Shown here in pieces: positions 1-36,336 of a stretch of 36,336 nt of DNA. The stretch spans positions 1 to 36,336 of the forward strand of contig NZ_JAHXBG010000030.1 of NCBI RefSeq assembly GCF_020103725.1, written 5' to 3'. The notes below the pieces were generated by a model. The model was given only the letters and a program-made list of their open reading frames with translations. It was not told the DNA's origin and searched no databases. Within the stretch, counting starts at the first letter, position 1. Each line of letters starts with the position of its first letter. This stretch comes from Hyalangium gracile (lineage in GTDB: Bacteria; Myxococcota; Myxococcia; Myxococcales; Myxococcaceae). The translations under genes were made by a program, and so were the position numbers.

Positions 1-78
1 GAGAACCAGCTGCGCTTCGCCGTCCGTGAGGGCGGTCGCACGGTGGGTTCTGGCGTCGTGGCCGAGGTCATCGAGTAA
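1..78 (+). CDS. tuf: Elongation factor Tu, 3' end (partial, start lies outside the window)
   Basis: Frame 1 translates to [25 protein letters not shown]-stop, the conserved EF-Tu C-terminus. It sits directly upstream of rpsJ as in the conserved tuf-S10 arrangement. Confidence 0.9.
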
Positions 79-91
79 GTTCTCCCGACCG

Positions 92-127
92 CTACCCCGG
101 CGGCCAGGAGTTGGATTGCCGGGGTAG
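92..127 (+). promoter_or_regulatory. Perfect 10-bp inverted repeat (CTACCCCGGC...GCCGGGGTAG) with a 16-nt loop in the tuf-rpsJ spacer; candidate tuf terminator or S10 leader structure
   Basis: Arms at 92-101 and 118-127 read directly from the sequence. No clear U-tract follows, so the function is uncertain. Confidence 0.3.
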
Positions 128-264
128 TGTCGGAATACAGTTGCAACCAGAGGGGTGGGGTGGTACATGCCGCGCCCCTCGTCTGAAGCACGGCTCTGTG
201 ACATCCAGGGGACGTCGGTCGTAACGCCTCCACTGCTAGGGGCCGTCTAAGAGGTTTTTTCGAA

Positions 265-573
265 ATGGCGACAACGAAGATTCGCATCCGGCTGAAGGCG
301 TACGACTCGAAGCTCCTGGACCAGAGCGCCGGGGAGATTGTTGAGACGGCCAAGCGCACGGGCGCCAAGGTGGCCGGTCCGATCCCCCTTCCCACGCGCA
401 TCAACAAGTTCACGGTTCTGCGGTCGCCGCACGTGGACAAGAAGAGCCGCGAGCAGTTCGAGATCCGCACGCACAAGCGCTTGCTCGACATCCTCGAGCC
501 CACCCAGCAGACGCTGGATGCGCTGATGAAGCTGGATCTGTCGGCTGGCGTTGACGTGGAGATCAAGTCCTAG
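265..573 (+). CDS. rpsJ: 30S ribosomal protein S10
   Basis: 102-aa [17 protein letters not shown]...[12 protein letters not shown] matches the S10 family. RBS AAGAGG lies at 250-255. Confidence 0.95.
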
Positions 574-623
574 GAAGCGGGAGAGGACTGGCGCGGTTCC
601 ACTCCGACCCCCGAGGAAATGTC

Positions 624-1247
624 ATGGCGAAGTTCAAGGTAATCAACCTCAATGGCGAGCAGGTGTCGGAGATCGAGCTCTCCGACACGGTGTTTGGCGC
701 CGAGCCGAACCCCCACCTCTTCTACGAGGTGGCGAAGATGCAGCAGATCAACCGTCGCCGCGGCACCGTGGGTGTGAAGAACACCTCGCTGGTGAGCGGC
801 GGTGGCAAGAAGCCCTGGAAGCAGAAGGGTACCGGCCGCGCCCGTCAGGGCTCCATCCGCGCTTCCCACTGGGTTGGCGGTGGTAAGGCGATGGCTCCCA
901 AGGCTCGGGACTACACCTACCGTCCTCCCCGCCAGGTTCGTCGCGGCGCGCTCCGCGCGGCGCTCAGCCTGCGCGCCAAGGAGAACGCGCTGGTCATCCT
1001 GGACGGCTTCAAGCTCGACGCCCCGAAGAGCAAGCAGGCCTTCGACGTGCTGACCAAGCGCCTGAAGCTGGAGAACGCCCTGGTCATCGACGAGAAGGGC
1101 AACATCAACCTGCACCGCAGCGTGCGCAACCTGGCTCAGTTCGATGTGCTGCCGCCCGAGGGTATCAACCTCGAGTCCGTGCTCCGCCACAAGCAGCTCG
1201 TGCTGACCTCCGCGGCCGCCAAGGCCATCCAGGAGGCCCTGTCATGA
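624..1247 (+). CDS. rplD: 50S ribosomal protein L4
   Basis: 207 aa with the L4 signature [38 protein letters not shown] at 613-618. Only 50 nt separate it from the rpsJ stop, so there is no room for rplC. Confidence 0.93.
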
Positions 1248-1537
1248 AGATCCACGACGTCATCAAGGGTCCGCTCATCACCGAGAAGCTGGACCAGGCC
1301 CGCGAGAAGTTCCGCCAGTACTCCTTCATCGTCGACAAGAAGGCGACGAAGGTGGACGTGGCTCGCGCGGTCGAGAGCCTCTTCAAGGTCACCGTCGAGG
1401 GCGTTCGCACCAACATCGTCCGCGGCAAGATCAAGCGCGTGGGCAAGAGCATCGGCCAGCGCCCCAACTACAAGAAGGCCGTCGTCACCCTCAAGGAGGG
1501 CGACAAGATCGAGCTCTTCGAGGGAGGGACGGCCTAG
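1244..1537 (+). CDS. rplW: 50S ribosomal protein L23
   Basis: 97 aa [15 protein letters not shown]...; the ATGA overlap with the rplD stop indicates translational coupling. Confidence 0.93.
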
Positions 1538-1569
1538 GCGCACCGCGCTGACCGTCTGAGGAAACCACC

Positions 1570-2415
1570 ATGGGCATCAAGAAGTACAAGCCGACCTCCG
1601 CTGCTCGCCGCCTGATGACGGTGTCCGACTTCGCGGACATCACCAAGGACACGCCGGAGAAGAGCCTCACCGAGCCGCTCAAGCGCTCCGGTGGCCGCAA
1701 CGTCCACGGCCACATCACCCGCCGTCACCAGGGTGGCGGTCACAAGCGCCGCTACCGCGTCATCGACTTCAAGCGTCGTGACAAGGACGGCGTGCCGGCC
1801 AAGGTCGCCTCCGTGGAGTACGACCCGAACCGCACCGCCAACATCGCGCTGCTGCACTACGCGGACGGCGAGAAGCGCTACATCCTGGCCCCGGTGGGCC
1901 TGGCGGTGGGCGACACGCTGTTCGCCGGCCCCAACGCGGACATCCGGCCGGGCAACTGCCTGCCGCTGCTGAACATCCCGGTGGGTACGGTCATCCACAA
2001 CGTGGAGCTGAAGCCGGGCCGCGGCGCGCAGATCATCCGCTCGGCCGGCACCTCCGGTCAGCTGATGGCCAAGGAGGACCGCTACGCCCAGGTCCGCCTG
2101 CCCTCGGGCGCGGTGCGCAAGGTGCTCATCGAGTGCCGCGCCACCGTCGGCCAGCTCGGCAACATCGAGCATGAGATCATCCGCGTCGGCAAGGCGGGTA
2201 AGAGCCGCTGGCTGGGCATCCGGCCCACCGTCCGCGGTCTGGCGATGAACCCGGTCGACCACCCGCACGGTGGCGGTGAGGGTAAGTCCGGCCAGGGTAA
2301 CCCGCACCCGGTGTCGCCGTGGGGCAAGAAGACCAAGGGCCTCACCACGCGCACCAACAAGCGGACCGACAAGTTCATCGTGAGCAAGCGGCGGCAGGGC
2401 CCGCGCAGCCAGTAG
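1570..2415 (+). CDS. rplB: 50S ribosomal protein L2
   Basis: 281 aa [14 protein letters not shown]...HPHGGGEGK... carries L2 family hallmarks. RBS GAGGAA upstream. Confidence 0.95.
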
Positions 2416-2434
2416 CTCGTAAAGGGATTCTGAA

Positions 2435-2722
2435 ATGGCTCGTTCGATCAAGAAGGGACCGTTCGTCGACGATCATCTCCTCAAGAAGGTGGAGGACATG
2501 ATCAAGACGAACCAGAAGAAGGTCGTGAAGACGTGGTCGCGGCGCTCCACCATCCTGCCGGAGTTCGTCGGGCACACCTTCGCGGTTCACAACGGGAAGA
2601 AGTTCATCCCGGTGTTCGTGACGGAGAACATGGTGGGTCACAAGCTCGGCGAGTTCGCGCCGACTCGGACCTTCGGCGGGCACTCGGCGGAGAAGAAGGT
2701 CGCCAAGGCCCCCGGTAAGTAA
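2435..2722 (+). CDS. rpsS: 30S ribosomal protein S19
   Basis: 95 aa [19 protein letters not shown]...[29 protein letters not shown] matches S19. Confidence 0.95.
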
Positions 2723-2746
2723 TCCGGACCGCTCTAGGAGATGACG

Positions 2747-3091
2747 ATGGAGTCCACTGCACATCTGCGCTACGTCCGCATGTCCCCCCGGAAGCTCTCG
2801 ACGGTGGCTGCGCTCGTCCGGGGCAAGCCTGTCGAGGCTGCCCTCAACATCCTGAAGTTCACCCCCCGCGCCGCGGCGGCTCCGCTCGGCAAGCTCATCA
2901 AGAGCGCCGTGGCCAACGCCACCGACAAGTCCAAGGGCCAGGTCGACGTGGACACGCTCTACGTGAAGACCATCTCCGTGGACCAGGCTCCCACCCAGCG
3001 CCGGTACATGCCGCGCGCCATGGGCCGGGCCACGCGCATCAACAAGAAGAGCGCCCACGTTCACGTGGTGCTCGCCGAGGCCAAGAAGTAG
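2747..3091 (+). CDS. rplV: 50S ribosomal protein L22
   Basis: L22-like [17 protein letters not shown]...RGK...ILKF. I place the start at ATG 2747, which has RBS AGGAG 6 nt upstream. The ORF-track ATG at 2741 has no spacer after that RBS. Confidence 0.9.
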
Positions 3092-3125
3092 CCCTCCGGG
3101 CCTTCAATCTTTAAGGAGAAGCACG

Positions 3126-3788
<663 letters not shown>

Positions 3789-3844
3789 CTCTGAGCTCCC
3801 CGGGGCGCCCACGGGTGCCCCTTCGGGGATGAAGGACACCGACG

Positions 3845-4264
3845 ATGCTTCAGCCTGCTCGTACCAAGTTCCGCAAGATGCACAAGGGCCGCACCCCGGG
3901 TAAGGCCCACCGTGGCAGCAACCTCACCTATGGTGAGTACGGCCTCATGTCCCTGCAGCCGGGGTGGATCACCTCGCGGCAGATCGAGGCGGCCCGTATC
4001 GCGATGACCCGCCACGTGAAGCGCGGCGGCAAGATCTGGATCCGGATCTTCCCGGACAAGCCCATCACGAAGAAGCCCGCCGAGACCCGTATGGGTACCG
4101 GTAAGGGAGGCGTGGAGTACTACGTGGCCGTGGTGAAGCCGGGCCGCATCCTCTACGAGATGGAGGGCATGACGGCCGACGTGGCCACCAGCGCGCTCAA
4201 GCTCGCGCAGGCGAAGTTGCCTGTGCTCACCAAGATCGTGACCCGCGGCGCGCTGTCACTCTAG
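3845..4264 (+). CDS. rplP: 50S ribosomal protein L16
   Basis: 139 aa [16 protein letters not shown]... matches L16. Confidence 0.95.
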
Positions 4265-4286
4265 CCCCGCGCCCAGGAGACCGAAG

Positions 4287-4499
4287 ATGGCGACTGCCAA
4301 GGAACTGAAGGAGTTGTCGGTGGAGGACCTGCAGCGGCGCGCGGATGAGCTGCGCACCACGCTGTTCCAGGACCAGCTGAGCATGCGGACGGGCAATCTG
4401 GACAGCCCCTCGCAGCGCACCCAGCACCGCCGCGACCTGGCCCGCGTTCTCACCGTGCTGACGGAGAAGAAGAAGGCTCCGCAGAAGACGGACAAGTAG
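4287..4499 (+). CDS. rpmC: 50S ribosomal protein L29
   Basis: 70 aa MATAKELKELSVEDLQRRADELRTTLFQ... matches L29. RBS AGGAGA at 4275-4280. Confidence 0.93.
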   Translation: MATAKELKELSVEDLQRRADELRTTLFQDQLSMRTGNLDSPSQRTQHRRDLARVLTVLTEKKKAPQKTDK

Positions 4500-4574
4500 C
4501 TTTCAAGGGCATGCCCCCAGGGGCTGCCGTCACCGGGAAGTCCCGGGGACACTGACTGACAGGCGAGATTCACG

Positions 4575-4892
4575 ATGGCTGAAGAGACCCAGACCACCTC
4601 CGCTCCCGAGACCTCCTCCCGCGGCCGTCCCAAGACGCGCGTGGGGATCGTCACCTCGAACAAGATGCAGAAGACGGTGATCGTCACCGTCCAGCGCCGC
4701 GCGCCGCACGCCAAGTACGGCAAGATCATGAGCATGCGCGAGAAGTACAAGGCGCACGTCGAGGACCACGACTACCCGAAGAAGATCACCATCAACGAGG
4801 GTGACCGCGTGCGCATCGCCGAGACGCGGCCGACCTCGAAGGACAAGCGGTGGCGGGTGGTCGAGGTGATCGAGAAGAGCAAGAACGTCTGA
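4575..4892 (+). CDS. rpsQ: 30S ribosomal protein S17
   Basis: 105 aa with an S17 OB-fold core ([16 protein letters not shown]...); a short acidic N-terminal extension precedes it. Confidence 0.93.
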
Positions 4893-4993
4893 GCCACGTG
4901 AGCCCGCCGCCACCTGGCGCGGGCGGCTCGAGCCGCGCGGCTCCGCCCTCGCCGGGCCGGGGCCGCTCGTAGGACCTTAGAGGAGACTTCCAG

Positions 4994-5362
4994 ATGATTC
5001 AGATGACGAGCGTGCTCGACGTGGCCGACAACTCGGGCGCCAAGAAGGTGTTCTGCATCAAGGTGCTCGGCGGCTCGAAGCGCAAGTACGCGTCGATCGG
5101 CGACGTGATCGTCGTGTCGATCCGCGAGGCGCTGCCGAACTCGAAGGTGAAGAAGGGTGACGTGGCCAAGGCCGTCATCGTTCGCACCAAGGCCGAGGTG
5201 GGTCGGCCCGACGGCAGCTACATCAAGTTCGATGGCAACTCGGCGGTCCTCATCAACAAGGACCTGGAGCCCATCGGCACGCGCATCTTCGGGCCGGTCG
5301 CCCGTGAGCTCCGCGCCCGCAAGTTCATGAAGATCATCTCGCTCGCGCCCGAGGTTCTGTAG
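4994..5362 (+). CDS. rplN: 50S ribosomal protein L14
   Basis: 122 aa [19 protein letters not shown]... matches L14. Confidence 0.95.
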
Positions 5363-5397
5363 TCCCGGCCAGCAGGCGAGCAGTCAGAGAGGAAGCC

Positions 5398-5727
5398 ATG
5401 CAGAAGCTGAAGGTTGGAGACACCGTGCAGGTCATCTCGGGCGCCGAGCGCTCGGAGAAGACCCCGGCGAGCAAGCGCGGCAAGGTGCTGAAGATCGACC
5501 GCGAGGCGGGGCGTGTCACGGTGGAGGGGCTGCGGATGGTCAAGCGCCACCTCCGCAAGACGGCCCAGAGCCCCGAGGGCGGCATCGTCGAGAAGGCGGG
5601 CACCATCGCCCTGTCGGACATCCAGGTGGTCTGCGCCAAGTGCGACAAGCCGACCCGGGTGGGCATCCGCGCCGAGGGCGACAGCAAGAAGCGGTTCTGC
5701 AAGAACTGCGACGCCCTGATTGACTAG
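5398..5727 (+). CDS. rplX: 50S ribosomal protein L24, zinc-ribbon (C+) form
   Basis: 109 aa with a KOW motif near the N-terminus. The C-terminal beta-hairpin region carries CAKC...(16 aa)...CKNC. These Cys positions align to non-Cys residues of E. coli L24 and resemble the Cys-containing L24 of Thermus. Confidence 0.92.
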   Translation: MQKLKVGDTVQVISGAERSEKTPASKRGKVLKIDREAGRVTVEGLRMVKRHLRKTAQSPEGGIVEKAGTIALSDIQVVCAKCDKPTRVGIRAEGDSKKRFCKNCDALID

Positions 5728-5798
5728 GGGTTTGGGTTGGGGCATGTATGCGCGCCCTTTGGCCACCCGGGGCCAGGGGCGAGCAGGCATGCGTACAC

Positions 5799-5835
5799 GA
5801 GGGCCCGAAGCACTGGGGCCCTCTCGGTGTTTCTG
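5799..5835 (+). promoter_or_regulatory. GC stem-loop (GAGGGCCC / GGGCCCTC, 9-nt loop) followed by a GTGTTTCT tract inside the 174-nt rplX-rplE spacer; candidate attenuator or S8 translational operator
   Basis: The inverted repeat at 5799-5806 and 5816-5823 is read directly from the sequence. Its position upstream of rplE matches where S8 feedback acts on the spc operon in E. coli. Regulation here is inferred, not shown. Confidence 0.3.
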
Positions 5836-5901
5836 AGATTCCGGATGAACTGATCGGGGCCGCTGGGTCCATGACGGCGCTCCGAAGCAGAGGACAGGAC
5901 A

Positions 5902-6567
5902 ATGGCTGACGAGAAGAAGCCTGAGCAGGCTGAGAAGAAGGAAAAGAAGGAAAAGAAGGGCCGCAAGAAGGAAGACGTCAAGAAGGCGGGCTTCGCGGCC
6001 AACATCGAGGAGGGCCTCGAGGCGAAGCCGGCGCGGCTGAAGCTGCGCTACCGCAAGGAGGGAGTGCCCGCCCTGATGAAGGAGCTGGGCCTGAAGAACC
6101 CCTTCCAGGTGCCGCGGCTCGAGAAGATCGTCGTCAACATGGGTCTGGGAGAGGCGCTCTCCAACAACAAGATCCTGGAGTCGGCGGTGGACCAGCTGGG
6201 CGCCATCACCGGTCAGAAGCCGGTCGTGACGCGCGCTCGCAAGTCGATCGCGAACTTCAAGCTGCGCCAGGGCCAGGCCATCGGCTGCGCCGTCACGCTG
6301 CGCGGCGACCGGATGTACGAGTTCCTGGACCGCCTCATCTCCGTGGCGCTGCCGCGCGTGCGTGACTTCAAGGGCGTGTCCCCCAAGGCGTTCGACGGGA
6401 AGGGCAACTACACGCTCGGCGTGCGCGAGCAGATCATCTTCCCTGAGATCAACTACGACCAGATCGAGAAGGTGAAGGGGCTCAACATCAGCTTCGTCAC
6501 CACCGCGAAGAACGACGAGCAGGGGCTGGCGCTGATGCGTCACTTCGGCATGCCGTTCCGCCAGTAA
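5902..6567 (+). CDS. rplE: 50S ribosomal protein L5 with a roughly 43-aa Lys/Glu-rich N-terminal extension
   Basis: 221 aa. From [42 protein letters not shown] onward it aligns to L5. The N-terminal [28 protein letters not shown] has no counterpart in E. coli L5. Confidence 0.88.
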
Positions 6568-6588
6568 CTCCCGAGGAATCCAAGCTCC

Positions 6589-6774
6589 ATGGCCAAGCTC
6601 TCCAAGATCGCCCAGGCGAAGCGCAAGCCGAAGTTCTCCGTGCGCAAGTACAACCGCTGCCCGCTGTGTGGCCGGCCGCGCGCCTTCCTGCGCAAGTTCC
6701 AGATGTGCCGCATCTGCCTGCGCCTGCGCGCGCTGCGCGGTGAGATCACCGGCGTGACCAAGTCGTCCTGGTAG
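6589..6774 (+). CDS. rpsN: 30S ribosomal protein S14, type Z (zinc-binding, 61 aa)
   Basis: 61 aa with [20 protein letters not shown] (CxxC...CxxC), the short Zn-ribbon S14 form. Confidence 0.93.
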
Positions 6775-6945
6775 TCGCCGGAAGAGGGTGCCCGGGGCCG
6801 CTGTTGCCCGGGGCATCCTGGCGCCACGCCGGCGCCGAAGCCTCAGAGTCGTGCGATCGCGGCGAACCCCCGGGATGGGCCCGGCAGGCGCGGCGGTCGA
6901 GTTCGCGGAGGGCCGAGGTGCCCTCCGCACGGAAGGTTGTTCCCC

Positions 6946-7347
6946 ATGAAGCCGGTCAATGATCCCGTCGGCGATATGCTGACCCGCCTGCGCAACGCTT
7001 CGCGTGCGCGGCACGACAAGGTCGTCATTCCCCACTCGAAGCTCAAGGTCGAGATCGCTCGCGTCCTCAAGGACGAGGGCTACATCGGGGACTACACCGT
7101 CCACGAGCGCAAGCCGCAGAGCGAGATCACCGTCCAGCTGAAGTACGGGCCTGACCGCGCCGGCGCCATCACCGGCATCAAGCGCGTCTCCAAGCCGGGC
7201 CTGCGCCGCTACGTCCCCATGCGCGAGATTCCCCGCGTGCTCGGTGGCCTGGGCATCGCCGTGCTCTCCACGTCCAAGGGCATCATGTCGGACGGCGAGG
7301 CGCGCAAGCAGAACATCGGCGGCGAGCTGCTCTGCACCGTCTACTAG
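6946..7347 (+). CDS. rpsH: 30S ribosomal protein S8
   Basis: [18 protein letters not shown]... is a typical S8 N-terminus. I use ATG 6946 with RBS GGAAGG at 6931-6936 rather than the upstream TTG at 6937. Confidence 0.92.
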
Positions 7348-7408
7348 CCAGTGGCCTGGCGCCGCGACCCGAGAGGGGCGCGAGCCGGGCCGACCTTACG
7401 AGGCCATC

Positions 7409-7975
7409 ATGAGTCGCATTGGAAAACTGCCGATCAAGTTGGGCGAGAAGTCGAAGGCGACCGTCGCCGGCACGAAGATCAACTTCGAGGGCCCCAAGGG
7501 CAAGCTGTCCGTGAACCTCCCCGCCAAGGTGAAGGTGGAGGTGAAGGACGGCAATGTGGTGGTGACGCGCGTGGATGACTCGCGCGAGGCCAGGAGCCTG
7601 CACGGCCTGGCGCGCACCATCCTGGCCAACGCCGCTCAGGGCGTGAGCAAGGGCTTCGAGCGCAAGCTGAGCATCCGCGGCGTCGGTTTCCGCGCCGAGG
7701 TGAAGGGCAAGACGATCCAGTTCGCGCTGGGCTTCTCGCACCCGGTGGTGTTCAACCTGCCGGAGGGCGTGACGGCCGAGGTGGACAAGACGCCTCGCAC
7801 CGAGGAGAGCCTGCCCACGCTGGACCTGACGCTGCGCTCGGCGGACAAGGAGGCCCTGGGGGCCGCCGCCGTGAAGATCCGCGCGCTGCGCCCGCCCGAG
7901 CCGTACAAGGGCAAGGGCATCAAGTACGCGGAGGAGAAGGTTCGTCGTAAGGAGGGCAAGACCGGTACGACCTAG
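7409..7975 (+). CDS. rplF: 50S ribosomal protein L6
   Basis: 188 aa MSRIGKLPIKLGEKSKATVAG... matches L6. The longer ORF from 7244 is an unlikely N-terminal extension that overlaps the end of rpsH. Confidence 0.92.
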   Translation: MSRIGKLPIKLGEKSKATVAGTKINFEGPKGKLSVNLPAKVKVEVKDGNVVVTRVDDSREARSLHGLARTILANAAQGVSKGFERKLSIRGVGFRAEVKGKTIQFALGFSHPVVFNLPEGVTAEVDKTPRTEESLPTLDLTLRSADKEALGAAAVKIRALRPPEPYKGKGIKYAEEKVRRKEGKTGTT

Positions 7976-8083
7976 TCGTCGTCCGTGCCCTGAACGTTCA
8001 TCAACCCGGCGAGCGCCTCTGGGGGCTCGCCATCATCCGGAGGCGGAAGGCCTCATCGCCGCCGGAAGGAAAAGGAATCAGCC

Positions 8084-8437
8084 ATGCCGACTGTCGATCC
8101 GCGCATCAAGAGGAAGAACCGCATCCGCAAGAAGCTCTCGGGGACCACCGAGCGCCCTCGGCTCACGGTGTACAAGAGCCTCAAGCACATCTACGCCCAG
8201 GTGGTGGATGACTCCTCGGGCAAGACGCTCGCCTTCGCCTCCTCGCTCTCCAAGGAGCTCAAGGGGCAGGACGAGGGTGACAAGAAGGCGGATGCCAAGC
8301 GCGTGGGCAAGCTCATCGCCGAGAAGTGCAAGGCGGCCAACGTCGAGGCGGTGGTGTTCGACCGCAATGGTTTCCCGTACCAGGGGCGCATCGCCGCCGT
8401 GGCTGACGCCGCGCGCGAGGCCGGGCTGAAGTTCTAA
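8084..8437 (+). CDS. rplR: 50S ribosomal protein L18
   Basis: 117 aa ...[18 protein letters not shown]...[26 protein letters not shown] matches L18. Confidence 0.95.
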
Positions 8438-8461
8438 GAAATCCGAAAGGAAGCACTCCAA

Positions 8462-8983
8462 GTGGCAACTCCGATCAATCCGAACGACCTGGACCTCACC
8501 GACCGCGTGGTGAACATCAACCGCGTGGCCAAGGTGGTGAAGGGTGGCCGCCGGTTCTCGTTCGCCGCCCTCGTGGTGGTGGGTGACGGCAACGGTCACG
8601 TGGGCGTGGGCCTGGGCAAGGCCAACGAGGTTCCCGAGGCCATCCGCAAGGGTGGCGAGAACGCCAAGAAGAACCTGTTCCGCGTGCCGCTGATGGGGCA
8701 CACGATTCCGCACGAGAGCCTGGGCCACTTCGGCGCCGGGTGGGTGCTGCTCAAGCCGGCCAGCGAGGGTACGGGCGTCATCGCCGGTGGCGCGGTGCGC
8801 GCGGTCCTCGAGGCGGCGGGCATCCGCAACATCCTGACCAAGAGCCAGGGCTCGCGCAACCCACACAACGTGCTGAAGGCCACGGTGGCGGGGCTGAAGA
8901 AGCTGCGCTCGGCCGAGCAGGTCTCCCGGCTGCGCGGCAAGGACGTGGAGGCCACGAAGCTGGCCGGTGAGGCGAGGACCTAG
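8462..8983 (+). CDS. rpsE: 30S ribosomal protein S5
   Basis: 173 aa with dsRBD and S5-C domains ([38 protein letters not shown]). GTG start with RBS GAAAGGAAG upstream. Confidence 0.93.
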
Positions 8984-8985
8984 TC

Positions 8986-9246
8986 ATGGCGCTCAAGGTG
9001 AAGCTGGTGAAGAGCTCCGCTGGCTCTTCCAAGGAGATGCTGGACACCATCCGTGGGCTCGGCCTGAAGAAGTTCGGGGACGAGCGGCTGCTGAAGGACA
9101 CTCCGTCCAACCGCGGCCTGGTGTTCAAGGTGAAGCACCTGGTCTCCAGCGAGACGGTGAGCCAGGAGGCTCCGGCGCCCAAGCGTCGCAAGCCGCGCAA
9201 GATCGTCGTCCGTGACCGGGCGCGCGCCCAGGCGGCCAAGAGCTAG
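8986..9246 (+). CDS. rpmD: 50S ribosomal protein L30 with a basic C-terminal extension
   Basis: 86 aa. The first 60 aa or so match L30 (MALKVKLVKSSAGSSKEMLDTIRGLGLKKFG...). The tail APAPKRRKPRKIVVRDRARAQAAKS is extra. Confidence 0.9.
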   Translation: MALKVKLVKSSAGSSKEMLDTIRGLGLKKFGDERLLKDTPSNRGLVFKVKHLVSSETVSQEAPAPKRRKPRKIVVRDRARAQAAKS

Positions 9247-9303
9247 CACGGACTGATTCCGCGGGGCCCTGGAAGCGGGGCCGCCGCGCTCGAGGATTTC
9301 AAG

Positions 9304-9828
9304 ATGACGACTCTCAACAACCTGAAGCGGCCGAACAACTCGTGGCACCGCAAGAAGCGCGTGGGCCGTGGCCAGGGCTCCGGTCTGGGCAAGACGGCCG
9401 GCCGCGGTGGCAAGGGCCAGAAGGCTCGTTCCGGCAACATGCGGTTCGAGGGCTTCGAGGGCGGCCAGAGCCCGCTGCAGCGCCGCCTGCCGAAGTTCGG
9501 CTTCATCTCGCCCAACCGCGTCATCTACGCGGTGGTGAACCTGACGGACCTGAACGGGTTCGACGCGGGCACCACGGTGGACGAGGCCGCGCTGAAGGGC
9601 AAGGGCCTGGTCAAGGGCCGCTACGACGGCGTGAAGGTGCTGGGCCGTGGCGACCTGGCCAAGAAGCTGACGGTGCGGGTGCACAAGCTCTCCGGGAAGG
9701 CCCGGGAGGCCATCGAGAAGGCGGGCGGCGCGGTGGAGGTGCTTCCGCTGGTGGCGCACAAGCCGGAGTCCGCTTCCAAGGCTCACTCGGGCAAGGGCGT
9801 CAAGGCCCCCAAGCAGCCGACCGCCTAG
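9304..9828 (+). CDS. rplO: 50S ribosomal protein L15
   Basis: 174 aa with a Gly/Arg-rich L15 N-terminus (RKKRVGRGQGSGLGKTAGRGGKGQKARSG) and a C-terminal extension relative to E. coli. Confidence 0.93.
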   Translation: MTTLNNLKRPNNSWHRKKRVGRGQGSGLGKTAGRGGKGQKARSGNMRFEGFEGGQSPLQRRLPKFGFISPNRVIYAVVNLTDLNGFDAGTTVDEAALKGKGLVKGRYDGVKVLGRGDLAKKLTVRVHKLSGKAREAIEKAGGAVEVLPLVAHKPESASKAHSGKGVKAPKQPTA

Positions 9829-9956
9829 TCCAGGCCGGGCGCGCTTCACTTTGGGTGGTGCGCGCCGGTTCGCTTGTGTAGGCTCACGCGCCCCTCTCCT
9901 TCGTGGATAGGGGCGCTGTCGTTCTGTCAGGACTTTTTAAAGGGGATGGCTCCCAC

Positions 9957-11303
9957 GTGGCTCTGAACGCCTTCACCAACATCTTCCGCATCGCGGAGCT
10001 GCGAAACCGGCTGGCGTACACGCTGGTGCTGCTCTCGGTGTACCGCATCGGCATCTTCATCAACACGCCCGGAGTGGACAGGGCGGCAATGAACGCGTTC
10101 ATGGACGCCCAGAAGCAGTCGGGTGGCCTGGTCTCGCTGTTCAACCTGTTCTCCGGCGGCGCCCTGGAGCAGATGTCCATCTTCGGCCTGGGCATCATGC
10201 CGTACGTGTCCGCCTCCATCATCATGCAGTTGCTGGCGGTGGTCATCCCCAGCCTGGAGCGGCTGCAGAAGGAAGGCGCGGCGGGCCGGCAGAAGATCAA
10301 CCAGTACACGCGCTACGGCTCCATCGTCCTGTCCGTCATTCAGGGTATCGGCATCTCGCGGTGGCTGGTGTCCCTGGGCCGCAGCGACGGAGGGCAGGGC
10401 GGCTTCAACCAGATCGTCGTCCCCGATGACAGCATGTGGTTCACCTTCATGACGGTCATCAGCCTCACCGCCGGCACGGCCTTCATCATGTGGCTGGGCG
10501 AGCGCATCACCGAGCGCGGCATCGGCAACGGCATCTCCCTCATCATCTTCGCGGGCATCGTGGCGGGCATGCTGCCGGCCACCAAGACGCTGTTCGACAT
10601 GTCGGCGCAGGGGGCCATCGAGTCCGCGGCGCTGGTGGCGCTGGCCGTGTTCATGCTCTTCGTCGTCGCGGTGGTGGTGTACGTGGAGCGCGGCATGCGG
10701 CGCATCCCCGTGCAGTACGCCAAGCGCATGGCGGGCCGGCGGATGTTCGCGGGCCAGGCCACCTACTTCCCGATGAAGGTGAACAGCGCGGGCGTGATTC
10801 CTCCCATCTTCGCCGGCGCGCTGCTGTCCTTCCCGGCCACGCTGGGCACCTGGTTCCCCTTCCTGAACACGTTCCGCCAGGGCCTCGAGGGCAACCCGTG
10901 GCTCTACAACGGGCTGTTCGTCCTGCTGGTGGTGTTCTTCGCCTACTTCTACACCGCGCTGACGTTCCGGCCGGATGACGTGGCCGACAACATCAAGAAG
11001 CAGGGTGGCTACATCCCCGGCATCCGTCCGGGTCGCCAGACGGCGGACTTCATCGAGCGTGTGCTCAACCGCATCACCTTCGGCGGCGGCGTGTACCTGG
11101 CGGCCATCTGCGTCATCCCGTCCGTCATCAGCAACGTGATGGGCGTGAACTTCTCGTTCGGCGGCACGGCGCTCCTCATCGTGGTGGGCGTGGCGCTGGA
11201 CACGGTGCAGCAGATCGAGGGCCACCTCATCAGCCGCAACTACGAGGGCTTCGCCGGTCCGCGCGGCCCGCGCATCCGCGGCCGTGTGCGGGTGGCGGCC
11301 TAG
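9957..11303 (+). CDS. secY: Preprotein translocase subunit SecY
   Basis: 448 aa polytopic membrane protein. The N-terminus MALNAFTNIFRIAELRNRLAYTLVLLSVYRIGIFINTPGVD aligns to SecY. GTG 9957 is preferred over GTG 9903 because the RBS AAAGGGGA sits about 10 nt upstream. Confidence 0.92.
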   Translation: MALNAFTNIFRIAELRNRLAYTLVLLSVYRIGIFINTPGVDRAAMNAFMDAQKQSGGLVSLFNLFSGGALEQMSIFGLGIMPYVSASIIMQLLAVVIPSLERLQKEGAAGRQKINQYTRYGSIVLSVIQGIGISRWLVSLGRSDGGQGGFNQIVVPDDSMWFTFMTVISLTAGTAFIMWLGERITERGIGNGISLIIFAGIVAGMLPATKTLFDMSAQGAIESAALVALAVFMLFVVAVVVYVERGMRRIPVQYAKRMAGRRMFAGQATYFPMKVNSAGVIPPIFAGALLSFPATLGTWFPFLNTFRQGLEGNPWLYNGLFVLLVVFFAYFYTALTFRPDDVADNIKKQGGYIPGIRPGRQTADFIERVLNRITFGGGVYLAAICVIPSVISNVMGVNFSFGGTALLIVVGVALDTVQQIEGHLISRNYEGFAGPRGPRIRGRVRVAA

Positions 11304-11451
11304 GCACCGGGGTTTCTCCAGGCGCCTCTCTCCGGATGCCGGGGAGGGGCGCCTTGTCGTTCAGGGGTAGTCAGTCGTGCACGGGGGGCGCTTTCGGAGG
11401 TTCATCGCATTGGGCTTCCGTGCGTTCCTTCGGAGGAGCTGAGAGGAGCAC

Positions 11452-12099
11452 ATGAACCTGATCCTGTTGGGCCCGCCAAACGCGGGGAAGGGTACCCAGG
11501 CGAAGAACCTGTTCCGGGACTATCAGATCCCCCAGATCTCCACCGGGGACATCCTCCGCAAGGCCGTGAAGGATGGCACCGAGCTGGGCAAGATCGCGGG
11601 GCCGCTGATGGCCGCGGGTGCCTACGTCCCGGATGACATCGTCATCGGGATCGTCGAGGAGCGCCTCAAGCAGCCGGACTGCGCCAACGGCTTCGTGCTG
11701 GATGGCTTCCCGCGCACCATCCCCCAGGCGGATGCGCTGGAGCGGATGCTGGCCAAGAACGGCAAGAAGATCGACGCCGTCGTCTCGCTCGAGGTGCCGC
11801 ACTCCAAGCTCATCGAGCGCGGCTCGGGGCGCCGTTCGTGCCCGGTGGATGGCAGCGTCTACCACGTATACCAGAACCCCCCGAAGCGGGCAGGGTACTG
11901 CGACAAGTGCGGCGCCGGGCTCGTCCAGCGCGAGGATGACCACCCCGAGGTCATCGAGAAGCGGCTCCAGAAGTATGACGCCGAGACGTCGCCCCTGAAG
12001 GACTACTACGCCAAGAAGGGGCTGCTGAAGAGCATCGATGGCGTGGGCACCACGGACGGCATCTACGCCGAGCTCCGGGGAGCCATCGGCAAGGCCTGA
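11452..12099 (+). CDS. adk: Adenylate kinase, long form with Zn-binding lid
   Basis: 215 aa with P-loop GPPNAGKGTQA and lid residues CPVDG...CDKCG. Confidence 0.95.
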   Translation: MNLILLGPPNAGKGTQAKNLFRDYQIPQISTGDILRKAVKDGTELGKIAGPLMAAGAYVPDDIVIGIVEERLKQPDCANGFVLDGFPRTIPQADALERMLAKNGKKIDAVVSLEVPHSKLIERGSGRRSCPVDGSVYHVYQNPPKRAGYCDKCGAGLVQREDDHPEVIEKRLQKYDAETSPLKDYYAKKGLLKSIDGVGTTDGIYAELRGAIGKA

Positions 12100-12188
12100 G
12101 TGGAGAGCGAGCGGGCTGGCGGGCGCCTCCGAGAGGAGTGACGCCCCCCGGCTCCCGGGTTCTCCCTGGAACAGGTTGAGTCGAAGTC

Positions 12189-12947
12189 ATGAGTTCCGTC
12201 GAGATCAAGAGCCCGGACGAGATCGCCCTCATGCGTGAGGCTGGGCGGATCGTGTGTGAGATTCTCGACGAGCTCGAGAAGGCGGTGGCTCCCGGCGTGA
12301 CGACGTGGGAGCTGGACGCCCTGGCCGAGAAGCTCATCTACGAGAAGGGGGCCAGGCCGGCGTTCAAGGGCTACCTCGGCTTTCCGTGCTGCTTGTGTGC
12401 GTCCGTCAACGACGAAGTCGTACACGGCATCCCCTCGAAGAAGCGGAAGCTGGCCGAGGGGGACTTGATGAAGCTGGACTTCGGGGTGGTGTACCGGGGC
12501 TTCTTCGGGGACTCGGCGCGCACGGTGCCGGTAGGGAAGGTGAGCCGCGAGGCCCAGGCGCTGATCGACGCCACGCGGGAGTCGCTCCAGAAGGCCATCG
12601 CGGCCTCGGTGGTGGGCAACCGGCTCGGCGACATCGGCCACGCGGTGCAGAGCTACGTGGAGGCGCGCGGCTACTCGGTGGCCGAGGGGTTCACCGGCCA
12701 CGGGATTGGCCGCAAGCTCCACGAGAAGCCCGAGGTGCCCAATGTCGGCGAGCCGGGCTCGGGCATGAAGCTGCGCTCGGGGATGGTGCTGGCCATCGAG
12801 CCCATGGTGAACATGGGAACCTCCGAGGTAGGCCTACTGGAGGACGATTGGACGGCGGTGACGCTCGATCACAAGCTTTCCGCGCACTTCGAGCATACGG
12901 TGCTGATCACGGACCGTGGCCCCGAGGTGCTCACCCGCAGGTCCTGA
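12189..12947 (+). CDS. map: Methionine aminopeptidase type I
   Basis: 252 aa. It carries the conserved MetAP metal ligands and the pita-bread fold motifs (FKGYLGFPCCLCASVNDEVVHGIP, EHTVLIT). Confidence 0.93.
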   Translation: MSSVEIKSPDEIALMREAGRIVCEILDELEKAVAPGVTTWELDALAEKLIYEKGARPAFKGYLGFPCCLCASVNDEVVHGIPSKKRKLAEGDLMKLDFGVVYRGFFGDSARTVPVGKVSREAQALIDATRESLQKAIAASVVGNRLGDIGHAVQSYVEARGYSVAEGFTGHGIGRKLHEKPEVPNVGEPGSGMKLRSGMVLAIEPMVNMGTSEVGLLEDDWTAVTLDHKLSAHFEHTVLITDRGPEVLTRRS

Positions 12948-13095
12948 TGGGGCCTGACGCGGGGTGAAATACGTTGTTAATATGAGGGGTTGATAGAAGT
13001 TCGGAGCGAGCGCGACACGGTACTTGCCACTTCGGGACCAAAGTGCTATCCCGCCGCGCTTCCAAGAGTATGGTGGTCCGGAAGAGGGTTTTCGA

Positions 13096-13314
13096 TTGCC
13101 GAAGGATGATTCGATCGAAGTTGAGGGGACCGTGATGGAGCCCCTTCCCAACGCGATGTTCCGCGTGGTGCTGGACAACGGCCACAAGGTGCTCGCGCAC
13201 ATCTCCGGCAAGATGCGGATGCACTTCATCCGAATCCTGCCGGGCGACAAGGTCAAGGTCGAGCTCTCGCCCTATGATCTGACTCGCGGCCGGATCACGT
13301 ACCGCGCGAAGTAG
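13096..13314 (+). CDS. infA: Translation initiation factor IF-1
   Basis: The 72-aa core matches IF-1 ([58 protein letters not shown]). Most likely start is the in-frame TTG at 13096 with RBS GGAAGAGGG upstream. The ORF-track start at 13024 would add a 24-aa extension with no homology. Confidence 0.85.
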
Positions 13315-13381
13315 TCGGCCGCCTCCGCCTGGCGGAGGCCTCCCTGCAGGCTTTTCATTCACGAAGGAAGGAAGTAGCGCC

Positions 13382-13498
13382 ATGAAGGTTCGGGCGTCCG
13401 TCAAGAAGATCTGCGACAAGTGCAAGGTGATCCGTCGCAAGGGCATCGTGCGCGTGATCTGCGCCTCCAACCCGCGGCACAAGCAGCGCCAGGGCTAA
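13382..13498 (+). CDS. rpmJ: 50S ribosomal protein L36, zinc-ribbon form
   Basis: 38-aa [41 protein letters not shown] with RBS GAAGGAAGGAAG upstream. It is too short for the ORF track, so I read it directly from the sequence. Confidence 0.9.
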
Positions 13499-13545
13499 CG
13501 GCCAGTCCGTTGGCTCCAGACCAACTCAACTAGAAGGAACGAACG

Positions 13546-13932
13546 ATGGCTCGTATCGCCGGTGTCGATCTCCCGCCTGCCAAGCGCGCGGTGATCTCGC
13601 TTCAGTACATCTACGGGATCGGCAACAAGACCGCCCATGACATCTGCGCCCACGCGGGGATCGATCTCGCTACGCGGACCAAGGACCTGACCGATGAGCA
13701 GGCCCGCAAGATCCGCGAGTACATCGAGGCCAACCTCAAGGTCGAGGGTGATCTCCGGCGCGAGGTGACGATGAACATCAAGCGGCTGATGGACCTGGGT
13801 TGCTACCGGGGCCTGCGTCACCGCAAGGGCCTGCCCGTCCGCGGCCAGCGCACCCACACCAACGCCCGTACCCGCAAGGGTCCCAAGCGCGGCATCGTGC
13901 GCGCCAAGCCGGCTGCTCCGGCGGGCCGCTAA
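13546..13932 (+). CDS. rpsM: 30S ribosomal protein S13
   Basis: 128 aa [26 protein letters not shown]... matches S13. Confidence 0.95.
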
Positions 13933-14004
13933 CCCGTTCCCCTACCTGCGCCGGCCCGATGAGGCGCCGGCGTCGATCATCTACTCTCAGGAGCACCCAC
14001 TCTC

Positions 14005-14448
14005 ATGGCTGAAGAAGTCAACACTCCCGCAGCCGCCCCGGCCGCGACCGAGGGCGGTGAGTCCGCCGCGGCGAAGAAGGCCAAGCGCAAGGGCAAGAAG
14101 AACATCCTCAACGGCGTGGTCCACATCCAGTCCACGTTCAACAACACCATCATCACGATCACGGACGTGTCCGGGAACGTGATCTCCTGGTCCTCCGCTG
14201 GCGCCCGTGGCTTCAAGGGCAGCCGCAAGTCGACGCCGTTCGCCGCGCAGGTCGCCGCGGGCGATGCCGCCGCCAAGGCCATGGAGCACGGGCTGAAGAA
14301 CGTGACGGTGCTGGTGAAGGGGCCTGGCGCTGGCCGCGAGTCCGCGCTGCGCGCCCTGGCCGCCGCGGGGCTGAAGATCAACCTCATCCGCGACGTGACG
14401 CCCATCCCGCACAACGGCTGCCGTCAGCCGAAGCGTCGCCGCGTCTAA
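14005..14448 (+). CDS. rpsK: 30S ribosomal protein S11
   Basis: 147 aa with the S11 core [22 protein letters not shown]...; an Ala-rich N-terminal extension precedes it. Confidence 0.93.
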
Positions 14449-14508
14449 TCCTCATCCGGGCCGCCTCGAGAGGGGCGGCCCCAGACCACCTTTCGAAGGA
14501 GAAGTTCC

Positions 14509-15135
14509 TTGGCTCGTTACACCGCCAGCGCCTGCCGCATCTGCCGGCGCGAGAACCTGAAGATGTACCTCAAGGGCGACCGCTGCTACACGGACAAGTG
14601 TGCCATCGAGCGCCGCCCCTATCCCCCCGGCCAGCACGGCCAGGGCCGCGTGAAGTTCTCCGGCTACGGCGTGCAGCTGCGCGAGAAGCAGAAGGTCAAG
14701 CGCATGTACGGCCTGCTCGAGAGCCAGTTCCGCGGCTACTACCACCGCGCGTCCGCGGCCAAGGGCAAGACGGGTGAGAACCTGCTGCAGCAGCTGGAGC
14801 TCCGCCTGGACAACGTGGTGTTCCGCATGGGCTTCGCGGATACGCGCAACGAGGCTCGCCAGCTGGTGCGCCACGGCCACTTCACGGTGAACGGCAAGCG
14901 GGTGAACATCCCGTCCTTCGCGGTGAAGCCGGGCAGCTCCGTCGAGGTGGCGGAGAAGAGCCGCAAGGTGCTGCGCATCTCCGAGGCGCTGGAGACCGTG
15001 GATCGCCGCGGCGTGCCGCAGTGGATCGACCTGGACAAGAAGGGCTTCAAGGGCACGGTGAAGACCGCCCCGAACCGTGAAGACCTGACCATGCCGATCC
15101 AGGAGCAGCTCATCGTCGAGCTCTACTCCAAGTAA
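14509..15135 (+). CDS. rpsD: 30S ribosomal protein S4
   Basis: 208 aa [31 protein letters not shown] (Zn-finger S4 N-terminus). TTG start with RBS AAGGAGAAG at 14496-14504. Confidence 0.93.
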
Positions 15136-15318
15136 GGCGTGAGGCCCCACGAGGGCCTGCTTCCTTGCTTCAGGCGCCCTGGCGGCCACCGCCGGGGCGT
15201 CGTGCTTCTTTCTGGCCGGCCTGGCCGGTCTCCATTATTCGTCGTACCCCCGCGTGCCCATCCTCCTGCCACCCTGGCGGGTAAGTCGGTGGTGGCGCAC
15301 GCCTCGAGGAGCAACACC

Positions 15319-16362
15319 ATGGCTGATACGTTCATCGCGAAGAACTGGCGCGACCTCATCAAGCCGCGCCGGCTGGAAGTCGATCAGGACTCGCTCACCA
15401 CCACCTACGGCAAGTTCGTCGCGGAGCCGCTCGAGCGCGGCTTCGGCACGACGCTGGGCAACTCGCTGCGCCGCGTGCTCCTGAGCTCGCTGCAGGGCGC
15501 GGCCATCACCTCGGTGAAGATCGAGGGCGTGGACCACGAGTTCACCACCATCCCCGAGGTGGCCGAGGACGTCACCGACATCGTGCTGAACCTGAAGGAA
15601 GTCCTCCTTCGGATGCACACGAACGAGACGAAGACGCTGCGCATCGAGGCCGAGGGTCCCAAGGAGATCAAGGCCGGCGACATCATCGCGGACCAGGACG
15701 TGGAGATCCTCAACCCCGGTCACCACATCTGCACGGTGTCCGAGGGCGGCAAGGTGCGCATGGAGCTGACGTGCCGCCGCGGCCGTGGCTACGTGGCCGC
15801 CACCGTCAACAAGGTCGCCGGTTCTCCCATCGGCACCATCCCCATCGACTCGCTGTTCTCGCCGATCCGCAAGGTGAACTACCAGGTCACCAACGCCCGC
15901 GTCGGTCAGGTGACTGACTACGACAAGCTGGCGCTGGAGGTCTGGACGGACGGCTCCGTTACGCCGCAGGACGCGGTGGCGTACGCGGCGAAGATCATCA
16001 AGGAGCAGCTCTCGGTCTTCGTGAACTTCGACGAGACCGAGGAGCCGGTGGTGGCCGAGGCCCCGAAGGAGGAGGCCAAGCTCAACGAGAACCTGTTCCG
16101 CTCGGTGGATGAGCTGGAACTCTCGGTGCGCTCCGCCAACTGCCTGCAGCAGGCCAACATCAAGACCATCGGCGACCTGGTGCAGCGTACCGAGGCCGAG
16201 ATGCTCAAGACGAAGAACTTCGGCCGCAAGTCGCTCAAGGAGATCAAGGAGATCCTGGCGGAGATGGGCCTGTCGCTCGGCATGAAGCTGGAGAACTGGC
16301 CCCCGAAGCAGGCTCCGGTGGCCCCTGCGGCTCCGGCGGCCAGCGCGGCTCCCAAGGCCTAG
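15319..16362 (+). CDS. rpoA: DNA-directed RNA polymerase subunit alpha
   Basis: 347 aa [21 protein letters not shown]... with a typical alpha NTD and CTD. The ORF-track start at 15139 adds an implausible 60-aa extension; ATG 15319 has RBS GAGGAG upstream. Confidence 0.93.
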
Positions 16363-16534
16363 GCCTTTCGTGGTACCTCCACCCGCGCCGTGACACGGCT
16401 TCACGCGGCGCGGGAAGAGGGGCTCTCCCCAGAGCCCATTGGCAATGGCGGCGCTCGTGTCGGAGCCGCCCTTCCCACCCGGTACCTGATACGGCCGGAG
16501 TGGTGGAGCCCTGAAGGGCTCCGGAGTCGCTCAC

Positions 16535-16960
16535 ATGCGTCACAAGGTTGGACAGAGGAAGCTCCACCGCAGCACGAGCCACCGGCTCGCGATGCTCAAC
16601 AACATGGTCACCTCGCTGCTGGAGCACGAGGCCATCCGCACCACCGTCCCCAAGGCCAAGGAGGCCCGGAAGATGGCGGAGCGGATCATCACCCTCGGCA
16701 AGCGCGGCGGTCTGGCCAATGTTCGGCTCGCGGCTCGCATCGTGAAGGACAAGAACGTCCTCCAGAAGGTGTTCAGCGAGTACAAGGACCGGTACGCCAA
16801 CCGCAAGGGCGGCTACACCCGCATCGTGAAGCTCGGCTTCCGCCGTGGCGACGCCGCGGAGATGGCCCTGCTCGAGCTGGTGGACCGTCCCGCGAAGCAG
16901 GCGGCTCCCGCCGAGGGTGGCGAGGCCGAGGCGAAGACCGAGGAGAAGACCGAGGGGTAG
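16535..16960 (+). CDS. rplQ: 50S ribosomal protein L17
   Basis: 141 aa [37 protein letters not shown]... matches L17, with an acidic C-terminal tail. Confidence 0.95.
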
Positions 16961-16987
16961 TCTCACCCCGGCTCTGATGCCGTCACG

Positions 16988-17030
16988 GAGCGTCCTTCCC
17001 ACACGGGGGGGACGCTCTCGTGCTTTCTGG
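16988..17030 (+). terminator. Candidate rho-independent terminator of the alpha operon
   Basis: Perfect 8-bp GC stem (GAGCGTCC at 16988-16995 pairing with GGACGCTC at 17010-17017) followed by TCGTGCTTTCTGG. It lies just downstream of the rplQ stop. Confidence 0.4.
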
Positions 17031-17056
17031 GGCCCTCCGCTCGCATGCGCTGCGAA

Positions 17057-17172
17057 CTGGTATGCTTGTGAGCCTGTCGAAGAAGCCCCCACAACCTCCA
17101 TGCAAGACGCCTGTTATCAGGGGGATAGAAGTGTCGTCCGGGGCTTTTTCGACAGGCTGCTTGTCATACCAG
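17057..17172. repeat. Large imperfect inverted repeat (33-nt arms, 26/33 complementary) with a roughly 50-nt loop, in the convergent intergenic zone
   Basis: Arm 1 at 17057-17089 is CTGGTATGCTTGTGAGCCTGTCGAAGAAGCCCC. Arm 2 at 17140-17172 is GGGGCTTTTTCGACAGGCTGCTTGTCATACCAG. I aligned them by hand: an 8-bp outer stem, a 6x6 internal loop, then a 19-bp inner stem with one mismatch. Confidence 0.55.
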
Positions 17173-17223
17173 TTGGCCAGCAACTCGGCCGGAGGGCGCG
17201 GTCGGTGGGGCTGGGGGGCCTCG

Positions 17224-17892
17224 CTACTCCGTCAGCGGCTGGCCGTTCTTCACCAGATCCGCCTTGCCGTCCTTCGTCTTCATCTCCGCGTTGATGAAGC
17301 GCTCGTCCGACGGCATTGGCCCCGTCGGGCTCAGCAGGCTCTTCGGCGTGAGGGTGAAGATGGCCCCCGAGTCGATCCGGTCCACGATCGCCTTGTACTT
17401 GCCGTTGACCGTGAAGACGACCTCCTCCCACGGATCCTCGTCCGTGTTCGAGACCGTCAGGCTCGGCGCCGCCTGCGGACGATCCGCGTTCGGCAGCACC
17501 GTCACCCGCGCCCCGAGGTCCGTCGTCTGCACCCCTCGGCTCGGGCACGCGATGATGATGCTCACCAGCGAGATGAAGATCCATCCGCCGATGATGCCCG
17601 CCTTCGCCTTCACGAACCGATCCGAGCCGCGGAAGTCCTGCACCAGCTCCTTCAGCACCGACAGCGCGTTCAGGAGCTGGTTCGAGGCCTCCGACGCCAC
17701 CCGCTTGCCGACCGGCCCCTCAGGCTTCTTCGTCACCGGCGTCGTGCGCGCCGCGCTCATGGCCCGCATGCCCGGGTTCGTCACGGCTCGCGGCATCCCA
17801 GGACTCGACACCGGCCGCTGCGGCGCCGATGGAGTCTCGGCTCCGTCCTCGGTGGGAGCGTTGCTTTCAGGCACCTTGCGACCTTCGCTCAT
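17224..17892 (-). CDS. Hypothetical single-pass membrane protein (Pro-rich cytoplasmic N-terminus, one TM helix, roughly 110-aa extracytoplasmic domain)
   Basis: 222 aa with high GC3 in this frame. The TM segment is GIIGGWIFISLVSIIIACP. I see no recognisable family motifs. It is the last gene of the minus-strand plsC-TPR operon. Confidence 0.6.
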   Translation of the reverse strand: MSEGRKVPESNAPTEDGAETPSAPQRPVSSPGMPRAVTNPGMRAMSAARTTPVTKKPEGPVGKRVASEASNQLLNALSVLKELVQDFRGSDRFVKAKAGIIGGWIFISLVSIIIACPSRGVQTTDLGARVTVLPNADRPQAAPSLTVSNTDEDPWEEVVFTVNGKYKAIVDRIDSGAIFTLTPKSLLSPTGPMPSDERFINAEMKTKDGKADLVKNGQPLTE

Positions 17893-17928
17893 CGAACCCC
17901 GAGTGTAGAGGCCAGGGCCGCCCGGTGG

Positions 17929-19320
17929 CTACTCCTGTGCCTTGATCTGTTGCAGCGCCCGCGACGCCAGCGCGTTGTCCGGCTGCTCCTCCAGGACCTT
18001 GAGGAGCCACTTCTCCGCCTCCTCGCTCGTCGCCCGCCGATCCTCCGCCTTCCGCGTCCTCAACGCCTGCTCCGTGTAGAGCAGCCCCAGCCTCAAGGCG
18101 AACTCCATGTTCTCCGGGTCTTTTTCGACCACACGCTTCAGCTCACGCTCGGCCGCCGGGAAGTCACCCTCGAGCTGGTACACCATCGACAGCTTGCCTC
18201 GAGGAACCGCCGCCTCCGGCTGCAGCGAAGTCAGGATGCGGAACGCCTCGCGCGCCGCCGGCAGATCCCGCCGATCCAGGCTCAGATCCCCCAGCCGCCC
18301 CCAGGCCTCGTCCAGCAGCGGGTTGAGCGCCACCGCCTTCGAGAAGGCCTCCCGCGCCGCGTCCGCCCTCTGGCGCGAGAGGTACAGCTCGCCCAGGTAG
18401 AACTGGTTCTTTCCGTCCCTCGGCGCCAGCTCGATGGCCTGCTTGAACTCGTCCACCGCCCGGCCCGCGTCATCCAGCCGCTGGTAGGCCAGCCCCAGCA
18501 GCGCGTGCACCACCGCCAGGTCCGGGTAGTCGTGCAGGATCTCCTCGAAGGCCAGGATGGCCTGCTGCGGCACGTCCAGCTCCTGCAGGAACCGCATGCC
18601 CTCCTCGAGCTTGCCCTCGGCCGCCTTCGGGAAGCCCGCGAAGGGATCCGCGATCTGGTTCATCAGCGCCCGTGCCGTCGTCACCTCCGACGCACTGGGC
18701 GACGCCCGAACCACGGCCCCCAGCGCGGCCACCGCGCCCACGCTGTCTCCCGTGCGGTGCAGCGCCTTTGCCAGCGGCAGCCGGATGGCCGCCCGTTCCG
18801 GTGCGAGCTCGGTGGCTCGGCGCAGCGGGCCCAGCGCCTCCGCGTACTGCTCGGACTCCAGTCGGGCGATGCCCAGGCGGTAGTGGAACTCGGCCTCGCT
18901 CGGGGCCATGGAGATGGCTCGCTCGAAGGCGGCCACCGCCGGCGCTCCGGCGTCCGAGGCTCGGGAGAAGTACGCCAGCCCCAGCATGTAGTGGTTCACC
19001 GCCCGCTCGGACTGGGTGTTGCGGCGCTGGAGCTCCGCGATCCAGGTGTCCGTGCGGCCCGTCTTCACCTGCGCCTCGGTGAGGGCTCGCGCCACGCTTA
19101 AATCGTCCGGGCTCTTCGCGTGCAGATCCTCCAGGAGTGGCAGGGCCCGGGCCGGCTGGTTCTCTTCCAGGTAGACCTGGGCCTGCTCTCTTGGGCTGAG
19201 CGCTCGCTCCATCGAGGAGCCGTGGCTGCAGCCCGTCAGCAGGCTCCAGCCGAGCATGGCGGCGAGGGTGGGGGGGTAGAGCAGGGAGGCGCGGCGAAGG
19301 GTGGGCAGCTTCACGTTCAA
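17929..19320 (-). CDS. TPR-repeat lipoprotein
   Basis: 463 aa. N-terminal signal with lipobox LLTGC. Multiple TPR-like 34-aa repeats (for example ALLGLAYQRLDDAGRAVDEFKQAIELAP). Its start lies 2 nt after the stop of the upstream acyltransferase gene. Confidence 0.75.
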   Translation of the reverse strand: MNVKLPTLRRASLLYPPTLAAMLGWSLLTGCSHGSSMERALSPREQAQVYLEENQPARALPLLEDLHAKSPDDLSVARALTEAQVKTGRTDTWIAELQRRNTQSERAVNHYMLGLAYFSRASDAGAPAVAAFERAISMAPSEAEFHYRLGIARLESEQYAEALGPLRRATELAPERAAIRLPLAKALHRTGDSVGAVAALGAVVRASPSASEVTTARALMNQIADPFAGFPKAAEGKLEEGMRFLQELDVPQQAILAFEEILHDYPDLAVVHALLGLAYQRLDDAGRAVDEFKQAIELAPRDGKNQFYLGELYLSRQRADAAREAFSKAVALNPLLDEAWGRLGDLSLDRRDLPAAREAFRILTSLQPEAAVPRGKLSMVYQLEGDFPAAERELKRVVEKDPENMEFALRLGLLYTEQALRTRKAEDRRATSEEAEKWLLKVLEEQPDNALASRALQQIKAQE

Positions 19321-19322
19321 GG

Positions 19323-20117
19323 TCAGGAGATCTTCTCTGCGGCGGGGGACGGGCGGCTGAAGCCTTCATGGCCGGCGGCGGCGATCGCGTCCTCGAGATC
19401 TCCACCCTTGCCGCCCAGCTCCAGGCTGTCGGCGATGATCACCGCGCGGACGGCGCGGGCAAGCCCCTCGCGGTCATCCGGCGCGAACGCCGTCGTGTCG
19501 ATGGGCTTGCCGATTTTCACGTGCACCGGGCCCGGGACGATGTCCCAGGAGTTCTTCGGCATGATCTTCCCGGTGCCCTCGATGGTGACCGGGCAGATGG
19601 GCACGCGGGCCTCGAGCGCCAGCGCGAACGGGCCCTTCTTGAAGGGCAGGATCCGCCCGTCCGGAGAGCGTGTGCCCTCGGGGTAGAGGAAGATGCTGGT
19701 GCCGTTGCGGATCTTCCTGCCCGCGATCTCCAGCGACTGGATGGCCGCCTGCCGGTTCCGGCGGTTGACGAAGATGTGCCCGGCAATCCACAGGTACCAG
19801 CCGATGCCCGGCACCCACCGCAGCTGGCTCTTGGCCACGTACCGGAAGGGCACCGGCACCGTGACGAAGTGCGCCGGGATGTCGAGCGTGGACTGGTGGT
19901 TGCCCACGTAGATGGTGGGGCGCCTGGGATCCACGTTCTCCTGGCCGTGCACCACCAGGCGAGCGCCGCCCGCCCACAGCAGCACGGGCGACCAGAGGTG
20001 GCGGCAGATCCAGACCGTGGCGTCGCCGCCGAGGATGAGGAGGGTCAGGAACGTGAACGGGAACAAGAACATCGTCCACGCTCCCGCAACGAACATGCAG
20101 AAGAGCTTACGTGCCAT
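19323..20117 (-). CDS. plsC: 1-acyl-sn-glycerol-3-phosphate acyltransferase family (LPLAT/PlsC-like)
   Basis: 264 aa with an N-terminal TM, an HX4D motif (NHQSTLD) and a PEGTRS motif diagnostic of the PlsC acyltransferase family. I cannot decide the exact lipid substrate from sequence. Confidence 0.75.
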   Translation of the reverse strand: MARKLFCMFVAGAWTMFLFPFTFLTLLILGGDATVWICRHLWSPVLLWAGGARLVVHGQENVDPRRPTIYVGNHQSTLDIPAHFVTVPVPFRYVAKSQLRWVPGIGWYLWIAGHIFVNRRNRQAAIQSLEIAGRKIRNGTSIFLYPEGTRSPDGRILPFKKGPFALALEARVPICPVTIEGTGKIMPKNSWDIVPGPVHVKIGKPIDTTAFAPDDREGLARAVRAVIIADSLELGGKGGDLEDAIAAAGHEGFSRPSPAAEKIS

Positions 20118-20394
20118 CTGAGGCCTTGGAGTGAGAGCCTGCCATACCCGGAGCGCTTGCGCGTTCCCGTTGTGCGTCCCTGGCCCGCCAGGCCTCCCTG
20201 GCGCCCCGGAGGGCTCCCGGGCGAGCAGTGGGCATCTGCTGGCGGCCAGGGCCCCTGGGCACTACCCCAGAGGCCACACCGAGCGTACGGGGGGCGGAGC
20301 AGGACGGGGGCATGGAGCGGCGGGTTCTACCACGGACCGCCCCCGCCTTTGGTGCTGGTATGCGTCGCCCGGTGAGGCTACAAGCAGGGGTGGC

Positions 20395-21009
20395 GTGGCC
20401 AGGAAAAAGTTCATCGCCGTCGCAGGCAACATCGGCGCCGGCAAGACAGAGCTCACTTCGTTCCTCTGCCGCAAGTACGGGCTCACTCCGTACTTCGAGC
20501 CGAACGATCAGAACCCCTATCTGGCCGACTTCTACAAGGACATGAAGAAGTGGGCGTTCCGGTCGCAGATCTTCTTCCTCACCCACAAGTTCCGGCTCCA
20601 CCGCGAGATGGAGCGCCATGCCGGCACCGTCCTACAGGATCGCACCATCTATGAGGACGCGGAGATCTTCGCCAAGAACCTGCACCGCCAGCGCTTCATC
20701 GACCGGCGCGACTGGCAGATGTACCGCGAGCTCTATGAGACGATCTCCCAGGTGCTGACCCCGCCCGACCTGATGATCTACCTGCGCTGCCCGGTGCAGA
20801 CCCTCAAGGAGCGCATCCGGCTGCGCGGCCGAGCCATGGAGAAGGACATCCCCACGCTCTACCTCAAGCGCCTCAATGCCCTGTACGAGGAATGGTTCAG
20901 TAACTACAAGATGTCGCCCGTCCTCGTTCTCCCGACGGACAAGCTGGATTACCTGACCAACCTGGTGGATCGCGTGGATCTCTTCCGCCAGATCGAGAAG
21001 CACCTGTGA
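20395..21009 (+). CDS. Deoxynucleoside kinase (dNK / deoxyadenosine-deoxyguanosine kinase family)
   Basis: 204 aa from GTG 20395. P-loop IAVAGNIGAGKTELT and dNK-like motifs (YFEPNDQNPYL, FRSQIFFLTHKFR, DRTIYEDAEIFAKNL). The ORF-track extension from 20131 has no homology and is probably not translated. Confidence 0.75.
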   Translation: MARKKFIAVAGNIGAGKTELTSFLCRKYGLTPYFEPNDQNPYLADFYKDMKKWAFRSQIFFLTHKFRLHREMERHAGTVLQDRTIYEDAEIFAKNLHRQRFIDRRDWQMYRELYETISQVLTPPDLMIYLRCPVQTLKERIRLRGRAMEKDIPTLYLKRLNALYEEWFSNYKMSPVLVLPTDKLDYLTNLVDRVDLFRQIEKHL

Positions 21010-22184
21010 AGGAGGTCTACGCTCTGGCCACCGAGTCGTCCTCCTCGCCGTCCCTGGCCGAGCTGCGCCATACGTTCGAGTCGGATGACGTGCGCTTCTC
21101 GCCGCGCGAGGGGGAGGCCGGGTTCATCGTCCAGGCCGAGGGGACCCGCGTGGAGGTGCGCTTCAGCACCCAGGGGCCCTCCTTCGAGGGCGCCGATCAG
21201 CGCCTGCTGACCGGCAGCGAGGAGGCCCAGCAGGCCTTCCAGCGCGCCAAGGGCTTCTTCTACATCTCCGTGGAGCCGGGCTCCGGGCCCCAGCCCACCG
21301 TGCCCGTCTTCGAGGCGCTGTGGTGCGCGCGCTCGCTGATGGAGCTCACCCAGGGCGTGCTGCTGGATCTCACCTCGTACAAGCTGCACGACGTGGCGGA
21401 CGTGGTGGAGATCACCGAGCTGGACTTCGACATCCGCGACCATGTGAACCTCCACGCCGTGGCCGCCATCGAGGGCGACACCCCCCTGTGGGTGCACTCG
21501 CACGGGATGGAGAAGTTCGGCACGCGGGACCTGGAGATCTTCCACCTGGGCGAGGAGGACCTGCTGGCCGCGGAGATGTTCCTCCACGAGCTGTGCACCG
21601 ACATGGCCTTCGGCCAGGGCCCCGAGCCTCGCAAGGAGGTGCACACCAGCGAGGGCCAGTCCTTCATGATGGTCCCCTCCGAGGAGGCTCGCATCAACCT
21701 GCTGGGCGTGCCGCTGGAGACCTTCGAGGGCCACGAGGCGCTGTTCCTCAGCGTGGTGTCCCCCCTGGGCCGGCACAACACCGCCGAGCTCTTGCGCCCG
21801 TACCGCGAGCGCTTCGTGCCCGAGCCCGAGGAGCGCACCGAGTCGCTGCGCGTCGAGTCCCAGGCCCTGCTGCCCGCCTTCAAGGCTCGCTTCCAGCGCA
21901 AGGGGCTCATGGAGCCGCTCACCTTCCTGGTGCGCGCTCCCTTCGAGACCCACCCCGAGGGCCAGGCCGTCGAGGAGAACCTCTGGCTGGAGGTCATGCT
22001 CTGGGAGGAGGGCACGGTGGTGGGCAAGCTGGTGGATGGCGCCGTCCACACCACCGAGTGGCGCAAGGGCGCCCAGGTCGAGGTGGACGAGGAGCACGTC
22101 AACGCGCTCGCCATCAGCCGCGAGGGGCGCACCCTGGACGAGGAGGAGATGCGCGCCCTGCTCATCGCCGAGCGGCCCATGTAA
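21006..22184 (+). CDS. Hypothetical protein, function unknown; the C-terminal roughly 120 aa may resemble DUF2314/YegJ-like domains (from memory, unverified)
   Basis: 392 aa, acidic, no TM or signal peptide. GTG start overlaps the dNK stop (GTGA), suggesting translational coupling. High GC3 supports that it is coding. Confidence 0.6.
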   Translation: MKEVYALATESSSSPSLAELRHTFESDDVRFSPREGEAGFIVQAEGTRVEVRFSTQGPSFEGADQRLLTGSEEAQQAFQRAKGFFYISVEPGSGPQPTVPVFEALWCARSLMELTQGVLLDLTSYKLHDVADVVEITELDFDIRDHVNLHAVAAIEGDTPLWVHSHGMEKFGTRDLEIFHLGEEDLLAAEMFLHELCTDMAFGQGPEPRKEVHTSEGQSFMMVPSEEARINLLGVPLETFEGHEALFLSVVSPLGRHNTAELLRPYRERFVPEPEERTESLRVESQALLPAFKARFQRKGLMEPLTFLVRAPFETHPEGQAVEENLWLEVMLWEEGTVVGKLVDGAVHTTEWRKGAQVEVDEEHVNALAISREGRTLDEEEMRALLIAERPM

Positions 22185-22302
22185 CCCAGCCCGCCGGCCG
22201 GCACGACGCGCCGGGCTGGCGCGTTGCGGTGTCCGCCCGCGTCGCGAGATCCGACTCGAGGTCGCTTGCCCGGAGCACGCGGGGCGCTAGGCTCCGCGCG
22301 CC

Positions 22303-24003
22303 ATGCCAGCCCTGCTGCTGCTCACCGGTCCTTCCGCTGGCCGCCGCTACGAGGTGGTCTCGGAAGTCACGATCGGTCGCAGCCCCTCCTGCGAGATCCA
22401 GATCGAGGACGACAAGGTGTCCCGGCGGCACGCTCGCATCTTCGTGCGCGCGGGGCAGGTGTGGCTGCGCGATCTGGAGTCCCGCAACGGCACGCTCGTC
22501 AACGGGCAGCGCCTGGAGGGCGAGGCCTGCCTGCTGCCCGGCGATCGCGTCCAGGTGGGGGAGACCACCGTCATCTACGAGCCGCTCAGCCAGGCGGCCC
22601 TGGCGCAGACGGAGCCGCTCGACGCCAGCCATGTGCCCATCGCCGAGGTGCTGCCTCACGTGGGCCCCCAGGCGGCCCTCTTCTCGGCGGGCGTGGCCCT
22701 GCTGGGAGCCACCAGCGAGGCCATGGTGCTGCGGCGCCTGGTGGAGGAGGCCCTGCACGCGCTCAATGCGGACCGCGCCGCGGCGCTGCTGGGCCGGCAG
22801 GAGGGGTTGCTCACCGCGGCCGTGTCCGGCGCGGCCTCCGTGGAGGTGCCTCGCGCCATGGCGAGCATGGCTTTGGAGCTGAAGGAGGTGGCCTCCTCGG
22901 GCACCGCGCTGTGCGCTCCACTGGTGGCCTCGGGGGGCATGCCCTTCGGGCTGTTGTTCGTGGGGTGCAACGAGCCCCGCTTCGGCGCCCTGGAGGTCCA
23001 GCTCGTGGCGGCGCTCGGGCGCATGGGCGGCGAGGCGTACACCGCCATGCGCTCGCGCGCGGTGGAGGAGCAGGCCCAGGTGGAGCTGGTCGGCACGTCC
23101 CGGCCGTTCCGCCGCATGGTGGAGCAGGCCCGCCGCGCCGCCGCCAGCGCCGCTCCCGTGGTCATCTCGGGGGACCCCGGGGCGGGCAAGAGCCTGCTGG
23201 CCCGGTTCGTCCACTCCCACTCGCCGCGAGGGCTCGGGCCGCTGGTGGCGGTGGACTGCCGGCAGCCGACCGTGGAGGAGCTCCTCTTCGGTGGGCCCAG
23301 CACTCCCGGCCAGCCCCCGCGCTCCTCCGCGCTCCTGCGCGCGGATGGAGGCTCGCTGCTGCTCCAGCACGTGGAGGCGCTGTCGGGCGCCATCGTCGAG
23401 CGGCTGACGCGGATGCTCGCGCGCAAGGTGGCTCCGGCGCGGCAGGGCGGCGAGGAGCCCGTGGACCTGCGCCTCATCGCCACCGCGAGCGCCCCCGCCC
23501 AGCTCCTGGCCGCCAAGGGGGAGATGGACATGGCCCTGGCGATGGCTCTGTCCGGGCTGGAGATCGAGGTGCCTCCGCTCCGCGAGCGCCGCGCCGATGT
23601 GCTCACGCTCTTCGAGCACTTCGCCCGGCGTGGAGTGGGGGATGCTCGGAAGCCTCCGCCCGTGCTGAGCCCTGGGGCCCGGCGCCTGCTGACCGACTAT
23701 GCGTGGCCGCAGAACGTCCGCGAGCTGAAGCTGGTGAGCGAGCGGCTCGCGCGCCTGTACGCCGGCAGCGAGGTGCACACGCTGCGCCTGCCTCCGGAGA
23801 TCCAGGAGGGCTCGGTGGACTCGGAGCCGCGCAGCCTGCAGCAGATGGTCGAGCGACTGGAGCGGGATGCCATCATCGAAGCGCTCCAGGCCGCGGGAGG
23901 GCGGAAGATCCGCGCGGCGGAGCGCCTGGGCATCAGCCGTCCCACGCTCGACAAGAAGATCGAGGAGTACGCCATCCGCGTGGAGCGGTCTCGGCGGAGC
24001 TGA
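22303..24003 (+). CDS. FHA-domain sigma-54-dependent transcriptional regulator (bacterial enhancer-binding protein family) with C-terminal Fis-type HTH
   Basis: 566 aa. N-terminal FHA (GRSPSCEIQIEDDKVSRRHARIF...LRDLESRNGTLVNGQRL). Central AAA+ domain with Walker A GDPGAGKS. C-terminal HTH (KIRAAERLGISRPTLDKKIEEY). The GAFTGA loop is degenerate (ELLFGGPSTPGQPP). Confidence 0.8.
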   Translation: MPALLLLTGPSAGRRYEVVSEVTIGRSPSCEIQIEDDKVSRRHARIFVRAGQVWLRDLESRNGTLVNGQRLEGEACLLPGDRVQVGETTVIYEPLSQAALAQTEPLDASHVPIAEVLPHVGPQAALFSAGVALLGATSEAMVLRRLVEEALHALNADRAAALLGRQEGLLTAAVSGAASVEVPRAMASMALELKEVASSGTALCAPLVASGGMPFGLLFVGCNEPRFGALEVQLVAALGRMGGEAYTAMRSRAVEEQAQVELVGTSRPFRRMVEQARRAAASAAPVVISGDPGAGKSLLARFVHSHSPRGLGPLVAVDCRQPTVEELLFGGPSTPGQPPRSSALLRADGGSLLLQHVEALSGAIVERLTRMLARKVAPARQGGEEPVDLRLIATASAPAQLLAAKGEMDMALAMALSGLEIEVPPLRERRADVLTLFEHFARRGVGDARKPPPVLSPGARRLLTDYAWPQNVRELKLVSERLARLYAGSEVHTLRLPPEIQEGSVDSEPRSLQQMVERLERDAIIEALQAAGGRKIRAAERLGISRPTLDKKIEEYAIRVERSRRS

Positions 24004-24012
24004 GGGGGGACC

Positions 24013-25089
24013 ATGAAGTTTCAGCAGATCGCTCAGTACCGGCTCCAGCAGCAGCAGATTGCCCGGACGCGGTTCAAGACTCCGGGACAGATCGTCTCCT
24101 GGCTCGGGGCCCTCCAGGCGCAAGACTATCCCGGGGCGAAGTGGTCCATCGGCCTGCGGCTGCCGGACACCACCGATGCGGACGTCGAGCAGGCCATCGC
24201 CGACGGGGCCATCGTCCGCTCGTGGCCGATGCGCGGCACGCTCCACATCGTGGCTCCGGAGGATCTGCGCTGGATGCTGGCGCTCCTGGCTCCCCGCAAC
24301 ATGGAGAGCGCCGCCCTGCGGCACCGGCAGATCGGCCTGACGGCCGCCAGGTTCTCGCGCAGCCAGAAGCTCTTCACCAAGGCCTTGCAGGGCGGCCAGG
24401 CCCTGACGCGCGACGAGCTGTATGCCGTGCTGGAGCGCGCCCGGCTCTCGACGGACAGCCAGCGCGGGTATCACTTCTTGTGGAGGGCGGCTCAGGAGGG
24501 GCTGATCTGCTTCGGCCCCACGCGCGGCAAGCAGCAGACCTTCGTGCTCCTGGACGAGTGGGTGCCCGCGTCCAGGAAGCTCGATCGCGAGGAGTCCCTG
24601 GCGGAGCTGGCGATGCGCTACTTCACCAGCCACGGCCCCGCCACGTTGCAGGACTTCCTGTGGTGGTCCGGGCTGAAAGCCGCCGAGGCGAGAGCCGCGC
24701 TGGACTCGGTCTCCTCGCGGCTCGAGCAGGTGACCGTGGACGGACAGGAATACTGGCTGGCCCGCGACCTGCGAGCGCCGAGAGCCGCCTCTCCCACCGC
24801 CTATCTGTTGCCGGGCTTCGATGAGTACATGCTCGGCTACACGGACCGCGGCGCCGTGGTCGCGCCGGAGCATCGGAAGAAGTGGCTCCCCACCAACGGG
24901 ATGTTCAGCCCGATCGTCGTCATTGACGGCCAGGTGCTGGGCACCTGGAAGCGGACGCTCAAGAAGAAGGCGCTGGTCGTGACGGTCCGCTCGTTCGTTC
25001 CGCTGAGCAAGGCCCAGAAGCGCGCGGTCGAAGCCGCGGCCGAGCCCTATGGCCGCTTCATGGGCGCACCCGTCGAGCTGTCCTTCTGA
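24013..25089 (+). CDS. AlkZ/YcaQ-like winged-helix DNA glycosylase (HTH_42 / DUF1006 family)
   Basis: 358 aa. Q35-A36-Q37 (LGALQAQDY) sits at the position of the AlkZ catalytic Q-x-Q motif. Overall length and layout match YcaQ/AlkZ. It starts 9 nt after the EBP stop. Confidence 0.65.
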   Translation: MKFQQIAQYRLQQQQIARTRFKTPGQIVSWLGALQAQDYPGAKWSIGLRLPDTTDADVEQAIADGAIVRSWPMRGTLHIVAPEDLRWMLALLAPRNMESAALRHRQIGLTAARFSRSQKLFTKALQGGQALTRDELYAVLERARLSTDSQRGYHFLWRAAQEGLICFGPTRGKQQTFVLLDEWVPASRKLDREESLAELAMRYFTSHGPATLQDFLWWSGLKAAEARAALDSVSSRLEQVTVDGQEYWLARDLRAPRAASPTAYLLPGFDEYMLGYTDRGAVVAPEHRKKWLPTNGMFSPIVVIDGQVLGTWKRTLKKKALVVTVRSFVPLSKAQKRAVEAAAEPYGRFMGAPVELSF

Positions 25090-25213
25090 GCTCGCGGGAG
25101 CAGGAAGGCTACGGTGGACCCAGGTAGGATGACGGGAAACCCTCAGTGGAACGGGACTGGCGCCGCGAGCAGAATGAGGGGGTTCTCGTGCTTCTCCTGT
25201 CTCGAGGTGCTTC

Positions 25214-28087
25214 ATGGGCAACTCCTCCTCCAGTGGCATTGGCGGCTCGCGTCCTCCCTCCACGACTCGGACCCAACAGGCGTCCACGCAGGCGACCCAG
25301 AAGCCTGTCAGCGTGCCCCCGCCGCCGAAGCCGCCGCCACCTTCTCCCAAGGAGCTGATGGACAAGTTCTTCGCCCAGCAGAAGTCGAAGAACCCCAACA
25401 TCTCCGAGACGGTCGCAGGCGATGTCTCGGTGGCCAACGCGCCCCGCATGAGCCCCGCGCAGCTGATGGCCCTGGCCTCCAAGGGCTTCGCCGCCACGCT
25501 GCCCAAGGCTGGCACCGGCGCGGGGGCCACGGGCACGGTGGCTCAGAGCACTCCCTCCAAGCCGCCCACGGCCCAGAGCCCCGCCTCGTCGCTGGCGAGC
25601 GAGGTGCTCAACGATGGCAGCTCGAACTGCCTCGAGAGCGCCTACGAGTCCGCACGCCCGGGCGATCAGATCCTCCTCTACAGGGACGCGGATGATCCCG
25701 TGGGCCACGCCGTCGTGCAGCGCCCGGATGGCTCCATCTCCGACCCGAACGAGCCCGGCAAGGTGTACGCCAGCCGCGCGGAGTGGGAGGCGGCCCACAC
25801 CGACTACCACCAGCCGGTCTCCATCCCCCAGTCGCACCTGCGCCAGGTCTTCGCCCAGCCGCCCGGCCCGCAGCGAGACGCCGTCATCCAGAAGCTGGGG
25901 CTCACCTCCATCGCCTACCGCCAGGTGGCCGATGGTGTCACCGCCGAGCGCCAGGACGCGCTGCGCTTCGCGGCCGAGCAGATCGGCAATGAGCCCGCGA
26001 TGATGGAGCAGGTCTTCGCCGGGACCCTGCAGCCGGGACCGCTCACCGCCGAGGAGAGGGCCTTCCTCGTCCAGCAGATGGTGGAGCGCAGCATCGCGAG
26101 CGGTGATGCGCAGGCCTTCTCGCTGGCGGGCTCCAACCCGGCGGCGTACCCGGAGCTGGCGCGGGCGCTGGGCCATGCCTTCGAGATGGGGGCGGTGACG
26201 CCCGAGATGCTGGGCCAGTTGATGGGCCCCGACGGCCTGGGGCGATACGAGGAGTACTCGGAGTTCGCCGAGCTCATCGCCGCCAGCGGCTCGGATGCGC
26301 TCCAGTCCGAGGTGGCCGGGCAGCTGTGGGCGCTGTCGGGCGGGGATCTGTCGGCCCAGGCCGCGGCCCTCACCGCCGCCGGGAGCTCCGGGCCCGCCGC
26401 CCAGCGGCTCATCGACACCGCGGGCGTGGACGCGCTCACCCAGACCCTCACCACCCTCAGCGCCAACTCGAGCATGGGCACCGAGGACAACGTCTGGGCC
26501 CAGGCCGTCGGCGGACTGATGTCCGGACTGGCCGAGCTGCCTCGCTCGGAGACGACGGACCGTCTGGGGGCCACGGTCCTCATGGCGCTGCCGCCGGAGA
26601 CGCTCCAGAACAGCAGCACCGTGCGCGGCCCCGTGGCCCAGTACCTGTCGTCCATCCGGTTCCCCGGGGACACCGCGGCCCAGCAGGCCGACACCCGGAA
26701 CTGGGAGGCCATCCTCCAGAACACCCATGGGGCCTCGCTGCTCTTCAACCCGCAGCTGCCGGTGGAGGCCCGCCAGGCCAATCTGCTCTTCTTCCTCCAG
26801 CGGCCGAACTTCAACCCCGAGCTGCTCAACACCTACCAGGGCAACCTGGGCAGCATCGCCGCGGCCGAGGTCCAGACGGCCCTGGGCAACATGGATCCGG
26901 CGAACGTGAACGGGGCGGCGGAGCTGCCGGCCGTCCCCGGAGACCTGGCCGGCCAGTTCCCGGCCATCGCGAACCTGCCCCAGCCGGTGACCGCGGAGAG
27001 CCTGCAGGGCTCCATCCCCAACCCCATCACTCCGGCCATGGCCGCCGACTACCTGGATGCCCTGGCCTCCTCCATCGCCGCCACCGGCAACACGGACCTC
27101 TCCGCGTACACCGGCGGCGACCAGGCCATGGCGACCCTCTTCAACGTGATCGCCGGCAACCCCATCCAGCAGGCCCACCTGGATGACTTCTCGGCCATCG
27201 GCGTCGCGGGGCTGAGGGAGCTAGCCCAGCAGATCCGCGGCTCGAGTGATCCCGCGTTCGTGGCCCAGGCGCTCACGCTCGGCGGCATCCAGCACGACAC
27301 GTACTTCGACAACCTGGGGCCCTTCGTGGACAGCGTGATCGCCCAGCGCGATCAGATCCTGGGCAACATCACCGGTGTGCGGCAGCTGGCCGAGACCGCG
27401 TGCAAGACGGGCGTCTCCGCGCTGGCCATGGCCGCCGGAGGGCCCGTGGCCGCCGCCGCAGCCAACGCCGCGCTCGGCTCGGTCTTCGCGCAGCTCGAGG
27501 CCAACCAGGAGGGGCGCGAGCTCACCCTGCCCAACCTCGTCGGCGGGGCGATCCTGGACTTCGGCGTGGGAGCGCTGGCGCCCGTGCTCGGCGCGCGCGC
27601 CAAGGATGCGCTCGGGCCCGTCCTGGGGCGGCTGGCTCCCGTCATCCAGGGCCTGTTCGAGGCCGCGGGCGGTCAGGCCGCGGACATCCTCCGCGATCCG
27701 GCGAAGCTCGAGGAGCTCTGGGCGAGCGGCCAGTCGCGAGACGATCTGATGCGGGCCCTCATCCTCGGCACCGTCACCAACTCCATCCCGTGGGACTCGC
27801 TCACGCCCAACCTCAAGGGCCAGATCGCCACCTTCCTGCGCGTGGACTTCGAGACGCAGGACATCGCGTCGGAGTTGCTCAAGGGCGCGGCGATGCAGGC
27901 CGCCACCATCTGGTTCGACCCGAACTTCCAGGCCCGGCTGCGCTCGGGGGAGATCTCCCCCGAGCAGGCTGTCCAGGAGATGCAGGCCAGCGGCGTCAGC
28001 ATCTTCGGAAATGGCACCACCGGCACGGACCCCGCCACCACCGAGGCCATGCTGCGCATCCTCATGTCGAGCCCCGAGACGCCGTGA
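25214..28087 (+). CDS. Large hypothetical protein (957 aa); Pro/Ser/Thr-rich disordered N-terminus, then a long Ala/Gly/Leu-rich predicted-helical region; no signal peptide or TM
   Basis: GC3 is very high in this frame. The overlapping minus-strand 689-aa ORF is Arg/Gly-rich and is a typical antisense artefact. N-terminus MGNSSSSGIGG. A Cys...His...Asp cluster at about aa 170-215 (SNCLESAY...GHAVV...DGSISD). Confidence 0.7.
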   Translation: MGNSSSSGIGGSRPPSTTRTQQASTQATQKPVSVPPPPKPPPPSPKELMDKFFAQQKSKNPNISETVAGDVSVANAPRMSPAQLMALASKGFAATLPKAGTGAGATGTVAQSTPSKPPTAQSPASSLASEVLNDGSSNCLESAYESARPGDQILLYRDADDPVGHAVVQRPDGSISDPNEPGKVYASRAEWEAAHTDYHQPVSIPQSHLRQVFAQPPGPQRDAVIQKLGLTSIAYRQVADGVTAERQDALRFAAEQIGNEPAMMEQVFAGTLQPGPLTAEERAFLVQQMVERSIASGDAQAFSLAGSNPAAYPELARALGHAFEMGAVTPEMLGQLMGPDGLGRYEEYSEFAELIAASGSDALQSEVAGQLWALSGGDLSAQAAALTAAGSSGPAAQRLIDTAGVDALTQTLTTLSANSSMGTEDNVWAQAVGGLMSGLAELPRSETTDRLGATVLMALPPETLQNSSTVRGPVAQYLSSIRFPGDTAAQQADTRNWEAILQNTHGASLLFNPQLPVEARQANLLFFLQRPNFNPELLNTYQGNLGSIAAAEVQTALGNMDPANVNGAAELPAVPGDLAGQFPAIANLPQPVTAESLQGSIPNPITPAMAADYLDALASSIAATGNTDLSAYTGGDQAMATLFNVIAGNPIQQAHLDDFSAIGVAGLRELAQQIRGSSDPAFVAQALTLGGIQHDTYFDNLGPFVDSVIAQRDQILGNITGVRQLAETACKTGVSALAMAAGGPVAAAAANAALGSVFAQLEANQEGRELTLPNLVGGAILDFGVGALAPVLGARAKDALGPVLGRLAPVIQGLFEAAGGQAADILRDPAKLEELWASGQSRDDLMRALILGTVTNSIPWDSLTPNLKGQIATFLRVDFETQDIASELLKGAAMQAATIWFDPNFQARLRSGEISPEQAVQEMQASGVSIFGNGTTGTDPATTEAMLRILMSSPETP

Positions 28088-28153
28088 GCGCCGGCTTGCT
28101 CGGGTGACGAGGCTTGGGAGCGCGGGGGATCGCGCTCCCGTGCTCGTCCCGGC

Positions 28154-30931
28154 TCAGTACAGGAGCAGCTTGCCGGCGCGGAAGAAGCACACCCGCGTCT
28201 GATCCTGCGCGTCGACGGCGGCGTCGATCTCCGCCGCGTCCACCGCGCTCAGGTTCTCGGTGCGAGACCAGTAGTTGTCCGAGCCTGGCCGAGCGACCTC
28301 GAGCTGGCCTCCGTGAGTGAAGGCGAGGCGAGGTCTGCCGCTGGCATCCGCGGCGACGGCGAGCTCCGTGAGGGAGAATCCCTCCACGTTGGACACGCTG
28401 ACCGTGCTGGCGCTGAACGGGGTGCCGAGCGTCACCCGCTGCAGCCCGTACTGTGTGAGCAGCAGCGGTCCCGTGGTCGTCCAGGAGGTGGAGATCCTCG
28501 CGCTGCCCAGGCTGCCAGGCAGCGTCAGCGCCTCGGGTGCGCCCGTGCTCTTCCAGGCCCCCAGGAAGGTGTCGCTGTAGGGGATGTAGAGCGTGCCGCT
28601 CGGGCTGAAGACGGCATCCCCGAGGGGCTGCTGGTGGCTGCTGGCGGTGGTGGGAAAGGTGACCAGCGTGGAGGACCAGGCAGCGGCGCCCGTGCGGTAG
28701 GCGACGGCCGTGCGCCAGAGATTTCCGATGCTGTTCACGTAGCCGTACCAGCCATAGACGACGGTGGGACGGTTGCCGTTGGAGGGATCCAGAGCAATGG
28801 AGACCCAGGTGTCCGAGTCGACAGGCGTCGCGGTGGAGTCCACGCGCTCGCGGATCCAGGTGTTCCCGGAGCGCGTGGCGTACCAGAGCCCCTTGCCGCC
28901 CAGCAGGTATGCCAGGTGGGGTGTCCCATCGGCGGCGACGGTCATCGCCAGGGACTCCAGGACGACGCCGCCGGTGTTGAAGCCCATGCCATCCACCTGC
29001 TCCATGGCCCAGGTGGTGCCGGTGCGCGTGCCGTACCACAGAGAGGGGTGTGTCAGTCCGCGGAAGGCCAGGTGCGCCACGGCTCCACGCATCTCCAGCT
29101 GGCACGTCGAGCCGAAGCGCTCGTGGCCCTCGGCCACCACCTCGGGGACGCGGACGTAGGGAGTCACGGTGAGGGTGAGGGTGGCGGTGGCCTTCAGCCC
29201 GTCGTTGTCCGTGACTTCCAGCGTCACGGTGTACGTGCCCGGGGAGGCATAGGTGTGCGGGGCCTGAGGAGCCGTGCCGTCCACGGGCGGTGTCGAGTCG
29301 CCGAAGTCGAAGCGGTAGCGGGTGACAGTGCCATCCGGATCGCTGGAGGTGGCGCCGTCGAAGGTGGCGACGCGGAGGGCTTCCGCCTGAGCGGGCCCTG
29401 TCAGCCGCGCCACGGGAGGCAGCTTCACCTGCGCTGGCTCCATGACGAGCTGGATGCTGGAGCTGGCCACCCGGCCGCCGGAGTCGGTGGCCGTCAGGGT
29501 GATCTGATGCGTACCCGCGCCCAGCGAGCCCACGTCCAGTGAGGAGCCCTGGCCAAGCTGCCCGGCGAGGCTGGACTGCCAGGAGAGGCGGTTGCCGGTG
29601 AGCACGCCGTCCTCGGGATCCTGTGCGGAGCCGCGCAGAGCCACCACGGTGCCTACGGTGAAGCGGGAGCCGTTGGCCGGAGCGGTGATCTGAACGGAGG
29701 GAGGGTTGTTGGCGGGGAGGACCTCGACGGTGATGCGAGCGGCGCTCTCGTTGCCCGTGGAGTCCCTGGCGGTGAGGACGAGCTCATGGGAGCCAGGCGA
29801 GAGCCCCGGCACGGTGAGCGGGCTGCCTGTCCCGAGGGAGCCCGCGAGGCTGGAGGACCAGCGCAGCGAGGCGCCCGACAGGGGGCCATCCTCGGCGTCA
29901 GTGGCGGTGCCCTCCAGGGTGAGGGGAGTGCCAGCGAAGAGGGTGAAGCCGTTGGCGGGGCGGGTGATGGAGACGGTGGGAGCCGTCTGGCCCTGGACGG
30001 TGACGGTGACGAGCACGGAGGCGCTGGAAGAGGCGCCCAGCGAGTCGGTGGCGGTGAGCGTCAGGGTGTGAGAGCCGGCCGAGAGCAGCACGCCGGTCAC
30101 CTGGCGGCCCGTGCCCAGGGCGCCATCCTTGCTGGAGGTCCACTTCAGAGCGCTGTCGGCCAGCGTGCCATCCTCGGCATCCGTGGCGCTGCCTTGCAGG
30201 GTGACGGCCTGGGTGGTGAGGAAGCGTGCGCCCTCGGTGGGCTGTGTGAGGGTGACGACCGGCTTCAGGTTGGTGCCGGGAGGGACGACCGTCACCGTGA
30301 CGCTGGCGTAGCCAACCTGGCCTGACGGATCCACGGCGGTCAACAGCAGGCGGTGAACCCCGCGAGTCGCGCCGGAGAAGGACAGCTGGGTGCCGGTGCC
30401 GATGACGCCGCCTTTGTCGGAGCTCCAGGTGAGCGCCGCGCCGGACAGCGCTCCCGTCTCTGGATCCAGGGCCTTGCCGCGCAGCGGAATGGGCGAGCCC
30501 TCCTCGAAGGTGGCGCCCGAGGTGGGCGACTCGATGGTGGCCACCGGAGGCTGATTCTCGATGATGACGGTGACGGAGAGCTGCGCACGCGCCTGCTTAC
30601 CGCCGGAGTCGGTGACATCCAGGCTGAGGCGGTGCTCGCCGGCGGAGAGCCGGGCGCTCAGGGGAGTGCCGGTGCCCAGCTCGCCATCGAGGCTCGAGGA
30701 CCAGCGCAGGGCGGTGCCGCTCAGAGGGCCGTCTTCCGGATCGGTGGCCAGACCTGCCAGCTCATGTGGCCCGGCTCCCCGCAGCGTGGCGCCATTCTCG
30801 GGCGAGAGGATGCGGGCGGTAGGCGCGGTGTTCTCAGGCGGTGGCGGTGGCGGTGGAGGCGGCTGAGGCTTGTCGCCCCCACAGCCCGCCAGCGCCACGA
30901 GCGCGAGCACCAGAAGGATGCGTGTGGACAT
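28154..30931 (-). CDS. Surface lipoprotein with five tandem Ig-like repeats (about 93 aa each), one PKD domain and a roughly 330-aa C-terminal beta-propeller-like domain of unknown function
   Basis: 925 aa. Signal plus lipobox LVALAGCGG, then a poly-Pro linker. Each repeat carries ATDxEDGxL...W(S/T)SS(L/K)DGxLGTG...G.H.L.LTA.DS.G. PKD-like segment RYRFDFGDSTPPVDGTAPQAPHTYASPGTYTVTLEVTDNDG. The C-terminal domain has recurring (L/I)AY...GLWYAT.SGNTW units. Confidence 0.8.
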   Translation of the reverse strand: MSTRILLVLALVALAGCGGDKPQPPPPPPPPPENTAPTARILSPENGATLRGAGPHELAGLATDPEDGPLSGTALRWSSSLDGELGTGTPLSARLSAGEHRLSLDVTDSGGKQARAQLSVTVIIENQPPVATIESPTSGATFEEGSPIPLRGKALDPETGALSGAALTWSSDKGGVIGTGTQLSFSGATRGVHRLLLTAVDPSGQVGYASVTVTVVPPGTNLKPVVTLTQPTEGARFLTTQAVTLQGSATDAEDGTLADSALKWTSSKDGALGTGRQVTGVLLSAGSHTLTLTATDSLGASSSASVLVTVTVQGQTAPTVSITRPANGFTLFAGTPLTLEGTATDAEDGPLSGASLRWSSSLAGSLGTGSPLTVPGLSPGSHELVLTARDSTGNESAARITVEVLPANNPPSVQITAPANGSRFTVGTVVALRGSAQDPEDGVLTGNRLSWQSSLAGQLGQGSSLDVGSLGAGTHQITLTATDSGGRVASSSIQLVMEPAQVKLPPVARLTGPAQAEALRVATFDGATSSDPDGTVTRYRFDFGDSTPPVDGTAPQAPHTYASPGTYTVTLEVTDNDGLKATATLTLTVTPYVRVPEVVAEGHERFGSTCQLEMRGAVAHLAFRGLTHPSLWYGTRTGTTWAMEQVDGMGFNTGGVVLESLAMTVAADGTPHLAYLLGGKGLWYATRSGNTWIRERVDSTATPVDSDTWVSIALDPSNGNRPTVVYGWYGYVNSIGNLWRTAVAYRTGAAAWSSTLVTFPTTASSHQQPLGDAVFSPSGTLYIPYSDTFLGAWKSTGAPEALTLPGSLGSARISTSWTTTGPLLLTQYGLQRVTLGTPFSASTVSVSNVEGFSLTELAVAADASGRPRLAFTHGGQLEVARPGSDNYWSRTENLSAVDAAEIDAAVDAQDQTRVCFFRAGKLLLY

Positions 30932-30940
30932 GGCTCGGCT

Positions 30941-32389
30941 CTACTGGAACATCACCTTCGAGCCGGACTGGAAGCAGTAGTGGAGCGCGCCCGTCGTGGG
31001 CCGCTGCGCCAGGGCGACGCGCCTGTTGGTGGTCGCCGTACCGACGTCCGTATAGGTCCAGTAGTTGTTGGCGTTGGGGGCGACCAGCTCCAGGGAGCTC
31101 CCATGGAGATGGATTTCCTGGGGCTTGCCCCCGGCGAAGACCAGGTCACCCACGGGCGCCTGGACTCCTTCGATATCCGAGACGATGAAGGAGGCCACGG
31201 GCGTCGTCGTTCCGACAGTGATGTCCAACAGGGTGCTCCCCGCTCGGAGCAGCAGGCGTCCCGTCCCCGTCCTCACCAGGGCCTCCTGGTCGCTCTCGTA
31301 CAGAGTGCCGCTGAAGAACACGTAGCTGGCAGGGGCCGCGTTTGCCTTCCAGGTGCCGATCGCGGCGTACCCGAAGGGAATGTAGAGCGTCCCGTTGGGC
31401 TCGAAGACCATCTCCCCTCGGACGTTCTGCTCCTCATAGGCGTAGTTGTGCGGGAACTCGAGCATGGTGGCGGTCCAGGCGTTCGCGCCTGTCCGGTAGG
31501 CCATGACGGTCCGGGTGGTGGTGGTCCCCGCGCTGCTGAGATAGCCACGCCAGCTATAGGCGATCGTGGGGCGGTTGCCCTGGGACGGATCCAGGGCGAT
31601 GGAGACGCGGTAGTTGGAGTGGGGCGGGAGCGAAGGGGTGTCGACCCGCTCACGGATCCACGTGTTGCCCGAGAGCGTGGCGTACCACACGCCCTTGCCG
31701 CTCATCCTGTAGGCGATGTGGGGCTTGCCCGCGGTGTCCAGGACCATCGCCATGGTGTTCATCACGATGCCGCCCGTGTTGAAGCCCATGCCATCCACCA
31801 TCTGGGTCGTCCACGCGGAGCCGTTCCAGGTGCCGTACCAGAGCGAGGGGTGGGTCTCGTTGTGGTAGATGAGGTGCCCGATCCCCGCCGCATCGAAGGC
31901 CAGGTCACAGACATCGCCCGTCTCGTCGTCGGAGGTATCCACGGCCACGGGGGCGAACGCCACGTTGGCGGCCTGGGGTTCGGTGGACTGGCTGGAGGCC
32001 TCGGCGGAGACGCGGTACTGGAAGGTCTCGGTGAGCTGCTCGCCCGAGTCCGTCTCCGCGGTGAGGGTGAGGGTGGCGGTGCCGGCCCGAGGCAGCGTCC
32101 AGGTGGCCTCCATCCCCTGCGTCTCCAGCATCCCGCCGCTGGCGCTCCAGAGCACGGATTTCACGTCCGGCCGCGAGGAGACGGCGCGGAAGCGCTCCAC
32201 CGTGCGCTCCAGATAGGGGCCCTGGTTCTCTCGCTCCAGGCTGAAGCTGCGCGCGGTGGGCAGCGGCAGGTTCCCTGAGGAGGGGATGGCCGGGTGGGAA
32301 GGGACCACCGAGGTGGGCTCGGCGCAGCCCACGAGGACGAGAGCGGTACACAGGCCGAGGCGCCAGGCCTGCCAGAGAAGCGAGGTCAT
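30941..32389 (-). CDS. Paralogous lipoprotein: one Ig-like domain plus the same C-terminal beta-propeller-like domain as the upstream lipoprotein
   Basis: 482 aa with lipobox LVLVGCAEP. The C-terminal region is about 55-60% identical to the neighbour (HPSLWYGTWNGSAWTTQMVDGMGFNTGG...GKGVWYATLSGNTWIRERVDTPS). A shared 24-nt DNA identity, GTGTTGAAGCCCATGCCATCCACC, occurs in both genes. The gap to the neighbour is 9 nt. Confidence 0.8.
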   Translation of the reverse strand: MTSLLWQAWRLGLCTALVLVGCAEPTSVVPSHPAIPSSGNLPLPTARSFSLERENQGPYLERTVERFRAVSSRPDVKSVLWSASGGMLETQGMEATWTLPRAGTATLTLTAETDSGEQLTETFQYRVSAEASSQSTEPQAANVAFAPVAVDTSDDETGDVCDLAFDAAGIGHLIYHNETHPSLWYGTWNGSAWTTQMVDGMGFNTGGIVMNTMAMVLDTAGKPHIAYRMSGKGVWYATLSGNTWIRERVDTPSLPPHSNYRVSIALDPSQGNRPTIAYSWRGYLSSAGTTTTRTVMAYRTGANAWTATMLEFPHNYAYEEQNVRGEMVFEPNGTLYIPFGYAAIGTWKANAAPASYVFFSGTLYESDQEALVRTGTGRLLLRAGSTLLDITVGTTTPVASFIVSDIEGVQAPVGDLVFAGGKPQEIHLHGSSLELVAPNANNYWTYTDVGTATTNRRVALAQRPTTGALHYCFQSGSKVMFQ

Positions 32390-32423
32390 GTGAGGGGGCT
32401 CCCTTTGGGAAGTCAGCCTCCGC

Positions 32424-33353
32424 TTATCGAGCGGAGGCGACTGCCGTCAATTGCGGCTTCCCCTCAAGCGCGCAGGAGGTGAGCGCCGCCACGACTGGCA
32501 GGCCTGTGTTGTAGAGGGCCGTGCGGCTGCTGCCCACCTGCTGCACGCTGCGGTTCCAGATGACGTAGGAGAGCACCAGGGAGATCAGCGCCGAGTAGGC
32601 CAGGGCCGCCCACGCTCCAGGTCCGACGCGGGAGGGCTCGAGCTCCAGCACGGCCGGCAACCCCGCGAGGACCACGGCGGGGGCACCGGAGATCATCGTC
32701 ATCGCGGTGACGCGCAGCGCCGACAGTCCCGGGTCCAGGGTGCGCAGGCCCACCGTGTAGATGGCCCAGCAGACGCACCCGGCGAGGATGAGCAGATCCC
32801 CCACGCGCGTATCCGCGCTCAGCTCCGGCCCGCGTGCCGCCACCACCAGGATCATCCCCGGCACCGAGAGCACCAGCCCGAGCACGACGTTGCGGGTGAG
32901 CCGCTCCAGCCCGAAGGCCGCCGCGAGGGACGTGGTGAGCACCGGCGACACCGCCGTGAGCAGCCCGCTGTTGGCCGCCGTGGTGCGGTCGATGCCCAGC
33001 ATGAAGAAGAGCTGGTACAGCGTGTTGCCCATGAGCCCCAGCGCCATGAGCCGCAAGAGCGTGGCGCGGGGCAGCGGCTTCCAGCCCTCCAGCCGCCACA
33101 GCAGCACCCCCATGGCCAGCGCGGCGAGGCCGAAGCGCAGCGACATGAAGGCCAGCGCCGGAATGGCGTCCAGCGCCTCCTTCACCACCGTGTAGTTCGT
33201 CCCCCAGATGACCACCACGGAGGCGATGGCCACGTCCGACAGGGAGAAGCGGCGAGCCGGAGAGGAGGGCGGCGGGCTGGAAGGAGGGGAGGTGCTCACG
33301 GCGGAGGGACGCCTGGCGGCGCCGGGCTCCTGTACACCGGAGGCGCTTCCCAC
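32424..33353 (-). CDS. EamA/DMT-family transporter (10 predicted TM)
   Basis: 309 aa, hydrophobic throughout, with two EamA-like halves. The N-terminal 35 aa are low-complexity Ser/Pro and may not be translated; the true start may lie downstream. Confidence 0.7.
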   Translation of the reverse strand: MGSASGVQEPGAARRPSAVSTSPPSSPPPSSPARRFSLSDVAIASVVVIWGTNYTVVKEALDAIPALAFMSLRFGLAALAMGVLLWRLEGWKPLPRATLLRLMALGLMGNTLYQLFFMLGIDRTTAANSGLLTAVSPVLTTSLAAAFGLERLTRNVVLGLVLSVPGMILVVAARGPELSADTRVGDLLILAGCVCWAIYTVGLRTLDPGLSALRVTAMTMISGAPAVVLAGLPAVLELEPSRVGPGAWAALAYSALISLVLSYVIWNRSVQQVGSSRTALYNTGLPVVAALTSCALEGKPQLTAVASAR

Positions 33354-33390
33354 GCCATGGCGCTTGTCCCCCGGCGCTCCCTCGGCGTAG

Positions 33391-34308
33391 ATGCCCTCGA
33401 TGATGAGCTTCCGTTACTCCGACGAGGTGAGGTTCGCGCTGGATATGAAGGCGCCGCTGGTGGCGCTCGAGACGAGCGTGGTGGCCCAGGGCCTGCCGTA
33501 TCCGGACAACCTCGCCGCCGCCAGGGCCTGCGAAGAGGCCGTTCGCCGAGCGGGTGCCGTGCCTGCTCCCATCGCCGTGGTGGATGGCGAGGTGTGGATC
33601 GGCCTCGAGGAGGCAGGCATGCGCCGGCTCGCCGAGGGCAAGGAGAAGCTGATGAAGCTCGGCTCTCGCGACCTGCCCGTGGCCATCGCGCTGAAGGCCT
33701 CGGGAGGCACCACCGTGAGCGCCACCTGCGAGCTGGCCTCCGCCGCGGGCATCCGCGTCTTCGCCACCGGGGGGCTGGGCGGCATCCACCGGGGCGTCGC
33801 CGAGCACTGGGACATCTCCCAGGACATCGGCGCGCTGGCCCGCTACCCCGTGGCCGTGGTGTGCGCCGGGGCCAAGTCCGTGCTGGATCTGCCCAAGACG
33901 ATGGAGGCCCTGGAGACGGCCGGCGTGCCCGTGCTGGGCGTGGGCACCAGCGAGCTGCCGTCCTTCTACAGCCGAAGCTCGGGCCTGCCGCTGGAGCACC
34001 GCGTCGAGGACGCCGCCACGGCCGCTCGCATCGTCCGGGCCCGGCTGGAGCTGGAGCAGGGGGGCATGGTGTTCGCGCTGCCTCCGCCCGAGGACGTGGC
34101 CCTGCCTCGGGCGGACGTGGAGCTGCACATCGCCTCCGCGCTGGCCGAGGCCGAGCGCCAGGGCATCCGAGGCAAGGCCGTCACCCCGTTCCTGCTCTCG
34201 GACATGGCGAAGCGCACCGGCGGCAAGAGCCTGAAGGTGAACCTGGCGCTGCTGACGAACAACTCCCGGTTCGCCGGCGAGCTGGCCGTGGCCCTGGCGC
34301 GCGGCTGA
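33391..34308 (+). CDS. psuG: Pseudouridine-5'-phosphate glycosidase (PsuG/YeiN family)
   Basis: 305 aa. It is collinear with E. coli YeiN/PsuG: PLVALETS..., VFATGGLGGIHRG, DISQDIGALA, VVCAGAKSVLDL, GKAVTPFLLSDMAKRTGGKSLKVNLALL. The start could be ATG 33391, 33400 or 33403. Confidence 0.85.
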   Translation: MPSMMSFRYSDEVRFALDMKAPLVALETSVVAQGLPYPDNLAAARACEEAVRRAGAVPAPIAVVDGEVWIGLEEAGMRRLAEGKEKLMKLGSRDLPVAIALKASGGTTVSATCELASAAGIRVFATGGLGGIHRGVAEHWDISQDIGALARYPVAVVCAGAKSVLDLPKTMEALETAGVPVLGVGTSELPSFYSRSSGLPLEHRVEDAATAARIVRARLELEQGGMVFALPPPEDVALPRADVELHIASALAEAERQGIRGKAVTPFLLSDMAKRTGGKSLKVNLALLTNNSRFAGELAVALARG

Positions 34309-34309
34309 G

Positions 34310-34876
34310 CTACGGGCCGCGCACCGCGGCCCACAGCGACAGCGCACCGAACACGAAGAAGAGCGAGGCGGCCACCCACCGCAGCGCCTTCGTCTGCACC
34401 CGTCCGGCGAGCCTGTCGCCCAGGAACACCGCCAGCCCGTCCGAGAAGAGCATCCCCAGGGTGGTCCCCACCGTCACCTGCAGCACGCTCAGGTAGCGCG
34501 CCGCGAGCGCCACCGTGGCCAGCTGCGTCTTGTCTCCCATCTCCGCCAGGAAGAAGAGGACGGTGGTGGTGAGGAAGGCGCCGAAGCGCGGCGGCTTCTC
34601 CGCGTCCTCGTGCGTGTCCGGCTTGAGCGTCCACAGCCCGAAGCCGATGAAGGTGACGGCGAGGATGCCCGCCATCACCCGTGCGGGCACGTGCGCGGAC
34701 ACCCAGCTGCCCACGCTGGAGGCCAGCGCATGGTTGGCCAGCGTGGCCACGAGGATGCCCGCCATCACCGTCCACGGCTTGCGGAACCGCGTGACGAGCG
34801 AGAACGCGAGCAGCTGCGTCTTGTCGCCCATCTCACTGGCGGCCACGAGGAGGAAAGAGCTCACCACCGCTTCCAT
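34310..34876 (-). CDS. GDT1/TMEM165 (UPF0016) family putative Ca2+/Mn2+:H+ exchanger
   Basis: Two copies of the signature E-x-G-D-K-T motif (EMGDKTQ twice) within paired 3-TM halves. I place the start at ATG 34876 (MEAVVSSFLL...) rather than the upstream ATG at 34930, which adds a non-homologous 18 aa. Confidence 0.75.
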   Translation of the reverse strand: MEAVVSSFLLVAASEMGDKTQLLAFSLVTRFRKPWTVMAGILVATLANHALASSVGSWVSAHVPARVMAGILAVTFIGFGLWTLKPDTHEDAEKPPRFGAFLTTTVLFFLAEMGDKTQLATVALAARYLSVLQVTVGTTLGMLFSDGLAVFLGDRLAGRVQTKALRWVAASLFFVFGALSLWAAVRGP

Positions 34877-35112
34877 CACGACACTCCGAGTCTGCGGCCG
34901 AGGTGTCGTGGGAGCCTGCTGCGCACGCACGAGCCTCGGCCAGGTTTCCCTGTCCGAAGGTCTCGTTCGCCTCGCGCCGCGAGGTGAGGGCCCGGGCTGT
35001 CACCAGCCAGTGTGTCGAGCGCCCCGACGTCGATTGAATCCGACGTGAACTACTCCCCTTACTGGAGACGCCAACTATCAGTCCTGCGCCGGGGCTGCAA
35101 CAGGCAACGCGG

Positions 35113-35604
35113 CTAGCGCTTGCGCGAGAACCAGCCCATCAGCGCCTCGAGCTCCCGCCGGTCCACCTCGTCGAAGGTGGCCTTGTGCTCCGAGTCGATG
35201 TCCAGCACGGCGATGAGCTCCCGCGTCGGCCCGAACACCGGGACGACGATCTCCGACTGCGAGCGCCCGTCACAGGTGATGTGCCCCGGGAACGCGTGCA
35301 CGTCCGGCACCACCACCGTCTCGCGGGTGGCCGCCGCCGCGCCGCACACGCCCTTGCCGAACTTGATCTCCAGGCACCCCAGCGTCCCCTGGTACGGGCC
35401 CACCCGCAGCAGCTTCCCGGGCTGCACCACCCGGTAGAAGCCCGTCCACAGGTGCCCGAAGGCGTGGTGCAGCAGGCAGCTCATGGTGGACATGGCGGCG
35501 ATCTCGTCGTCGATGCCCTCCAGCACCGCCTCGACGTGCCGCTTCAGCTCGCCGTAGGCCTCCGCCTTGGGCGTGCCGCGCAGATCCAGGGTGACTTCGG
35601 CCAT
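35113..35604 (-). CDS. GAF-domain free methionine-(R)-sulfoxide reductase (fRMsr/MsrC-like)
   Basis: 163 aa single GAF domain. Three Cys (GCLEIKFGKGVCG...HITCDGRSQSEIVVPV) sit at the positions of the catalytic and resolving Cys of fRMsr. Confidence 0.7.
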   Translation of the reverse strand: MAEVTLDLRGTPKAEAYGELKRHVEAVLEGIDDEIAAMSTMSCLLHHAFGHLWTGFYRVVQPGKLLRVGPYQGTLGCLEIKFGKGVCGAAAATRETVVVPDVHAFPGHITCDGRSQSEIVVPVFGPTRELIAVLDIDSEHKATFDEVDRRELEALMGWFSRKR

Positions 35605-35638
35605 GGTGGAGTCCTCGTGGGATGCAGGTCATCGGCGC

Positions 35639-35668
35639 GGGAGCGCCGCTCGGGCGCCCCTTTTATCC
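35639..35668 (+). terminator. Plus-strand terminator-like element: GC-rich bulged hairpin followed by CCCCTTTTATCC
   Basis: Stem GGG-a-GCGCC / GGCGC-CCC at 35639-35660 followed by TTTTATCC at 35661-35668. No annotated plus-strand gene ends here, so its role is unclear. Confidence 0.3.
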
Positions 35669-35725
35669 GAAAACCCAGATGCGTCAGGTGGCACCCGGGT
35701 TTCAACGGAAACGTTCGGGAAAACC

Positions 35726-36336
35726 TCAGCTGGCGGCGTTCGCGGCAGGCGCCGTCGCAGGTTCGGCCTTCGGGGCGGCCTTCTCCGGCTTCTCCGCCTT
35801 GGCCAGCAACCCGTAGCGCTTCGCGGCGGACTCCAGGATGCGCCCCACCAGCTGCGTGAAGGACAGGCCCTTCTCCCGCGCCCCCAGCGCCAGCTCGCTC
35901 TTGTCCTCGAGGTACGGGTTGGGGTTCACCTCGAGGACGTACGGATCGCCCTCGTTCGAGATGCGCAGGTCGATGCGGGCGTAGTCCTGCAGCTTGAGGC
36001 CCCGGTAGGCGAGCAGGGCGGCGCGCTCGATGCGCTGGCGCAGCTCCGGCGAGAGGTTCCGGGCGATGACGAGCTTGGGCGAGCCCTCCGTCTCCGGGCC
36101 GAACTTCACCTCCCGGTCCGAGATGGTCGGCTTGTTCTTGTCCCAGTTGCCGAAGTCCAGCTCCACCACGGGGAGGATCTCCGGCATCTCCTTGGGGCCG
36201 ATGACGCCCACGTACACCTCGCGCCCCTCGATGAACTCCTCGGCGAGCGCCTCGTCCTGCAGCTCCTTGCGGATCTCCTGCACCCGCCGCGTCAGCTCCT
36301 CCCACGTCTTCACCAGCGACTTCTTCCCGATGCCGA
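35726..36336 (-). CDS. ATP-grasp enzyme of the D-alanine--D-alanine ligase family, 3' portion (N-terminus lies beyond the window end)
   Basis: The ORF is open to the window edge. The C-terminal ATP-grasp motifs read ARIDLRISNEGDPYVLEVNPNPYL. An unusual Ala/Lys/Pro-rich tail follows: AKAEKPEKAAPKAEPATAPAANAAS. Confidence 0.65.
   Translation of the reverse strand, partial: GIGKKSLVKTWEELTRRVQEIRKELQDEALAEEFIEGREVYVGVIGPKEMPEILPVVELDFGNWDKNKPTISDREVKFGPETEGSPKLVIARNLSPELRQRIERAALLAYRGLKLQDYARIDLRISNEGDPYVLEVNPNPYLEDKSELALGAREKGLSFTQLVGRILESAAKRYGLLAKAEKPEKAAPKAEPATAPAANAAS

What the first reader, a model, noticed from the sequence alone, without database searches (positions are those of the whole stretch)
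574..623. rplC (ribosomal protein L3) is absent from its conserved slot between rpsJ and rplD
The rpsJ stop (573) and rplD start (624) are only 50 nt apart. That spacer holds nothing but the rplD RBS. The downstream 207-aa ORF is unambiguously L4 ([19 protein letters not shown] signature) and not an L3-L4 fusion. No L3-like ORF appears anywhere in the 36 kb. The S10 operon order rpsJ-rplC-rplD-rplW is nearly universal in bacteria, and L3 is essential. So rplC must have relocated elsewhere in the genome, or this locus carries a deletion or an assembly error.
Basis: partly seen in the sequence, partly recalled or inferred. Interest (0 to 1): 0.5.

Follow-up and report, generated by a model that had tools for sequence, protein, structure and literature searches.

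The report
Myxobacterial S10 operon without rplC
The gene for ribosomal protein L3 really is missing between rpsJ and rplD here, but this is the normal gene order of myxobacteria, which keep L3 as a separate gene elsewhere, so the finding is ordinary.

Summary
rpsJ ends at 573 and rplD starts at 624. The 50-nt spacer holds only a GAGGA ribosome-binding site. The other ten S10-operon genes follow in canonical order, and no L3 coding sequence exists anywhere in the 36 kb.

The window is from Hyalangium gracile, so this is not a deletion or an assembly error. The same rpsJ-rplD junction, with a 2-53 nt gap and no L3, is found in:
- two complete Myxococcus genomes;
- the M. xanthus DK1622 annotation;
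- about 20 independent contigs from 'Myxococcales bacterium' metagenome assemblies, whose L4 is only 52-77% identical to this one.

As a control, 119 of 120 non-myxobacterial loci with a similar S10 show rpsJ-rplC-rplD.

In M. xanthus DK1622, rplC is MXAN_3370. It is a stand-alone gene 58 kb downstream on the same strand, just upstream of the nfsA-H sporulation operon. Its mRNA level and developmental profile match those of rplD.

I could not reach the H. gracile rplC itself. It is not within about 19 kb past the window end in a close relative.

The parts
1..78 (+). 3' end of tuf (EF-Tu), the last gene of the str cluster, upstream of the S10 operon
   Evidence: Pfam GTP_EFTU_D3, 1.7e-06, on the 25 encoded residues. 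Full S12-S7-EF-G-EF-Tu-S10 order is seen in Myxococcus loci L001 and L002.
79..264 (+). tuf-rpsJ intergenic region: a hairpin after tuf (85-133), a promoter-like TTGCAA (144-149) ... TACAT followed by CCGCGCCCCT (170-179), and a leader conserved in Myxococcus and in MAG L013
   Evidence: Sequence, alignments and motif positions. The promoter function is inferred, not shown. The simple sigma-70 scan found nothing and no Rfam family matched.
265..573 (+). rpsJ (ribosomal protein S10), 102 aa
   Evidence: Pfam Ribosomal_S10, 1.7e-38. 93-100% identical to myxobacterial S10 proteins.
574..623 (+). 50-nt rpsJ-rplD spacer, the slot where rplC sits in most bacteria. It holds only the rplD Shine-Dalgarno GAGGA (613-617).
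   Evidence: Sequence. The spacer is conserved with Myxococcus (53 nt) and shortens to 37, 19, 8, 3 or 2 nt in other lineages. It folds no better than shuffled sequence.
624..1247 (+). rplD (ribosomal protein L4), 207 aa, normal length, not a fusion
   Evidence: Pfam Ribosomal_L4, 2.4e-59, residues 17-204. 100% identical to the L4 of Hyalangium gracile, P0001.
1244..4892 (+). Rest of the S10 operon in canonical order: rplW, rplB, rpsS, rplV, rpsC, rplP, rpmC, rpsQ
   Evidence: Pfam hits for each ORF. Same order and sizes in Myxococcus L001.

Best explanation
This is the normal S10 operon of myxobacteria. In an ancestor of the lineage, rplC left its slot between rpsJ and rplD. That left rpsJ and rplD joined by a short spacer that carries only the rplD ribosome-binding site.

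L3 is still made, from a stand-alone rplC gene elsewhere on the chromosome. In M. xanthus DK1622 that gene is MXAN_3370, 58 kb downstream on the same strand, directly upstream of the nfsA-H sporulation operon. Its own promoter holds its mRNA at the same level and on the same developmental time course as rplD.

Shown:
- the junction in this window and in relatives;
- the absence of L3 from the window;
- the M. xanthus position and expression of rplC.

Inferred:
- that H. gracile likewise has a single relocated rplC;
- that the move happened once, early in the lineage;
- that rplC has its own promoter of the ribosomal-protein type.
For: (1) The window is Hyalangium gracile. L4 is 100% identical to P0001, and the GAF, GDT1, PsuG, EamA and 482-aa proteins match H. 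gracile RefSeq proteins exactly, all on a 139,861-bp contig.

(2) Two complete Myxococcus genomes (CP071091.1, CP102770.1) show S12-S7-EF-G-EF-Tu-S10-L4-L23-L2... with a 53-nt S10-L4 gap and no L3 within 10 kb on either side.

(3) M. xanthus DK1622 coordinates are rpsJ 3854626-3854934, rplD 3854988-3855611 and rplC (MXAN_3370) 3913660-3914304 forward. rplC lies between MXAN_3368 and nfsA, MXAN_3371 (PMC6791715 supplement). PMC2875238 states that Mxan_3370 lies upstream of nfsA and is transcribed differently from it.

(4) In the same data set rplC falls in developmental group 6 with S10, L4, L23 and L5. Its RPKM series is 1043/690/2260/2682/1766/1565/1456. rplD gives 1455/522/2213/2779/1893/1921/1803.

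(5) About 20 contigs from three further S10 clusters all have S10 followed directly by L4. Two of the clusters are labelled 'Myxococcales bacterium' by NCBI. Their L4 is 52-57% or 74-77% identical to this one.

(6) Control: 120 loci from other phyla with a similar S10 motif. 119 show S10-L3-L4, and E. coli L3 detects L3 in them at 42-51% identity. The remaining locus, L213, ends just after rpsJ.

(7) A stand-alone rplC exists on a 67.8% GC soil contig (L326), flanked by unrelated genes. Upstream it carries the 12-mer CACCGCGCCCCT, which also lies upstream of rpsJ in Myxococcus and MAG L013. In this window the shared part is the 10-mer CCGCGCCCCT.
Against: In a close relative, no L3 lies in the ~19 kb beyond the window end. 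The relative is a Myxococcaceae metagenome-assembled genome (MAG) whose GAF protein falls in the same 90%-identity cluster. This covers up to about 55 kb from rpsJ. So the M. xanthus position (59 kb) is neither confirmed nor excluded for Hyalangium.

The taxon of the L326 contig is unknown, so its link to myxobacteria rests only on G+C content and a short motif.

I did not see named members of other Myxococcota classes or families (Sorangium, Nannocystis, Anaeromyxobacter). How deep the trait goes is therefore judged only from L4 divergence and NCBI 'Myxococcales bacterium' labels.
Confidence: 0.9

Rival explanations
1. Assembly error or strain-specific deletion: rplC was lost from this contig by misassembly or by a recent deletion in this isolate.
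For: Only that rplC is absent from a slot that is conserved in most bacteria, as in the 119 control loci.
Against: The same junction occurs in two finished Myxococcus chromosomes, in the M. xanthus DK1622 annotation, and in about 20 contigs assembled independently from different samples. The spacer sequence itself is conserved between Hyalangium and Myxococcus. G+C content is even across the junction.
Confidence: 0.02
2. rplC is still in the window but unrecognised: very divergent, on the other strand, or fused to L4.
For: None beyond a 33-residue chance hit at 25679-25777 (E 0.059).
Against: tblastn of the window with E. coli L3 and with the stand-alone high-GC L3 P0512 finds nothing. The Nitrospira, Desulfovibrionaceae and deltaproteobacterial L3 queries likewise found nothing in the 21 related S10 loci. 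All five queries find L3 in the control loci. L4 is 207 aa and is covered end to end by the L4 profile. Every long ORF downstream has another Pfam assignment or none resembling L3.
Confidence: 0.01
3. The move is recent and local to Hyalangium or Myxococcaceae, rather than an old trait of the wider lineage.
For: Named genomes seen here are only Hyalangium and Myxococcus. The deeper lineages are unnamed MAGs.
Against: Contigs with L4 only 52-57% and L2 70-73% identical to this window share the S10-L4 junction. That is far more divergent than Myxococcus (L4 83%, L2 94%). NCBI labels their S10 'Myxococcales bacterium'.
Confidence: 0.05
4. L3 has been lost and its role taken over by another protein.
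For: None.
Against: M. xanthus has an annotated, highly expressed 214-aa L3. L3 is a universally conserved core protein of the large subunit (established knowledge).
Confidence: 0.01

Closest known systems
Myxococcus xanthus DK1622 S10 locus (MXAN_3299 rpsJ, MXAN_3300 rplD ...) with rplC at MXAN_3370
   Same: rpsJ is followed directly by rplD (53-nt gap there, 50 nt here), with the same downstream order. S10 is about 99% and L4 about 83% identical in Myxococcus.
   Different: The position of rplC in H. gracile is unknown. In a close Hyalangium-like MAG it is not within about 55 kb of rpsJ. H. gracile also carries extra genes between the sigma-54 activator and psuG.
Canonical bacterial S10 operon (E. 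coli rpsJ-rplC-rplD-rplW-rplB-rpsS-rplV-rpsC-rplP-rpmC-rpsQ)
   Same: Ten of the eleven genes are present, on the same strand and in the same order, downstream of tuf and followed by the spc and alpha clusters.
   Different: rplC is absent from position 2. No Rfam leader family matched upstream of rpsJ. L4 autoregulation through the S10 leader is known from E. coli (PMC3616713, title and abstract) and was not tested here.
Cyanobacterial and plastid arrangement, where rpsJ sits at the end of the str cluster (after tufA) and the large cluster begins with rplC (my own knowledge, not tested here)
   Same: Another lineage-wide break of the S10 operon at the rpsJ/rplC boundary, with the separated genes still co-expressed.
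   Different: There rpsJ is the gene split off and rplC stays with rplD. Here rplC alone is removed and rpsJ stays joined to rplD.

Membership tests
Canonical bacterial S10 ribosomal protein operon | rpsJ is the first gene, downstream of the str/tuf cluster | tested here: met
   tuf 3' end at 1-78 and rpsJ at 265-573.
Canonical bacterial S10 ribosomal protein operon | rplC is the second gene, between rpsJ and rplD | tested here: not met
   The spacer is 50 nt. There is no L3 in the window. The control loci do have it.
Canonical bacterial S10 ribosomal protein operon | rplD-rplW-rplB-rpsS-rplV-rpsC-rplP-rpmC-rpsQ are contiguous on one strand | tested here: met
   Pfam assignments of ORFs from 624 to 4892.
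Canonical bacterial S10 ribosomal protein operon | L4-responsive leader upstream of rpsJ (E. coli type) | tested here: inconclusive
   No Rfam family reaches gathering score in 79-264. A leader conserved among myxobacterial loci exists, but its function is untested.
Myxobacterial S10 operon lacking rplC (as annotated in M. xanthus DK1622) | rpsJ and rplD are directly adjacent, with a spacer of a few to about 55 nt | tested here: met
   50 nt here. 53 nt in Myxococcus and DK1622. 37, 19, 8, 3 and 2 nt in MAG lineages.
Myxobacterial S10 operon lacking rplC (as annotated in M. xanthus DK1622) | A single rplC is encoded elsewhere in the same genome as a separate transcription unit | not testable with these tools
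   The rest of the H. gracile assembly could not be reached. H. gracile L4 is not indexed for context look-up. For M. xanthus the feature is met according to PMC6791715 and PMC2875238.

The most novel reading that the evidence does not exclude
Removal of rplC from the S10 operon is a single ancient event shared by most or all of Myxococcota. The stand-alone rplC is driven by its own ribosomal-protein-type promoter, which shares the TA..(C/G)CCGCGCCCCT element seen upstream of rpsJ. This would let L3, an early assembly protein of the large subunit, be dosed independently of the other S10-operon proteins. In Myxococcus, where rplC sits next to the nfs sporulation operon, that could act during development.
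Probability: 0.3. Interest if true: 0.35.

Novelty: already known. Interest (0 to 1): 0.15.

Why it matters
It matters little for biology at large. It is a lineage-typical gene order that has been visible in public annotations since the M. xanthus DK1622 genome, although I found no paper in the searchable library that comments on it.

There are two modest practical points, both my inference:
- The rpsJ-rplD junction could serve as a simple gene-order marker for myxobacterial contigs.
- Methods that harvest the syntenic block of ribosomal proteins from one scaffold will systematically miss L3 in this group.

It also shows that the stoichiometry of L3 and L4 mRNA can be kept without co-transcription.

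Tried and rejected
(1) Exact look-up of the H. gracile L4 for genomic context: not on record.

The aim was to find relatives that keep rplC. It returned 120 loci of Spirochaetes, Desulfobacterota, Nitrospira and others, and no myxobacterium.

(3) Metagenome scan with L17, to test whether rplC lies just downstream of the alpha operon in other lineages: no L3 in any of the 80 loci. In the L243 lineage there is also none within about 20 kb downstream of rplQ.

(4) L3 profile search of the 90%-clustered protein collection: the top 120 were gammaproteobacterial and Desulfobacterota-like, with no myxobacterial name.

(5) L3 profile against the 50%-identity representatives gave 150 clusters without names. 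Cluster look-ups gave no organism names. Two candidates with the HGTHE.FRHGGSIG motif turned out to sit in canonical S10-L3-L4 loci. A third, P0512, is stand-alone, but its taxon is unknown.

(6) Walking outward from the window end through a Hyalangium-like MAG: about 19 kb beyond the window, no L3.

(7) PLSDB and the PDB hold no myxobacterial L3 or ribosome. A viral-contig scan with P0512 found nothing.

(8) Supplements of other M. xanthus and Sorangium papers were not held or not informative.

(9) The spacer as a regulatory hairpin: it folds no better than shuffles (z +0.81, -0.19, -1.74), so I rejected this as evidence.

Full report
**Observation.**
- rpsJ is 265-573 (102 aa) and rplD is 624-1247 (207 aa). 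The 50 nt between them contain a GAGGA Shine-Dalgarno at 613-617 and nothing else.
- Pfam assigns Ribosomal_S10 (1.7e-38) and Ribosomal_L4 (2.4e-59). The L4 match covers residues 17-204 of 207, so L4 is not a fusion. L23 and L2 follow.
- S19, L22, S3, L16, L29, S17, L14, L24 and L5 come next in canonical order.
- The window starts inside the 3' end of tuf. It runs through the spc and alpha clusters to L17 and about 19 kb of unrelated genes.
- No L3 coding sequence is present. tblastn with E. coli L3 gives only a 33-residue chance hit (E 0.059) inside another ORF. My recalled E. coli sequence was verified as 100% identical to E. coli records. A high-GC stand-alone L3 used as query also finds nothing in the window.

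**Source.** L4 is 100% identical to the L4 of Hyalangium gracile. Five other window proteins are exact matches to H. gracile RefSeq proteins on a 139,861-bp contig.

**Not an artefact.**
- Two finished Myxococcus chromosomes (CP071091.1, CP102770.1) show S12, S7, EF-G, EF-Tu, S10, L4, L23, L2 and so on. The S10-L4 gap is 53 nt, and no L3 lies within 10 kb on either side.
- The published M. xanthus DK1622 table gives rpsJ at 3854626-3854934 and rplD at 3854988-3855611, again a 53-nt gap (PMC6791715 supplement).
- The spacer sequence aligns between Hyalangium and Myxococcus.

**Depth of the trait.** S10 is so conserved that its nearest database clusters span several lineages. I looked up three of them.
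- Ten different contigs carrying P0146 all show S10 followed directly by L4. Gaps are 2-19 nt.
- The contigs carrying P0175 show the same junction with an 8-nt gap. NCBI labels both P0146 and P0175 'Myxococcales bacterium'.
- The contigs carrying P0233 show it with a 37-nt gap.
- Their L4 is 52-57% or 74-77% identical to this window. The figure for Myxococcus is 83%. Four different L3 queries find no L3 in any of them.

The junction is therefore old and widespread in the group, not a Hyalangium peculiarity. I did not see named genomes of the other Myxococcota classes. 'Phylum-wide' thus remains an inference.

**Control.** I scanned the genome collection for a myxobacterial-type S10 motif followed at operon distance by the start motif of L3. 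It returned 120 loci of Spirochaetes, Desulfobacterota, Nitrospira, Sumerlaeota and others.
- 119 have rpsJ-rplC-rplD, and E. coli L3 detects their L3 at 42-51% identity. The remaining locus ends just after rpsJ.
- None is myxobacterial: S10 is at most 84% and L4 at most 41% identical to the window.
- The method would therefore have seen an L3 in the window or in the related loci.

**Where rplC is.**
- In M. xanthus DK1622, L3 is MXAN_3370 (MXAN_RS16315), at 3913660-3914304 on the forward strand. That is 58 kb downstream of rplD. It lies between the hypothetical gene MXAN_3368 and nfsA (MXAN_3371), the first gene of the nfsA-H sporulation operon.
- Müller et al. note different transcription patterns of Mxan_3370 and nfsA and infer a promoter between them (PMC2875238).
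- In the developmental RNA-seq data, rplC falls in the same expression group (DG6) as S10, L4, L23 and L5. Its RPKM values nearly superimpose on those of rplD.
- Separation from the operon has therefore not uncoupled its expression.

**Attempts to reach the Hyalangium rplC.** These failed.
- Walking outward from the window end through a Myxococcaceae MAG shows about 19 kb more with no L3. The MAG's GAF and PsuG proteins cluster at 90% or more with the window proteins.
- The genes seen there are a Ddl-like ATP-grasp protein, Peptidase_Mx, a protein kinase, ABC-F, a methyltransferase, three CheB genes, a histidine kinase, an SLT/TPR protein, SelA, HNH and a ParA-like protein.
- In a more distant lineage (L243, L327) there is no L3 within about 20 kb downstream of rplQ.

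**A stand-alone rplC elsewhere.**
- An L3 profile search of the 50%-identity representatives gave 150 clusters.
- One of them (P0467/P0512) is a stand-alone rplC on a 67.8% GC soil contig, L326. A divergent phosphodiesterase-like gene lies upstream and an FtsJ-like methyltransferase gene lies downstream.
- About 240 nt upstream of this rplC is the 12-mer CACCGCGCCCCT, preceded by a TA-containing hexamer. The same 12-mer lies upstream of rpsJ in Myxococcus and MAG L013. The H. gracile window shares only the 10-mer CCGCGCCCCT.
- This fits a shared -10/discriminator element of ribosomal-protein promoters. But the 10-mer is expected 0.5 times per 36 kb by chance, and the taxon of L326 is unknown. 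I treat it as a lead only.

**How it works (best account).** An ancestor lost rplC from the operon by a clean excision or rearrangement. The shortest spacers are 2-3 nt, and no remnant is detectable.
- rpsJ and rplD are co-transcribed. rplD is translated from its own Shine-Dalgarno, 6 nt upstream of the ATG.
- L3 is supplied by a monocistronic gene with its own promoter. That promoter responds to growth and development like the other ribosomal protein genes (shown for M. xanthus mRNA levels, inferred for H. gracile).
- The last codons of rpsJ (UCCUA) can pair with the rplD Shine-Dalgarno in three lineages. The folds are no better than shuffled sequence, so I do not claim translational coupling.

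**Comparison and novelty.** The arrangement is identical in kind to the M. xanthus DK1622 annotation. It differs from the canonical S10 operon only in lacking rplC. It is analogous to the cyanobacterial split of rpsJ from rplC (my own knowledge, not tested).
- I found no paper in the library that discusses it.
- Verdict: real observation, ordinary explanation, low interest.

Noticed in passing
window 16447-16503 (+): Rfam RF03132 (L17-Actino-Proteobacteria ribosomal protein leader), 41.3 bits against a gathering score of 34.9, just upstream of rplQ. It was the only Rfam hit in the window.
   Followed up: no
window 85-264 (+): After the tuf stop there is a long inverted repeat (85-133). Then come a promoter-like TTGCAA (144-149) ... 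TACAT and a leader with blocks conserved in Myxococcus and MAG L013, for example GCTCTGTGACA. This may be the S10 operon promoter and a regulatory leader. No Rfam family matches.
   Followed up: partly
window 170-179; L001 9533-9542; L013 1902-1911; L326 1188-1197; L243 4633-4642: The 10-mer CCGCGCCCCT, preceded by a TA-containing hexamer, recurs upstream of rpsJ in three myxobacterial lineages. It also lies upstream of a stand-alone rplC on soil contig L326 and inside the ribosomal cluster of L243. It may be a shared -10/discriminator element. The statistics are weak.
   Followed up: partly
window 5902-6567 (+): Ribosomal protein L5 is 221 aa and has a Lys/Glu-rich N-terminal extension of about 60 residues before the Pfam L5 domain, which starts at residue 66. 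L5 is also long (217 aa) in Myxococcus.
   Followed up: no
window 24013-33353: The block after rplQ is syntenic in a distant relative (L327/L328). It comprises an unknown gene, a TPR protein, an acyltransferase, a deoxynucleoside kinase, a 392-aa DUF protein, an FHA-sigma54 activator and psuG. H. gracile has about 9 kb inserted between the activator and psuG. The insert holds an AlkZ-like glycosylase, a 957-aa protein with no Pfam hit, a 925-aa PKD/Ig-domain protein, a 482-aa protein with no Pfam hit, and an EamA transporter.
   Followed up: no
L013 1-2309: In one myxobacterial MAG lineage (L4 74% identical), EF-G is followed directly by rpsJ with no tuf in between.
   Followed up: no
window 568-626; L001 9942-10007; L013 2304-2353: The last rpsJ codon plus stop (UCCUA) can pair with the rplD Shine-Dalgarno in three lineages that have different spacers. 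The fold energies are not better than shuffled sequence.
   Followed up: partly
proteins P0121, P0122 (S10 search): Two metagenomic 'S10' proteins of 166 and 141 aa score higher than a full-length identical match. They contain a partial tandem duplication of the S10 core, probably from chimeric assemblies.
   Followed up: no

Follow-up and report, generated by a model that had tools for sequence, protein, structure and literature searches.

The window analyzed here is a 36,336-nucleotide stretch of the genome of Hyalangium gracile, a predatory soil bacterium (NZ_JAHXBG010000030.1). It includes an open reading frame encoding a 957-residue protein that opens with MGNSSSSGIGG, as the original prediction had read it. 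This is a genuine gene, since its GC3 of 0.94 equals that of neighboring real genes and its product matches a hypothetical protein of H. gracile at 100%. A Shine-Dalgarno-like site supports the ATG at 25214 as the start (Table 1), and so does the encoded leader, which is collinearly conserved in P. fallax. Scans for sigma-70 promoters and for consensus intrinsic terminators found nothing. A gene for an FHA-sigma54 activator lies two genes upstream and for this reason a sigma-54 promoter was also sought, with no match to TGG-N9-[TC]GC upstream of the gene. The next gene downstream is convergent and 66 nucleotides away, and the hairpin located between the two, which has no T-run, is a possible bidirectional terminator.

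The gene occupies a core chromosomal region beside a ribosomal protein operon and, as had been pointed out previously, adjoins an AlkZ-like repair gene. When 15 window proteins were compared by tblastn with the orthologue loci of P. fallax and a metagenome, the target protein alone was matched. The AlkZ neighborhood is thus not kept in the two other loci, and we attach no functional weight to the adjacency.

Table 1. Features of the H. gracile locus, with positions counted from the first nucleotide of the window.
Feature	Residues	Position	Strand	Remarks
AlkZ-like gene		24013-25089		Directly upstream of the reading frame
Shine-Dalgarno-like GAGGTG		25204-25209	+	4 nt before the ATG, GAGG core 6 nt before; read from the sequence
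Open reading frame	1-957	25214-28087	+	
Leader	1-122	25214-25579	+	Ser/Thr/Pro/Gln-rich, predicted disordered, begins MGNSSSS
Poly-Pro tract PPPPKPPPPSP	35-45	25316-25348	+	Read from the sequence
Minimal papain-like cysteine-hydrolase module (predicted)	123-242	25580-25939	+	New; ~120 residues
Cys139 codon	139	25628-25630	+	Predicted nucleophile, motif NCLE; Cys in 66/68 module copies; codon verified
His165 codon	165	25706-25708	+	Predicted general base, motif GHAVV; His in 68/68 copies; codon verified
Asp177 codon	177	25742-25744	+	Predicted third triad residue, motif DPN; Asp in 67/68 copies; codon verified
All-alpha solenoid (predicted)	243-720	25940-27373	+	Two shareable sub-modules, ~240-480 and ~370-720
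Hydrophobic Gly/Ala-rich region	721-822	27374-27679	+	Two candidate membrane-inserting helices
Candidate helix 1	731-758	27404-27487	+	KD19 1.45
Candidate helix 2	772-795	27527-27598	+	KD19 1.76
C-terminal helical domain (predicted)	823-957 and stop codon	27680-28087	+	AlphaFold2 pLDDT ~70-93
Hairpin		28116-28139	.	Perfect 9-bp, GC-rich, GGGAGCGCG-N6-CGCGCTCCC; between two convergent genes

The best conserved part of the protein is a module located between the leader and the helical C-terminal regions (86% vs 48-75% elsewhere). This module contains the compact Cys-His-Asp cluster that the original prediction had likened to papain-like or transglutaminase-like folds: SNCLES (Cys139), GHAVV (His165), and DGSISD (Asp172-Asp177), with spacings of 26 residues between Cys and His and 12 residues between His and Asp177. 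We identified the module in 78 of 97 collected proteins, where it follows leaders of ~35-227 residues. Cys139, His165, Asp177, and Pro178 (the last in 68/68) are near-invariant across the 68 near-full-length copies used for conservation counts, and the cluster is thus more than a chance arrangement.

An AlphaFold2 model of the module (pLDDT 89.5, pTM 0.82) agrees with the papain-like reading. In this model, Cys139 (model residue 24) is the first residue of a helix spanning residues 24-31, His165 (model residue 50) lies in a strand spanning residues 49-54, and Asp177 (model residue 62) comes right after strand residues 59-61. The model thus contains the clan CA features of a Cys at a helix N-terminus followed by His and then Asp on successive strands. 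Structural neighbors of the module are weak matches and nearly all papain-like (AvrPphB, LapG, NlpC/P60, Tse1, and Cif), with SpvD, SseI, and TseH as further weak neighbors. The predicted structure points to the papain-like cysteine hydrolase fold class for the module, and the combination of this fold with the invariant triad suggests a catalytically active head that would cleave a peptide, isopeptide, or amide bond.

Neither the full protein nor the isolated module had a match in Pfam, NCBIfam, or PADLOC, even at E <= 10, and the NlpC/P60 (PF00877) and CHAP (PF05257) HMMs gave no match above the gathering score for either. PDB sequence searches with whole-protein and module profiles yielded nothing beyond noise matches to leiomodin poly-Pro, a designed repeat protein, and an adhesin. 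Given that sequence matches are lacking in Pfam, NCBIfam, and the PDB, we consider the module to be a new family.

The protein had been called an orphan, which is accurate for the full-length architecture (about 4 orthologues) and inaccurate for its parts, which are shared with about 90 protein clusters. Family members have a common layout in which a disordered leader that lacks a signal peptide is followed by the module and then by a variable C-terminus. Partner domains within 70 members include SH3_3 (10 instances), Peptidase_C39_2 (4), PG_binding_1 (3), GH5 (3), LysM, CHAP, and CdiA_C. For example, an H. gracile paralogue (P0009) consists of a leader, the module (residues 58-177), CHAP, and LysM, and its CHAP match falls outside of the module (best stretch, residues 234-287). 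The module precedes SH3b in P0010 and P0019, while P0060 has CdiA_C at its extreme C-terminus. Several modules of no recognized family are also present among the C-termini, and the largest family proteins reach 1641 residues.

Homologue distribution, which the original prediction had proposed to establish, is narrow and patchy, is almost wholly limited to predatory myxobacteria and centered on Cystobacterineae, and features several divergent paralogues per genome. All named genera that carry the family, Myxococcus and Corallococcus among them, are Cystobacterineae and one Pseudoxanthomonas MAG also carries it, in a genome scan that used a narrow alignment and is biased to close relatives. A word-indexed search with the module profile recovered just 4 proteins, failing to find known members, and was left out of the taxonomy.

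The position of the module is constant between leader and payload while payloads vary, which would be expected if it were purely a cis-acting maturation or release protease with no substrate in a target cell. Following export, such a protease would remove the leader or liberate the C-terminal payload. Analogous arrangements are provided by the MARTX and TcdB cysteine protease domains, AvrPphB self-processing, and the releasing peptidases of polymorphic toxins, and two site-specific processing proteases (AvrPphB and LapG) are among the top structural neighbors. Separate catalytic payloads in relatives (CHAP in P0009, CdiA_C in P0060, and GH5) would also make a second toxic activity unnecessary. 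A conserved linear motif ([FLM]S.G.G..L[RK]) that 16 of 54 members carry 8-40 residues upstream of the module could serve as the cleavage site, but it is absent from the H. gracile protein. Two members, P0011 (196 residues) and P0015 (169 residues), comprise little beyond leader and module, though they are possibly fragments, and conservation of the module above all other parts would equally suit an enzyme that acts in trans. We regard a purely cis-acting role as possible, if on the improbable side.

Downstream of the module, the original prediction had described an Ala-rich low-complexity tail and no transmembrane segment, and both descriptions require revision. AlphaFold2 predicts residues 240-720 to be a well-ordered all-alpha solenoid, with pLDDT mostly >90. 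The hydrophobic region that comes next contains two conserved Gly/Ala segments, the first of which has a counterpart at the equivalent alignment position of remote homologues, where KD19 reaches 2.3. AlphaFold2 confidence drops sharply here (model residues 482-583, pLDDT <50), and the hydrophobic helix coincides with the sole low-confidence stretch of an otherwise confident model. In the H. gracile protein the segments are only moderately hydrophobic and are Gly/Ala-rich, and they could instead be helices buried within a soluble fold. The terminal helical domain is common to P0008, P0050, P0076, and P0079, and no recognizable toxin or cell-wall domain was found in the C-terminus of the H. gracile protein.

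This architecture could also be explained by a protein that is not exported and instead operates within the producer as a cytoplasmic, inner-membrane-anchored scaffold or regulatory protease of envelope, motility, or developmental complexes. The hydrophobic helical pair could form a hairpin anchor with both ends in the cytoplasm, large alpha-solenoids are typical of scaffolds, and the missing signal peptide, core chromosomal neighborhood, and lack of an immunity gene all fit with such a role. Paralogues nevertheless contain LysM, SH3b, PG_binding_1, CHAP, GH5, and CdiA_C domains, whose place of action is beyond the cytoplasm or inside other cells, and a narrow, patchy range together with several divergent paralogues in each genome characterizes conflict proteins rather than housekeeping scaffolds. 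We thus judge a cytoplasmic function to be unlikely.

The leader is the least conserved stretch of the protein, sharing 48% identity with that of the P. fallax orthologue in an alignment with gaps at 22 positions, and is composed of 15% Ser, 15% Pro, 13% Ala, and 9% Thr. The earlier statement that there is no signal peptide is borne out by the absence of a Sec-like N-terminal hydrophobic region from this protein, and such a signal is similarly absent from the large majority of 53 complete family members, whose leaders have a median maximum hydropathy of 0.23 (10-residue window, first 40 residues). The previously noted Pro-rich segment was also found and is probably an extended rigid spacer. 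Pro-rich tracts are present in 21 of the 53 family leaders, and several others have long Ala/Arg/Glu-rich charged segments instead.

The original prediction further noted that the N-terminus matches the eukaryotic N-myristoylation consensus, a feature of some bacterial effectors delivered into eukaryotic cells. If the protein were such an effector, Gly2 would be lipidated by a host N-myristoyltransferase, and host SH3, profilin, or EVH1 domains would be bound through the poly-Pro tract. The N-terminus does formally fit the MGxxxS consensus, poly-Pro tracts recur within the family, several structural neighbors (AvrPphB, Cif, SpvD, and SseI) are eukaryote-directed, and published reviews describe myxobacteria as also preying on eukaryotic microbes (PMC10849154). 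However, an N-myristoylated effector should keep Gly2 among orthologues in an MGxxxS/T context, and just 2 of the 53 complete members have Gly2. The closest orthologue, from P. fallax, most likely starts with MSGSFTRG (read by extending its annotated start upstream in frame) and P0004 starts with MIWERHF. In addition, many leaders have charged segments in place of poly-Pro, the partner domains of the family are bacterial cell-wall binders, lysins, and a CdiA toxin, and the myxobacterial T3SS* is without a needle and translocon (PMC12075869). Delivery to eukaryotic cells thus seems highly improbable.

T3SS and T6SS loci, which the original prediction had suggested looking for, are not represented among the genes of the window. 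More generally, secretion-system, chaperone, and immunity genes are neither adjacent in the window nor conserved across 37 family loci, and no downstream gene family is conserved across these loci beyond close-species synteny. Pfam and NCBIfam searches of the target and 70 members identified no PAAR, VgrG, Rhs, TPS, LXG/WXG, lipobox, or Sec trafficking domains. A candidate T3SS translocator match (HrpK1/HrpF, PF16937) was confined to 42 residues of P0078, with none in the target, and was rejected at 23.6 bits against a cut-off of 30.9. A phage or endolysin origin was also rejected, as tblastn with the module matched none of 50,697 phage records and the neighboring genes are chromosomal.

These genomic contexts are relevant to a T6SS cargo model, in which leader and module would function as a loading marker or adaptor-binding domain, by analogy to MIX, FIX, and RIX, and the C-termini would be toxins. 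A conserved N-terminus without a signal peptide and polymorphic C-termini that include CdiA_C are compatible with this model, TseH and Tse1 are among the structural neighbors, and a DUF2169 gene (commonly T6SS-associated) is located ~8.5 kb from the P. fallax orthologue. The model is made rather doubtful by the lack of a PAAR, VgrG, Hcp, adaptor, or immunity gene adjacent in the window or conserved across the 37 loci, by long disordered leaders and protein sizes that would be atypical of cargo, and by the invariant triad, which favors catalysis over mere docking.

The explanation that best accounts for these observations, which we hold at about an even chance, is that the protein is an exported antibacterial or predation effector that joins a catalytic head to a membrane-inserting payload and belongs to a Cystobacterineae-centered family. 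Such a protein would exit the cell by a Sec-independent route and its hydrophobic helices would insert into or perturb the target membrane. Its Cys head could act in cis on the protein itself, thereby maturing or freeing the payload, or in trans against an envelope or protein substrate belonging to the target. Given the cell-wall-binding, cell-wall-lytic, and CdiA-type toxin payloads found in paralogues, the most likely targets are prey or competitor bacteria rather than eukaryotic cells. The earlier idea of an effector, toxin, or scaffold is thus best supported in its general form by the family architectures, while the part that concerned eukaryotic cells is not retained. Several observations count against an effector: the absence of an adjacent immunity, chaperone, or secretion gene is unusual for interbacterial toxins, the chromosomal setting by a ribosomal protein operon is a core one, the hydrophobicity of the segments is only moderate, and the protein's own C-terminus lacks a recognized toxin domain.

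A more specific version of the effector reading, which we consider a long shot, is that the family represents effectors of the myxobacterial contact-dependent predation machinery, a needleless T3SS* with a Kil/Tad pilus. Export would then be directed by the disordered, signal-peptide-less N-terminus, with the poly-Pro or charged-helix rod as a spacer, and the papain-like head, along with payloads that range from cell-wall binders and lysins to membrane-inserting helices and CdiA-type toxins, would locally degrade peptidoglycan and lyse prey. T3SS*-dependent lysis involves localized peptidoglycan degradation, and the effectors of T3SS*/Kil have been stated to be unknown up to 2025 (PMC12075869, PMC12428579, PMC10433427). 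Co-occurrence of Kil and T3SS* is reported to be restricted to Cystobacterineae (PMC12428579), and the finding that all named genera with the module family belong to this group is compatible with such a role. The lack of an adjacent immunity gene would fit weapons directed against non-kin prey, and the lack of Sec signals in the family is likewise compatible with this reading.

Our analyses thus reveal a previously uncatalogued and very compact papain-like cysteine-hydrolase family, for which a clear predicted triad and a high-confidence model provide a starting point for curation and biochemistry. The family exhibits a polymorphic, Cystobacterineae-centered effector-like architecture, in which a non-Sec leader and a rigid spacer precede an enzymatic head and interchangeable payloads, and which is distinct from known myxobacterial weapon families (SitA lipoproteins, T6SS/PAAR, and Rhs). 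The family also offers a testable list of candidate Kil/T3SS* substrates that lack a signal peptide, carry wall-directed domains, and have a matching phyletic range. If unrelated to predation, the family would still be a modest addition to the papain-like superfamily.

Among known systems, the closest fold class is the papain-like/transglutaminase-like superfamily (MEROPS clan CA), which includes NlpC/P60, CHAP, BTLCP/LapG, YopT/AvrPphB, and Cif-type deamidases. LapG (BTLCP, MEROPS C93) is a free-standing enzyme of the periplasm that is made with a signal peptide and acts in trans on LapA, whereas the H. gracile module is embedded in the protein that would be its substrate, is not similar to LapG in sequence, and lacks a signal peptide, which places it outside of this family. 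The YopT/AvrPphB proteases (MEROPS C58) are T3SS effectors that have a much larger Cys-His spacing and are delivered to eukaryotic cells and lipidated there; the module family differs from them in having no sequence match and no conserved Gly2.

Modular cell-wall hydrolases and endolysins provide another point of comparison, as several family members similarly combine a Cys module with SH3b, LysM, or PG_binding_1 and lack a signal peptide. Unlike endolysins, the family has no phage context, has long disordered leaders and members of up to 1641 residues, and includes a protein with a separate CHAP domain (P0009), while the H. gracile protein has no wall-binding domain at all. A comparison with polymorphic toxins (SitA, CdiA, Rhs, and LXG) is also mixed. 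The family differs from these toxins in that it has no lipobox, Sec signal, or PAAR, Rhs, TPS, or LXG trafficking domain, has no conserved adjacent downstream immunity gene, and has a predicted enzyme as its conserved N-terminal domain. The module family nevertheless resembles polymorphic toxins in joining a conserved N-terminal region to highly variable C-termini, one of which is a bona fide CdiA_C, as in the escort-domain logic of the myxobacterial SitA lipoprotein toxins (PMC10433427), and in being a lineage-restricted family with several divergent paralogues per genome.

The 957-aa product had been described as an orphan, a description that does not hold, since parts of it are common to many other proteins. 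A word-indexed search returned only three relatives, and searching all of 1.84 billion cluster representatives with HMMER returned 94. These 94 match the target in parts and not as a whole: most cover only residues ~120-245 and others only portions of the C-terminal 700 aa. Using a local HMM made from the HMMER matches, we placed a ~120-aa module (target residues 123-242) in 78 of 97 collected proteins (lengths 93 to 1641 aa), almost always behind an N-terminal leader some 35-227 aa long. Across 68 near-full-length module copies, His165 and Pro178 are present in all, Asp177 in 67 and Cys139 in 66, with L127, E130, D134-G135, N138, E141, A143, G164 and R221 near-invariant as well. This pattern of conservation goes beyond what chance can give. 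No other part of the target is conserved as well: identity to the Pyxidicoccus fallax orthologue is 86% in the module, 48% in the leader and 52-75% elsewhere.

The proposed Cys-His-Asp cluster is present (Cys139 in SNCLES, His165 in GHAVV, Asp172 to Asp177 in DGSISD), and its papain-like interpretation is supported by an AlphaFold2 model (pLDDT 89.5, pTM 0.82) built from a trimmed module alignment of 39 sequences. In this model a helix starts with Cys139, the second strand after it carries His165, and the strand after that is followed immediately by Asp177, a predicted order of elements that is canonical for papain-like and transglutaminase-like hydrolases. The structural neighbours are weak, and the papain-like superfamily dominates their list, with AvrPphB, LapG, NTAQ1/C8orf32, Cif, staphopain C, PLAAT4, TseH, SpvD, protein-glutaminase, NlpC/P60 enzymes, PcsB, SseI, PeiW, TecA and Tse1. 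Foldseek ranked AvrPphB, LapG, MARTX RID, a Cpe1-type papain-like toxin, a CdiA-CT, CwlO and MepS at the top, and none of its hits had an E-value below 0.18. At the sequence level, Pfam, NCBIfam, PADLOC and the PDB hold no match to the module. On this evidence the module is likely to belong to the papain-like fold class, where it forms a new family of unusual compactness (Cys-His spacing 26 aa, His-Asp spacing 12 aa).

What follows the module differs between family members. Scanning 70 of them against Pfam identified SH3_3 in 10, Peptidase_C39_2 in four, PG_binding_1 and a GH5 cellulase in three each, and LysM, CHAP, CdiA_C, DUF4781, DUF5995 and LGFP in one each. An SH3b domain directly follows the module in two proteins (P0010 and P0019), a CdiA_C toxin domain closes the 1641-aa P0060, and an H. 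gracile paralogue annotated as 'LysM peptidoglycan-binding domain-containing protein' (P0009) has leader, module, CHAP and LysM in that order. Polymorphic effectors are built in this way, with a constant N-terminal part joined to swappable C-terminal payloads, and the payloads here point to bacterial cell envelopes as targets. A new papain-like family heads a new, lineage-centred polymorphic effector architecture.

Two versions of the role of the module are inseparable here. It may be a protease acting in cis for maturation or release, as favored by its fixed position, its co-occurrence with independent catalytic payloads and the fact that two of its structural neighbours, AvrPphB and LapG, are processing proteases. 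It may instead be an enzyme acting in trans on a wall peptide or target protein, as favored by its exceptionally strong conservation and by the abundance of deamidases, amidases and endopeptidases among the same neighbours.

The payload of the target itself had been characterized as low-complexity, and the protein as free of transmembrane segments. An AlphaFold2 model of residues 240-957 (19 aligned sequences) is confidently all-alpha over residues 240-720, with pLDDT mostly >90, so this region is better described as a folded solenoid. Confidence collapses over residues 721-822, coinciding with two Gly/Ala-rich hydrophobic segments, and recovers at residues 823-957. The first segment is kept at the aligned position in remote homologues, central Pro included, and there its hydropathy (KD19) reaches 2.0-2.3. 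Such values are typical of transmembrane helices, and the earlier 'no TM' assignment is therefore not quite right. We infer that residues 721-822 are a candidate membrane-insertion element. A protein with such a region might also be a cytoplasmic, membrane-anchored scaffold, which we consider unlikely.

Other portions of the payload recur separately: residues 240-480 in P0004, P0007 and P0020, residues 835-952 in P0008, P0050, P0076 and P0079, and residues ~370-835, hydrophobic helix included, in long Myxococcota proteins with other termini. Two carriers of this last segment (P0084 and P0092) have a C-terminal phosphoribosyltransferase domain (PF00156, E 1.6e-07), and another (P0090) opens with a Uma2 endonuclease domain. 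Because its termini differ in this way, the segment is a reusable carrier for varied enzymatic ends.

The N-terminus had also been read as an N-myristoylation signal of an effector delivered into eukaryotic cells. Of the 53 family members whose N-terminus is complete, only two have Gly at position 2, and the metagenomic relative P0004 has MIWERHF as its first residues. The P. fallax orthologue is annotated with a start that lies too far downstream; the sequence ahead of that start, read in the same frame, runs collinear with the leader of H. gracile (PPTTSTQQTASTQ...PPPAPPPPAPK...APRMSPARLMAL vs PPSTTRTQQASTQ...PPPPKPPPPSPK...APRMSPAQLMAL), and from this alignment the orthologue most likely starts MSGSFTRG, with Ser at position 2. 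On these sequence comparisons MGxxxS is a coincidence of the single target sequence, unconserved in the family, and a eukaryote-directed myristoylated effector is highly improbable.

Family N-termini are short and often of the form M-[TS]-x-[KR]-[IV]. A Sec-type hydrophobic stretch is missing from most leaders (median maximum 10-residue hydropathy over the first 40 aa, 0.23; >2.0 in only two members). Two alternative leader types follow, a Pro-rich tract as in the target (21/53) and, in several members, long charged segments rich in Ala, Arg and Glu (AEAARRRAEEARR...), similar in appearance to single alpha-helix or coiled-coil rods (example leaders: P0018, P0025, P0047, P0053, P0055, P0057 and P0061). 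An extended, stiff conformation is expected of both segment types, which would serve as spacers separating the module from the extreme N-terminus. Of 54 members, 16 (P0018, P0024, P0026, P0029, P0033, P0041, P0042, P0046, P0048, P0053, P0054, P0058, P0064, P0065, P0069 and P0071) share a conserved short linear motif, [DE]-[FLM]-S-x-G-x-G-x-x-L-[RK] (e.g. DELSTGRGSALR), placed 8-40 aa ahead of the module. The motif could be a processing site or docking motif; its core, [FLM]S.G.G..L[RK], was not found in the target leader (25214-25579).

The original prediction was partly confirmed: the reading frame, its MGNSSSSGIGG start, the poly-Pro tract, the Cys-His-Asp cluster and the AlkZ-like neighbour all stood, and the orphan, tail and host claims did not. 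Long spurious ORFs are frequent at the window's G+C content of ~68%; the GC1/2/3 values of the target ORF (0.68/0.51/0.94) match the signature of the surrounding real genes, and its product is 100% identical to a Hyalangium gracile 'hypothetical protein'. Directly upstream lies the AlkZ-like glycosylase gene (PF06224, E 2.6e-76), itself preceded by a sigma-54 activator gene, and the 124-nt gap before the target contains no sigma-54-type -24/-12 element. The location is core chromosome with no obvious island. Positions are collected in the table below.

Features of the window and of the target protein
Feature	Position	Strand	Description
Ribosomal-protein S10/spc/alpha region	1-16960	+	conserved; left half of window
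L2	1570-2415		Pfam-confirmed
SecY	9903-11303		Pfam-confirmed
Adenylate kinase (Adk)	11452-12099		Pfam-confirmed
Methionine aminopeptidase (Map)	12189-12947		Pfam-confirmed
RpoA	15139-16362		Pfam-confirmed; 407 aa from first possible start, probably over-extended at the 5' end because its Pfam domains start only near residue 96
Deoxynucleoside kinase	20131-21009		stop overlaps start of 392-aa ORF by 4 nt
392-aa protein	21006-22184	+	weak DUF2314 (E 1.9e-05) and DUF4026_C (E 1.5e-04, below gathering score)
FHA-GAF-sigma54-activator-HTH_8 regulator, 566 aa	22303-24003	+	two genes upstream of target
Shine-Dalgarno-like GAGGTG	just upstream of ATG 25214	+	sequence match
Target ORF	25214-28087	+	957 codons
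Poly-Pro tract	25316-25348		aa 35-45
Hydrophobic segment 1	aa 731-758		KD19 1.45
Hydrophobic segment 2	aa 772-795		KD19 1.76
Inverted repeat	28116-28139		perfect, 9 bp, GC-rich, 6-nt loop, no T-run; in 66-nt gap between convergent genes; may be a factor-independent terminator as in high-GC genomes, or chance
Multiple Ig-like/PKD-domain protein (Big_7, PKD_4), 925 aa	28154-30931	-	convergent on target
482-aa ORF	30941-32389	-	GC3 0.92, good coding signature; no Pfam or NCBIfam match; precedes 925-aa gene in operon direction

Scanning one genome per species for sequence patterns identified 37 loci, often two per genome, in Corallococcus, Myxococcus, Pyxidicoccus, Hyalangium, Archangium, Vitiosangium and Myxococcota MAGs; the patterns derive from close relatives, and missing matches elsewhere do not prove absence. 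Every named genus, including Hyalangium (Myxococcota), belongs to the suborder Cystobacterineae. This restriction is not absolute because one member, the 1314-aa P0078 with an intact C/H/D module (L036:7806-11750, +), lies on a 411-kb contig (CAYRNF010000002.1) from a MAG that was assigned by binning to Pseudoxanthomonas (Gammaproteobacteria). No other member was seen outside Myxococcota, and this one may reflect either horizontal transfer or mis-binning. Of 50,697 phage records searched by tblastn, none encodes the module. ORF clustering across all 37 loci revealed neither neighbours conserved past close-species synteny nor a recurring immunity-like gene downstream, and of the 15 window proteins only the target has a match at the two other orthologue loci examined. 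At the P. fallax locus, a DUF2169 gene (L001:12432-13547) lies ~8.5 kb downstream of the orthologue, separated from it by unrelated genes, namely two Peptidase_M57 genes and DUF2381, alpha/beta hydrolase and Peptidase_S41 genes.

We propose an account, with about as much reason to believe as to doubt it, in which the target protein would leave the cell by a Sec-independent route, its Cys-His-Asp head would work as a thiol hydrolase, and its C-terminal solenoid and hydrophobic helices would act on a target membrane, in antagonism directed at prey or competitor bacteria. One alternative, which we regard as improbable, is that the protein is T6SS cargo. Members of the DUF2169 family often accompany T6SS spike and adaptor clusters, and the H. 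gracile window contains no DUF2169 equivalent.

Export by the myxobacterial predation machinery provides a further comparison. Prey lysis needs a needleless type III secretion system (T3SS*) and involves localised peptidoglycan degradation; T3SS* and the Kil/Tad pilus of contact-dependent predation co-occur in Cystobacterineae only, and the effectors of both have been stated as unknown up to 2025 (PMC12075869, PMC12428579, PMC10433427). Because members of the module family lack signal peptides and have disordered N-termini, wall-directed payloads and the same phyletic range, we name them as candidate effectors of the Kil/Tad pilus and T3SS*, a circumstantial association that we consider a long shot.

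What the first reader, a model, noticed from the sequence alone, without database searches (positions are those of the whole stretch)
28154..32389. Tandem paralogous lipoproteins sharing a novel C-terminal beta-propeller-like domain
Both genes are on the minus strand, 9 nt apart. Both encode lipobox proteins whose C-terminal roughly 330 aa are clearly homologous, with recurring blade-like units (PH(L/I)AY...G(L/V)WYAT(R/L)SGNTW...VD). These units resemble degenerate BNR/Asp-box (SxDxGxTW) repeats that lack the Asp. The 925-aa upstream paralog prepends five about-93-aa Ig-like repeats and a PKD domain. The 482-aa downstream one has a single Ig-like domain. The pair looks like a duplicated cell-surface module, possibly for adhesion, predation or polysaccharide recognition, with variable stalk length. 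I cannot place the C-terminal domain in any named family.
Basis: partly seen in the sequence, partly recalled or inferred. Interest (0 to 1): 0.55.

Follow-up and report, generated by a model that had tools for sequence, protein, structure and literature searches.

The report
Paired myxobacterial beta-propeller lipoproteins
Two adjacent Hyalangium gracile genes encode lipid-anchored proteins of unknown function, each ending in a seven-bladed beta-propeller, and this short-plus-long pair is inherited together across related myxobacteria, where gene conversion often keeps one fast-evolving sector of the two propellers identical.

Summary
Genes at 30941-32389(-) (482 aa, "B") and 28154-30931(-) (925 aa, "A") lie 9 nt apart. 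Both have a lipobox, and their C-terminal ~335 aa are 44% identical (E 3e-75).

Three corrections:
- The 482-aa gene is the upstream one.
- AlphaFold gives seven blades (pLDDT 93 for A), not 5-6.
- The domain can be placed. Blades 1-2 are copies of a widespread ~48-aa repeat (PHISY..LKYA..W..E.VD) that Pfam scores as BNR_4/DUF7253 in multi-repeat proteins. No curated model reaches threshold on this family itself.

Fold neighbours are generic seven-bladed propellers, led by the Photorhabdus PLL/PHL lectins (TM about 0.65-0.69). No enzyme family is assigned.

New findings:
- B-then-A is a conserved two-gene cassette in 17 distinct Myxococcaceae/Archangiaceae loci with unrelated flanks. Five loci have B alone.
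- The propellers are mosaics. Blades 6-7 are type-specific.
- Blades 3-4 are the fastest-evolving part (regional dN/dS 0.4-1.4).
- In many lineages blades 2-4 are nearly identical between A and B of one genome, up to 99% at the DNA level. This indicates recurrent segmental gene conversion. In this window the signal is old and weak.

Best reading: an outer-membrane ligand-binding pair with short and long stalks that shares one variable specificity sector. Function is untested. Interest is modest.

The parts
30941..32389 (-). Gene B (upstream): 482-aa predicted lipoprotein, RefSeq WP_224248908.1
   Evidence: ORF. Exact RefSeq match. Orthologues at 35-74% identity.
32324..32389 (-). B signal peptide with lipobox L19-V20-G21-C22
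   Evidence: Read from the translation. The Cys is conserved in B orthologues.
32006..32245 (-). B residues 49-128: single Ig-like beta-sandwich
   Evidence: AlphaFold model with seven strands and pLDDT about 81-91. No Pfam hit. hhalign probability 78% to A's stalk repeats.
30944..31954 (-). B residues 146-482: seven-bladed beta-propeller
31340..31801 (-). B residues ~197-350 (blades 2-4): sector shared with A. It is the gene-conversion tract in related loci, and blades 3-4 are its fast-evolving part.
   Evidence: In this window nucleotide identity to A is 63-80% across residues 166-270, against 33-52% from residue 339 onwards.
30932..30940 (-). 9-nt intergenic spacer between the B stop and the A start
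   Evidence: The spacer is 7-9 nt in the other loci where gene calls are available.
28154..30931 (-). Gene A (downstream): 925-aa predicted lipoprotein, RefSeq WP_224248907.1
   Evidence: ORF. Exact RefSeq match.
30881..30931 (-). A signal peptide with lipobox L14-A15-G16-C17
   Evidence: Translation. Lipobox conserved in A orthologues.
30827..30871 (-). A residues 21-35: proline-rich linker (ten consecutive Pro)
   Evidence: Translation.
29423..30826 (-). A residues ~36-503: five ~93-aa Ig-like (Big_7) stalk repeats
   Evidence: Pfam Big_7 at 1.4e-26 with 5 matched stretches. DNA repeat period 276-285 nt. Repeat alignment.
29165..29419 (-). A residues 505-589: PKD domain
   Evidence: Pfam PKD_4 at 2.2e-30.
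28157..29152 (-). A residues 594-925: seven-bladed beta-propeller
   Evidence: AlphaFold pLDDT 92.8, pTM 0.92. Foldseek best match PLL lectins, TM 0.65-0.69.
28544..28999 (-). A residues ~645-796 (blades 2-4): counterpart of the shared sector in B

Best explanation
The locus is a two-gene operon-like cassette, B then A, encoding two paralogous lipoproteins of Hyalangium gracile.

Each protein is tethered by an N-terminal lipid anchor and ends in a seven-bladed beta-propeller. B holds its propeller on one Ig-like domain. A holds it on a poly-proline linker, five Big_7 repeats and a PKD domain.

The propeller is a divergent, unnamed family of the BNR-like repeat propellers. Blades 1-2 keep the ancestral ~48-aa repeat and blades 4-7 are degenerate.

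The ring has two sectors:
- Blades 5-7 plus blade 1 are specific to A or to B and are conserved among orthologues.
- Blades 2-4 are shared. Blades 3-4 diverge fast between lineages, and recurrent gene conversion over a ~465-nt tract repeatedly makes blades 2-4 the same in A and B of one genome.

Inference: the pair sits in the outer membrane and binds a ligand, most likely a carbohydrate or another surface structure. The shared variable sector would set specificity, presented at two distances from the membrane, and the type-specific sector would distinguish the two proteins.

Shown: gene structure, lipoboxes, fold, family relations, cassette conservation, mosaic conservation and conversion tracts. 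Inferred: lipidation, localisation, ligand binding and the role of each sector.
For: - Genes and homology.
- Domains.
- Models: B has pLDDT 83 overall with the propeller mostly above 90. A's propeller has pLDDT 92.8 and pTM 0.92. Both have seven blades.
- Fold neighbours: PLL/PHL and BP39L lectins, integrin alpha, CylK and Vgb lead the lists. PL42/GH145 rank lower and six-bladed sialidases lower still.
- Repeat ancestry: the profile search gives 13,664 hits. In the top 150, 115 are multi-repeat proteins matching profile positions ~10-140. Pfam scores 5 of 6 tested multi-repeat proteins as BNR_4 and all 6 as DUF7253, above the curated cut-off. Blades 1-2 score 28-31 bits against the repeat HMM.
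- Cassette: the B-then-A pair occurs in 17 distinct loci, all Myxococcota, with different flanks.
- Lipobox Cys conserved in both types. Two Cys are conserved at 90% or more in both types, C161/C472 in B and C610/C915 in A.
- Mosaic: blade 7 is 70% identical among A orthologues and 56% among B orthologues, but 20% between A and B. Blade 3 is 34% among A and 33% among B, but 76% between A and B of the same locus, reaching 100% aa and 99% nt in L023.
- Tract edges are sharp, at about residues 197 and 350, in six lineages.
- Conversion must postdate the L022/L023 split. Blade 3 of A differs between them by dN 0.33, yet A and B within each locus are 93% or more identical.
- Regional dN/dS is 0.4-1.4 in blades 3-4 and 0.04-0.3 in blades 1, 2 and 6-7 in the more diverged orthologue pairs. 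The same holds for solitary B genes.
Against: - No experiment bears on localisation, lipidation or binding.
- I had no model coordinates, so I could not test whether the conserved His, Arg and Glu residues form a pocket.
- In this window the conversion signal is weak. Blade 3 is 53% aa and 62% nt identical, and codon identity at identical residues is no higher in blades 2-4 than elsewhere in the propeller.
- Regional dN/dS near 1 fits relaxed constraint as well as diversifying selection, and it rests on 45-66 codons per region.
- The recurring tract edges may only reflect conserved DNA anchors (VDGMGFNTGG, LGxWK) rather than selection.
- Five loci carry B alone, so the pair is not obligatory.
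Confidence: 0.5

Rival explanations
1. The propellers are enzymes: a new polysaccharide lyase or glycosidase family related to the BNR_4 group (PL25 ulvan lyases, PL42/GH145). The Ig-like and PKD stalk would present or tether the enzyme at the cell surface.
For: - Some orthologues hit Pfam BNR_4 weakly (best E 1.6e-5).
- His, Arg, Tyr and Glu residues are conserved in both paralogues: H180, H224, Y227, R246, E247, R299.
- PL24/25/42 enzymes use a His, His, Arg, Tyr set on the anterior face (PMC8377490).
Against: - The BNR_4 scores are below the gathering cut-off (13 bits against 27.3) and cover only one generic blade of the profile, positions 222-265.
- The profile search against PDB sequences finds no PL or GH relative, even at E 10.
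- Most of the conserved polar residues (PH, Y, YA, W, E.VD) recur in every unit of the non-enzymatic-looking multi-repeat proteins, so they look structural.
- Lectins and integrins match the fold as well or better.
- A hypervariable sector is unusual around a conserved active site.
Confidence: 0.15
2. A and B are envelope-internal (periplasm-facing) lipoproteins that form a heteromeric scaffold or chaperone-like complex, as BamB-type propeller lipoproteins do. The shared sector would be their mutual, pseudo-symmetric contact surface.
For: - Strict adjacency with a 7-9 nt spacer across 17 loci suggests co-expression and matched stoichiometry.
- Identical surfaces maintained by conversion would suit a two-fold-symmetric interface.
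- Propeller lipoproteins such as YncE and Lp49 appear among the fold neighbours.
Against: - A long stalk (poly-Pro, five Ig-like repeats and PKD) is typical of proteins that project away from the membrane, not of periplasmic scaffolds (PMC9210967).
- B occurs alone in Corallococcus, Pyxidicoccus and Citreicoccus.
- Blades 3-4 evolve fast even in solitary B genes.
- No interaction has been tested.
Confidence: 0.15
3. The pattern is neutral. This is an ordinary tandem duplicate pair with no joint function. Gene conversion simply happens where the DNA stays similar, and blades 3-4 drift under weak constraint.
For: - Tandem paralogues commonly undergo conversion.
- Tract edges coincide with the most conserved motifs.
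- Regional dN/dS is about 1 at most.
- The window pair shows no recent conversion.
Against: - The order, spacing and both reading frames are kept across orthologues down to 35% identity, with unrelated flanks.
- Type-specific blades 6-7 are under clear purifying selection in both genes, with dN/dS 0.06-0.3 in the more diverged orthologue pairs.
- Blades 3-4 still fold with high model confidence.
Confidence: 0.15

Closest known systems
Multi-repeat 'PHISY..LKYA..W..E.VD' propeller proteins that Pfam scores as BNR_4 (PF15892) / DUF7253 (PF23911)
   Same: Blades 1-2, and partly blade 3, are recognisable copies of their ~48-aa unit (28-31 bits). The family profile retrieves thousands of them. They too are secreted or surface proteins carrying PKD, Ig or CARDB modules.
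   Different: Those proteins hold 7-20 near-regular repeats. Here there is exactly one closed seven-blade ring with blades 4-7 degenerate, a family signature DGMGFNTGG, two conserved Cys, a lipid anchor and a paired gene organisation. Their function is also unknown.
Photorhabdus PLL/PHL and Burkholderia BP39L seven-bladed propeller lectins
BNR_4 enzymes: PL25 ulvan lyases, PL42 FoRham1, GH145 BT3686
   Different: Pfam scores are below the cut-off. No sequence match to any solved member. The catalytic residues could not be aligned.
Fibrillar adhesin-like proteins (Monzon et al. 2022, PMC9210967), including their cluster 16, which overlaps BNR_4
   Different: The anchor here is an N-terminal lipid rather than a cell-wall or C-terminal anchor. 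Adhesion is unproven in both cases. The short partner B has almost no stalk.
Myxobacterial TraA polymorphic kin-recognition receptor (comparison of logic only; from my own knowledge and the abstracts listed)
   Same: A myxobacterial cell-surface protein with a variable region on a conserved scaffold.
   Different: No homology. TraA uses a PA14-like variable domain and works with TraB. No recognition phenotype is known for the family described here.

Membership tests
Sialidase / classical BNR (Asp-box) propellers | Repeated Asp-box S-x-D-x-G-x-T-W detectable by the Pfam BNR/BNR_2 models | tested here: not met
   No BNR or BNR_2 hit for A, B or 16 relatives at E up to 1. Only blade 2 reads G-N-T-W, and both the Ser and Asp positions are replaced (translation).
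Sialidase / classical BNR (Asp-box) propellers | Six-bladed propeller | tested here: not met
   Both AlphaFold models have seven blades. Sialidases match with TM about 0.5 or lower.
Pfam BNR_4 (PF15892; PL25, PL42/GH145) | Score at or above the gathering cut-off of 27.3 bits | tested here: not met
   B scores 13 bits (E 0.065) and A has no hit. Four of 18 relatives hit, best E 1.6e-5.
Pfam BNR_4 (PF15892; PL25, PL42/GH145) | Seven-bladed propeller fold | tested here: met
Pfam BNR_4 (PF15892; PL25, PL42/GH145) | Catalytic His (base/acid), neighbouring His, Arg neutraliser and Tyr on the anterior face (PMC8377490) | not testable with these tools
No sequence alignment to solved members exists.
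~48-aa 'PHISY..LKYA..W..E.VD' repeat propellers (BNR_4/DUF7253-annotated) | Blades that match the repeat unit | tested here: met
   B blades 1 and 2 score 30.7 and 28.4 bits. A blades 1 and 2 score 10.1 and 23.8 bits. Blade 3 matches only marginally and blades 4-7 are not detected. The family profile retrieves multi-repeat proteins at E 1e-60 to 1e-114.
PLL/PHL propeller lectins | Sequence-level family membership | tested here: not met
   Identity is 12-15% in the structural alignments. No phmmer or hmmsearch hit at E up to 10.
PLL/PHL propeller lectins | Sugar-binding pockets between blades | not testable with these tools
   Needs coordinates or binding assays.
Bacterial lipoproteins | Signal peptide ending in a lipobox [LVI][ASTVI][GAS]C | tested here: met
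   LAGC17 in A and LVGC22 in B. Conserved in orthologues of both types. Lipidation itself was not tested.
Fibrillar adhesin-like proteins | Stalk of tandem Ig-like domains plus a distinct terminal domain and an anchor | tested here: met
   For A: lipobox, 5 Big_7 repeats, PKD and propeller. For B the stalk is a single domain.
Fibrillar adhesin-like proteins | Demonstrated adhesion through the terminal domain | not testable with these tools
   Needs experiments.
Diversity-generating retroelement targets | Adenine-specific differences between the two repeat copies, and a nearby reverse transcriptase | tested here: not met
   Mismatches between the A and B tracts are of all base types with no adenine bias. 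No reverse-transcriptase domain was found in the 10 window ORFs scanned, at 19.3-35.9 kb; ORFs before 19.3 kb were not scanned.

The most novel reading that the evidence does not exclude
The A/B pair is a polymorphic recognition device. Blades 2-4 would form a rapidly diversifying specificity surface for kin, prey or a lineage-specific surface glycan. Gene conversion would keep that surface matched between a short-reach and a long-reach receptor of the same cell. The logic resembles TraA-type polymorphic receptors but uses an unrelated seven-bladed propeller scaffold. The evidence does not exclude this, and there is no direct support for any recognition phenotype.
Probability: 0.1. Interest if true: 0.75.

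Novelty: new variant of a known kind. Interest (0 to 1): 0.35.

Why it matters
On its own this is an uncharacterised surface lipoprotein pair of a familiar build: an Ig-like stalk plus a BNR-like propeller. Two things make it worth recording.

First, it defines a compact, clade-restricted family in Myxococcaceae and Archangiaceae that no curated model covers. The family has a usable signature (DGMGFNTGG, two conserved Cys, seven blades).

Second, the mosaic marks out the regions to test first, before any experiment. One half of the ring is type-specific and conserved. The other half diverges between lineages but is kept alike by conversion within a genome.

If blades 2-4 set ligand specificity, strains already offer natural swap variants. 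Those could be used to test binding, prey range or cell-cell recognition in social, predatory bacteria.

Tried and rejected
- PDB sequence searches with the single domain and with the family profile found nothing meaningful.
- NCBIfam gave no family for the propeller.
- The afdb50 fold library was not available, so no comparison with AlphaFold DB neighbours was made.
- Model coordinates were not exposed to the sandbox. Mapping conserved residues onto the faces of the propeller and superposing on lyases or lectins was therefore impossible. My assignment of loops to the 'top' face is topological reasoning only and is not used as evidence.
- A diversity-generating retroelement was considered because two near-identical ~465-nt copies sit side by side. 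It was rejected: there is no adenine bias in the mismatches and no reverse transcriptase among the ORFs scanned.
- Tandem Repeats Finder sees no array in the region, because the Ig-like repeats are too diverged at 61-71%.
- The promoter and terminator consensus scans found nothing.
- Literature searches for DUF7253, BNR_4 and myxobacterial propeller lipoproteins found no study of this family.
- A fused A-B model for a heterodimer test was not attempted. The tool returns no inter-domain error estimates and would refuse a chimeric sequence.
- A third paralogue was sought only in the window and in the fetched loci (none). The rest of the H. gracile genome could not be scanned.
Full report
**Observation**

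The window comes from Hyalangium gracile. The 482-aa product is 100% identical to an NCBI protein of that species. Both products are exact RefSeq entries: WP_224248908.1, 'hypothetical protein', and WP_224248907.1, 'PKD domain-containing protein'.

The ORFs are 30941..32389(-) (482 aa, here B) and 28154..30931(-) (925 aa, here A). They are separated by TAG-agccgagcc-ATG.

Both N-termini carry a lipobox: LVGC22 in B and LAGC17 in A. A follows it with ten consecutive prolines.

BLASTP aligns A 596-892 with B 147-448 at 44% identity, E 3e-75. At DNA level a 300-nt ungapped repeat is 72% identical, and four of the five stalk repeats of A recur every 276-285 nt.

Pfam finds five Big_7 stretches and a PKD domain in A. 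It finds nothing above threshold in either C-terminal domain. B scores 13 bits on BNR_4 against a cut-off of 27.3. NCBIfam adds nothing. No third paralogue lies in the window.

**Fold**

AlphaFold2 with family alignments gives confident all-beta models:
- B: mean pLDDT 83, with the propeller mostly above 90 and an Ig-like sandwich at residues 49-128.
- A propeller: pLDDT 92.8, pTM 0.92.

Each model has seven four-stranded blades. An N-terminal strand (PVAVD in B) completes blade 7.

Foldseek against the PDB ranks the Photorhabdus PLL/PHL lectins first for both paralogues (E 3.5e-10 and 4.7e-11, TM 0.65-0.69, 12-15% identity). GH145/PL42 propellers follow at TM 0.58-0.64. Six-bladed sialidases score about 0.5 or lower.

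**Family relations**

A word-indexed search found only 22 relatives of B. The named ones are Hyalangium species and Myxococcota MAGs.

An exhaustive profile search with the propeller alignment (A2) found 13,664 cluster representatives at E up to 1e-3. They fall into two classes in the top 150:
- 35 match once over the full profile. They are 300-520 aa (B-like, some fragments) or 842-939 aa (A-like).
- 115 are 576-6384-aa proteins with 6-20 matched stretches, each matching profile positions of about 10-140. That region corresponds to blades 1-3.

The second class consists of regular arrays of a ~48-aa unit, SLALDsxGxPHISYYDxxxxDLKYAxWDGSxWxxExVD. Pfam scores five of six of these proteins as BNR_4 and all six as DUF7253, above the curated cut-offs. 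An HMM of that unit hits B blades 1 and 2 at 30.7 and 28.4 bits, and A blade 2 at 23.8 bits. Blades 4-7 are not detected.

The domain is thus a divergent, closed, seven-blade derivative of a widespread BNR-like repeat, not an orphan fold. The characterised BNR_4 members are PL25 ulvan lyases and PL42/GH145 enzymes (PMC8377490). A BNR_4-overlapping terminal domain has been proposed as a possible adhesive head of fibrillar adhesins (PMC9210967). No paper on DUF7253 or on this family was found.

**Distribution and gene organisation**

A scan of one genome per GTDB species used the family signature D[GA][MLP]GF[NG]TGG. It returned 28 loci, all Myxococcota: Hyalangium, Archangium, Corallococcus, Pyxidicoccus, Citreicoccus, and Myxococcaceae or Archangiaceae MAGs.

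Searching all fetched loci with the propeller HMM shows B followed directly by A in 17 distinct loci. Gene calls give spacers of 7-9 nt, and the flanking genes are unrelated between genera.

Five loci have B alone: Pyxidicoccus fallax, two Corallococcus species, Citreicoccus inhibens and one MAG.

Between H. gracile and H. versicolor the wider neighbourhood is syntenic (dNK, DUF2314, FHA-sigma54 activator ... psuG), with different genes inserted on either side of the pair. The locus is therefore chromosomal and not an obvious island.

A lipobox Cys is present in both types wherever the N-terminus could be read. Most A orthologues have five Ig-like repeats plus PKD. One has six repeats (L002) and one, at 842 aa, has about four judged from its sequence (P0112).

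B's single Ig-like domain is weakly related to the A stalk repeat (hhalign probability 78%).

**Mosaic evolution (new)**

A neighbour-joining tree of the propellers mostly separates A from B, which indicates an old duplication. In two loci, however, A and B pair with each other.

Blade-by-blade comparison explains this.

| Region | A vs A, between loci | B vs B, between loci | A vs B, same locus | A vs B, different loci |
|---|---|---|---|---|
| Blade 1 | 47.7% | 62.6% | 41.8% | 39.0% |
| Blade 2 | 56.2% | 54.6% | 75.2% | 54.2% |
| Blade 3 | 33.9% | 33.5% | 75.9% | 33.3% |
| Blade 4 | 33.7% | 29.9% | 63.0% | 30.1% |
| Blade 6 | 54.0% | 51.0% | 29.8% | 28.9% |
| Blade 7 | 69.6% | 56.2% | 20.3% | 19.5% |

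- Blades 6-7 are type-specific: conserved within each type, different between types whatever the locus.
- Blade 1 behaves similarly.
- Blades 3-4 are the most variable parts between lineages, yet A and B of one locus are alike there. Same-locus identity in blade 3 reaches 100% in L023.

The same-locus similarity holds at the DNA level. Blade 3 is 99% identical in nucleotides in L023, 97% in L019, 95% in L026 and 90% in L008, against 40-55% in blades 5-7.

Sliding windows show sharp edges near B residues 197 and 350 in six lineages. That is a tract of about 465 nt, bounded by the conserved VDGMGFNTGG and LGxWK motifs.

L022 and L023 are close relatives. Their A genes differ by dN 0.33 in blade 3, yet A and B are 93-100% identical within each locus. 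Conversion has therefore recurred after lineages split.

Mismatches within tracts are of all base types, so a retroelement-type mechanism is excluded.

Between close orthologues, regional dN/dS is 0.4-1.4 in blades 3-4. It is about 0.04-0.3 in blades 1, 2 and 6-7 in the more diverged pairs, though it runs higher in several very close pairs. Solitary B genes show the same contrast.

In the window itself the signal is old. Blade 3 is 53% aa and 62% nt identical between A and B, against 34% aa across loci. Synonymous similarity is not elevated.

**Interpretation**

Shown:
- Two co-inherited paralogous lipoprotein genes.
- Seven-bladed propellers descended from BNR-like repeats.
- A long and a short stalk.
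- A type-specific half-ring (blades 5-7 and 1) and a shared half-ring (blades 2-4) that is repeatedly homogenised by gene conversion, with blades 3-4 evolving fast.

Inferred:
- The proteins are lipidated and exported to the outer membrane. No orthologue read has Lys at +2, which in Myxococcus is reported to retain lipoproteins in the inner membrane. That point rests on my own recollection of Bhat et al. 2011 and was not checked here.
- The propeller is a binding head rather than an enzyme.
- Blades 2-4 set a specificity that both proteins share.

The rivals remain open: an enzyme, a periplasmic heteromer, or neutral tandem duplicates. They are listed with the tests that would separate them.

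**Verdict**

Its claim of a wholly unplaceable domain is not right.

This is a new, clade-restricted variant of a known kind of surface protein. Its function is unknown, and the concerted-evolution pattern shows where to look first. Interest is modest (0.35). It would rise sharply only if the shared variable sector proves to be a recognition determinant.

Noticed in passing
window 25214-28087 (+): A 957-aa ORF convergent with gene A. It has no Pfam hit at E up to 1e-3, begins MGNSSSSGIGGSRPP, and is RefSeq WP_224248906.1, 'hypothetical protein'. It is absent from the syntenic H. versicolor locus L001.
   Followed up: partly
L005, L008, L009, L016, L019, L022-L026, L029, L030, L032 (A-type N-termini): Most A orthologues have a second Cys two residues after the lipobox Cys (CQC, CNC, CDC, CTC). 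The window's A (CGGD) and H. versicolor's A lack it.
   Followed up: no
L010 (Pyxidicoccus fallax) 739-4227 (+); L012, L013, L015, L018: These loci carry a solitary B-type gene with no A partner. In L010 a 1162-aa CARDB/A2M-domain protein ends 50 nt upstream of it. In L012 the upstream gene is a LysR regulator.
   Followed up: partly
L008 and L009: The A and B propellers of the same locus cluster together in the whole-domain tree. In L008, identity to the partner is also raised in blade 1 (58% aa, 72% nt). This suggests a longer or more recent conversion than elsewhere.
   Followed up: partly
P0022, P0036 (database proteins): The distant multi-repeat relatives carry other secretion or anchoring modules. 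The source names P0036 a 'PGF-pre-PGF domain-containing protein', an archaeal-type anchor, and P0022 ends in an extra C-terminal beta-rich domain. The repeat therefore appears to extend beyond Bacteria.
   Followed up: no
window 16447-16503 (+): An Rfam L17-Actino-Proteobacteria ribosomal protein leader, 41.3 bits against a gathering score of 34.9. It is the only Rfam hit in the window, and there are no tRNA genes.
   Followed up: no
window 20131-25089 and 32424-34930; L001: The flanks are syntenic with H. versicolor (dNK, DUF2314, FHA-sigma54 activator on one side, psuG on the other). The genes next to the pair differ: EamA and AlkZ-like here, against TetR plus an RND efflux system, LysM and a histidine kinase there.
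   Followed up: partly
PDB chain 4up4_A: The only repeat-like PDB sequence hit of the family profile is the integrin-like lectin PVL. Its D-x-x-G-F/Y-x-x-G-G loop aligns with the family signature DGMGFNTGG, but E is 5.2 and so not significant.
   Followed up: no
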